From Amphiscolops sp. MND2022 (taxonomy: Eukaryota): a DNA stretch of 64,000 nucleotides. The stretch spans positions 13,392,001 to 13,456,000 of the forward strand of contig OZ076415.1 of the NCBI GenBank assembly GCA_964187785.1, read 5' to 3'. Positions 1 to 64,000 of the stretch are shown here, piece by piece. The position numbers were made by a program, and so were the translations under genes. The notes beneath the pieces were generated by a model. That model worked only from the letters and a program-made list of their open reading frames with translations, had not been told where the DNA came from and ran no database searches. How positions within the stretch are numbered: position 1 is the stretch's first letter; each line of letters starts with the position of its first letter.

Positions 1-1668
1 GTAATTCCAAAATCACTACGCTACGCAGCATTCAACGCACTACATTTTGGACACCCCGGGATAAGCAAAATGTACAACGACGCAGCAATATTCTGGTGGC
101 CGAACATGCGGGAAGATATTGAAAAGAAATCAAAAACCTGCTCAGCCTGCCTTAACGCTGGTAAGAATCTAAAATTCCAAATACCCCAAACCGAAAAATC
201 AAAAATCGAACCGCCAAAAACACCCGGCGAAGAAATACAAATCGATTTTACGGGAAATCTCAACAATAAAAAACTGCAAAGCAATCCGTTCATACTAATT
301 GCGGTGGATAAAAAAAGCCGATGGCCCGTAGCAAAAATATGTAAAAATACGAACCATGAAACCGTAATTTCATTTCTGGATGAATATATAAATGTATACG
401 GAGTACCGAAACAAATAAAGTCGGACAAAGGCGGCGACTTTATCTCCAAATAATACATAGAATACTGCAAGACGCATAATATCAACCGCATATACGGTAC
501 CGGATTGGTCGAGCGCACAATCCAATCGTTGAAGAACCTGACACTGGCAAATTTAGAAGACAACCAAAATCTTCGTGGAAGCGTAAATAGAGCACTAAAT
601 GTCCTAAGATTTACAATATACTCAGAAACAAAGAAAACTCCGTTTGAATTGCACTTCGGACGGACACCAAGAACCAAACTGTCTAACCTAAAAAATTCTA
701 TTTCAGTGGATTCCAATGATCTCTCGGTGTACATCACCAGAAATTCAACCGGACAAATCACGGATCATCTGGTAATGTCAAAGAAAAAGATAGCCGAACC
801 AAGATACAAACGTGGGATGACATTCTCCCAAACAAAAAAACCGACCAGTGCGGTAAGTAAATTTGAATATCCTTTCAAATTTTACGAAAAAAAACACAAA
901 AAAGGATCCATGGAAAGTAAATTCAAAAATAAAGTACAAATCGCTGTATCTGGAACAAGACACACCGTGGCAACGGATAAAAACAAATTTATCCACAGGA
1001 AATTAATATCCAACCCGCTACCATTTCAGCAAACAACAACACCGGCAAAGAAGATCAACACCCGCCAAAACACCGCAGACCAACCCACCTGCTCCAAAAC
1101 ACTGGACAACGCAACCACCAGCGGAGCACCCTGCATCTACAGCAGGAAAGAGACACCGAAGAACATCGCAAACTACGAAAGAAGCGAGGACTGGTCGAAA
1201 AGAAAAGAATTACCCAGAAACAACAAAGGACAATTTACTTCACCAAACAAAAATACAGAAAACTTAAACCTGAGCATTATATCTGATGACGACGACTTCG
1301 AGTGCTACAACAAAGCGGAAGGAAAACCGATACAAGTCAACATCGAAGATGAACTTCAGCTCCACCCGAAGGAGACTAACCTGACACCGGAACAAGGTAG
1401 CTATAAAAAAATAGAACAGAAAAACCGACAGAACCGGTCAGAAGATCCAATAGACTACCTTTTGCAAAACAAACCGAAAAATTAGGCGGGATACCGTACC
1501 ACATTAGTAACAATAAGAAAAAATTAACTAACCACGGTAATTTATTACAGGAAACAACAACGGAAACAGCGGAGAGAAATGAGACGGAGAATGACCGTCC
1601 AATGCGGAAAAACAACGAAGAAATCTGTACCATACGGCCACTACAACAAACCCCCATTGGACAACTCC

Positions 1669-1681
1669 GAAGAGGGGGGAA
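1669..1681 (+). other. Polypurine tract of the first Gypsy element
   Basis: GAAGAGGGGGGAA immediately followed by TGT at 1682. Confidence 0.8.
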
Positions 1682-1933
1682 TGTGATATCATGTAGATAA
1701 CATGACCTTCAAAACTACGAACCTAGACAGAGAGCATACTATTGTTGTTAAACATAAAACTCTAATTACTGTCAATTTGAGTTTACTACATTTTGTGTTG
1801 TACAATAGATCATTGACCATTGTACTTGAGATTGATACCATAGATTAGTTACTGAAGAAGATACGAATTTATCGTCTTAGATAAAGAACCTTTTTACCGT
1901 GATACAACAATCCCAACACAAACTAGGTCGACA
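1682..1933 (+). repeat. Probable 3' LTR (TGT...ACA, about 250 bp)
   Basis: Starts TGTGATATC right after the PPT; candidate end GTCGACA at 1933. No partner LTR in the window, so the right boundary is inferred. Confidence 0.6.
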
Positions 1934-2310
1934 TAATAGTATTTAAATCTTGTTTTTAATTTCACCCCATGAACACTTGGGTTGGGGGGTTGGGTTTTTT
2001 CGTGGGTTTGGAATGAGAAACATCGCCCGGAATTTCTCCAACAGCTAGAGTATCTCAAAATATCCCTGTAAGAAGTGAAACCAGAGGCCGTCTTTCGTTT
2101 TCAATTCAACACTCTTATCGACTTTTGCGAATTAAAGAACGAACATTGAGATGACCATAAAGTGCCAATGGTGACAACGATGGTTGAAGGAGCATCTCAG
2201 GTTTTTTTGTATTATCGTATTTTTGAAATTGGCAAAGCTAATGTTCACGTTTTAGAGTAAAGGGTTGAAACATTGGATAGCAATGACAAAATTTTACAGA
2301 AAAAACGTAC

Positions 2311-2438
2311 CACTGGGTAGCATTCTGCGTTTCATTTCAAACTCCATCTTGGCCATCGTCAGATCCGCTCTGAGCTGTCCTAGTTTGCGAGCCGCTGGAT
2401 TGAGAAGCACGTGACTCACAAGACCTGCTGCAGAAATC
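2311..2438 (-). CDS. WEE1: Wee1-family kinase exon: end of kinase domain and C-terminal helix (R-ISAAGLVSHVLLNPAARKLGQLRADLTMAKMEFEMKRRMLPS)
   Basis: Acceptor ttttgcAG at 2440-2439, donor GTACGT at 2310. Phase-2 join to exon 4369-4620 gives DEKRRISAAGLVSHVLL..GQLRADL, matching recalled human Wee1 DPERRPSAMALVKHSVLL..EQLRIEL. Confidence 0.8.
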
Positions 2439-2867
2439 CTGCAAAACAACTCTATCAGAAATTGGATAGCAGCCAATTTTTCAGAAGCTACAAAATAACG
2501 TACATCACCCGGCACTAAGTTCGTTGATTTGTCATTTTAAAGGTGTGATGTCGTCAATCTTAAAACGTTTTAAATTTTTGTCAGAACTGTAGTTTTGAAT
2601 TGGTTTTAAAAATTACCGAACATTTAAAATGCCAATTTTTTTTTCAATTTTCTTTTTCCAAAACTCACCTTTTGGAGAGATTATTTTAGTATATCATGCG
2701 ATATTCTCAATACGGAGCTGACAGTAAGTGTAAGAACCCAGGTCAGCGTCTTCTCTGCTGTCGTAAGCGGATCTAGAACCGGATCTTCTTTGTACGCTTA
2801 TAGGTGACCCGAGACCCTCCTGATGTCAAGTGCGCGTACCTGTTTCTGAATCATTTTCCGAAAAGGT

Positions 2868-2930
2868 ACTGATATCGATACCACAGTTTCTTGGGAGAGT
2901 CTCCCAAGAAACTGTGGTATCGATATCAGT
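2868..2930. repeat. Perfect inverted repeat, 31-bp arms, 1-nt loop
   Basis: 2868-2898 is the exact reverse complement of 2900-2930. Confidence 0.97.
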
Positions 2931-3222
2931 TGTACAAGATGTAACAAGAAATGACGGGGCACTGCGATAGTATTTGTATTATGTTACAGCAGACAACTCC
3001 CAGGGGGCGACGTTCCCGTGTAACCCTTTCAGGGTTCTTAATTGTTATTTTCACAGGAACAACCCGATTTTGTGACTTTTCCCGGACAATTAATGTTCGA
3101 AAAATAGCACACAGTGATAGACTTGCTCAAAACGGTAATCGTTTAGGCTCGAAAAACTCGTTTGGATAACTGAAATTATCCAAATAACCGAAGCAGTGAA
3201 CCTTTACTGAAACGAATAAAAA

Positions 3223-3312
3223 TTGACTTTTAAAGAAGCGTTTTGGAAGCATAACAGCCAAATATCTTCAAGGGAACCCTTCATGCTTCCAAAACGCTTC
3301 TTTAAAAGTCAA
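3223..3312. repeat. Perfect inverted repeat, 30-bp arms, 30-nt spacer
   Basis: TTGACTTTTAAAGAAGCGTTTTGGAAGCAT (3223-3252) pairs exactly with 3283-3312. Confidence 0.97.
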
Positions 3313-3340
3313 GAGCGGCCCTTCAGTTTTGAAAATTCAG

Positions 3341-3408
3341 AAAAAGGTTATATAAGTATTGCAGAAACTAGAAGCTTCTAGTTTCTGCAATACTTATATA
3401 ACCTTTTT
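3341..3408. repeat. Perfect 68-bp palindrome with no loop
   Basis: 34-bp arms centred on AAG|CTT (3374/3375); extends by a further AATTCAG/CTGAATT pair after a 2-T bulge. Confidence 0.97.
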
Positions 3409-4368
3409 TTCTGAATTCATAATTTTTCCCCGATGTATTTTTTGTCCAGCATTGTTGTCAATCATAATTTAGGTCAACTTCCAATCTTCCATTTCTTCAT
3501 TGATGACTTTTTCAGCAACTGTCCAAAGTTTTTGTTCGTTCGAATAAGATTGTAAAGATTTCGTGTAGATTGGCTATATCTAGGGAACAGAATTTCATTC
3601 TCCACTTATCCTGTTTTCTAAACCTAGAGTGGCTATGCTTTTTCGTTCTTCGAGTTTTGTTCCTATTAGTACATTTGGTTCCCAAACTTTTGACTATTGG
3701 GAAAATTTTACTGCCTAGGTCACTATTTGTTGATTTAAAAACGTTTTAGACAGTTCTGTTATTTGTCGAGAAGCAACAAAAAAAGCATTGAAACATGTAG
3801 ACTTTTAGTGTTCAAGTGAACTTTCTCGTGGAATGTTGCTGATTTGTAGGTAAAAGTGTAGAACGTTCCTAGCTGTTCATTATATTTCTGCTCATTTACG
3901 GTATAAGGCGTCTGGTAACCGCTCTCTTTTCTTCAACTCCTCTCGCACATTTTCATATTAATTTACCCACCTAAATGGTTTTTATTTTGAGTAAATTTTA
4001 GTGTCCAGTGCGTATCGTCTTCTCACAGTTTTAGGTGATATTACGCTAATTGTCGCGCTTTTTGCTAACCCCTCTTGCATTCTTGTTTAACTTGGAGTTT
4101 TATTTTAGTGTTTTTGTTGATATTTTTCGTTTTCATAACGAACAACATCTAAGTTTCAGCTGGATATTCCTCAGTCTTTTCCTCTAGAGAAATTACTCCG
4201 ATATTTTTACAAATCGGTTTTCTTACTCACTTTTTGCCCTTCGATATTATTTAAAATAATCAAATTATTAATAATATTTCCTTAAAACCTAAGACACGGG
4301 TTTTGAAAGTGGCTCTGTTATTTACATCCTGAATTTCTAATCAAACAGATATCAAGATTTTTGATAAC

Positions 4369-4620
4369 CTCCTTTTTTCGTCCGCTTGCAACACCTCGAG
4401 TAATAGTTTCCTGAAAGGTAGAGAACAATGGGCCAAACGTTGGTGATAATCATAGGACATTCCATCGTTTCCAAAATAGTCTCCGTCTCTGAACTTGAAC
4501 CACAATGAATCGTCATCGTCTGCGGGTATCTCAATACCACTTCCTAATTCGAACACGGTAAGGCCCAGACCAAACACATCTGCATGAGTACGGTATCCCC
4601 CGTCCCTCCTGGCGAAATAC
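4369..4620 (-). CDS. WEE1: Wee1-family kinase exon, subdomains VIII-XI (YFARRDGGYRTHADVFGLGLTVFELGSG...LLEVLQADEKRR)
   Basis: Acceptor ttgtcAG at 4622-4621, donor GTTATC at 4368; 252 nt, phase 2 to phase 2. ADVFGLGLT matches the Wee1/Myt1 subdomain IX motif. Confidence 0.85.
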
Positions 4621-4980
4621 CTGACAAACATGTACCAATAAAAATAATTGCATTGCCAGGATGGACTTAACATTTAGTTTACACGGGTGTTTCCATATAT
4701 GAGAATTGGATGCCGTTGTTTTTCCAATGTAAAAAACAACATTCTATAGTCTTAGTTGACAAACTGCGGTGTATTTTTCCTTCTTTGCTCTGTTTCGAAA
4801 TTTTCATGATACTTGTCAAGTTCCCAACGTTTTCCACGCGAAACCTAATGTCTGCAGCCACGCATGTTTTTAGTCGGCACTTTTTTTCTAATTTTTACAC
4901 CAACGAAGTGACAGATTTGAAAGGCTTTATAAGCTGGCTTCCACTAACACTAACTGCCACACTTAACTGCTACTTCTACT

Positions 4981-5052
4981 GGCTTTTGGCATAGAGGTTA
5001 ATTAGGATTTTTGAGGACTGCCAAGCAGAAGGACGTGGGTTCGAGTCCAGCC
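4981..5052 (+). repeat. tRNA-derived Pol III promoter module (SINE head or tRNA pseudogene)
   Basis: A-box-like TGGCATAGAGG 4987-4997 and B-box GGTTCGAGTCC 5038-5048; no complete cloverleaf. Confidence 0.5.
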
Positions 5053-5069
5053 AAAATTTTGACCAAGTT

Positions 5070-5358
5070 TGACCAAAATTCTTTGTGCATGTTATTTCGG
5101 CTTTGTGAGACTTTTTAATGCTCCAAAGCGTCCCCCTTCATTTTTTTCTATTTTGCAACAGATTGGATGTTCAAAAAATCCCAAAGGTACTCCTTTTACA
5201 TTTTCGGCACTATCCGACTTACCGGAGACTTCAAAAAAAGTTCGAAAAAAACTCATTCGGGTACTGTAGAAGAGCGTACTTGACACTTTGAAGTCCTTTT
5301 GCTATTTTTGAGCCTTAGATATGGCGCCGTCTTCAGCCATTCGCGGCTTGTTTACTGA
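5070..5358 (+). repeat. Dispersed repeat with internal subrepeats (TTTTCGGCACT, CCAAAG..CCCCTT) and a GC-rich 3' end
   Basis: Same motifs and GCCTTAGATA..GCCG..CGGCTTGTTT end recur at 39510-39948 and, inverted, near 42080-42115. Confidence 0.7.
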
Positions 5359-5899
5359 ATTCCAATCATTGCTAAACATCCATGGTGATTTTCATTACGC
5401 TACAACCATGCCTAACCATCCAAATCACAAAATTGAGCGGTAAAAATTCTTGTTGAAGCTCGAACGTTTCGCATGATCGTTTAAGTTGTCCGAAACTTTT
5501 CATATGACTTTCTTAAAATTGAACTCCTACATGCAAAAATTTATTCATGGGGTGTTCTATTTTCATCAAGCTGCTTGCAAGAAGCATACTACAGTTGGCA
5601 GAAACTTCAAGCTCGAAGTCTCTAGGTTTCAAGGTGAAACAGTTCCAATTCCAACTGTCGCAGCCCGCTCCCGGCTTGTGTACCCACTTTCAACATGCAG
5701 TACACAGGAGAGCAGTAGGAAACGGTCATGACGACAAGCCCAAAAACTTTTGAGTTTTACTTACAATATATCCAAACAAGCCACCGTTATAGAATTTTAA
5801 CACGACTGATAAATAACGGAAGGTTTAAAATAGTCGTTTGGTTGTGTGTAAATTCAATACGTAGTGGTTATGTTTTATTCTGTAATTGGCAGGGTATGT

Positions 5900-6620
5900 T
5901 TGCAATGGTGGAGACATCCCGGTTAAGCGTATCAGCAACAGCTAATTTAGGCCCATCGGTAAGATTTGAGAATTTGGTTGGTAGCAGTTGCCCGTATATT
6001 GTCGAGGAGTAAGATTACGTTTTCTTGTGAATAGAAATAAAACTAGGTTGCGGAGTGTGAAAATTTCTGTTGGGAACTTGGAACCAATAACGATAAATTC
6101 ATAAGTGGTAAGTGCAGTTGCAATTGCGCAGAGTTCTTGGTCGAAAGTTTTTGTTTTTGAGTCCTGGCGCATGTTGTAAGAAGTATCCTACATTTTGCTG
6201 TTAGAGTTGGGTTGAACTAGAATAGCACCTAAACTAAATAGGTTTCTTCGTCAAGAGGAGCATGTGCATTAGCGTAGCTGAGATCAAAAGCGGACTTAAT
6301 TTTTTCATTAGCTTTTGAAAGTTAATGAGCTAAAGGTTCAACAGGCCATAATTCAAAGGCTTGATCGGTGTTGGAGTTCAAATGACTGGAGAACGACTTC
6401 AATTTTATCTTCCTTGGACTTAATGAGTTGGTTACATGTGTGGATTTGATAAAAGGAGTGGAGCCAATTTGTCTAATGATAATGTGTTTGCTAACTCATC
6501 GAGTAGTTTTTGAAGTTTTTCTCTAGATTGTATAGGAAATTGGCCGTTGAAATTGGAGTTCGGAATTTGGTTTGATATGGATACTGAAATGTTACCAACA
6601 TCATTCCGATGAGTAGCATA
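5900..6620 (-). mobile_element. Decayed Gypsy pol fragment (RNase H region)
   Basis: ELCAIATALTTYEFIVIGSKFP...LFTRKRNLTPRQY resembles the RNase H segment at 53711-54031. Confidence 0.7.
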
Positions 6621-6625
6621 CCAAA

Positions 6626-7461
6626 TCTTTCGGGGTAGCTCTTAAGCTACAACGGGGAAGCTCAAGAAAGAGTTCGAACTAGAGGTCGAAGGAATTCAAA
6701 GATAGAGTTCAAGCTATAACATTCGAGTCTTGTCTCAAGGTAAGAGGTCTGGTCTGTGTTTGATAACGTTTACGTATCGATAAAGTACGATAAAGTACGT
6801 TTAAAGTACGATAATGATGCAAAAAAATTACAATTTCATGACTGGTCACCAACAGGTTGTTGGCTATCAAATGAGGAATTTACAGCCAAAGGGCAACAAA
6901 AAGGTCTATTCAGGTTGTTTATCAATATGCTTATGTACGTATACAACAATGAGCAACAATAGGTAAATAAAATAAATATGAAAAGAACAATTTGATTAAG
7001 GGTCAGATAATATGATTGATCAATCATAAAGTTCAGTAATACGGGAACAAAGAAATCAAAAAGAAGCGCCGTCACAGATACGAACTCGCGCAGACCGGTT
7101 CGAAGGCAAAGACTGATCCACTATGCTAAGTGGACGAATAATTACTGCGCGACATCCCACCGGCAGTTTAAATGGTAAGCACATGTGCTAATACAGTTTG
7201 CATGTATATGAAGGTATGGTGAGCAACCAAGCTACAACAAATTGAAAAATGATAATTGAATTAAAGTTTAAGGTGGACAAAATAAATGTTTGTGCCTCGG
7301 GGAATCGAATTCTAGACCTTCTGATGAGAGATTATTGAGTTTACCACTGCACCATTGTCTTACATAATGGTTTTGAGTACACTTTGTGTATTTGCGTTTG
7401 GTGTGTGTGGCAGCAGTTAAAACTTTGGCTGGCTTCGTTCATTCTCTCCACACACTAAACG
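6626..7461 (-). repeat. 3' LTR of the Bel/Pao element
   Basis: Follows the minus-strand G-rich PPT (7462-7478); 6626-7146 is homologous to 12732-13230. Confidence 0.7.
7292..7359 (-). repeat. Degenerate tRNA-like segment (A-box TGGTGCAGTGG, B-box-like AATTCGATTCC)
   Basis: Box spacing fits a tRNA but the acceptor stem does not pair. Confidence 0.4.
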
Positions 7462-9244
7462 TCCTCCCCCGCCCCCCTTTCATCCCCCCGTGGGGAGAGA
7501 ATGCAATCTGAGCAAAGTTCCTTTAGGAAATTGGAACCTACTTGCCAGAGCAAGGCAGGAGTGGATGCGTGTGACCCGCTCGAACCATCGACCTGGCGGA
7601 TCAAAGGAACTCATTGTTTCTTTAACGTTCACCACTACGCCACAGCACTCAGTTTCATTGTCGTTCGTGCTGCTACTCATTGTGTGCACGATGTTCAACG
7701 TTTGCATTGTGGAGGTCATTGTCCTTAACTGGTAGAGGTCTCAGGATGCTGACAGTCCTTGTGAACTCACCGCAAGATATTATCACCAATGCCACTTGTG
7801 CTAAGCAGTCGTGACCTGGCTTCAATTGCATCACTCCACCAATACTTCACTGCAGTATCGTCTCTGATTGGTACCACATCATCAACTGATGGGTTTGCAC
7901 GCTCTTGCCGCCTCAGAAGACCTTCGCTTCCAGGATTGAGCGAGTAGCTGTTGAACACCAATCAGTTGCCATTGACTAGCACTGACGGGGTGAGCGCAAA
8001 GATGTCATCTGCGTTGTTTGTGAGAGCCATAAGTGGACGATTGTTCAATACTTGTTCTATTTGGCACAGAATGATTGTCATCTCCTCGTAGTTGAGAATG
8101 GAATTGCCCGTGACTTTACCCTGCTTCCAATAGTCCACCGATGCTGGGTGAGCGAATAGGAATGGAGAGCCTTTCAAAGCTGCTGTTTAGTTGTGCACCT
8201 GCCCTGACCACCTACTCCAACTCGTTGAGGTCACACCTTGCACCCACGAAACTCGTCGCATAGTCAGACACAAGTTGACACTGAATGCCTCGTCTTGCAA
8301 TAAATCGTCTCAAAGCTGTCACCATTGCATCTGATGTCAATGATGGTACTGCCCCCAGATGAACTGCCTTTGGAACAAAACTTATAAAAACAGCTACGTA
8401 TCCCTTGACACATTCAGTTCCCTTTTTGATTGTTAGACGTCCTGCGAAGTCGAACCCAACACAAGAGAAAGCACAATTGGGACTTCGATGCGACTGGAGG
8501 GCAAGTCGCACATGAGCTTCTGCGTTGGCCCTGAATTGAAGCGGAAGCACGTGACGCACATCTTGATGCACGCTGACGCTTTCTTCATTGCCTGAGTGAT
8601 CCAGGTTTGACGTCTCATTTTTGCCACTGTTGCTGTGGGGCCAACATGAAGGGTTCGTTTGTGGGCATCGTTGATTGCAAGTGTAGCCAATTTGCTTCGG
8701 TGTGACACCAACAAGGGAACTTGTGATTGTCAGTCATTGAGTACCCGTGGGCCAATCTGCCGCGGATGACAATGAATAGGTTCAAATGTGCTATTCGAGA
8801 GAGCTTGGAATTCAGCTTTAAAATGCACCATCTGATCTGCTTCAACCACCGCATGTGAGGAGAGAACCATTTCCTCTCGACCAAAGATCGCTTTGAGATC
8901 TTTCCTCAGCGCTACTTCGATAGTGTTCACATTAACTTCGATAGTGAATTGAATTTGCCCAAGTCTACTAACACACTATTGGGGAATTTCACACTGTCGA
9001 GGATTTGACTTCTTGGCGAGTTTCCTCCTTTGTAAAGAGAGTATAAGGTGGTCAGGTAATGATAATCCCAACCATGAGGGTCTTTCAAACCAAAACTTCC
9101 GTTGAGCCATCAACTGCGTTGCTAGCAATCCGCGTGAGCACAGATCTGCTGGGTTCACCTGTGATGGTGCGTGAAGGAATTCTGTTGTTGGACGTATTGA
9201 GCGAATTTGAGACACACCGTTTGAGACAAATGTGTGCCAGCGCC

Positions 9245-9466
9245 TAAGTGGAAGTTAGTCAACGTTTTGACTGACTTACGAAAAAAAGTATTTTTGGACT
9301 AACTTCCGCTTTTTTCTAATTACGTGTTTTGACTAACTTACACAATTTTCCATTACGCGCGTTGATTTTGCTACACCGTTGAAGCATAGACCGTCTTGAC
9401 TAACTTACGCTGAATGACCATTTTACCATTTTACTCAGATTACGCTGCTTGACTAAAGGCAGCTTA
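9245..9466. mobile_element. MITE-like insertion interrupting Bel/Pao pol
   Basis: Splits the WIKADP..RWHTFVSN reading; imperfect TIR TAAG....TTAGTCAA / TTGACTAA....CTTA; several internal GACTAACTTAC-like copies. Confidence 0.55.
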
Positions 9467-12400
9467 CCGGTACGTGTATCGTAATGCGGGTTGGATCCGC
9501 CTTGATCCATGAGAGTTCGATCGTTTAGTCTTAATACAACACTAAGATGTTTAGTGCGTGTTTTGATTTTGATAGTGCCACCGTGACCGCCGGTGCAAGT
9601 TTTGAACCAGTGTGTTTTGCTAGACGCTCGAGACGAGGGAGAGTTGGAGGTTGATTGGAGCCACCTTGCATTTGTAGGAAATACGGGCTGAAGAGACGAT
9701 GTCATCTTCGACTGACACCAGATAGACACAAGCACCAAATGCCTTTTCCGAGGAATCACTGAAGACTTGCAGGGACGCTTCATTGTATAAATGCGTTGGT
9801 AGCACCTTCCGGGGGATCTTGATTTGTGATAGCGAGCCCATCTAATTTTTCCAGTTTGTGTATGCCCGTGACACATCATGTGGAACTGCATCATTCCACT
9901 CGAGATCCAGATTCCAGCACGACTGAATGATGGCCTTTGCTACTACAGGAACTGGGGCTAAGAGGCCAATTGGATCGAAATGCTTTGAAACATCACTGAG
10001 TAGAGTTCGTTTGTAATGTTTGAAACATACTCACTACTACTTCTGTACAGAAATTGATCCCTCAAAAGATGCTACATCAGTCCCAGGGTTTTCATTTGAC
10101 TGGTTTTGTATTGTCTTTGTAAGCTTTGCCAGCTTCTTGAAGGCCTTTAGGAAGACGAGTAACCAGGTGGGGCTCGTTGCTGCTCCACTTGCGTAGTTGG
10201 AGACAATTCTTTTTGAGGGTTTCAACCAGATCGTCTTGAAGCACGCATACTTCCTCCAGTGTATCAGCTCCATTGATCTGATCGTCAACCCAGAAAACAT
10301 TGAGAATCACATTCATTACTGTGTTGGAACTGGGTTCGTGATGTTTACCGCGCTCTGGAAGTGCTCGGGTTGAGAGGTAGGATGAGCTGACTACACCGTA
10401 AGTCACACGAGTCATACGCAATTCTCGATCTCGTCCCTAAACACGTCACAGAATTAGCTGGAAGGTACAATCTGACTCGCCAAAAGCCACTTGTCGGTGC
10501 ATATTTGCTACATCTGTCGACAAAGCAAGTGGATAAAAGCGTGAGCGAATGAGGATGTCGAACACATCGTCTTGTACGCGGTGTCCAAGTAACAGGCTGT
10601 CGTTGAGGGAATAGAAGTTCGGAAAGTCGCTGCTGGTATCAAACACGACACGAAGCGTGGTCGTCGTACTATCGTTGAACTCACAAAGATGGGGTAAGTA
10701 GTAGCCCAAGCCTGAAGTCTGAGAAGCTTCTTCCAAGTCCTCCAAGTCTTCCATGTCCACCAAGTTTTTGATGAACCCACAACTTTGCTGCTTCACACCA
10801 CTGTGATGAACAGTGATACGGCCATCACCGTCAACATATGTCGTTGTGTCGTAATGCTCCACACATTGACGATTTTCTTTGGACATTGGCTTCACTCGAG
10901 GAATTTCTTCAACTTCCCAGAAACGAGCAAGGTCCAGTTCCACAGCAACTTGAAATGATTGACATATTGACATCGGTAGGCACGCACATGGGACAACTCT
11001 CCAGTAACCACCCAACCGAAGATGGACTTGCGATAGTGCAGTCAATGATCCTTCTTCCTTTCGTCCAGAAAGAGATCCTCGTACACTTCCGCGCACATCA
11101 ATTGAACGGGTTAATGGAAGATTTTGTTGGCTAGTGCTACACGTTTCATTGACTTTAATTGTTTCAGGTTAATCGATTGAGACGGTATATTACCTGCGAT
11201 TGTGTTTAGCACTAGTGCTGTAACTGGCAACTTTTGAGGACCCACTAGGAGACTGGCATACTCCTTTGCTGCTTGTTGCCGTCCACCGACCCAGAGATCT
11301 TCATGTCGACTGTTGAACGGGCAAGGTTGAGTTTGGATGCTGCATCCACTGTGATGAAGGATGTTTGCGATGTTTGCGTCCAGCAGGCTCGAAACATAAA
11401 TGTCTTTCCAGCTGTATCATCTATGCCAAACATTGCTGTTGACAGAAGCACTGACGGACCACTAAATGTTGCACCGCTTGTCACACCACCTTGCTGCTTG
11501 ACTGGGAAATCAAAGTGTAGGGATGTATGACGCCTGCCGTTGCAAGTGCGGCAGCTGAACTTCAATGGACACATCAGAAACGAAATGCCGCCACAGACAG
11601 TTCATGCACAGTTCGAGCTACCTTACCACTGCATTTCTGTCACGTGTGTCTGTCTGCTTGTAGCGATCACACTGGGAGATTGAATGGGACCCATTGCAAA
11701 TGTTCACCTGACAGCTTGCAGAGTGCTCAACAGTTGAAGAGTGGGCTTCTTGATGCACCTTCTTAGGAGTCGTCTCCGGAAGGAAACTCCAGGCTGGTTG
11801 CCACTGGATTCCAATGCGGGGCTTTTGTCTATCCATGATTGTAGTCAACTCTTTGAATGTTAACACATCTGTGCCGGAATGATCCAGTTCAAGTGATTCC
11901 TCGACTCAGCATCACGTTTCGCTAGTGATGCTGAGTACTCAGCAGCCAGTACGCTAGTATTACATCCCACTGATCGACAGACAACAACAATGCATCCAGT
12001 GCTTGCGCATTTTCATTCGTCGATTCCAACAAGTTGCGCAGCTCGGTACTTGATTCTTTCTTGATCGTTGGTAGGGCATGAATTGATGGTCGCTAGGTGC
12101 GCCTTCACGATTGAACGCTTGTTGTTGCAAGGACCTTTCGCTTTGCAACGACGCAGTTTGTATCAGTGACCAACAATAATGAAACTTCCCGAGCTGCATC
12201 GCACTTCGAGGACAATTTGAGGTATGATAGCTTCTCAACATTCTCCATGTCAACTTTGCTGCTAACAAATGTTGTGAATTGGTCCCAGAAGGAGACCCAC
12301 TGCGTGTATTCACCACTGAATGATGGAAGGGTTAGTTTGGGGAGTTTTGTGGTCAGACTGCCACTTGATGGAACCGCTGCGTCGCTTGGGCTTCGTGGTT

Positions 12401-12711
12401 GCAACTCCTCGATTTTGCTCTGACACCACATCACTGATCTTTCTGCTGCCATAAATACATCAGCAGCTTCCTCCACATCGGCTGCGAGTTCTTCGTTGTC
12501 TTCAAGGGGTTGTTGAAACTATGAATCCAACTCTGTCAGGAGCTTGAGATCATCAATCCAAAACTCATTGTGGCTTGGAAGTCCTCAATTGCCGGATTGC
12601 TGTTGCCCGTCTTGTGCAAACGCCGCGATGAGCCCCTCTCGATTGTTTCAACTGAGGCAGCTTCATTTCACCACCTTAGCCGTCTGAACTTCCTGAAGCA
12701 TCTGCTGTTGT

Positions 12712-12730
12712 AATCACGTCGAGGTCATCA
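12712..12730 (-). promoter_or_regulatory. Primer-binding site complementary to the tRNA-Trp 3' end
   Basis: Minus strand reads TGATGACCTCGACGTGATT versus TGGTGACCCCGACGTGATT expected from recalled animal tRNA-Trp (17/19), 1 nt from the LTR end ...AAACA. Confidence 0.85.
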
Positions 12731-12731
12731 A

Positions 12732-13230
12732 TGTTTCGGGTGGTTCTCAAGCTACAACGGGGGAGCTGAAGAAGGAGTTCGAATTAGAAGATAAGAGGGG
12801 ACTCAAAGATAGAGTTCAAGCTATTAGATTTGGGTCTTGTCCCCAAGGCGAGAGGTCTGTGTTTGATAACATTTATTGGCGGTATGAAAATGCAATAAGG
12901 ATGCAAAGAAATGAGAAATTCATGACTTCATGACTACTGAGGTCATCAAGAGGTTATTGGCTGTCAAATGGGGAATTTACAGCCAAAGGTCAACGAAAAG
13001 GACTATCCGGGTTGTTTACATATATGTTTTTGTATGTATACATGAATGAGCAACAATAGACAAATTATTTATATGTGAAAAGAACAAATTGATTAAGTGT
13101 CAGATAATATGATTGATCAATAATACAATTCAGCGATAAGTAATAAAAAAGCACTTTCACAGATTCAAACTTCGCAGACCGGTTCGAAGGCAAAGGCCGA
13201 TCCCCTATCGAAAGTGGACTTATAATTAAT
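12732..13230 (-). repeat. 5' LTR of the Bel/Pao element (truncated, diverged)
   Basis: TGTTTCGGG boundary next to the PBS; homology to 6626-7146 ends near 13230. Confidence 0.75.
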
Positions 13231-16200
13231 GTGCGATGGTTGTGATGTCTTACCTTGAGTAGCAATTTTGGTAATAAACAAGTAAGAGCAAAGTTGAAGG
13301 ATTCATCGTCGGAGACGTAAGATTATTGAAATTTAAATTTGTTTGGAAATTATTGAGTTTCTGGTGATAAGTGAACGAGGAAATGGTTTATCAGTCTTGA
13401 GTTTGTTTATGGTTGATTTCTATGCTGTTGTTCCTCAATGAAGATCGACGGAACGGATGTTCAGAGACATCTCGATGAAAAGTAAATAAGATTCAATGAA
13501 GGAGAGAAAACTTATCAATGACTATTTTGTGTTAAAAATTGATTGCATGAACTTCGATACCACCGATGTATTGTTCGGAGGTCTAATATTGATGGCATGA
13601 ACTTCGATGGAAATGACGATGTGTCCTGGTGACAGAATTGCAGATGGGTGATTTCAACTTTGTGTTTCAACAGAATAACTAATTATGTTCAGGTTTGAGG
13701 TTTGATTTTTTGATATTCTTGGGGAATTTAAAAAGAGAATTGAAGCGTGTGGTAAAGTATGGAGGAGTAGTTGATGAACCTAATACTTCGCTTTCTGAGG
13801 CGTGAAAGGTTGAAGGTGAAAAACGTTGAATAGGGAAATGGGAACTTTGTGATGCGTTTGGTTTAAACATTTTTCAACAACTTTTTCGGTGAAGATATAA
13901 AAAAAGGTAAAATCTTTCTCTTTGTGAGTAATAATCGTGCGTGATTAAACAACAGATTTGTCATGTTTGATGGATTAGTGAGGTATTTTTCTTATCTAAG
14001 GTTTTAACGTGTCTTTCAGAGAAAAGAGTTCCAAAATATCATTATTTTATGTTTGCTAGGGCAAAAGGAATAATTGAAGTTCCTGTGCTTCCATGGATAG
14101 AGGTGTGTAAGGTGTGAGTTAAGAAAAAACAATTTCGGTATTTAGGTTTCGTTTGCAACCGTTAGATGTTTTATAATCGTTATTGGACCGTGGGAATTGG
14201 GGTAAAATGAGGAAATGATATACTAATACTGTGATATTGGATAAGTTTAAAACAGAGATACCCAAACGTAATACCTTCGGAAGGAACCAGATTTGCAAGG
14301 GAAAGAAAAAGAAAAGAGCGCTCAAAAGAACTTACAATTTGTTCAACTTGGCATTTATCTTTTTACTTTTTTTACTATTCTTTTACTTTTTTGGGAACGA
14401 CCACGAGTGACAATTTCCTAACATATAAGATCGAAGGATAAGCTAAATACCACCCTCGTTTATCAAGAATTTTTACTTTTAAACCCTATTGTCGTACATT
14501 GTTTTTTTCCCAATTTATTGAGAGGGCTTGAAGTTGAGCTTAGTTTGCATGTTTTTGAGAGTAGACTTAATTATTAGGGATTTGGAGAATGAAGACCAAC
14601 CTCTTTAGTTGACTTGTGACTAACGGTCATACGTTTTCGAGACAGTACCTTTGAGAGAACAGTATAGGAGAGACATACGTCTTGGATGCCGTTTTAGAAA
14701 AGATTGAATATTGCGCTTGTGTTTCTAGTTGAAATGTTTTTGTAGCACTAGTGTGAGCAGGTATACGTATAGTTGAAGCTATCAAAACGATTAATAGGAT
14801 TAGAAAATGCAGCAATTGGAATTGAAGGAGTCTTTGGTAATAAAGGTTGAGGTGGGTGTATAGGCTTTTGTGAGAAGGATTTACCGAAAGGAAAGGCGGA
14901 AGTGGATAAATTTATGGAAAACTTGGAGGGTGTGGTTGTGGATAGATTTGAAAATTAAATTTAAGAAATGCATCAGTGTCATTGCAGTTTGCAAGAATTG
15001 GGTTATGAATCGTGGGTGGATGATAGGAGTTAGGAGGAATAGATTGTGTTGGAGACGAAAACAGTTTTTCTGTCAATTAATGGTGGTTCAGGTAGGAGGA
15101 CCTCATGAGAAAAATGAGAGTGAAAGTTGAACAAGCACCTTTGTAATCGGTAACCAAAATAACTTTGTAGTTGTGTCTAAAACCTTCTTCAGGGGAAACT
15201 GAGTAAAATTGTCTTCTTTCTTTAGTTTATATATTTAATGCGAGATTTTGATAGAACTGACATTGAATGTGGTGAATCTAGGAGTATATCAGTTTGAAGT
15301 CAGTGATGAGGATCGTCTTCAACAGTACGAAGTTGTTCAATGCTAGCGAGCTCAAAGGAAGTTCCTTCTTGGAGTGATGCTCAATTAGCAGAAGGGGTAG
15401 AAATCATATGTGTTTGTGTAAGAATCATTCCTCTCGGAAGGGTGGTTGAAAAAAGCGATTAAACCTTTAGCACTAGGTAGGCACTGAAAAAGTAAACGTT
15501 TGTGATTGCAGATGTATCAATAGGAGAATTGGTAGGTACCGAAAAAGGAAGTTTATCTTGTGTCCCAAGTGAAGAGTAAGTATCTTTGAAGTATATGTAG
15601 GAGTCACAGTGTTCACGTATCAAATGAGCAGTGTAAATATCTTCGGGGTTTCAAAAGGAAGGGGAACAGAGGAGATCTATATAAAGCATGTGAAAACCTG
15701 GGAAGAGTTTGTCTAGTGCCCCTTGAAAGACGATCGGTGTTATCAACAGTAAAATGGAGGGGAATTGAAAGAGGATGAAAGGTTTTCATTATGCTTGGGG
15801 ATGGAGCTAGAACATAAAACAGATAAAAGCGATCTAATATGGCATCAGAGTAAATTTTGATTCGATAGGAAGGGGAAAAAGAAACCGATGGATTTGTCTG
15901 AAGAGGTCTTTATCAAGAGAAGTGGCGTATGTGTTGAAATGTGATCTGGAGGTTATAATTATAGAGGAAATGTGCAAAAATTGCAAGGAAGCTATGAGAG
16001 GGCAAGGGTTTGACAAGAAAAGAAGCATGAAATGAAGTTGGTGAGTAATAAAAAGGAATGTTTAATAGTTTCCGACGGCGAGATTTTGAAATTGAGTGTG
16101 AGAAATATTTCTTTTAGGGTTTTGATTTAAAACAGAAGGAGGTTTGTAAATGGAAGCTTCAGAAAATTTGAGATGCGTTTCTGCAGCATATGTAATGTTC

Positions 16201-16616
16201 AAGGAGAAGTTTTAGATAGAGTTATAGTTACTTCAGGAGTGGCAGAAAGAAAATGGCGAAACCGGACACAGAATTCATAATTTGAAACAAAGAAACGTAG
16301 TAAAAAGTGGAAATGAGAATGGGGGAGTCAGTGACTTTCAGAAGCAGCAAATTTTTCATTGAGAAGCATCAAAAGAACTATCATTGGAAAAATACATGTT
16401 ACCGAAAGAAGGATGGTGATAATGTTTTTGATTGAATTATTGGAAAAAGGTGGACTTTGATCAGATCTCAAATTAAGCATCATTTTGCCGACAGCGGGAG
16501 CAACGAGTGAAAGAAGGCCAAAGCACTATGAAAAGATCATGAAAAACCAAAACAATCATGCAGGGAAGGCAATGGAGTCGATGCGGAGATTTGCTACGAA
16601 ATGAATTGAATACTAT

Positions 16617-16880
16617 TGTACCGACAAAAATGTTGACTTGAAAATTTTTGGTTGGTGCAGAAAATGATTATACCAATTAAAATTCCCAATGAAACAAATT
16701 GGTTAGTACAGAAGGACATATACTGACACAGTGTTGAACCACTTTTATGGGTCTTACAGAAGAAATGAGATGACGTACCGACTACGAGGTCGAATCACTT
16801 GTGTGATTAGTATTAATTAGTACAGAAGAAGAAATGTATACCAGTAGGAAATATCGAACAGGTTTTGGTTAGTACAGAAG
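16617..16880 (-). repeat. Tandem array (about 5 units) of TTCTGTACTAA-headed structured repeats, second copy
   Basis: Plus strand shows repeated TTAGTACAGAAG; one unit reads AATCAC-acaa-GTGATT-CGAC-ctcgta-GTCG-GTAC on the minus strand. Confidence 0.8.
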
Positions 16881-16914
16881 GTATTGGAAAATGAACGGGA
16901 GCGAAAAGATGGAT

Positions 16915-16925
16915 CGGTCGCACCA
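16915..16925 (-). promoter_or_regulatory. PBS-like site TGGTGCGACCG upstream of the leader array
   Basis: TGG start, about 40 bp upstream of the array; decayed counterpart TGATGCGATC near 43944 in the plus-strand copy; cognate tRNA not identified. Confidence 0.45.
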
Positions 16926-17249
16926 ATTTCAGAGCAAGTGTGTGTATGTCTAGACGACAAGAACGGTTGCGGTTTCACTATACACCCATACAGTTGTTCT
17001 GTTCGCGTCTCAACTTTAAACTGAACTCCATTAAAATACTCTTAACTCCTTCACAAGTTGGTGTAAAACGTCTTCAAACCTTTTTTTCTCATTTGTTGCT
17101 ACTCAACAATCATTTATTAAAACCGTCGGATGATGAACCTATCTAATGATAAACTTATGAAAAGTATCTCTCCCGCCATCATCCCAGCCGTCTTGCTTGC
17201 ACTTGCACTGAACCTTATTGTGGCTTAATTTGTATTCATTGCCTACCTT

Positions 17250-20127
17250 CATGTCGTAACCAATTTCATCATCACTCCCACAAGAATCTGCTGAATTTTC
17301 TCTTTGATGATTTTTTTGGTTACTACTCATCGTTACTAACCTAAGGAAGTCTTTCTTAGCATCCTGGGTAGCTTTTCCAGCAATTTGTTGCTGAGATCCA
17401 ACTGACCTAAGGTCCCTTTGGGGACGTACTTGACCAAAAGTACTCGGATGAGGTCCATCTGACCGAAGGTCCGTATTTGTAGTTTTTGTTGAATTTTGAC
17501 TTTCCAATGCACTCCTGATGCTGGGAATCACTTTCTCTTCAATTGCAGAGTCAATTGCATTCAGAATATGCGAATTAAGATCTGATCTCATTTCATCTAA
17601 TTTTCTAGACATTTGTGAAGAAATTTCTGAATTTATTGCTCTACTCGTTTCAACTGTAATTTCACTATTCTCACTCACATTAGTATTCAATATTGACCTG
17701 AAGTTTCCACTAATTGAATTAGTTTCTCTCTGAGGTCTCCTTGACTCTAAGTCAAAATCAGTGTTACCAATATCTTCATCTCTAACTTGATCATCTTCCT
17801 GGTAATTTCCCAACATTACATCTAGATTTTCAATGTCTGACATTACGTTTGATTGTCTTGAGCGCTTTTCTCTGGCTTTCTGCTTTCTTGTTGAGGGCAT
17901 TTTAATAAGAGATTTGCGTTTTAAGAGTAAATTGAACAGTTCGTCTAACTTTCACAGTGCGTATGTGTATCGTTGCAACAGTATTGAATTGCAATTACAA
18001 AATCAGACCCATCGTTTATATACTTTTATCACCATGACACTCAGTATTTCGAACGTCATAGAGTAAAAATATGAATGATGTCATCATTAAAAATAGCAAC
18101 AACCTAATTATGACATAATATTGGCTATAAATAGAAACTAGGGTGAACTGATACATTACGTCACTTGTCCTCTAATATTCTAATATATAAATGGAAGCAA
18201 CAACAAAACAGATATTAATGGATACATGCAAACTGTAGTATTTCATGCTTCTGAGAGTATTATACGGCTTTCAATAACAAACTGGACCTAACGTCCGCGT
18301 GACTTCAGCACTATACTATTGGCGCAATTTGATTGGTTAAAAGTATTTTGGAACTTGGAGTCAAGTTGACGGCAGTGCTGTACAAGTTGAACGCGTTTCC
18401 TTTACCTTTACCAGTTCGTTGCTTTATTCAACTGATTTCTAATTTACATTTCTAAACTGCAACAAGCAATTAATTGCATATTTGTATGTACGGATTGGTT
18501 CACAATAGACAAAATAGTTCATCAACGTTTTTACATATCAGTATACAAATAAATAATAAAAGTAAATGATTGCGGTCAAACTGACCCTAGGTCAGATTGT
18601 TTAGGAAAATTGCATGATTTATCAAAATAAGCGCCATAATAACGTGAAAAAGTGTTTGTTTAGTAAGATAGCAATACTCACTAATATGTTATGTAAGTTT
18701 TGGGAGTTTCATTAGATTGGTAGGACTCCTGGTCCTGGAATAGTAATGTCGTCTTCCGGGGTGACTTGATAAAGTAGACCATCGCAGGCGGTAGCCTGCG
18801 ACACTCCCCGGGGTACAAGAATGAATGAACCTGCATTCATTCCTGCATCAAATGCGCAGCGCTTTGCCATTCTCGTCTCATATGTTTCTCCTTGGATATG
18901 TGTGCTCTCTAAATATCCCAGCGTAATTTCCTCCTTGATTGCTGGGTAACTCTTGCCGCACACAATGCATCCTGTATGATAGACGTCATTTGGCTGACCG
19001 CAGGTCCCGCTCACGCTTATACCAAGTCCTGTTATATGGGGATTGTTAGTCCAACTTTCCAGAGTAAGTGACTGATGGTCATCAGGGCGTGAGTCAAATG
19101 TAGGTTGCTGGTCAATTAACTGCGGCGAAAGGGGGGAGTCCAACACCGGGTCAATCTGGCTACAGTGTGCAATCGGGTGATTGCTAATTGATTGTCCAGA
19201 ATAAGAGGGTGGTGGATTACCAATGAACCAGTCCACTAGGGAATTTGACGGTTCAGAAAAGGTACTTGCGGATTCAGCTATTTCACTGCTTGGTAAGTTA
19301 AGATCGTTGAGACATTCGGTGATTTCCGTGGTCATCGCACGGCCTGCTACTAATTGTTGGGGAAATTCAGGGCTGATGCGATAGCAAGCTAAGACTTGGA
19401 TATCGTCATCGTCGCTGACGGAATCTTGCACATCATGAGTGGAGGTTATGGAATCAACATCCATATCTTCCTCTGACGATTGGTAGCTCAAGTCTACCAG
19501 TGACCTTGGGTAGGGATCGCAGTTGAATTGTAACGCTATGTACCGTTGGAGAAGTATCTTTTTCGCAATTTTGCTTTCGAAAATTTTAAGCGACTGGTTT
19601 TCAAGATGATAATAAGGTAAGTAAATTTTTGCGGTCTATCTGACCTTAGGTCCAACCCCGATTCTAGCGGGAAACAAGCGCGGGGTTTTACTCGGACCAT
19701 CGGTTAGCTTTTCCTTTTTAGGTTTTATTCTTATCTAGTTCCGCAGAAGATTTTCAACGAATTTATCGGCTCGGGTTGATAATTGCCTCTTAATATTGTT
19801 TTATTTAGTTCTTCAAAGGCGTCACTTGACGTTATGAGTGTGATAGTTGTTAATACTCTGTCAACAAATTTCTTCAAAGACCGTCGGTCAGTTCGGCGGC
19901 ACCAACTCAAATAGCCAATCCCAGTGCGTGATGATAATAATAGCATAGAATGGCTGCTGAAGCTGACGAATTTGAAATAAGGAAGCTAATAGTGAAAGAA
20001 TAATCGCATAAAAGATGGAAAAAGAAAAAATGAAATTGATCCGGGTACTTCACTGGCAGGTTCCGCAACAAGGAAAATTTCATCTGGTATATATAGATAT
20101 GATTGTTATAGAAGGTAATCTTTAGCA
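17250..20127 (-). mobile_element. Copy A of the large Gypsy element: leader, extra ORF, 800-bp spacer, truncated gag
   Basis: gag MPSTRKQKAREKRSRQ.. nearly identical to 31044-32273, truncated at GYDM (17250); spacer 17900-18710 matches 32220-33030. Confidence 0.9.
18712..19491 (-). CDS. Extra ORF upstream of gag (259 aa; acidic, Ser/Pro-rich N-terminus, CxxC-containing C-terminus), function unknown
   Basis: Open 259-codon frame; repeated nearly intact at 36743-37462 and as a C-terminal stub at 33029-33099 and 37799-37876. Confidence 0.7.
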   Translation of the reverse strand: MSYQSSEEDMDVDSITSTHDVQDSVSDDDDIQVLACYRISPEFPQQLVAGRAMTTEITECLNDLNLPSSEIAESASTFSEPSNSLVDWFIGNPPPSYSGQSISNHPIAHCSQIDPVLDSPLSPQLIDQQPTFDSRPDDHQSLTLESWTNNPHITGLGISVSGTCGQPNDVYHTGCIVCGKSYPAIKEEITLGYLESTHIQGETYETRMAKRCAFDAGMNAGSFILVPRGVSQATACDGLLYQVTPEDDITIPGPGVLPI

Positions 20128-20503
20128 TGTAGCCACGACGTCCAAAATTAATAAATAATAATTACAAAGTAGTTAGTAAGTAATCTGTCTTGCTTTAGTT
20201 TAATCAGAGTAAAGCGGAAAAAGAAGTTCAAGTACATTGTGCGAAATATGAGAAGTAAAGTAGTGTAGACTATGTGACCAATGGTCTATATAGCTACATA
20301 AAGTATTAGTCATGTCTATAGTGGACCAATTATAGTCTCGTCAAATTGACTTACGGTCAACTTCTTTCTAATTCTGATATTTGAATCTGAGTATTGCAAA
20401 TTCTTTACATCCCAATTGATTACTGTGAGACTAGTAGCTGTCTACGTTAGTCAGAAAGTGCCTTTCCAATCATAATATCGTCCCAGCTAACAGTATCCCT
20501 ACG
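20128..20503. repeat. LTR-like segment (TGTAG...CTAC) between copy A and the hAT-like gene
   Basis: Inverted termini TGTAG/CTACG, AT-rich interior; TGTAGC recurs at 25220 after GGGGG. No full-length partner in the window. Confidence 0.45.
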
Positions 20504-20595
20504 TAGCGGAGAGAAATCCCCATCAACGGAAACACCCCGAAACTCCAGTGAAACACCGGTAGACTACTAAACGAGGAAAATTCAGACCTTCCGTC

Positions 20596-23500
20596 ATGGA
20601 AGGGCCTTCAGGTTGGTTCTTTAAGTTGTTAAATTCAAACTTGATCAGGGCTTTCATTTAACTTTGCTACTTCCTCCATCGTGAACAACTCATTTCGAGC
20701 ATGAACATTCAAACTTGCTTCCGGAAGTCTTTGAAATTGCGGTAAGATGGACATATTTGCAGGAAGTGAACCGCGTCAATTCATTTCTTTTCATTTAGAT
20801 AATGAGCAAATTGGCCAACTAACTCGTCAAGTAGTATAATCTATGGAAATTAGCCAGGAGAATTCCGATGACACTGAATATCTTAGCACTACGTCTCAAC
20901 TTGCAAAGGACGACAATGAGATCAAGACCAATGCTGCTGAGCCGAAGACTCTCGAACTCGTTCCTGCTGATCCACCCAGTCCGGAAGTGCAAAAGGAACA
21001 GCCATTCATTGAATCCGAGTCTGTTGAAAAGACTACTGATGTAAAAATGACTATCCCTGACACTGAAGCTACTGTTAGTGGACCTTGTGTCACTTCTGCG
21101 CCAGCGCAAAATGAGTCGCCCGCAGCTCCAGGATACGCTATCAGCAGTAGCGGGTCTGACGAAAGTTGTGGGAGATATATTTCTCGAAAATTGGCAGCGC
21201 TAGAGACCAGCCTGAACGAATATGAGGTGCAAGCCACTTCGGTGGAAAAATCGAGCGAAAGTGGACAATTGACTTTGTTTCCCCAAGCTGGAAGATCCTC
21301 GTCTGAGCCCACGCAAAGTTCTGATAGCCCGAAAGTGATCTCTCCTAACCCGCCAACAAGATACCTTCAGTCCAGTCTGAAAGATGATAACAAGGATCCT
21401 GACAGGAAGAAAAACCGTGTAACCATCAATCCTGTGATTGAGGAGGCTGAAATTTCCTCTCTGGAACCTAGTATTGCATCCACCGTTCCTGAAGCGTCTG
21501 GTCAGCCTGACCTCAAGTCCCCTTCCCGACCAGTTTCTGCGGCAAACTTTGCAACCACAAACAACGATGCAGTAACTCCAGTTGAGAGTGACGCTGATTC
21601 CAAAGCTTAGGCACGGTCTACCCTAGCTGATGCTTTGACAGCGCCTCAACCGAGACTAGTAAGATTGCCAAGTGACGAAACCAGCGGAACTGATTCAGAG
21701 CCTGACCGTCCTGCAGCCAGTAAGTCAGCAACGTTATCTGCCACCAGCCGAGAGGTCATCCGCAAATACTTCTCTGAGTCGCAACCAAAAAGTCTTCCTC
21801 GGGGCCATCCAACTGTAGCATTCAATCCCGATCACATCGAGCACATTTTGAAGGTTGTGGCAGATGAAACTGCGCGTTCCTCGTTTGAAATGCTCAACAG
21901 CGTAGTAATGCGTGCCAGCAGGTTGAGCCTGGGAGAGAGAGCGGCGACCAGACGGGATGATCGGTGCAAGAGTCCCTTTCCGCGTTCTCCCTTGTCCGAT
22001 TCAGAAGGTGAAGGGACTTCATGTGGTTTTACGTCCGCAGGAGGCAGCTACACTAGTGGTCCAGATCTGAATGAGTCAGACTTTTGGGGGACTGAATACT
22101 CGCATGAAGTTGCTTCCAGTCAAGGTTCATCAATGCAAGCGATCACTCCTCCTCCTTTGGGTTGTGGTCAAGGCGACTTTGAATCCCCAATTCCAAATCA
22201 GTCATGTGCAAGTCCGGGCGCTCAGACCTTGGCTGAGTTAAAGCATGAGGCCCAACGAGACAGGTCCAAAAAGCACCCAAAGAAGTCCTCCAAAGCCAAA
22301 ACTAGAAGCTCGCACCGAGGCGTAGGAAGATCCTGCAAGATTATGCGTGAAGAATACTTCAAGGGTATGTCTTGGGCTCGCACCTTCGTTTCAGGACCTA
22401 TGGATCCCAAATGGAACCGCTACAAATTTTACTGCCAGATTTGTAAGGGCAACGTCTCGATCTATGGCAGAGGTCCAAAAGAAATTTTACGTCACCATGC
22501 TACCGAGCGTCATCTGCGCAAGGATCAACTTTGGCGCTATGAGCACCTTGGCGTCGTGGACCCTGTGACTCAAGTTGTCAACCATCATGTCCGGGGCAGA
22601 GACGGGAAGTTGCTTTCCCCTTTAGAACTGGAAGCTGAATTGCCAAAGTTCATTGACGTCGAGTTGGTAGATATAGGCGTGAAGTTACCCTTCTACGACG
22701 AGTTTATGGCGAGACATGACCATATGGCTTCTTCCTCTGAAAATCGCATCAGGGTTCAGATCTCCATCTTGGGTCACGATTTGCCGACTTTCGGGAACCT
22801 TGGAACGCTACGAGAACTTTGGAAGGACATTGGGGTGGTTGTTAACCACCAGTTACTGTTCACAGATTTCAACTGGGGCAAAGAGCGTTTGTCTGTAAGT
22901 AATAATTTTGCGTGCATTTGTCCTAAGGTCAACCTAGGTTTTGTGATGTCATCAACCCCTAATTAGTAATCTAAGTGGACCCAGTGCAAGCATTGACTTC
23001 CTTTTTGATTAAGCGTGTACTTTGTTGTTCTGCAGGTGCTATTTCATCACATCTTCGTCCAATTGCTAGAAGATTTGGCCAATCACGTGCTGAGCAGCGG
23101 GTTCTACGCACTCGAGTTTGAACAGAAGGGGCCCATGCTCTTTCTCCATCTTTGGTTTTGGCATGAGGGTCAATTGTGTCGAGTATTGATCCGAAGAACT
23201 GGACGCACAGTCGGGCAGACCTCAGCAGAGTTGTGCCTTTTGTCTTACCTCTTGGCAGCAATTTCTCCTCGCGCTAGTCCTGTGTGTTGTAGTGGCTGTA
23301 CCCAATCTTTAGTCCAGTTACTAGATGAGTGTCCCCTTTTCTCACTGGCCGTCCAGAGCAGGAAGCGCTTTGAGGAAATTTGGAGAAGGTCATGCATAAG
23401 AAGAGCTACAGCGTTTTCGGGAGAATAAACTTCTATGCTGTGATCAAGTTCATTGTCGTTTGCCTCGGAGGAAGTCTTGACCTAGAGTGGATTCTCGTTA

Positions 23501-25089
23501 CCCCTGAATTGGCTAGGGTTAGCATCACAGCTTTCTTTGTTTTATATAACTCTTTTCCGTCAGTCTCAAATTGGTCTCTGGTTTAGGCCATTCGTGATTG
23601 TCGACTTGATGTTGCGAAGCTTCACATTCTATGCCGTGAGTTGTTGAACAACTGTAGCTCTGTTTCCGAATTCCTAACCGCTCACTCTCTGTACTATCCT
23701 ATGATGGGAGTGTCCAAGCAGGTAAATTGGTGTGGTCATTTTGACTTAAGGTCCTTAATTGAATAACCTGCTGATTATGGTCTTATTCTATTCTAGCCTC
23801 AGAATTTGGAATGGTCCATATTGTGTGACGATTTATTCACCTGTAAACTGGAGTTGTTCCAAAAGCTCGCGCGTGATTGTTAGTCAAGTTTTCTCCTGCT
23901 TGGGAATTGCACCTTAACCAATATGTTTGAATATTTGTGATGTTTAGATGCAACGAGTTTTCCCATCAGCTTATCAGGCCGCAGAGACCGAGGGTTCTTT
24001 ACTTTCCGCCAACTTTGCCAGTATCTCCTCACACTTGCCCGCAGATGTGCTAGCCCCAAAGGCATCCCTCCTGAGGACCAATGGTCAGAGATCTTGGAAC
24101 TGGACCTAAAGCGAGTCGCTGCACTTAGTATTTCTGAGTTTATAACTCGGATCAAGCTGGGCACAAAACTTGACAGCGCATTTAAGGCCAAAGCTGAGCG
24201 TGACGAAAAGGACAAGCAAACTGAAGGCTTGCCTCTAGATGCCCTGTCTGGCAAGCATAAAGAAGAATTTGGGCGAGCTGCACGGAGTTATGTCACACAT
24301 CTCTTCAACTCAATGCAGCACCAAACTAGTTTGACCACTGATCTGGTGAGAGGACTGGGTTCGTTTGACCTTGAAACTCTGTTGACTGGGTCCATAGAAC
24401 ATGCCATGTACTGCCACAGGCAGTTGTTTACGAGTTTCCGACTCAGGGGCTATTTCTCCCTTGATCAAGAGTGTCCCTGCTCTAAAGAGTATCGTTCCTT
24501 CGTTGACGTGATGCGTCAGACTTTTCCTGATCTGATACAGCCTACCCTGTTCGTGAAGGACACTGTCGATTTTTTAGTAGCTCAGGTATCATTGACCAGT
24601 CGTCCCTTGTTGTACAAGCTGTTTCGCCTTGCCTGCCTTTGCTTGGATGAACCCTTTGAGAGCTTGCCAGTTGTTACTTTCGGCTCAGTTAATACTGAAG
24701 ATCCGACCTGCAGTCAAGTTGACGTGATACTGCCAGTGCAATCATATTTCCGCAATGTTCCTCGAGGAGTGGAAACCGTTACTTCCGAGCAGTCTATTTT
24801 CAAATTCCTTCTGCTAGAGCCAGATTTTGGGACACAGGGGTTAAGTGACGTGTATTGTCTTTGGTTGAGCGTCGACTATTTTGGACGTACTAAACTTTTG
24901 GAGCAATTGGACCCTAAAGGTTCATTTCAACCCGCGCCACCAGTGGATCTTGAGTCTGACTCAACCAGTGGCAGTAAGGCCAAGAAGAAGAAGTATGGGG
25001 CACTAATGAAGAAAACCACACAGTTGCTGAGTGAAACTGAGTTGACCCGTTCTGCAGAAGATCTAGTTGCTGGATGTAGTAAATTCTAA
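20596..25089 (+). pseudogene. Spliced hAT-transposase-like gene with a BED/TTF-type zinc finger, disabled by point mutations
   Basis: ORFs 20843-21610 and 21635-22966 share one frame across a single TAG; FYCQICK..EILRHHATERH finger; phase-0 GT-AG introns 22895-23035, 23497-23586, 23722-23796; one frameshift near 23380 and two in-frame stops near 23880-23940; C-terminal LYKLFRLACLCL. Start exon 20596-20611 is tentative. Confidence 0.7.
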
Positions 25090-25242
25090 TTGTATTTTGT
25101 ATATTTGTGAACTTTTCTTGTGTTTATATTTGATATAGATGTTCAGTCTTTGTTGAGTTATAAAGAGTCGATAGTTAGTCAAGGCCCCCCAAGAGTCCAA
25201 ATCAGTTAAAATCAGGGGGTGTAGCGAATTTACTTTCTTTTG

Positions 25243-27480
25243 CTAGTATCTGTATTCATCACTAACGTTTGGGGTCGGGTTGGGACGTAGATTATATTTC
25301 CCTCCCCTGGGACTTTCATTTTCTTCAACCATTTCCTCATTTTCATCGTTTGATAAATCGGGCACGATTATATCCTTGCCTCTAGAATCGAAAACTTCCG
25401 AATCTTCCTCATCTGAAGGGCGTTTAGAGGTCGTTTCAGCAATCTCTGGATCAGTATCTTGCTGTGGTCGAGTTGACCTAAGGTCCGTGTCGGTCATTTT
25501 TGCGTCTGGTTGCTCGGGTAATTGCTCAGTGTCATCTGAGCTAGTATCTTGTTGTCGTCGATTTGACCTAAGGTCCTCATCGCTGATTTCGTTTCCACGC
25601 TGTCCAGTAGTAGCGTCATCGGTATTTTCATCGTGTCGGTTGGACCACAAGTCCAAATCTGTAATTATAGCGTCCTGTTGATCAGAATCAGCTAAAGACT
25701 CGGCCGACTTGCTTTTTGAAGCGTCAAATGTAGGAAATTCGTCAAAATCCGTTTCCCATGAAATAATATATAAATCGTCTTGAGGGATGATGATTTCGTC
25801 ATCCGCTTGCAGATTGCCTTCCGGGCGATTCTCTTGTAGAGTAGCATTTGGCGTGTATTTTCGTAATTGGATTCCATGTAAAATCTGTGTTTTGTTAGAA
25901 TTGAGTTTGCGTACTATGTAAATTTCATTGGGGAGGACCTTTTCGATGACATAAGGTCCAATCCACCTGAACTCCCGGAATGGAATTTTAGAGCCTTGAT
26001 GGTCAGCTAGTGGTTGCAAAATGAAGCAGTAGTCGCCGAGTTCCAATGGGGCTGCCTTAGCCTTCCGGTCATAGTATTCCTTGTATTTTAGGTAGGAAGG
26101 CATTATGTTTTTCTTTGTTCTGTCTAAAAGGATTTGCGTGCGCCTTTGAAATACTTCCGCAAAATCAGTTGTAGGTAAGATCTTTGGGTTAGGGTTGAGT
26201 CCTAACCTGTGGTCTAGTATATTATACGGTATCCGGTCATGAAAAATTCTAGAGGGTTCACATCCTAGGCTTGAATGATAGGTCGTGTTATAGTTGAGTA
26301 CTGCCAATGGTAGATATTTGTGCCATTGTCGTCGATATTCGCCTGATGCCATTTCAAGGTTTCCTTCAAGACTTGCATGAGTGCATTCTAGTTTACCAAT
26401 CGTTTGAGGATGTTTCGTCGTTGCACACTTTATTTGAATACCTAGGATTTTTGCAATTTCGTCAACTAGGCGGGACGTAAATGCTGTTCCTTTGTCGGTA
26501 ATCAGTGTAGTTGGTAGGTAAGTGTGTCTGGTCATTATATCGATAAGTACTTTTGCTGTACTAGTGGCTGATGCGTCAGTTACTGGATAGGCGAAAAGGT
26601 ATCTTGAAAAAACATCTAGGGCCGTTATGATATTTTCGTATCCTCCACTTGGTGGTAGGTTAGGTAGAAGATCAATTTGTAGGGCATCTTCCGGGCCGAG
26701 GTCCCATTCAGGCAAGTTGAGTGATTCTGGTGTTATCGATGTATTTCGAATCCTTTTGTCTTTTATTTAGATTTCACACCCTTGAACCAATTTTTTGACA
26801 ATTTTTGCAATTCCTGGGTAATAATATTTTTGACGGATTTCCTGAAGCCTTTTGGAAATCCCTGGGTGTTTATTCGCAGCTCCGTGTAGTGATTGGAGTA
26901 AATCAGTGACAAGGTGTTTCGGTAGCAATGCCTGGCGGAATTGGACGTTGCCAGTTTCATCATAATAATCTCGGAAAATGATATCGTCCTGGACGGACAG
27001 ACGGTCAAAATGACGGCAGTAATGTCGGTAACGTGGATCTTGCTGTAAAATGGTTTCGGAATATTCCTCTTTTTGTAATTTGAATCGTAACTGTTGTAAG
27101 ATAATGTCATTTTGTTGTTCGATAGCCATGGTGATTGGTTTGGCTAATTTCTGTAAAGTTGGAGTTTGAAAGTATATACTATCATGTTTTCTAAGTTTTT
27201 CCAACGAAATGTCGGGAAATTGATTTGAAGGTTTTAACCTGGCGTCCTGTTTTCGCTTCCAAACTTGTTCTTCGGTTTCTTCGTCGTCATCCGTGTAGAA
27301 TATTTGCTCTTCTTCGGTTACTCCCGCCGATTGGACGTTGAGTTCAATGGGCGTTATTGAGATGTCTTCTCGTATGCGGAGTATGAGTTTTTCTTTAGGG
27401 CTGACTTCTAGACGAGACAGGTAGTCAGCAGCGGTGTTGTTTTTGCCAGGTATATGTGCTATAGTGAAGTTGTTCTGCAT
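25243..27480 (-). pseudogene. Gypsy RNase H end and integrase (ORFs 26767-27480 and 25243-26715) with acidic C-terminal tail
   Basis: LHG..HPG..YYPG..CEI* then QIDL, DVFSRY, HPQTIG; split by a stop. Confidence 0.9.
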
Positions 27481-27520
27481 AACATAGTCACAAGCGTTCC
27501 ACAGTGTTGGTGGAATAATT

Positions 27521-30421
27521 CTAGTTTGGAAAAAAACGAGTGACTGACTTATTGTCTGTTAGAATTATCACCGATTTCGGAGTCCCCCAAAAAATGTGTC
27601 CAAATTCTTTGAAGGCAAAGAATATTGCTAAGAATTCTTTCGCGTATATGGACATTTTCAATTGGGCGGGACTAAAGGTCTTGGATCCATACGCTACGGG
27701 GGCGAAAGCTTTCCGCATCGAACTATATTTCTCCATTGGATCATCCTTGATGAGAACTGCATAACCTGCTGCCGAGAAACTAGCATCGGTCATCAATGCT
27801 ATTTGTTTGTTTGGCAGAGGTTGTTTAAGTGCTAGATCACAACATCGGTCAAGAGCTTTGTTGATCTCGGTGAATTGTTCTAGCAGATCGGGAGTCACCA
27901 TGACTTTGGCGTCGCTTTTCAGTAATTTGAAGAATGGTGTCAGTTTATCTGAAAGCCTTGAGATGTAGTTGCGATAGTAGTTCAGGAACCCCAAGTATCT
28001 CCGAAGTGCTTTTTTGGATTTTGGGAAGTTTGTCTTCTCGAGGAAGTTTTGGACCCTTGGTCGTTGCGGCCGCACACCTCCAGGGGTGATGGTACGGCCT
28101 AAGAAGTCGATTTCTTTGGCTCCAAAGTGACATTTGTGCATGGTTAATTTGAGACCCGCGGTCCTAATGCACTCGAAGGTTGCTCGAAGGTTGTTGAGGA
28201 GCTGTATAGCGTTGTTAGCCGCGATTCCAATATCGTCGACGTACCGAGCGCATTGGTCCGCTTTGATCACTTTTTCCAGGTATTCGCGCATAAAGCTCGA
28301 GAAAGCTGACAGAGCTCTGCTTAGACCTTGTGCAAGTCTGCGGTAGGCAAATGTTCTGCTGGCAAAATTGAAGGCTAGCATCTCAATTGACCTCTGGTCA
28401 GCCATCTGGAGGCAGTGATATGCTTGAGAACAGTCTAGTTTGCAAAATAATCTTTTGCCTGCCATATGTTGCGCGGCGTCTGTTAACGTGCTGACGGGTT
28501 GGTTGTTGTTAATATAGTCGTCAGAGATCAAATTATTGATCTTTCGGACGTCGACCAAAAGTCGGAGTTTACCATTCGGTTTTTTCTGGGCAAAGATAGG
28601 GCTTGCATATTTGGAAAATGGGAGATGGGAGCGTTGTTATGATCCCATATAGGTGTTACATTGCTAACCCACAAGGATGTCCTCTTTAAGGTTGATTGGC
28701 GTTGGTAAGTTTTGGCTAAAAGCAAGGGAATCGTCTTTAGGAGTCAATTTGACCTTGAAATCTTCATTCATGCCTATGTCGAAACGGTGTCTAGCAAAGA
28801 TGTTGTGGAATTCGACTAACAATTCCTCAATTTGGGTTACTTCGGCTGGATTCAGTGTAGAATCTGTCCAGTCAAAATGAGCAAGAAATTGTTGCCTGGA
28901 CTCAGGGTTATCCTGAGGATTGAGTTTTTCTAGCTCTTGGAGGCTGTATAGTTCTTTCAAAATCCGTTGTTGAATCGGTGTATGAGACTGAGGGTCTCCA
29001 GGGTTTTCCGGAGTAGGGAACCAATAGTTCGCTTTGTCTTCGTCATTTCTCGGAGATTTGATTAGACTGCTAGCATAGTAGACGGCATGCTCCGGGTTCT
29101 CTTGTAAGAGGTGCCATGTGGTCACCGGGTCAATCGGTTTGACGTATTTCATCTGTTCTGGGGTCAGGACAGAGAAATTTGCGATGTGGGAACCCTTTTT
29201 GAGTGTGTAAGGTTGATCGGTGAAATTGTTCACGTGGATCGCAACCTGACCTTGGGTCAGTGTGACTAGAGCAGCGCAGGTTATATCGCCATCTTCTTCG
29301 AGGTCATTGCTCGGTTGAAAAATTCCAGTGACGTTGGTGTCGTCATATAGTTGAGAGTTTATGGAGACCATGTGTCTGTCATTGGTGGGAATAGTTATAT
29401 CCTCCCGGGTACAGATATGTTCCATGACATTATTGTATTTGTGGTCCGCTGTTTTCAATTGCATGGAAAAGAATGGGAAATTTAATATTCCTTGCCGCAT
29501 ATCTAAGATGGTGTTGTTCCGTTGAAGGAATGAGAGACCAATTAGCGGACTTGTAAGTTTTTCCATGACTATGAATATCTCGTGGAAGTCGATGTCCCCG
29601 ACCTCAAATTTGAGTTCAACTGTGCTCTTTGGAGTCTCCAACTGTCCATTAGCGACCATAATTTGGAAGTTTGGGGCTGGGCCCTCTTTAATTATGGACT
29701 GAGGAGCTAATAAGCGGATTTTACGTAGATTAGCTTCTGGGATAGCACTAGATAGCGCTCCCGTGTCAACAAGGCCATCTAATGTTAGTTCGCCAAAATC
29801 CATTGGAAAGTAGAGCACGCGTCGTTTATATTTGAGTCCCAAGTTCGTCGTTAATGGGACGTAATCGGGTTCACCGTCTCGTGAGATGAGCGAGTGCATG
29901 TATCGTTCTGCCACGGTTGCGGTCAGGGTGACCACAGGTCCGTCTGGGGGAAGGTACGTCTGTGGTTCGGCATAAGTTGCCGTAGAGGGAGCACCTCGTG
30001 TGGTTTGCCAAGGGTCAACTGGCGCCGCGGACAAGTGTGTATTGAGATTCTGGTCGATCTCGGGTGAATCAGGTTCTATATCGATGGTATTTTTGGTAAA
30101 ATTGTTGTAGAATTGTAAATAATGCTGGTTGTAGATTTGAATGTCCCAATAAGGATCGAAACCAAAGTCTGGGTCGAGATAGTAGGGGTTATAGTTATCT
30201 ATAAGAGGGATAGGACGAATAGTGGTAAAGTTACAGTGCTGTCCATCAGACTGGAGGTCCAGTTTTTGAAAGTTACTAGGATTGTGTTTCACCTGCTGCT
30301 GCCAGTCAGCCGATGAGTTTTCTTTGAGTGAAGAGTAATGTTCAGTGTAATATACCGTAGAGGGGTCAGATATTATGTATTGTCTGACACGGAGTTTTTC
30401 GTTAAAGTGGAGTCGTGGCAC
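27521..30421 (-). pseudogene. Gypsy pol: protease, linker, reverse transcriptase, RNase H
   Basis: ORFs 28664-30421 and 27521-28558 joined across frameshifts; DTGA and YVDD motifs. Confidence 0.9.
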
Positions 30422-30423
30422 AT

Positions 30424-32273
30424 CTAGTTTTTTGGGTTTTTGAGAATGGAAGTAGTAGGTTTGTTGTTGGAGTCATCTTGACCTATGGTAGTTTCCTCGG
30501 TTTTGGAATTATCCAATTTGAGGTTTTTGGGCTTGAGGTGGGCTCCAGCGCCTTTCCAACACCGTTCCGCCGGGTGATTCGTTTTGTCGCAAGTTGGACA
30601 TTTGGGATATTCTTTCTTGGTATCCTGCCCGCCGTTGCGCTTTTGTTCCTCCTTTCGCTTGAGTTTTTGGCAGTCATCTTTGACATGGCCCGGTTTTTGC
30701 AGTAGTTGCAAGTGACATTTGGGTCAATGCCAGACGAAAGGAGGCCAGTTCCCGGTCGTGTTGCTGTGGGGGCAGTGGACATTGTGGGGACGTGAATGTC
30801 GTCACCTTCCTCAAGTCCATCCAACTCTAATTCTCGTTCGAGGTGTGTGACGATCTCGTCATACGTGGCGTTTTCAAGTCGCGCCATAATGACGGAACGT
30901 TTCAGTTTGGGTGGTAGTTTGGCGTAAAGCAAACTGTCAATCATTGCTTGGGCATGTTCCCCAAAGGCCTTTTCAGCACCTTGGTTGAGTTCTTCAAGGA
31001 AGTCAGGCAGTTTCATAGTATTCGGGTCAAATACCAATTTGTGCTATCTGTGTTTGGCGGTTGCCTGAGACTCGGGTTTGACATATTTCCTCCGGAAGAC
31101 TGCTAGTATGTCCTCGAGAGTTTGTCTATTAGCTGAATTGATGTTACGAAAGGTCTGTAGCGCATTTTTGCCCAACAGCGATTGAAAATGATTGATTTTC
31201 ATTGTTTCCGACATGTCCGGTTGCATCTTTATCATTGTGTGAAAAATATCTTCCAACAGTTCAAACTTTTCGGATTTATCATCAAATGTTAGTGTGGTCG
31301 TATTGACTGGTCGTACCATCAGTGTCTGGGCTGACGGTTTGTTATTCATTCCCATAATAACATCTGCAAGTCTGTTGATGGGATCTATTGGTGCTTCAAA
31401 GGGCACGTCCCTATTGTTAGTAGGGACTGGTTGTATTTGTGCAGGGATGGTGGTATCAAGCGTGTCATCGTGGACACACAGTTGATGAGGAATTTTATTT
31501 TGGGATTGCATGGGCCGTCCGGTCAGAAACTCAGGGACCATTTGTGGGGTAAGGTTGGCTCCTGTCACCATGTCGTAACCAATTTCATCATCACTCCCAC
31601 AAGAATCTGCTGAATTCTCTCTTTGATGATTTATTTGGTTACTACTTATCGTTACTAACCTAGGGAAGTCTTTCTTAGCATCCTGGGACGCTTTTCCAGC
31701 AATTTGTTGCTGAGGTCCAACTGACCTAAGGTCCCTTTGGAGACGTATTTGACCAAAAGTACTCGGAAGAGGTCCATCTGACCGAAGGTCCGTATTTGTA
31801 TTTTTTGTTGAATTTTGACTTTCCAATGCACTCCTGATGCTGGGAATCACTTTCTCTTCAATTGCAGAGTCAACTGCATTCAGAATATGCGAATTAAGAT
31901 CTGATCTCATTTCATCTAATTTTCTAGACATTTGTGAAGAAATTTCTGAATTTATTGCTCTACTCGTTTCAACTGTAATTTCACTATTCTCACTCACATT
32001 AGTATTCAATATTGACCTGAAGTTTCCACTAATTGAATTAGTTTCTCTCTGAGCTCTCCTTGACTCTAAGTCAAAATCAGTGTTACCAATATCTTCATCT
32101 CTAACTTGATCATCTTCCTGGTAATTTCCCAACATTACATCTAGATTTTCAATGTCTGACATTACGTCTGATTGTCTTGAGCGCTTTTCTCTGGCTTTCT
32201 GCTTTCTAGTCGAGGGCATTTTGATAGAAGATTTTCGTTTAAGAGTAAATTGAACAGTTTGTCTAACTTTCAC
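30424..32273 (-). pseudogene. Gypsy gag (split into ORFs 31044-32273, 30483-31037, 30424-30711)
   Basis: Capsid-like FDxKSEKFELLED region and zinc knuckles; premature stop at 31044 and a frameshift near 30710. Confidence 0.88.
30427..30433 (-). promoter_or_regulatory. Programmed -1 frameshift heptamer A AAA AAC at the gag/pol junction
   Basis: Minus strand CCA AAA AAC TAG ends gag; the -1 frame reads ..CTA GAT GTG CCA CGA into pol. Duplicated at 34144-34150. Confidence 0.75.
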
Positions 32274-33096
32274 AGTGCGTATGTGTATCGTTGCAACAGT
32301 ATTGAATTGAAATTACAAAATCAGACCCATCGTTTATATACTTTTATCACCATGACACTCAGTGTTTTGAACGTCATAGAGTAAAAATATGAATGATGTC
32401 ATCATTAAAAATAGCAACAACCTAATTATGACATAATATTGGCTATAAATAGAAACTAGGGTGAACTGATACCTTACGTCACTTGTCCTCTAATATTCTA
32501 ATATATAAATGGAAGCAACAACAAAACAGATATTAATGGATACATGCAAACTGTAGTATTTCATGCTTCTGAGAGTATTATACGGCTTTCAATAACAAAT
32601 TGGACCTAACGTCCGCGTGACTTCAGCACTATACTATTGGCGCAATTTGATTGGTTAAAAGAATTTTGGACAACGCGTCAACTTGACGGCAGTGCTGTAC
32701 AAGTTGAACGCGTTTCCTTTACCTTTACCAGTTCGTTGCTTTATTCAACTGATTTCTAATTTACATTTCTAAACTGCAACAAGCAATTAATTGCATATTT
32801 GTATGTACGGATTGGTTCACAATAGACAAAATAGTTCATCAACGTTTTTACATATCAGTATATAAATAAATAATAAAAGTAAATGATTGCGGTCAAACTG
32901 ACCCTAGGTCAGATTGTTTAGGAAAATTGCATGATTTATCAAAATAAGCGCCATAATAACGTGAAAAAGTGTTTGTTTAGTAAGATAGCAATACTCACTA
33001 ATATGTTATGTAAGTTTTGGGAGTTTCATTAGATTGGTAGGACTCCTGGTCCTGGAATAGTAATGTCGTCTTCCGGGGTGACTTGATAGAGTAGAC

Positions 33097-36000
33097 CATT
33101 GGGGGGAATAGTTATATCCTGCCGGGTACAGATATGTTCCATGACATTATTGTATTTGTGGTCCGCTGTTTTCAATTGCATGGAAAAGAATGGGAAATTT
33201 AATATTCCTTGCCGCATATCTAAGATGGTGTTGTTCCGTTGAAGGAATGAGAGACCAATTAGCGGACTTGTAAGTTTTTCCATGACTATGAGCATCTCGT
33301 GGAAGTCGATGTCCCCGACCTCAAATTTGAGTTCAACTGTGCTCTTTGGAGTCTCCAACTGTCCATTAGCGACCATAATTTGGAAGTTTGGGGCTGGGCC
33401 CTCTTTAATTATGGACTGAGGAGCTAATAAGCGGATTTTACGTAGATTAGCTTCTGGGATAGCACTAGATAGCGCTCCCGTGTCAACAAGGCCATCTAAT
33501 GTTAGTTCGCCAAAATCCATTGGAAAGTAGAGCACGCGTCGTTTATATTTGAGTCCCAAGTTCGTCGTTAATGGGACGTAATCGGGTTCACCGTCTCGTG
33601 AGATGAGCGAGTGCATGTATCGTTCTGCCACGGTTGCGGTCAGGGTGACCACAGGTCCGTCTGGGGGAAGGTACGTCTGTGGTTCGGCATAAGTTGCCGT
33701 AGAGGGAGCACCTCGTGTGGTTTGCCAAGGGTCAACTGGCGCCGCGGACAAGTGTGTATTGAGATTCTGGTCGATCTCGGGTGAATCAGGTTCTATATCG
33801 ATGGTATTTTTGGTAAAATTGTTGTAGAATTGTAAATAATGCTGGTTGTAGATTTGAATGTCCCAATAAGGATCGAAACCAAAGTCTGGGTCGAGATAGT
33901 AGGGGTTATAGTTATCTATAAGAGGGATAGGACGAATAGTGGTAAAGTTACAGTGCTGTCCATCAGACTGGAGGTCCAGTTTTTGAAAGTTACTAGGATT
34001 GTGTTTCACCTGCTGCTGCCAGTCAGCCGATGAGTTTTCTTTGAGTGAAGAGTAATGTTCAGTGTAATATACCGTAGAGGGGTCAGATATTATGTATTGT
34101 CTGACACGGAGTTTTTCGTTAAAGTGGAGTCGTGGCACATCTAGTTTTTTGGGTTTTTGAGAATGGAAGTAGTAGGTTTGTTGTTGGAGTCATCTTGACC
34201 TATGGTAGTTTCCTCGGTTTTGGAATTATCCAATTTGAGGTTTTTGGGCTTGAGGTGGGCTCCAGCGCCTTTCCAACACCGTTCCGCCGGGTGATTCGTT
34301 TTGTCGCAAGTTGGACATTTGGGATATTCTTTCTTGGTATCCTGCCCGCCGTTGCGCTTTTGTTCCTCCTTTCGCTTGAGTTTTTGGCAGTCATCTTTGA
34401 CATGGCCCGGTTTTTGCAGTAGTTGCAAGTGACATTTGGGTCAATGCCAGACGAAAGGAGGCCAGTTCCCGGTCGTGTTGCTGTGGGGGCAGTGGACATT
34501 GTGGGGACGTGAATGTCGTCACCTTCCTCAAGTCCATCCAACTCTAATTCTCGTTCGAGGTGTGTGACGATCTCGTCATACGTGGCGTTTTCAAGTCGCG
34601 CCATAATGACGGAACGTTTCAGTTTGGGTGGTAGTTTGGCGTAAAGCAAACTGTCAATCATTGCTTGGGCATGTTCCCCAAAGGCCTTTTCAGCACCTTG
34701 GTTGAGTTCTTCAAGGAAGTCAGGCAGTTTCATAGTATTCGGGTCAAATACCAATTTGTGCCATCTGTTTGGCGGTTGCCTGAGACTCGGGTTTGACATA
34801 TTTCCTCCGGAAGACTGCTAGTATGTCCTCAAGAGTTTGTCTATTAGCTGAATTGATGTTACGAAAGGTCTGTAGCGCATTTTGCCCAACAGCGATTGAA
34901 AATGATTGATTTTCATTGTTTCCGACATGTCCGGTTGCATCTTTATCATTGTGTGAAAAATATCTTCCAACAGTTCAAACTTTTCGGATTTACCATCAAA
35001 TGTTAGTGTGGTCGTATTGACTGGTCGTACCATCAGTGTCTGGGCTGACGGTTTGTTATTCATTCCCATAATAACATCTGCAAGTCTGTTGATGGGATCT
35101 ATTGGTGCTTCAAAGGGCACGTCCCTATTGTTAGTAGGGACTGGTTGTATTTGTGCAGGGATGGTGGTATCAAGCGTGTCATCGTGGACACACAGTTGAT
35201 GGGGAATTTTATTTTGGGATTGCATGGGCCGTCCGGTCAGAAACTCAGGGACCATTTGTGGGGTAAGGTTGGCTCCTGTCACCATGTCGTAACCAATTTC
35301 ATCATCACTCCCACAAGAATCTGCTGAATTCTCTCTTTGATGATTTATTTGGTTACTACTTATCGTTACTAACCTAGGGAAGTCTTTCTTAGCATCCTGG
35401 GACGCTTTTCCAGCAATTTGTTGCTGAGGTCCAACTGACCTAAGGTCCCTTTGGGGACGTATTTGACCAAAAGTACTCGGATGAGGTCCATCTGACCGAA
35501 GGTCCGTATTTGTATTTTTTGTTGAATTTTGACTTTCCAATGCACTCCTGATGCTGGGAATCACTTTCTCTTCAATTGCAGAGTCAACTGCATTCAGAAT
35601 ATGCGAATTAAGATCTGATCTCATTTCATCTAATTTTCTAGACATTTGTGAAGAAATTTCTGAATTTATTGCTCTACTCGTTTCAACTGTAATTTCACTA
35701 TTCTCACTCACATTAGTATTCAATATTGACCTGAAGTTTCCACTAATTGAATTAGTTTCTCTCTGAGCTCTCCTTGACTCTAAGTCAAAATCAGTGTTAC
35801 CAATATCTTCATCTCTAACTTGATCATCTTCCTGGTAATTTCCCAACATTACATCTAGATTTTCAATGTCTGACATTACGTCTGATTGTCTTGAGCGCTT
35901 TTCTCTGGCTTTCTGCTTTCTAGTCGAGGGCATTTTGATAGAAGATTTTCGTTTAAGAGTAAATTGAACAGTTTGTCTAACTTTCACAGTGCGTATGTGT

Positions 36001-37465
36001 ATCGTTGCAACAGTATTGAATTGAAATTACAAAATCAGACCCATCGTTTATATACTTTTATCACCATGACACTCAGTGTTTTGAACGTCATAGAGTAAAA
36101 ATATGAATGATGTCATCATTAAAAATAGCAACAACCTAATTATGACATAATATTGGCTATAAATAGAAACTAGGGTGAACTGATACATTACGTCACTTGT
36201 CCTCTAATATTCTAATATATAAATGGAAGCAACAACAAAACAGATATTAATGGATACATGCAAACTGTAGTATTTCATGCTTCTGAGAGTATTATACGGC
36301 TTTCAATAACAAATTGGACTCAACGTCCGCGTGACTTCAGCACTATACTATTGGCGCAATTTGATTGGTTAAAAGAATTTTGGACAACGCGTCAACTTGA
36401 CGGCAGTGCTGTACAAGTTGAACGCGTTTCCTTTACCTTTACCAGTTCGTTGCTTTATTCAACTGATTTCTAATTTACATTTCTAAACTGCAACAAGCAA
36501 TTAATTGCATATTTGTATGTACGGATTGGTTCACAATAGACAAAATAGTTCATCAACGTTTTTACATATCAGTGTATAAATAAATAATAAAAGTAAATGA
36601 TTGCGGTCAAACTGACCCTAGGTCAGATTGTTTAGGAAAATTGCATGATTTATCAAAATAAGCGCCATAATAACGTGAAAAAGTGTTTGTTTAGTAAGAT
36701 AGCAATACTCACTAATATGTTATGTAAGTTTTGGGAGTTTCATTAGATTGGTAGGACTCCTGGTCCTGGAATAGTAATGTCGTCTTCCGGGGTGACTTGA
36801 TAGAGTAGACCATCGCAGGCGGTAGCCTGCGACACTCCCCGGGGTACAAGAATGAATGAACTTGCATTCATTCCTGCATCAAATGCGTAGCGCTTTGCCA
36901 TTCTCGTCTCATATGTTTCTCCTTGGATATGTGTGCTCTCTAAATATCCCAGCGTAATTTCCTCCTTGATTGCTGGGTAACTCTTGCCGCACACAATGCA
37001 TCCTGTATGATAGACGTCATTTGGCTGACCGCAGGTCCCGCTCACGCTTATACCAAGTCCTGTTATATGGGGATTGTTAGTCCAACTTTCCAGAGTAAGT
37101 GACTGATGGTCATCAGGGCGTGAGTCAAATGTAGGTTGCTGGTCAATTAACGGCGGCGAAAGGGGGGAGTCCAACACCGGGTCAATCTGGCTACAGTGTG
37201 CAATCGGGTGATTGCTAATTGATTGTCCAGAATAAGAGGGTGGTGGATTACCAATGAACCAGTCCACTAGGGAATTTGACGGTTCAGAAAAGGTACTTGC
37301 GGATTCAGCTATTTCACTGCTTGGTAAGTTAAGATCGTTGAGACATTCGGTGATTTCCGTGGTCATCGCACGGCCTGCTACTAATTGTTGGGGAAATTCA
37401 GGGCTGATGCGATAGCAAGCTAAGACTTGGATATCGTCATCGTCGCTGACGGAATCTTGCACATC
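33097..37465 (-). mobile_element. Copy C: tandem duplicate of 29378-33099 plus the extra ORF
   Basis: Protease, gag and spacer nearly identical to copy B at an offset of about 3717; junction at shared CAT (33097-33099). Confidence 0.93.
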
Positions 37466-37469
37466 TTGA

Positions 37470-37876
37470 ACAAGTTGAACGCGTTTCCTTTACCTTTACC
37501 AGTTCGTTGCTTTATTCAACTGATTTCTAATTTACATTTCTAAACTGCAACAAGCAATTAATTGCATATTTGTATGTACGGATTGGTTCACAATAGACAA
37601 AATAGTTCATCAACGTTTTTACATATCAGTATATAAAATAATAATAAAAGTAAATGATTGCGGTCAAACTGACCCTAGGTCAGAGTGTTTAGGAAAATTG
37701 CATGATTTATCAAAATAAGCGCCATAATAACGTGGAAAAGTGTTTGTTTAGTAAGATAGCAATACTCACTAATATGTTATGTAAGTTTTGGGAGTTTCAT
37801 TAGATCGGTAGGACTCCTGGTCCTGGAATAGTAATGTCGTCTTCCGGGGTGACTTGATAGAGTAGACCATCGCAGG
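37470..37876 (-). repeat. Copy D: short re-duplication of the spacer and extra-ORF end
   Basis: Matches about 36410-36826; junction ACATC-ttga-ACAAGTTGAAC. Confidence 0.88.
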
Positions 37877-38879
37877 TCGACACTTCAATCTGTAACTGTA
37901 AAGCTCTTTTGATGGGTATCCTCATCTCAGAACGAAATATAAATCTTACCATAAATTTGTTTTTGTATCTAGACCTAATACTGCAGCTCTGTTAACGTCT
38001 TCCTTTCAAAGTACTTCATCAACATCAAGCATCGTTATCTGAAATGAAATCCTGTTCTAAAAGACAAAAAAAACTGAACAACAAACTCAAGACGAAAGTT
38101 TTTGCGCTCAAAGTACCAAACGTGGATATTCAGGCTGAAAATATCATTTTTCAGTTTTCGCTACTGTAGGTAGCATTTTTGCAAAAATACATCAAAAAAC
38201 AGGTGTTAGCAACTGTAAATAGGGTCGTTTTAGAGTTTGTCAGTTCTCAATATTTGTTCACCTCGGCTCAGTCTGTTGCTCTCGTCTGCCACGTCAAACT
38301 TTGGATTGAATTTTTTGCAAACTTTTGCAACATAGTCATGTCTGGGGGTAGCGCCATTGTCTGCATATTAGAGGGTGACGTTACCAGCTACGTTTTGGAG
38401 ATTTTCATTTCACAATTGTTTTGTTTTAGTCGTGATCAAGATTGTCACCATTATCAAAATTAGTGAAATAGAAGCAATTTATTGGCTGAAATCACGGGTT
38501 ACCATGTGTGATCTTTCACGGCATCATGACTTTTTAATCTCTGATTAGACATGGCATCATGGTTTCTTTCATATATTTTCCATGATCATTGATGGTTCAT
38601 GGATGGAACGGCACTACCTGTAAACCTGGGAACACAACAGTTGTCTTTCGCAGACGGTTATAATTTGCCTAGTTTCGAACGTACTTCGAGCCATAGTTTC
38701 AGACTTATCAGAATGAGCAACTTCTTTCCGAGAGCTTTAACTTAAGTGTTTTTAAAAGCCTTCAACAATGTTTACATAACACCTTTGCACAATGACGGTG
38801 CCAAATTGGCAAGGAGTCTTCAGAAGTAACACAGTGAGCGACCGACCAAGATCAGAATGTTATTTCAAAAACCATGAAC

Positions 38880-39141
38880 CTTATGTCCCCTTCCGGGTTA
38901 TAATCATCAGCGCCTTTGTTAGAAAAGTTCGCTACTCCCAGATCCCCAATTTTATAGATTGGCAAGTTGTTTCTCTCGCACTCTTCAGCCGAGTAAGGGC
39001 CGTCCGGGTATCCTCCAAGAATCCGGGCATCGTCAAATATGTCTTTCAGCGAAGGCGAGTCGGGATCAGGTCGTTGGAATTTTCCTGAATGGTTGTAATT
39101 GATGAATATGTTAGGTGGCTTCAAGTCATTGTGTACTATTC
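38880..39141 (-). CDS. WEE1: Wee1-family kinase exon: catalytic loop to activation segment (IVHNDLKPPNIFI...YKIGDLGVANF...PEGDIR)
   Basis: Acceptor tttcAG at 39143-39142 in phase with the upstream exon; HxDxKPxN and Wee1-type KIGDLG. Donor is either AG|GTTCAT (38879) or ATG|GTTTTT (38872). Confidence 0.9.
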
Positions 39142-39509
39142 CTGAAATAAAATTTAACATAACTCAGTCCAGATGATGGAAGACGTCAGAATAAAAAGTA
39201 CGAAACGATGTATAGTCTAATAGAAGGGTCACACTAATTTTCCAGAAACAAACTGGTGGTGGGGAGAACAGAGAAGAACCGGGTCGACAAACGTTTGCAG
39301 AGAGTCTCTGCAACGAAATCTTATAGGAATCATAAGAATTGAAGGTAGCTGTTTTTAGTCGGCGTTTTCGAAGAAAATCCGGAATCTTACAGTGGCTAAT
39401 TTTTTTCGTCAGTTCAACGCGACCGGTCCACTTTTTGTGCATTATGTGCATTTTTGTGTTTTTACCATAAGTACTTAGTACTTCATTTTCAACGCATCCA
39501 AAGCCTCTA

Positions 39510-39948
39510 ACATGAGATATACTTTTTCGGCACTATGAGACTGTTCAAATTCCTCAAATTTTATTTTTTTCCGAACTTTTTTTTTTGCTCCAAAGGATAC
39601 CACCCATAATTTTATTTCATTTTTTGCAACAGAATGGATCCGCCTTTCATTTCTACTTTTTAAACGTATCATACAAAACCGGACGAGACTGAGAGGTCCC
39701 CCCTTCCAATTTTTTTTCGGCGCTGTGCGACTTTTTTTCGAATTTTTTTTTCGTCTCCAAAGGGTACCCCTTTGGTTTTTTTTTACTTTTTTAGCGTAGC
39801 CTACAGAACCGGATGACAGTGAAGGGCCCCCCTTTCGAGTTTTTCGGCACTGTGTGACTTTTTAGCGATTTTTTTTGTCTTCAAAAGGCTCGCCCTTCGA
39901 TTTTTTAAGCCTTAGATAAAGGGCCGACTTGGGCCGTTCCCGGCTTGT
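39510..39948 (+). repeat. Dispersed subrepeat-containing element, same family as 5070-5358
   Basis: About three degenerate units with TTCGGCACT/CGACTTTT/CCAAAGG motifs ending GCCGACTTGGGCCGTTCCCGGCTTGTTT. Confidence 0.7.
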
Positions 39949-40715
39949 TTAATATTACGTTTAATTACCTTATTTAGCTATCAGAAACACAAGATTCTCA
40001 TTGGCAAAAACAATTAATTCTGCTGTTATCCAATTGGGATAGGAAATAAGCTTTGTAGCTCTTCCAGTTCTTTGAGAGCCAATTTGGTACATGTTTGTCA
40101 GAAGAATAAAAATGTTTATTCAGAAGAATAAAGAATTGAAAATATGAAATTAATGGTTGCTCAATATCAGAAGCATATAACGATACTAATTGCCCGAGTT
40201 AACTTTCGTGTTTGAATTTTGTTCATTATCGCTAGGTCTTCAGGTAAATTATTGAAATCTCTTTGCTATTTCTAGCAGTTTGAGAAATCATTGGGAACAC
40301 GTTTTTTACTTTACTTTTCCGTTTGTTGGATCCGAAATTACTAGAGGTCCCTTTTATGTAAATACGGCATCCATGACTTATCTGTGATCAACGTAGATTT
40401 GAACTTTGAACAAAAATTGACTCGAAGTCACTGTTTTGGGGCCTGGTATATGCTGTCCATTTTGTTTTCTTTTCAAAATTATCATATCTAAGTCATTTTG
40501 TTGAGCGTTCTAATTTTTTGTTGCCTGAATAACTTGAAATAATATAAAAGAAAAGCTACAGTTTTTCGGAGCCATTAAAGTGTGTAGGAAAGAGGAATAT
40601 GTTCTGGAAGACGTTTCAAGGCCATGTGTCCCTCTGTAAAAACCAATCAGGGACCGTACCCCAGCTGCTTGAACGTTTAGTATAGTCAAACCCAATCAGC
40701 AGACGAAGCAAGTAC

Positions 40716-40894
40716 CTTGTGAATGCATGAATTTGAGGCCACTGCCAATATGGAGAAGTACTTGTTTCTGTTCACCCTCGTCCATCTTCGAACCGGTCTT
40801 TAAATTTGCTAGGAACACGTCCTCGAGAGAACCGCCATTGCCCAGCTCGGTCTGGATTAGTAAATAGCTACCATCAACCCATGAGCCGCAGTAT
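40716..40894 (-). CDS. WEE1: Wee1-family kinase exon (R-YCGSWVDGSYLLIQTELGNGGSLEDV...LKFMHSQ-G)
   Basis: Acceptor tattAG at 40896-40895, donor GTACTT at 40715; both junctions in phase. Confidence 0.9.
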
Positions 40895-41421
40895 CTAATA
40901 AAACATAGATGATCCAGCTGATCCAGATATAAGAATCTGCACAACCCCTAAATTGCGATTTTGACAAACCAAAATCTAACATACATGTTATAGGCATGTG
41001 ATATCAGTTTTGTGAGAAAAACTTAAAAGTTGATCCAGATGAAAATAACTCTGTGATTGACAAAAAATTTCCATTTTTTCAGTTTCTTTTCATGGACCAC
41101 TGCCATATTTTGTTGCAACTGCTATTTGTTGAAAGAATCACAGGAATTTTTTCCTTTCCCCTTTATGACAAAACTAGCATAAATTAGTATCTCTTTATAA
41201 ACATTTGTTTAGTCGTCAATTTTTTCAGGAAAGTCAAATCAAAGTGACTGGATGGGTGAAAAGTGTAATTTTCGAGTTTGTTTTAATTCTGCAATCAAAG
41301 ATTCAAACAAAAACATGCAGACCGTTTAAACAACTTTTTCGAAACACAAATTGGTTTGAAGCCAATCGTTGGATTTTTGTAGCCATCACATTGGTGCAAG
41401 TTTTACATCACAGTTGCTCAC

Positions 41422-41578
41422 CTGATAATATGTGGATGACCGCAAAGTGCTGAAAGTGCATAGATTTCCCTTAAGGCGAATCCAAATGATCCACCTTGTT
41501 CTCTCGTTTTTTTGATTGCATACGCGATTCCGTCCAGTTTTCCGATGTACTTACTAACTTCCCCATAAGACCCAGCTC
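41422..41578 (-). CDS. WEE1: Wee1-family kinase exon: Gly-rich loop to helix C (GAGSYGEVSKYIGKLDGIAYAIKK...ALREIYALSALCGHPHII-R)
   Basis: Acceptor ttttttcAG at 41580-41579, donor GTGAGC at 41421; LDG.YAIKK and ALREIYA match Wee1. Not in the ORF track (no ATG). Confidence 0.9.
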
Positions 41579-43342
41579 CTGAAAAAACTCAGCCATTGAC
41601 ACTAAATAATCAAAGACAACATATACAAAAATGTTTGAAAAACTTCGAGAAAAAATTTCATCAATGTTAACTTGGTCAGAAAAAGTTGGGGTCTAAAATT
41701 CTATATTTGGCAAAAATTCTTGTTAGGTCCTTTGTTAAAGGGCTCGATGACAACTAACTCAGCTAACTGATAGTTTGGAAACGTTGATGTCGATAATCTT
41801 GAATTCAATCAACTGTTAATTTTAATAGACATGTGGCAAATAATCTTTTGTTGAATTCTCTTTTCAATAGTTGTGTTTACTAACAACCAGTTAACAACTG
41901 TGGTTGAATTAGGCTAGAGCAAGCGCTCTACCACATCCTTCCATGAAAACTGGAAAAAACTAACATGGCAACTTGGTAGAAAGGACCGTGCGTACTTAAA
42001 CCCCCTAGTTTAGAGTTTAATAATTTAATAATACATAGAAAATATTCCAGCTATTGTTGAAGAGAGGCAAGTTGGAAAAAAACAAGCCGGGACCGGCCGC
42101 CCAAGTCGGCACCCCGCTAAAATAAAACAAATGTTTTTTAACAACTCAAAGGACAACTTTTGAACTTCTATCAATTTCTAAGTGCCGGAAAGGACCCCAA
42201 GAGATACGCATAATACTCGGTAAGTACTTTTTCCTCAAGTGGAAACACAAATAATCCATCTTTCCATTTTGTTTTGAATTTTTAGCGGGGTCAAAAGTCT
42301 CATAGTGCTGAATAAGAAGGTAATTTCAGCTCGCAACCTTTCTTTTCTCAAACCGAAATCAGCTATGAAAGCGAGAGGGTGAAACCCAATGACAAAATTA
42401 AAATTTCGAAAAATAGAACAAACCAAAAAAGTTTCAACAAGGTATGATAAAGTATTGAGAATAAAACAGCTTTTCGATTGACCTGCAGTGCCAGTGAGAA
42501 GTGACTCGGAAGATTGAAGAACTTGAAAATTTTTCCGCTGGAAAAAATTACTCTTGGCCCCGTTTGTGTCCCATTTTTTTTGCTCAAACACTTTTTAGCA
42601 GTTGTAATTGTGAAGCTAATTGAATTTATCTTCTTTAAAAACTAAAAAATTTAAAAATAGTTACTTTTTTGACTGATCGTCCAACTTCGGTTCAATTTTG
42701 TAATGTTGTCCTAGGTATATACTATTTTGTAGTAACAATTAGCGACTTTGTGTTTCTTTCAATGCCCAAAAGAAACTGGAAAATGTCATTTTTTGAACAT
42801 TTTCCGGAATTTGAGGAGTCCCGAATTTTTTGAACGCCCAAACCTGGTAATTTTTGACACTTCTGAAAAAAACTCCGAGTGTTTTCACACAATTTGGCAT
42901 TGGTATGAATCAGCTCTGAACTGTGACAAAGAATTGGCAATGCAAACATAAGAACACATAAGAACTCGGAATTCGATGGATGTTTCTATGTTTCTGGCTA
43001 AACTTCTGCGGCATAGAAAAATCAACCTTCGGATAATTTCAGTAAACCCCGACAAAAATTCATAGATCTCAACTTCATCAAAATTCCCGTATAATATCGT
43101 TCCTGGGATTTTGAATTGTATAATCATTTTAGTATTTAGGAGTACTTCTTACTTCCAACATCGCTCGTAATTTTTCAAAGAATTGGAAAAAAACAACGGA
43201 AATGATTACACGTAACAGATGAAAGCTGTCAAAGGTTTTGAAATTCATGTCCGGACAATTGTTTGGATTAGGTACATTTAGCCAGCCCTAATTACCTTAT
43301 ATCTTCCTTACTAAATTACTTGGGTTTGTAAAAAGTTAGAAT

Positions 43343-43888
43343 TTTAAGAGACGCTGCAGAACTGCAGTATTAGGGCTAAACAAAGTCACAACTGGATGGT
43401 AAGACTTTTATTTCTGTTGTGTGTAGAGTTAGAAATCGAAAGAGTTTTACAATGACGAAAACAAATTAGATACATTTACTTTCAGAGCAGCGCATGAACG
43501 TCGAGACAGTTAGACTAGACACGTGAAGGATAGTAAAGAACAAATCATTAGACAGGTATCGCATCCGACCAAGTTTCAAAAATGAGAATGTTTAGCGGGG
43601 AGTTGAGAGCAAACTACTTTTTGAGATTTGGGATTAAAACAGTTTGGGTTCTAAATTGATATCCCCATAATCTGATATTACCAATCATCTCCCACTACCC
43701 ATTGTATGAATGTCTAGACTTCTACTCGCTGCTAAGAATTTTAATGTATCTAATTTGTATTCAACATGTATTTTATCCTGGAAAGCACGTCTTGATTTGT
43801 AACTCTTTACAACGATGATAAAGTTTTCACCATAACGTTGTCATCCTCTAAGACCTAATACCGCAGCTCTCTTAGAGTCTTTAAAAGT
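43343..43888. repeat. Old foldback or inverted pair, arms about 150 bp
   Basis: 43343-43495 aligns to the reverse complement of 43726-43888 (shared CTGCRGTATTAGG, ACAAATTAGATACATT, AGCAGCG); a third copy lies near 37940-38050. Confidence 0.65.
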
Positions 43889-43987
43889 ACTACCTATCTC
43901 TGAAATAATCCAAATACCAACCCAAAAACAAAATAATTTAACTGATGCGATCAAACAAAATCCCTTCTCCTTCACTTTTCTACTACT

Positions 43988-44348
43988 TTCTGTACTAACC
44001 ATTTGGGTTCGATATTCTCCATATCGGTACTTAGTTCCTTTCTTCTGTATTAATCACAAACAGTGATTCGACATATTTATCGGTACAGATTCATCTCTTC
44101 TCTACTAACTATTCTTCAAAAAGTGGATCGACCTCGTAGTCGGCACAAATTTTCTTCTGTACTAATCACCAAATGTGATTCAGCAAATTCTACTGGTACA
44201 AAATCAGCATTTCTGTACTATTCAAGTTGGTTCAACTTTCTGTCGGTTCAATTCCAGTAGTAACCCTCTTGGATTCGACTTTCTTGTCGGTACACCCTTT
44301 TTTCTGTATTAACCAAAACACCTTTTGGTTCAACGTTTCTGTTGGTAC
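43988..44348 (+). repeat. Tandem array of 7 structured units (about 50-58 bp) with conserved stems and variable loops
   Basis: Unit pattern TTCT-GTAY-T-[stem 2]-[stem 3]-GTAC; see findings. Confidence 0.9.
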
Positions 44349-46289
44349 CATTAGTTTAGTCGTTTTTTTCTACAATTCCCATGCTTTCTTTAGATGATTC
44401 AGTTTGTGTTTTTATGAATTTCTTGTATAATTTCGGACTTTTTGAGATCGTTCTTCCCGTCGTCGACGAATTCATGATTGAATTTTCCCCGATAATTTCT
44501 CTGACACCACAATAAGTGTTTTTAACTGAAAACTTTGCTACTATCTATATTTCGACCCATTTATTTTTGCAATGCTTGTTTTTTCATGCTTGTCGTTGTA
44601 AAATAGTTTAATCTCTTTTCCATTAACCTTCTTCATACCCATAAAGTACTTTCTTACCCCCAAACTTCCCACAAAGACTTTTTTGTCATAACTCCACTTT
44701 ATTAGTTTTATTTTTAAAAATTCACTATCTTATTTTACCACACCTCAGTCCTATTTCCTTCTCACTCTCAAATTGTTCTTCTAGTCTACTCCCACAACTT
44801 TACGCTCCAATTTCTTTGAACTCTAACCCTTTAATGACTCTTTCACAACTCCTAATAATAGCTTATTAATTTTTCAAACTCCTCTCAATATTTCATTTCC
44901 ATCCTTTCCTCCTTTCTCACTGTCAAACTATACTTCCTAAACTCCACATATCTTTCCACCGACTTCCCACTGAACCTTCTTTTCACCTTGACATAGTTTT
45001 AGACCGCATCTGGTTTCTGTATTATCATCACCACCACTAATATTGACTGAACCAGCACCTCCTTTACTCCCCTTCCTTTTTTTTCGATGACACTCATCAT
45101 TGCCTTTTACGCGAGACTGATCAAGAATTAACCAAAACTCCTTGAACGTTTTATCTAAAACTCAACTGTTCCTCTTCCTTCTTTTTGAAACAAACCCTGA
45201 AGGTATATACACTACACCTCTTATACGTGAACATCACGACTCATGTTTTATTTTCATTGACACACATTCGTTAGTGAAAAATATTTCAATGAATATTTCA
45301 ATTCCTTTCACCTCTCCTTTGAATCCAACTGAAACCTTCCGTACAAACATTAATCTTTCTATTATTTGTATTCCCATAGCTCAGGTTTTCAACACTTTTC
45401 TCAAAACTTCTCCGAAAAAATTTTTTTTTCAACTCAACATGCTTTCACTCCTTCTCCTATACAGAGCTTCTTCAAAAAAACTCTTTTTAACCTCCCCAAT
45501 ATTGAACAACGCCGCACTATTGAGAATTTTGCCTTTTCTGGCTTCCTCCGACAATCGTTATCCGCAGTTTTTTAACCTCCTCGATTTTCCTGTTGATCTG
45601 TTCACCTACCTTCGTATGACAATCTTGGTATTGACAAAAATGTGAAACTTCCTCTTTCCGTCAGACCACAGGCAAAACATTTTCCTCAACTTCGTTCTTT
45701 TCACACTACCTCTGATGTATCTTTACGAACTATCCCTTCAACCTCGAATGTTTTGGTGAACACTCACCATACAAGCAACCCTTCTCCAACCTTTGATCCC
45801 CTCCGTCACCTTTTCCCAACAACCCATCACTACTCAACCTTCCAATTCTCATTCATCTCACCAATATAATATTCCTAACACTCCTCCTCCAACAAACCCT
45901 ATCACCCAACCATCTATCTCTCACTTCCATCAAACCTTTCCTCCAATTTCTCTTTTGTTCCATAATACTATCACTACTCAACCCAAATCTCATTCTTCCT
46001 AAACATGTTTTCCTCCAGCTCTTTCTTCTTCTAACCCTAAACGTCAATCTTCTTTTTCCAAATCTCAAAATCCTTCGTTATATCTGCCATCTTCCACTTT
46101 AAATCAGCTTCCTACATTTTGTGATCCTTACGCTCCTCCACCCTGGTTTTCATAACTATCCTCCATCTTCTTTTCATCCTCTGCTCTACCTCTTAACCCT
46201 CTCCAACCATCCATATTTACCTTTCTTTATTCCACCTCCTTCTCAATCGCCTCCATCTGTTTTCCAAATTAACTCTTAAATCCTTTCGC

Positions 46290-49200
46290 TGCTCTTTCTC
46301 CATCTCTCTTGCTCCGATCCCATTAAATATTTTGATGGCTTGGAACATATATCCTTCTGAAAAGTATTAGGCTCACCTCAGTGCACGTGTAGCATTTCAA
46401 CTTGGACCGCTACCCCTTGAACTTCATCAATATTTGACATGGCACTCATGACGTATGTCTCTCCTTTTTTGCTTACTCACAGGAATTGCCTCTAATTGGT
46501 ATTGTCGTCTCCCTCAAGCATACAAAAATGATTGGTCTTTTTTCCTCCAAAATTTCGAAAAAATTATAATCTCAAAAACATGCATACCATGCTCAGCTTG
46601 AAGCAGGTTACCTTGTTAAAAGGATAACAAAAATGTTGACAATGAATACCCATCCACGATAAATCTTAAATGACTCGTGGTCTCCCAGAAAAATTAAAAG
46701 ATTTTGCTAACAAACGTCAATCAAACATTTTTCGAGTTCACTTGAACACTCGATTCCCTTTCACTCCCTTGTCAAAATGGTTGATTCTGAAGATATTACC
46801 CATGGAAAATTTAAAACATAAGAAGTTTTTTTAAACCATGAATCAATCTGAAACTTTTAAACAGTACGACTCTGTTAAAGAAAACCTTCGGAATCTCCAC
46901 AACTATATGCCGTGAATTCTAATATTAAAATCTAAACCTCAATTTTCGGAAAAACGTTCTTTCCGCCATAAAGATAATCATTCCGTTTCCACTTGCTATC
47001 GTAGACTCAAATTACCTAAAGAATCTAAACCTCAACCAATGTCACCTACTACCATTTCTATCAACATTTCAAAACACCCTCAGATAAAAACAAAACTCCA
47101 ATCTCCTCGTTATCGTAGTCGACGTGAAAGTAATCAATTTAGAAAATGCGAATCTCCTTCCCATTCTTGATCAAACTTGCCTCACTATATTCTGATGAAT
47201 ACTCTCCTCATAATCATGCTTCAGACTATGATCTATCCGATCTCGTTATGATCAATATTTTAGAAAATCTCCTTCACGCACAATTTTTCTCTCTCGTCCA
47301 TAGTACAACTCTACATCTCCACGAAGCCCTTATAAATAATACCCTCGTTCCCCTCAGCGCTCCTCTTTTTTGATAACTAATCTTTTAGGCGTTATGAAGC
47401 ACCCTCTCGTTCACCCTCTAAAGCAAGTACTGATCGTTATCGACGTCGAGCACAGGCAATTTCTAAAACATACCCTAACTACTAACTACCAGTACAAACC
47501 CACTGTTAATCTAACTCAACAACCCACTTCATCAACTCATATTTCACCCTCTACGGAACCTAAATTTGAAATCAATATGTACCACCCAACCACCTCTCCT
47601 CATCTAACATCTCCTACTCTCCCAAAAAATCATGCTAACGCTATAACTCTTTACCTTCTAAATGAGAACTTTTGTTTCTGCTGGACAGCGTTGCTTCAGT
47701 TTGTGTTTTATGTCTACGCACCCTCACGGTATTAGCTGATCACTTTCTTGATTTTTCAAAATATAATCCCGCGAATAATGACTTTAAAACCTTAACAGTT
47801 GCCAACAAAGCAGAAGTTCCTATTTTATTTCCTGTAATTCTTACACTACAAACTTCTATTCAAGGAAATACTCGCAGTCTTGTCATTCCATTTGCGGTAG
47901 CAAATCTCAAACATAATTTTCTTGGTACCCTTTTCTTTGAAAAACATGTCAAAACTTTCAATACTGAACAAAACTTTTGCTGCTCTTTCTCCATCTCTCT
48001 CTCCGATCCCAATAAATATTTTGATGGCTTGGAACATATATCCTTCTGAAAAGTATTAAGCTCACCTCAGTGCACGTGTAGCATTTCAACTTGGACCGCT
48101 ACCTCTTGAACTTCATCAATATTTGGCATGGCACTCATGACGTATGTCTCTCTTTTTTTGCTCCCTCACAGGAACTGCCTCTAATTGGTATTATCGTCTC
48201 CCTCAAGCTTACAAAAATGATATGTTTTTTTTTCCTTCAAAGTTTCGAAAAAACTATAATCTCAAAAACATGCATACCATGCTCAGCTTGAAGCAGGTTA
48301 CCTTGTTGAAAAGGATAACAAAAATGTTGACAATGAATACCCATCCACCCTAAATCCTAAATGACTCGTGGTCTCCCAGAAAAATTAAAAGATTTTGCTA
48401 ACAAATGTCAATCAAACAATTTTCGAGTTCACTTGAACCCTCTATTCCCTTTCACTCCCTTGTCAATATGGTTGACTCTGAAGATAATACTCATAGAAAA
48501 TTCAAAACAAAAGAAATTTTTTTAAACCATGAATCACTCTGAAACTTTTGAACAGAGTACGCCTCTGTTGAAGAAGAACTTCGGAATCTCCACAACTATA
48601 TGCCGTAAATTCTAATATTAAATCTAAATCTCAATTTTCAGAAAACAATCTTCCCGCCATAAAGATAATCATTCCGTTTCCACTTGCTATCGTAGACTCA
48701 AAGTATTTAAAGCATCTAAACCTCAGTCAATGTCACCTACTACCATTTCTATCAACATTTCAAAACACCCTCAGATAAATACAAAGTTCAATCTCCTCGT
48801 TATCGTAGTCGACGTGAAAGTAATCAATTTAGAAAATGCGAATCTCTTTCCCATTCTTGATCAAACTTGCCTCACTATATTCTGATGAATACTCTCCTCA
48901 TAATTATGCTTCATACTATGATCTATCCGATCAATATTTTAGAAAATCTCCTTCGCGCACAATTTATCTCTCTCGTCCATAGTACAACTCTACAACTTCA
49001 CGTAGCCCTTTTAATTATTACAATCGTTCCCCTCAGCGCTCCTCTTTTTTTGATAACTAATGTTTTAGGCGTTATGAATCACACTCTCGTTCACTCTCTA
49101 AAGCAAGTACTGATCGTTATCGACGTCGAGCGCACGCAATTTCTAAAACATACTCTAACTACTAACTACCAGTACAAACCCGCTGTTAATCTAACTCAAC

Positions 49201-51895
49201 AACCCACTTCATCAACTCATATTTCACCCTCTACGGAACCTAAATTTGAAATCAATATGTACCACCCAACCACCTCTCCTCATCTAACATCTACTCTCCC
49301 GAAAAATCATGCTAACGCTGTAACTCTTTACCTTCTAAACGAGAACTTTTGATTCTGCTGGACAGCGTTGCTTCAGTTTGTGTTTTATGTCTACGCACCC
49401 TCACAGTATTAGCTGATCACTTTCTTGAATTTTCAAAATATAATCCCGCGAATAATGACTTTAAAACCTTAACAGTTGCCAACAAAGCAGAAGTTCCTAT
49501 TTTATTTCCTGTAATTCTTACACTACAAACTTCTATTCAAGGAAATACTCGCAGTCTTGTCATTCCATTTGCGGTAGCAAATCTCAAACATAATTTTCTT
49601 GGTACCCTTTTCTTTGAAAAACATGTCAAAACTTTCAATACTGAACAAAACTTTTGCTGCTCTTTCTCCATCTCTCTCTCCGATCCCAATAAATATTTTG
49701 ATGGCTTGGAACATATATCCTTCTGAAAAGTATTAAGCTCACCTCAGTGCACGTGTAGCATTTCAACTTGGACCGCTACCTCTTGAACTTCATCAATATT
49801 TGGCATGGCACTCATGACGTATGTCTCTCTTTTTTTGCTCCCTCACAGGAACTGCCTCTAATTGGTATTATCGTCTCCCTCAAGCTTACAAAAATGATAT
49901 GTTTTTTTTCCTTCAAAGTTTCGAAAAAACTATAATCTCAAAAACATGCATACCATGCTCAGCTTGAAGCAGGTTACCTTGTTGAAAAGGATAACAAAAA
50001 TGTTGACAATGAATACCCATCCACCCTAAATCCTAAATGACTCGTGGTCTCCCAGAAAAATTAAAAGATTTTGCTAACAAATGTCAATCAAACAATTTTC
50101 GAGTTCACTTGAACCCTCTATTCCCTTTCACTCCCTTGTCAATATGGTTGACTCTGAAGATAATACTCATAGAAAATTCAAAACAAAAGAAATTTTTTTA
50201 AACCATGAATCACTCTGAAACTTTTGAACAGAGTACGCCTCTGTTGAAGAAGAACTTCGGAATCTCCACAACTATATGCCGTAAATTCTAATATTAAATC
50301 TAAATCTCAATTTTCAGAAAACAATCTTCCCGCCATAAAGATAATCATTCCGTTTCCACTTGCTATCGTAGACTCAAAGTATTTAAAGCATCTAAACCTC
50401 AGTCAATGTCACCTACTACCATTTCTATCAACATTTCAAAACACCCTCAGATAAATACAAAGTTCAATCTCCTCGTTATCGTAGTCGACGTGAAAGTAAT
50501 CAATTTAGAAAATGCGAATCTCTTTCCCATTCTTGATCAAACTTGCCTCACTATATTCTGATGAATACTCTCCTCATAATTATGCTTCATACTATGATCT
50601 ATCCGATCAATATTTTAGAAAATCTCCTTCGCGCACAATTTATCTCTCTCGTCCATAGTACAACTCTACAACTTCACGTAGCCCTTTTAAATATTACAAT
50701 CGTTCCCCTCAGCGCTCCTCTTGTTTTGATAACTAATGTTTTAGGCGTTATGAATCACACTCTCGTTCACTCTCTAAAGCAAGTACTGATCGTTATCGAC
50801 GTCGAGCGCACGCAATTTCTAAAACATACTCTAACTACTAACTACCAGTACAAACCCGCTGTTAATCTAACTCAACAACCCACTTCATCAACTCATATTT
50901 CACCCTCTACGGAACCTAAATTTGAAATCAATATGTACCACCCAACCACCTCTCCTCATCTAACATCTACTCTCCCGAAAAATCATGCTAACGCTGTAAC
51001 TCTTTACCTTCTAAACGAGAACTTTTGATTCTGCTGGACAGCGTTGCTTCAGTTTGTGTTTTATGTCTACGCACCCTCACAGTATTAGCTGATCACTTTC
51101 TTGAATTTTCAAAATATAATCCCGCGAATAATGACTTTAAAACCTTAACAGTTGCCAACAAAGCAGAAGTTCCTATTTTATTTCCTGTAAATCTTACACT
51201 ACAAACTTCTATTCAAGGAAATACTCGCAGTCTTGTCATTCCATTTGCGGTAGCAAATCTCAAACATAATTTTCTTGGTACCCTTTTCTTTGAAAAACAT
51301 GTCAAAACTTTCAATACTGAACAAAACTTTTGCTGCTCTTTCTCCATCTCTCTCTCCGATCCCATTAAATATTTTGATGGCTTGGAACATATATCCTTCT
51401 GAAAAGTATTAAGCTCACCTCAGTGCACGCGTAGCATTTCATCTTGGACCGCTACCTCTTGAACTTCATCAATATTTGGCATGGCACTCATGACGTATGT
51501 CTCTCTGTTTTTGCTCCCTCACAGGAACTGCCTCTAATTGGTATTATCGTCTCCCTCAAGCTTACAAAAATGATATGTCTTTTTTCCTTCAAAGTTTCGA
51601 AAAAACTATAATCTCAAAAACATGCATACCATGCTCAGCTTGAAGCAGGTTACCTTGTTGAAAAGGATAACAAAAATGTTGACAATGAATACCCATCCAC
51701 CATAAATCTTAAATGACTCGTGGTCTCCCAGAAAAATTAAAAGATTTTGCTAACAAACGTCAATCAAACACTTTTCGAGTTCACTTGAACCCTCTATTCC
51801 CTTTCACTCCCTTGTCAATATGGTTGACTCTGAAGATATTACTCATGGAAAATTTAAAACAAAAGACGTTTTTTTAAACCATGAATCACTTTGAA
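46290..51895 (+). repeat. Tandem duplication array, about 1.68-kb unit, three full copies plus a partial fourth
   Basis: Same ORFs at 47672, 49349 and 51025 (offsets 1677, 1676); copies 2 and 3 are nearly identical. Confidence 0.95.
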
Positions 51896-54800
51896 AAACA
51901 TGTCAAAACTCTCAATACTGAACAAAAGTCACTTACATTTAAATAACCAATCTCACATCAAATCTCTTCCCTTTACCGCTTTTAAAGAAAGAGAATAGTA
52001 CTCATTTTTACACTAGTTTTTTTACATTTATACAAAAAAATGTCAAAACAAAATCAATTTTATACCTAATGCTGCTTAAGTCTTTCAATTTTCAATTCAA
52101 CCTACTCTTCCCCTAACTTTCAGAATATCTTTTTCCTTCTACAGCTCATCCATTTTTCAGTACTCGCTTTAAATCTACATTTAACTTTCTCCAAGTCTAC
52201 GCAAATTTTGAAGCTGAAACCAACAGTTGCTCTAATATAATTCAGAACCTTTCTCATCACTCCGGCAAACCTCTCCGAAGAATACATTGGCTAATTTGAA
52301 GTTTCTGCTCCCAATATTAAACTCTCCCTTGTAGAGTTAATGATGTCAACTCTCTCGTTCACATTAAATTTCATTCATATTATCCAGATCTCTGAGAACC
52401 CAAACCTCCTGTTCGTCGTTCCTTCCTCCGAAAACAATATTGAAGTTAATAAATACCAATTCTTCCAAAATTTGAACTGTCCTCTTCCTTCTTTACCAAA
52501 TTCACCAAAAACTCAACAGTTCCTCAAAAAGTTCAAATTTCAAAACTCTGACGTAACTGATGATGAATATTCGAAACTCTGCTCCATTCTGGTTATATAT
52601 CGACATTGCTACGCTACGCATCGCAATGATGTTGGTAAAAAGGCTGCACTTTTCAGAATCGGCCTCAAACCTATTGCTTAACTCCAAACTCAAAGACCCA
52701 CCAAAGTACCCATACACTTTTGACAAAAACCTAAAAAACTACTCAAGGAAGGAGAAAACCTCAATGTTAATAAACAAAACGGTTCTACTTCTTGAGACAA
52801 ATCCATCTACATAGAAGATAATGTTAAAGTTGTTCTCGATGTCAGGCTTTTAAACACTTACACCGATTAATCTTTCGATTCTTTTACCAATTGACGTTTA
52901 GCTCCTCAACTTGAACGCGCTAACAAAAAAATTAAATCTGCAATTGTTATCATATACGTCTATGCACAAGTCCCTCAGACGAAGAAACCATTACACTCAC
53001 CAGTTTCTTATCGCGAGTCTATGCTTTTATTCCAGGTTTTTACGGTCTTAAAGCACTTCAAATTCTTTTCATCATTCAAATGTATTCTTTTTTGCACAAA
53101 CGCTTTGATCAAGGCTTTGCAATTGACAATATCCTCCTCCTTGCTCATACTAAAACTCTTATAATAGACCAAATTGAACAGTTACATTAAATTTGTAGCT
53201 CTAATAACCCTAAAATTGTTCCCGGGGAAACTATTTTATAGTTTTCTCACTGTGAAGTTTCTTGGACTTGAATTTGGCCACAATACTATCAAATCCATCT
53301 CCACTATCGTTGACGGCATACATAAATCAAAAACTCCCACATCTAAAACCGACTCCTTGCGTTTTATTGGATCAAATGCTTTCAACTCCAAACTCTTTTA
53401 CAATACGTTTCACTCAAACTCCACATACGTTTACACTCTTCTCCTTGACAATGGTTCTTTTGAATGGACTCCTGAATTAGATTAACTCTTAAATTTTATT
53501 AAAACATCTCTCTCAAAAGATGCTGAACTTGTACCAACTAGTGTCACTCAACCATTCTATAATACCGTTGACGCTTCTTTTTTTAGTTTAGGTGCCATCA
53601 TTTTGCAACCTTACACCGATAACACAATGCGAATTATATCGTATTTCAACAACCTAACAAAAATAACTTTCTACCTATGATCGAGAACCCTGTGCTAGAA
53701 CTTTTGCCTTTTGCAAAATGAATTTATCACTATTGGCACCAAATCCCCAATAACTTTTTTGAACGATCACAATCGTATTCTATTTCGCTTCACTCGAAGA
53801 GGAAATCTCACACCAAGTCAATATAAAGCTCAAATGTTGTTAACAGAAGTTTCGGATCTTCAAACTATTCAAACTGCTGGTACTAATCTAACTGCTGCTG
53901 ATATGCTCAGTCGACACTTCGTATCCAATACTGTGACATACATTTTTTTACATACACCCCTTGATTCTCTTTCGTTGCAATCCGTAACCTCCTTTTTAAA
54001 GAAATTGAAAAACAAATTCCAACAAAGTTAAGTTAAAAGATTGCTCCGCCAAAACCCTCTTTTAATTGAAACTGATTTGTATGAAGATGATGACCCTGTT
54101 ACCAAGAAGGTTCATGAGCAAAACCCACAAACAATTTCAACCGTCTCATATTATTCAAACTCTCCTCTGTGAAATCCATTACCAGAATTTCAGGGACTCT
54201 CATCTTTCTCAAAATAGTTTTACCAATATGACAAATTCTTTATCTCCAAACTCTGATGAATCTTTTCCTTTCTGCGCCATAACACTAACTCCTATTAAAC
54301 CTCTACTCAATTTTTGCCATTTTTTGACCAATACTTGTTTGCTCATTGTAAGCTTCTGAAAACATATTTCTTCCACCTTTTAACTTTTTAACCATACCCA
54401 TTTTTCTCCAAGCTCCAACAAATGATCATGTGTTCTCCACTGTTTAAACTTGGCTAAAAAACAAAGATCTTTTACCTTAACTCCATTTAGTAAAGCTAAC
54501 TCTTTTTTACATACATACTACAAACTATTTCAACAATTGCATATAGAACCATTTTTCCATATTGTCCAACATTATACACAATTCTGGAAAATTTGAAGCA
54601 GTCTTTCTTAAAACTCAACCCTCTATTATCCCACTCCGCATTTGTTTACCAATCGAACTCTTCTATGCTGCTTCTGACAATTCACATGGCCACTCCGGTG
54701 AAAATCTCTGCATCAAACTTTTCAATCAATTTGTTTTATATTCCTTACTTACCCCTAGGTTTTCGATTTTCATTTATAACAGTATTGAATGTCAAACAAA

Positions 54801-55859
54801 CAAACAATTCTATTTTTAACCTAACAAAATCTCACCTGCTCTATCATTTCATGAAAACGCCAAACATTTCAAATATCGAATCTCAATAGCCACAAAAGGT
54901 CCTATTTCCCTTTCTTCCAAAATTAACGTCAATATTTTTGTAATCAATGACGCTTTTTGCAATTTTGTTGTAACTAACCCTGCATCTCATAATTCTTCCA
55001 AATAGGCTATCAAACACTATTAAATCATGGATCACTAAATTTGGCCTCCCTCAATATCTCGAAGTACTGAATATAATTATCAAGTTATGACACATTAACC
55101 ATTCTCCACGTACTCCTCTCTTCTTTCTCTTTATCGTGTTGTTTTCCTTACACACCCTCGTATTCCATTAAACTTATATCTTAATTTCTTACGTGATTCT
55201 TCTAAAAGTTGAATCGTCACACATGGTAATTCATTTGCACCTCATACACATTATAATGACCAGGGTCTCATCGTTTTTCCCGCTCACTCCTCGATAAACG
55301 TATTTCTTCTTGGATTTTATCAGCTGAACATTCAATGTTAGAAATACACTCTAATGTTCATCACTACAAAAATAAACTAATTTCACAAAACTACACATTT
55401 GAAACATTTCATCAAAAACCACTCCCTCTTGATATTTTTTGTTATTCACACCATTATTGAACCTATCAAATTGTCTGATGAACTCAAACCCCTCCATCGT
55501 CGTCGTTACAAAATTATTCAACATCTCTTAGATGTTACACGTGAACCCATGGCTCAAGATGGCTCGCTCTACTTTTCAAACCCGTCGAAGCCACATTTTA
55601 CCAAACAACACTAAAGAACCCGTTATTTTCCTAAATCTCCGTTACTAACCTTCTACTCCCTTACTTCCTAATAATCCTGATGCTGACTCTTATTAAAGTA
55701 ATCTCTCTCATTCATCTCAAAACGATTCAGAAATACTAATTGAACCTGTTATCCCAAATACTTCTATCAAACTAATTGCATTACACCGAACCAAATTACT
55801 CCCCTCTCCTACTTCACAACACCTTCCTAGTTCTACTAATGTAATGTTACTACGGTTTT

Positions 55860-58800
55860 GAGTTAGAAGGAAACCAGCTAGATGTGGGTTTTTAACAGAC
55901 CTTGCGAAAATGGTTAGGGGTTGAGTTTTGAGTTAAAGTTTATGTTTCGTTTCATGAAAGTTCTTATTGGTGTGATAGTGGTACTAGATTTGGAGTCAAG
56001 AGGTAGATACGAATCGGAGTCATTTCCAGAACCGGAATTGGAGAAATGTTTAAGTGCCCTTAACATTGTTTTTGCTACAGTTAAAGAAACTATAACCAAA
56101 AGCAGGAAAAAGTGTAATTTTTTCAAAATGTTTTAAAGTTTATTCACCTATATAAACTGATAAAAAATGGAAGGTAATTTGAAAGAAAAAAGCAGTAGAG
56201 AAAGATATTCCACATTGAGTTAAAACATAGAAAGGGCATCCAGAGAGCTTGATGAAAGCATCAGTAAACCATTAAGGTGTTAAAAAAGGAGTAATGTTTC
56301 AAAGGTTGTCATGAAGACCAATTCTAAGAGATTCCTATCAACCATATACTCGGACGGTTGTGTACTCATAAATTCATAACTGATAGGATTACCGAGGAGC
56401 TGTAATGTATTGTCAGTGTGTTTGGCAAAAAGAATACGATTCCAAAAATTGTTGAGTTGTTTTTGTAGGTAAATACTTGTGTCTTGTGTAGTAAAAGGGT
56501 TTGTGCTGATAGTAGTTTGATTTTGAGTGGATTCAAAAAGTTGAGTGCATATTGAAATCTTTTTTAAAAGTTATAAAGAGGACAAGGTATCGAATTGTTT
56601 AGAAAGTTGTGTTTGTTACAGAACAATTTACTTTTGGGCAAGATTCCAAAACGGGGAAGGTGAGTGTGAGATTCAGTGTCACGACGAGTTTTTTCAGGAG
56701 GTAAAGTTGAATTTTTATGGTTGAAAAACTGTTCGGCGTCAAGCCAATATCGATTTTTTTCTAGACAAGCGTCAAATAAAGAAGTGAACTCGAAATATGA
56801 TACATGAGCGAAAGCCGAAAACCAAACAACGGCAAAGGGTTTTAACATTGATTGTTTACAGAAGTCATCACCATAGAGGCAAAGTAAATTGTGTCCATTA
56901 TAAATTTTCTCGTCATATGCAATTTCGATTTCCTAACAAATGAAGACCAACTGCCTGTTTCAATTATATATCCAACAGACAGCATTTTTGTTCAGGGTTG
57001 AGTTTAGGACAAGTTGAGAGCTTGTAATCCAGGCAGGAGCACCATAATAAATGGTGTTGCGTTCAGTTATGCGAATAAAAGGTTGTTTAGTTTCAAGAAA
57101 GCGTTAACTTTGAATATGGTCAAAGAAGGTGAAGTAGTTACCATAATCAAAGTCTTTAAGTTTAAGGTTATCCGAACCGTTTAAAACGTTTAGCTATTTA
57201 GCGAAAGAAGACCTTCGTAAAAGCAAGGGCGCGCTCTAAGGAAGACGGGTCGTGAGAGGAAGGTTGAACACAAGTTCTAAATAGTCGAAGATTTTGTTGT
57301 TTGCAACTATCACAATGAGAGACAAGGAGGTCCGACTAATGAGGGTTGTTCGGTTCAACTAGATAGGTGTGAGAAACAGCAAAATAGGTTGGTAGGAAAA
57401 AGTGATGGAGGAAAAGAAATCAGAAAAGGCTAAAACTTTGATTTGTAATGGTTAAGTCTAGAGGTGATGATAATAATGGGTCTCGACTGAAGACACATCA
57501 ATTCATGTCTGGAATAGTAAAACAATTAGTGTGTGAATTTTGAATTGAGGATGGAAACTGATAGAAAGTGGCGATTCATCGAATGTATATAGTGGAATTG
57601 GGCGTAGGAATAAGGAATGAAAAGTTCCAATATGAGAGGGTTGTTTTGATTTTCATCTGTGACTTCATGGTTAAAATCTTGAAGAAAATCAGCAAAACGT
57701 GGGTAAGGAAGAATATCTGTAAGGCGGAAGGGGTGGCGTATCAGAAATTCAAACTATCAGAAATACAAACTGGGCTAAAGTTAAAATATTTTGGTAATGA
57801 GGAATAGTTTCTATCGAAGTGTTAGAGTCAAAAAGTTTGGATGTTTTATCCGGATTTTGGTCGGAGGGTTTCGATAAATTATTCTGGTAAGATTCAGTGT
57901 CAAGGTTGCTAAAAAGAGATGGTGTTGATGAGTTGACGAATATAGAGGAAAGTAAGAGGATCTTTGGAAAAATATGGATCCGATGGGTGTGAAAGAAAGA
58001 GCCACCTTGTGTCATAAGTTCATAAATGACTCCCTAGAGATATTTAGGTATCCTATAGGGGCCAAGGAGTAAAATGTTTGAGTTTAGTTGAAAATTTAAC
58101 AAATTTAAAATTAGTATCGATAACGAACGTGTCAATAGGGAGTTGTTTTAAACAAGCCGTTTCAAATGTAGATAATGTGTAGGTTTAATTTGTTGGTTAT
58201 ATGGCATTGAACAGTAGAATATTTTTCTAACTTTGCATGTTCAGCTGATAATAGCCATGAAGAGATGTGTTTACCAATGAAAGGAAAAGATTGAGACTTG
58301 ATTACTGTAGTGTGTATGAGGAGGAACTGGATCACGAATTGAGACGATACAAGCTTTGGAGGAACTGAGTAAAACGTTAGGGGAAAAGGTTAGCGGATTA
58401 CGAAGAAAACATTTTGATTTGGAAGAAGTTTGAGTTGCGAAAGAGCAGCAGTGTTACGTGCATAAGCATACATCTGAGTTTGCAATGACCAATTGGAAGG
58501 AAGGTTTTGCAAAAAGAGGCGTAGATGAGTTCAAAATAACGGGTTTGAACTTCACTAAACTGTTTGTCCAAAAATACAATGGAGTACGTCTCTGATTGAT
58601 TTTAAAGGATGTCTATGGATCCAATGATTGACGAGTGTTTGGATAGCGTATTTTAAGAAAATTGAGGTGTTGGGTTTGTCACAAAAAATGACGAGCAGCG
58701 TCGATGACTACAAAAATAAAAGAATCAATTTGTGAAGTAGGTGAAATAGGTCCTTTTGTGTCAATTGAGATCGTGTAACTAAAAAAAGTCGCGTTTTTTA

Positions 58801-61800
58801 AAAATGGTAATGAAGGAGAAGTTTTTTAAGGAAGTGTTTATTTGTTTGACACTCGCGACTATCTTGAGCAAAGATAGGGAACCATGATGGTTAGTGTGGA
58901 ATGTAATAAAATTGGTTGAAGGTTTGAAATAGAAATTCATTCACCCTATTGACCATGTGAATACGTTTTATCAAAAGCAGCGTACAAGGTTCTGAATGGT
59001 AAACGAATGCCAGTTTAAATATTAGATAGTTGAGTTTTGGTGAAAAGTTCTTCAAGAATACGGGAGTTCAGGGTGTAGTATTGGGTTAAGTGTGAAATTG
59101 GGTCAGTGTATCAATGATGGAAATGTTTTGTAATATGTGTATAGAAAGGAGTTAGCTTAAATAATTGTGATTAGGGCAAAAATTTTTTGTTTTGTTTCAA
59201 TCAAATTTAAACTGTAGAAAGAATAAGGTCATCTTTTTGAGCTCGTCAAAGAATCGGTTTAGCTAAGAATGTAACTCTGGGAAGTACAAAAATTTCAAGA
59301 ATTTTACAATGAACAAAAAAAAGGCCAAAAATGGTAAAAATTGAGTGGAGGTGGATTTAAAAGGAGTTTGAGTAAAAGCAATTGTTTTAAAAAATGGTAT
59401 CACATCTAGATAAATGAGATTTTGTTAAATTTGTTATTGTTATTTGAGAAAGACATTTTTGATTTAGTCAAGATAAATATGGTGTTGAATTTCATAATCG
59501 TGGTGATTTGTAACACGTGGAGTTTGAGTTTGGGTAAAGCGTTGTTCTGAAATTCTTTTAGGAACCTCTTTTGTTTTCTTTTTAGCATCGTCATCTTCAA
59601 TGAGATGGAATTGAGTGTAAGTAACAGTGTTACTTTTATCGTGGATTCGAAGTGAGAATTGATCATCACTATAGTTAAAGAGAACTAGCTGGGAATCATT
59701 TTTCTGAGTAGGTAAAATTTTTCCATGTTTTACTAAGTTGTGAACTTGTTTTGAAAGATTGTTTGAAAATCCAATATGTGGTGGTAAGGTTTTAATCGTG
59801 ATGACTTAGCATATTGGTAAAATTTAATTTCGTACCTAAAGAAAGGGTAATTTGAAGGTTTGAGAACTTTTTTAAAAACAATTTAGATCTATTTGATCCG
59901 ATGTAGGATTTCTTTTGCCTGTGAAAGGACATAACGTGGGGTCATGATCAGTAGAAATGTTCATTGTAAATTTTGATCCAATGAATGTTAAGATAATCAT
60001 GTGAGGTGAGTGCAAAAGATATAGCAACCGTAGGCAGAACATTTCTGTTTTCGAGTTGTTAAAGTACGAGAGTTAAGTGGAGAGAGACAACTAAGTATTA
60101 GCATATCAGTATAAAAAACTGGCAGAAAGATTTTTGCACCTAAACCAAGTAGGGAAGGAACAACAGTGATGTGAAAGGGGTGAGAGGTAAGGAATACAAG
60201 GTTTAGAATGGTTTGTGAGAGAAGTTTCAATTTCTTTAGGGAGTTTTTCTAATTCAGTAGTCCATTCGAAAAAAATGTCATCCTGGAGAAGAGAATAAAA
60301 TGGGTTAGGTGAAATGTGAAGTTTGTTTATAAATCTGGAGTAGAAGTTCATTGAACGAAAGAATCGCAACAGTTCCGTTTTAGAAGTAGGAGCTTTTAAC
60401 TTATATCCACCATCAAATTTGGAAGAGACAGGTTCAATGGTTCCATTTTAAATTCCGTATCTACGAAATTCACCAGTGAGAACTATGAAATCTTTTTTCC
60501 GCAGCATTTTTGAGGTTATTAGAACTAGAGCCTTAGTAAATGTGTTCAATGAGCTCAAACATCTGAGATTTAGTGTGGGCTAAGAGGAAGATATCTTCAA
60601 AAAAACGAGTGCAAAACCTTAATCAATACGTGTTTGAAACATCGAATACATTTGTATTGTGAAAAAATTTTGAAGCCCTTTGAGACCATAAAAACCTCGG
60701 ATGAAAGCATAAAGTTTATCTCCGGACGAGACACTTTTGAGAGCAATAATTTCTCCATTTAGAGGCGCATGTACATATGCATACATAAAAGCAAGGGCAA
60801 ATTTGAATTTTTGTTGGCTCTGGCTAATTGTGGAGCAAGAGGTTCAATACGCCATGATTCAAAAGCTTGGTCAGTGTTAGAGATTATATGTCTAGCACCA
60901 AGGACGACTTTAATTGAGCCTCTCTCAGTCAGGGATGTTAAAGAATGGCTTCAAAAAAGTATTTCCCTAACACGAAATATCTGATGAAGCGGAGGTACTT
61001 TGTCTTTCAATTCTGTATTGTTCTATCTCATCTAGAAGGTTTGTAAATTTTTCTCTATAGTGGAAAGAAACTTTAGTAGGTCCTTCAGTTTGGAGTTTAG
61101 CAATAGGAATGAGGCGTATTCTAAAAGATGTAGCAATGTTATCTGCATCATTACGATGCGTGGCCTAGCAATGTAAAACGTTTAGCTATTTAGCGAAAGA
61201 AGACCTTCGTAATAGCAAGGGCGCGCTCTAAGGAAGACGGGTCTTGAGCGGAAGGTTGAACACAGGTTAAACTCTAAATAGTCGAAGATTTTGTTGTTTG
61301 CAACAATCACAATGAGAGACAAGGAGGTCCGACTAATGAGGATTGTTAGGTTCAACTAGATAGGTGTGAGAAACAGTAAAATGGGTTGGTAGGAAAAAGT
61401 GAGGGAGGAAAAGAAATCAGAAAAGGCTAAAACTTTGATTTGTAATGGTTAAGTCTAGAGGTGATGATAATAATGGGTCTCGGCTGAAGACACATCAATT
61501 CATGTCTGGAGTAGTAAAACAATTAGTGTGTGAATTTTGAATGAGGATGGAAACTGATAGAAAGTTGCGATTCATCGAATGTATATAGTGGAATTGGGCG
61601 TAGGAAAAAGGAATGAAACGTTCCAATATGAGAGAGTTGTGTTTGATTTTCATCTGTGACTTCATGGTTAAAATCTTGAAGAAAATCAGCAAAACGTGGG
61701 TAAGGAAGAAGATCGATCTGTAAAGCGGAAGGGGTGGCGTATCAGAAATTCAAACTATCAGAAATACAAACTGGGCTAAAATTAAAACATTTTGGTAATG

Positions 61801-64000
61801 AGGAATAGTTTCTATCGAAGTGTTAGAGTCAAAAAGTTTGGATGTTTTATCCGGATTTTGGTCGGAGGAGTTCGATAAATTACTCTGGTAAGATTCAGTA
61901 TCAAGGTTGCTAAAAAGAGATGGTGTTGATGAGTTGACGAATATAGAGGAAAGTAAGGGGATCTTTGGAAAAATATGGATCCGATGGGTGTGAAAGAAAG
62001 AGCCACCTTGTGTCATAAGTTCTTAAATGACTCCCGAGAGATATTTAGGTATCCTATAGGGGCCAAGGAGTAAAACGTTTGAGTTTAGTTGAAAATTTAA
62101 CAAATTTAAAATTGGTATCGATAACAAACGTGTCAATAGGGAGTTGTTTTAAACAAGCAGTTTCAAATGTAGATTATGTGTAGGTTTAATTTGTTGGTTA
62201 TATGGCGTTGAACAGTAGAATATTTTTCTAACTTTGCATGTTCAGCTGATATTAGCCATGAAGAGATGTGTTTACCAATGAGAGGAAAGGATTGAGACTT
62301 GATTACTGTAGTGTGTATGAGGAGGAACTGGATCACGAAATGAGACGATACAAGCTTTGGAGGAACTGAGTAAAACGTTAGGGGAAAAGGTTAGCGGATT
62401 ACGAAGAAAACAATTTGGTTTGGAAGAAGTTTGAGTTGCGAAAGAGCAGCAGCGTTACGTGCATAAGCATACATCTGAGTTTGCAATGACCAATTGGAAG
62501 GAAGGTTTTGCAAAAAGAGGCGTAGATGAGTTCAAAATAACGGGTTTGAACTTTACTAAACTGTTTGTCCAAAAATACAATGGAGTACGTCTCTGATTGA
62601 TTTTAAAGGATGTCTATGGATCCAATGATTGACGAGTGTTTGGATAGCGTATTTTAAAAAAAATTGAGGTGTTGGGTTTGTCACAAAAAATGACTAGCAG
62701 CGTCGATGACTACAAAAATAAAAGAATCAATTTGTGAAGTAAGTGAAATAGGTACTTTTGTGTCAATTGAGATCGTGTAACTAAAACAAGTCGCGTTTTT
62801 TTAAAAATGGTAATGAAGGAGAAGTTTTTTAAGGAAGTGTTTATTTGTTTGACACTCGCGACTATCTTGAGCAAAGATAGGGAACCATGATGGTTAGTGT
62901 GGAATGTAATAAATTTGGTTGAAGGTTTGAAATAGAAATTCATTCACCCTATTGACCATGTGAATACGTTTTATCAAAAGCAGCGTAAAAGGTTCTGAAT
63001 GGTAAACAAATGCCAGTTTAAATATTAGATAGTTGAGTTTTGGTGAAAAGTTTTTCAAGAATACGGGAGTTCAGGGTGTAGTATTGGGTTAAGTGTGAAA
63101 TTGGGTCAGTGTATCAATGATGGAAATGTTTTGTAATGTGTGTATAGAAAGGAGTTAGCTTAAATAATTGTGATAAGGGCAAAAATTTTTTGTTTTGTTT
63201 CAATCAAATTTAAACTGTAGAAAGAATAAGGTCATCTTTTTGAGCTCGTCAAAGAATCGGTTTAGCTAAGAATGTAACTCTGGGAAGTACAAAAATTTCA
63301 AGGGTTTTACAATGAACAAAAAAAGGGCCAAAAATGGTAAAAATTGAGTGGAGGTGGCTTTAAAAGGAGTTTGAGTAAAAGCAATTGTTTTAAAAAATGG
63401 TATCACGTCTAGATAAATGAGATTTTGTTAAGTTTGATATTGTTATTTGAGAAAGACCTTTTTGATTTAGTCATGATAGTTTTCGTGTTGAATTTCATAA
63501 TCGTGGTGATTTGTAACACGCGGAGTTTGAGTTTGGGTAAAGCGTTGTTCTGAAATTCTTTTAGGAACCTCTTTTGTTTTCTTTTGAGCATCGTCACCTT
63601 CAACGAGAAGGAATTGAGTGTAAGTAACATTGTAACTTTTATCGTGGATTCGAAGTGAGAATTGATCATCACTATAGTTAATGAGAACTAGCTGGGAAAC
63701 ATTTTTCTGAGTAGGTAAAACTTTTCCATGTTTTACCAAGTTGTGAACTTGTTTTGAAAAATTGTTTGAAAATCCAATATGTGGTGGTAAGGTTTTAATC
63801 GTGATGACTGAGCATATTGGTAAAATTTAATTTCGTACCTAAAGAAAGGATAATTTGAAGGTTTGAGAATTTTTTTTAAAAACAATTTAGATCTATTTGA
63901 TTCGATGTAGGATTTCTTTTGCGTGTGAAAGGACATAACGTGGGGTCATGATCAGTAGAAGTGTTCATTGTAAATTTTGATCCAATCAATGATAAGATGA
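55860..64000 (-). mobile_element. Decayed AT-rich Gypsy element (RT/RNase H/integrase plus a 3' extra ORF), internally duplicated; runs off the window end
   Basis: MRFFRSMNFYSRFINKLH..WTTELE (RT/RNase H tether), integrase remnants 57750-59000, homology to 52300-55800. Confidence 0.85.
57182..64000 (-). repeat. Tandem duplication, unit about 4.0 kb (57182-61173 and 61174 onward)
   Basis: TAAAACGTTTAGCTATTTAGCGAAAG at 57182 and 61174; matching ORFs offset by 4001-4003. Confidence 0.95.

Follow-up and report, generated by a model that had tools for sequence, protein, structure and literature searches.

How LTR retrotransposons select their own RNA is described as poorly known, although Gag of Ty1 is reported to bind a structured 5' region (PMC6844567). 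In HIV-1, the core encapsidation signal is described as a tandem three-way junction, with the tightest nucleocapsid (NC) sites beside it (PMC7395439). The array of small RNA repeats analysed here, found in the leader of a Ty3/gypsy element of Amphiscolops sp. MND2022, resembles HIV-1 in that three-way junctions are predicted in the 5' leader near the site of primer binding (PBS), in elements whose Gag has a CCHC knuckle. HIV-1, however, has two nested, unique junctions and a kissing-loop dimer site (PMC7395439), whereas the arrays described here comprise 2–8 near-identical, free-standing junctions of 40 nt, with variable loops and number. The pseudoknot and PAL of Ty1, an LTR retrotransposon, offer another likeness in that its structured 5' region has been proposed to be a Gag site, but these signals are single-copy and palindrome-based (PMC6844567), while here the junctions are repeated and lack conserved palindromic loops. 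Ty3/gypsy elements with a class III (HSV/gB-type) envelope (PMC13524379) and the Tor elements of Oikopleura (PMC4402516) share with the elements studied here the gag-pol-env order, the RT-RNase H-integrase order, a class III-like fusion protein (PF24664) and a tRNA PBS. Those studied here differ in their length of about 18.9 kb, an ORF1 of about 2640 aa, an Arg/Ser (RS)-rich Gag and extra ORFs. The survey that covered Ty3/gypsy elements carrying an envelope left out those with LTRs more than 14 kb apart, and its main text holds no occurrence of 'UTR' or 'stem-loop' and no discussion of leaders (PMC13524379); likewise, no such array is described for the Tor elements in the part of the article covered (PMC4402516). 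Structured RNA on an unspliced genome, combined with accessory ORFs, is described for Rev/RRE, the CTE and CERV of Cer1 (PMC10309623). In contrast to these, the array here is 5'-proximal and made of modular repeats, and its partner is putative. Drosophila gypsy and ZAM reportedly carry tandem repeats behind the PBS in their 5' UTR, which are said to be DNA sites for proteins (enhancer or insulator, in the gypsy leader). Tandem repeats behind the PBS of an envelope-bearing gypsy element are thus a shared trait, but the repeats described here covary as base pairs.

The window, that is, the whole stretch of 64,000 nt that was analysed, contains seven units at positions 43991–44349, all on the plus strand and hereafter called a type I array. 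The preliminary description had listed seven units with particular stem variants, some of them decayed, about 40 bp after a PBS-like site; all are present in the sequence, and the measured distance from the decayed PBS (43943–43953, plus strand, two mismatches to the family PBS) is 37 nt. Unit 1 (43991–44030) is well kept, with AACC/GGTT in hairpin stem P2 and CGATAT/ATATCG in P3, and scores 38.5 bits with a model built from related units. Unit 2 (44046–44087; AATCAC/GTGATT; 49.8 bits) has one mismatch inside stem 3 and a 7-bp closing stem with one U-G pair; this long stem, which had been pointed out earlier, exists but is incidental, the usual closing stem having 5 bp. Unit 3 (44101–44147; CGAC/GTCG) is decayed and matches the model partially (13.4 bits). 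Unit 4 (44158–44200; AATCAC/GTGATT and CAG/CTG) reaches 55.8 bits, as a member of the model's training set. Unit 5 (44214–44250; 13.1 bits) is decayed, unit 6 (44256–44294; CGAC/GTCG; 28 bits) has a decayed closing stem, and unit 7 (44305–44349; 37 bits) carries AACCAAAA/TTTTGGTT and CAAC/GTTG. Overall, five of the seven units are recovered at E<0.001 and the remaining two weakly, by a model whose training set included one of the seven. A second, decayed array with three detected units lies at 16667–16924 on the minus strand, behind the PBS of another related element.

The carrier of the window array is a broken Ty3/gypsy copy with a decayed tRNA-Met primer site. Its decayed 5' LTR (43657–43940, left edge approximate) is 70–81% similar to the stretch preceding the PBS in related copies. 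The array is followed by the remainder of a long pyrimidine-rich leader (44350–45177), a broken gag-protease region (45178–52082) with a tandemly repeated capsid, knuckle-RS and protease block, and broken RT, RNase H and integrase sequences (52817–55293; RT_RNaseH_2, E 3e-6), all on the plus strand. The copy ends near 55.8 kb, with neither env nor a 3' LTR on the plus strand of the window. The capsid-to-protease block (46283–51896) is present in ~3.4 tandem copies with a period of about 1677 bp, which are 94–100% alike although the rest of the carrier element is old. The copy is truncated by a related element in the opposite orientation (55831–64000, minus strand), whose env, integrase and RT pieces are partly duplicated. 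Also on the minus strand, a Ty3/gypsy element occupies 17250–37876. It has no type I array, carries a dUTPase placed between protease and RT, and contains internal duplications as well as several LTRs of 410 bp at 98%. A further minus-strand element at about 8000–12500, which we take from motifs in its translation to be BEL/Pao-like, is nested in the second array-bearing element; together with the class III env genes, it suggests that the host is an animal and probably an invertebrate.

The window array has a fold z-score of −3.5, and none of 100 shuffles was equally stable. In a motif-free scan, four flush three-way junctions were counted in the window array, where 1000 dinucleotide shuffles gave at most three, and five in a young array, where shuffles gave at most two. 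The default ViennaRNA fold, however, does not yield separate junctions but pairs closing arms with the opening arm of the next unit. The closing stem P1 is near-palindromic, and a closing arm could therefore pair with the next unit instead; this between-unit register is mostly preferred by the Turner 2004 and Langdon energies, and separate junctions are preferred by the Turner 1999 and Andronescu energies. Since the default fold gives no separate junctions, their register rests on comparative evidence. Among 20 units with a GTAG closing arm, all from one subfamily, the unit's own opening arm is CTAC in 12, while that of the next unit is GTAC in 19 of 19 cases and CTAC in none. Two inherited closing-stem variants favour junctions formed within units. 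As to the strand, energy does not decide, because the antisense strand has a predicted fold about 10 kcal/mol lower when energy alone is considered. In young units, 15 G-U cells against 5 A-C cells, mostly derived from one inherited site, weakly favour plus-strand RNA.

In the 1.07-Gb genome, 41 additional places match the window stretch at 70–80% (among 40 scored of 526 candidates). A tight pattern of the unit gave 474 exact genome matches and a variant pattern 108, each with none in the control; a loose pattern was useless for counting (1873 matches versus 3568 in the control). The preliminary description had made young, intact copies a point to check, and relatives with LTR pairs 98–100% identical were found to carry clean arrays. 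In seven of the eight elements traced to their right end, the second LTR is 98.4–100% identical (two pairs at 100%, one pair partial), and 4-bp target duplications are visible in five elements. These young elements span ~18.8–18.9 kb, have LTRs of 310–348 bp ending in ...TTTA, and are ordered as LTR, PBS, ~1.08-kb leader, gag-pol, env and three further ORFs. The gag-pol frame (ORF1) is single and about 2640 codons long, the env ORF matches PF24664 (E 2e-27), and the three further ORFs had no Pfam match. LTRs, PBS, gag, the RT-RNase H-integrase order and env place them among envelope-bearing Ty3/gypsy elements. At its 3' end, a host elongator tRNA-Met(CAT) is matched by the family PBS over 11–12 nt, 11 of which are also found in a tRNA-Val, but in sister families the match to the Met tRNA extends over 17 nt. 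The first match to the tRNA pattern in the genome turned out not to be a tRNA. In a young copy, gag begins 1085 nt past the PBS and the leader is 9% G.

Several distinct envelope-bearing families are present in the genome, with env frames of 712–952 aa, many of them with long open frames. The homologues found for RT were all unnamed. Behind env, one copy has two conserved ORFs (L065:6856-8382 and 9005-9928) that had no Pfam match. For ORF4, 55 unnamed homologues were found, with no match in the Atlas and none in the PDB at E≤0.001; its predicted folds are of low confidence (pLDDT 51 and 50), and a Tudor-like barrel matched at E 2.7 is a mere hint.

A type I unit consists of the 5-bp closing stem P1, an unpaired U, hairpin P2, flush hairpin P3 and the closing arm, in this order. 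P2 and P3 each have 4–6 bp, and the units are joined by linkers of about 11 nt that are 77% pyrimidine. The junction core is nearly fixed, with four pairs at the junction and the unpaired U kept while outer pairs vary; closing pairs C-G, A-U and C-G surround the single unpaired U. Spacing between the fixed words varies freely among units. Helix variants changed on both sides and seen in at least three arrays comprise CTAC/GTAG and GCAC/GTGC in P1, AACC/GGTT, AGTC/GACT, AACT/AGTT and AACCG/CGGTT in P2, and CAGC/GCTG, CGAT/ATCG, CAAC/GTTG and CAGT/ACTG in P3, and Watson-Crick pairing is intact in 10 out of 10. G-U intermediates are common, with AATC/GGTT inherited in 47 arrays, and the mismatched variant AACC/GATT is present in 14.

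In a covariation ranking based on sequence-anchored columns and 252 rows, 8 of the 16 predicted pairs were among the top 18 of 528 column pairs, the other top-ranked pairs being unit-type correlations. In 50 units, hand-picked in favour of well-formed ones, 95% of cells were paired, compared with 19–38% when the arms were slid, and 10 of 15 pairs had changed on both sides. In a model-fitted alignment of 56 distinct units from loci selected by LTR end and PBS, 95% of cells were again paired, with 5 of 15 pairs changed on both sides. A tree-aware count over 351 units found 21 same-branch double changes at predicted pairs where 5.8 were expected (3.6-fold), against 294 where 140 were expected at other pairs (2.1-fold). 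Larger alignments thus do show the covariation anticipated in the preliminary description, but because the tree-aware count is weak, the covariation rests on roughly ten events and not on hundreds. We consider it very probable that the structure is real and selected, and that it acts in plus-strand RNA. A reiterated structured-RNA module in a retroelement leader, as had been proposed, is supported.

Parsing by sequence anchors recovered 490 units in 113 arrays of 2–8 units each, with a PBS-like site within 330 nt upstream in 95 of the 113. In all three full elements scanned, model matches occurred behind the PBS only, the LTRs and coding parts being free of them. The model searches covered the fetched loci, through which other families and host genes were sampled. 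When loci were chosen by LTR end and PBS alone, units were present in 17 of 20; two of the others are single deletions and one is decayed. Copy number drifts between near-identical elements. When the young subfamilies A and B are compared, matched units agree in their stems at 80 of 80 positions and in their loops at 23 of 44, against identities of 75% in the LTR, 71–75% in the flanking leader and 68% at third positions of RT; the RT comparison of subfamily C, being out of frame, was left out, and the pattern overlooked one unit of L062. Across all 15 pairs of six elements, stems agree at 77–80 of 80 positions, a constancy to which the pattern used for finding units itself contributes.

PBS-like sites for one tRNA-Met number at least 2832 genome-wide (control 168). 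In a sample of 30 + 30 of the 2832, the abundant sister family was found to have an array of another kind at the corresponding position behind the PBS. This type II array was found in 21 leaders (L222, L224, L302 and 18 more), with 107 units between +150 and +450 from the PBS. Its units are bulged hairpins that combine GUU with a stem of 5 bp, an inner hairpin and a 3' bulge of 6 nt, and their outer stems covary as well (CTGAC/GTCAG, CCAAC/GTTGG, GCAAC/GTTGC). In sequence, these stems look like P3 of type I plus one extra pair, following the same GUU. One type II unit has a GACG tetraloop, which resembles the kissing loops of MLV. A type III array, located between +110 and +240 from the PBS, was found in five of five leaders examined (L243, L282, L284–L286) of another envelope-bearing family. 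It consists of three long A/U hairpins whose stems are compensated and whose AAAGC loop is invariant. Other envelope-bearing families had no repeats in the first 700 nt of the leader, and replicate in the same genome without such an array.

In the RT tree, the carriers of type I arrays, including the window copy, form one clade (17 rows, 100/100) that is sister to type II, with type III and the array-less families outside; 4 of the 30 locus rows lack RT, and the long branches of L328 and L330 are unreliable. Type I and type II are 73% identical in RT and 53% in env. In both of these array-bearing sister clades, Gag has a single CCHC knuckle followed by a long, SR-protein-like Arg/Ser-rich tract. 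RS/SR dipeptides after the knuckle number 17–28 in five uninterrupted type I and II copies and 0–6 in five others, a link between arrays and RS-rich Gag that is not an independent correlation because it involves a single clade. The tract lies at about residues 740–900 of the frame at L064:4046-10000, and is also present in ORF1 of L302.

With its junction fixed while loops and copy number are free, the array has the look of a multivalent protein site. An element-encoded reader is favoured by the position behind the PBS, where the RNA has to be of full length, and by the replacement of the shape in the sister clade, and Gag would be the simplest candidate. We tentatively suggest that the array may act as a multivalent Gag-docking or packaging tag. 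Under this proposal, repeats in the genome RNA, predicted to fold as a row of small three-way junctions, would be read at the junction by a protein, possibly the element's own Gag through its CCHC knuckle and Arg/Ser-rich tract. Repetition would provide avidity, and full-length RNA would thereby be selected for packaging, with the lineage-specific shape perhaps keeping co-resident families from packaging each other's RNA. Since two related lineages have other repeats at the same place, the arrays may be lineage-specific docking tags by which each element's own protein would pick out the matching genome RNA. It is more doubtful whether three-way junctions, bulged hairpins descended from the same stem, and AAAGC-loop hairpins would all be modular, expandable lineage barcodes, each read by the knuckle-RS region of its own Gag.

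By position and shape, the type I array can be likened to a retroviral packaging signal: its place is in the 5' leader, on the 3' side of the PBS, its secondary structure is conserved, with a weak tree-aware test, and the Gag has a zinc knuckle. It is not classed as one, because it has neither a conserved dimer loop nor a conserved unpaired G. Retroviral NC sites and dimer-initiation loops present unpaired G and a conserved palindromic loop, respectively, and the loops of type I units showed no conserved palindrome and no conserved unpaired G, several having no G at all. Dimerisation by kissing loops is thus not supported, because the loops are not conserved. Among the functions offered in the preliminary description, Gag binding or packaging would fit best, at a level of confidence that stays somewhat short of even.

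Other roles can be weighed against the same observations. The word UACUAAY, known from branch points and STAR-protein sites, spans the junction in 361 of 425 units, which would suit a role of the array in exporting the unspliced 18-kb RNA or in keeping it from being spliced, with the product of an extra ORF (Rev/CERV-like) or a host export factor (CTE-like) as its reader. Yet the word sits inside helices that are predicted, is disrupted but compensated in 10 units with an inherited variant, and is no feature of types II and III; known export elements are also usually internal or 3'. Even considering that type I and type II share extra ORFs after env (ORF4 37% identical, no Pfam match), that Cer1 depends on the accessory CERV for export and that Rev multimerises on structured RNA (PMC10309623), we regard export as unlikely. 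Decidedly unlikely, in our view, is control of gag-pol translation by a ribosome shunt, part of an IRES or a Gag-dependent switch from translation to packaging: the ~1.08-kb leader with nine upstream ATGs, the pyrimidine-rich linkers and a family that has no array and starts gag 16 nt past the PBS all speak for it, but 600–800 nt separate the end of the array from the start of gag, and the L335 family has a 1.0-kb leader without repeats. The IRES-like element mentioned in the preliminary description is weakened by this same distance, put at about 750 nt, since the array does not abut the gag start. A fixed core, free loops and variable copy number would suit any multivalent protein site, including one for a host protein acting in RNA transport or stability (a localisation signal, a nuclease block or small-RNA evasion); such a role seems quite improbable, given that a partner encoded by the element would account more easily for the change of shape in the sister clade and that no conserved pseudoknot pairing was found in the loops.

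It is very unlikely that the array acts as DNA, in the manner of enhancer or insulator repeats, or that it arose neutrally as units were duplicated and templates were switched at hairpins. Fixed words in every unit and the drift of copy number between near-identical elements would agree with this, and template switching can perfect short hairpins. However, spacing between the fixed words is free, and pairing is preserved through sequence changes, the long-range closing stem included. In addition, 47 arrays share an inherited U-G pair, and stems resist the 25–30% divergence around them. Tandem three-way junctions are typical of hammerheads in retroelements, and a ribozyme or processing signal had been among the earlier suggestions. 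The hammerhead core motifs are CUGANGA...GAAA, and in three type I arrays CUGANGA is missing from both strands and GAAA from the sense strand. Together with a junction that has a single unpaired base, the lack of an Rfam match and the consideration that cleavage here would sever the genome RNA from its primer site, this makes a self-cleaving ribozyme or processing signal extremely improbable.

The preliminary description recognised no RNA family in the array, in agreement with Rfam 15, where neither the window region nor young leaders of types I, II and III had a match at the gathering score, the best being far below it. The tight unit pattern had no matches in collections of viral and metagenome contigs, which hold little animal DNA. 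A looser pattern gave 50 metagenome matches, 16 of them fully paired, all single units and none in an array; these were treated as chance because the pattern forces much of the pairing. No title or abstract describing such arrays was found in a literature search whose coverage mostly leaves out subscription journals. For probing and binding assays, specificity controls are at hand in the 40-nt unit, whose core is fixed and whose variants are naturally compensated, and in the two alternative arrays of related lineages. If each element's own Gag reads these tags, they would reveal how cross-packaging is avoided among dozens of families sharing a genome, and would put small orthogonal RNA tags on offer. 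Should the barcode reading be true, they would represent natural orthogonal RNA-protein pairs, comparable to the MS2 arrays built by engineering, and Ty3/gypsy elements would have their first modular packaging code; were export or translation the function instead, the array would still be an RNA motif without an Rfam match.

Packaging would have been indicated by a pol-less lineage that had been amplified with its array retained, and none was found among the loci covered. L337 (G000:C1:4173801-4183800, minus strand), a candidate for an array-less non-autonomous family, was rejected as such, being a single copy without array and without pol whose relatives keep the type II array in 16 of 16 cases. 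In this copy, an extended PBS covers 17 nt of the tRNA, after which the sequence jumps ~550 nt downstream, deleting the array, in what looks like a mis-annealed strand transfer.
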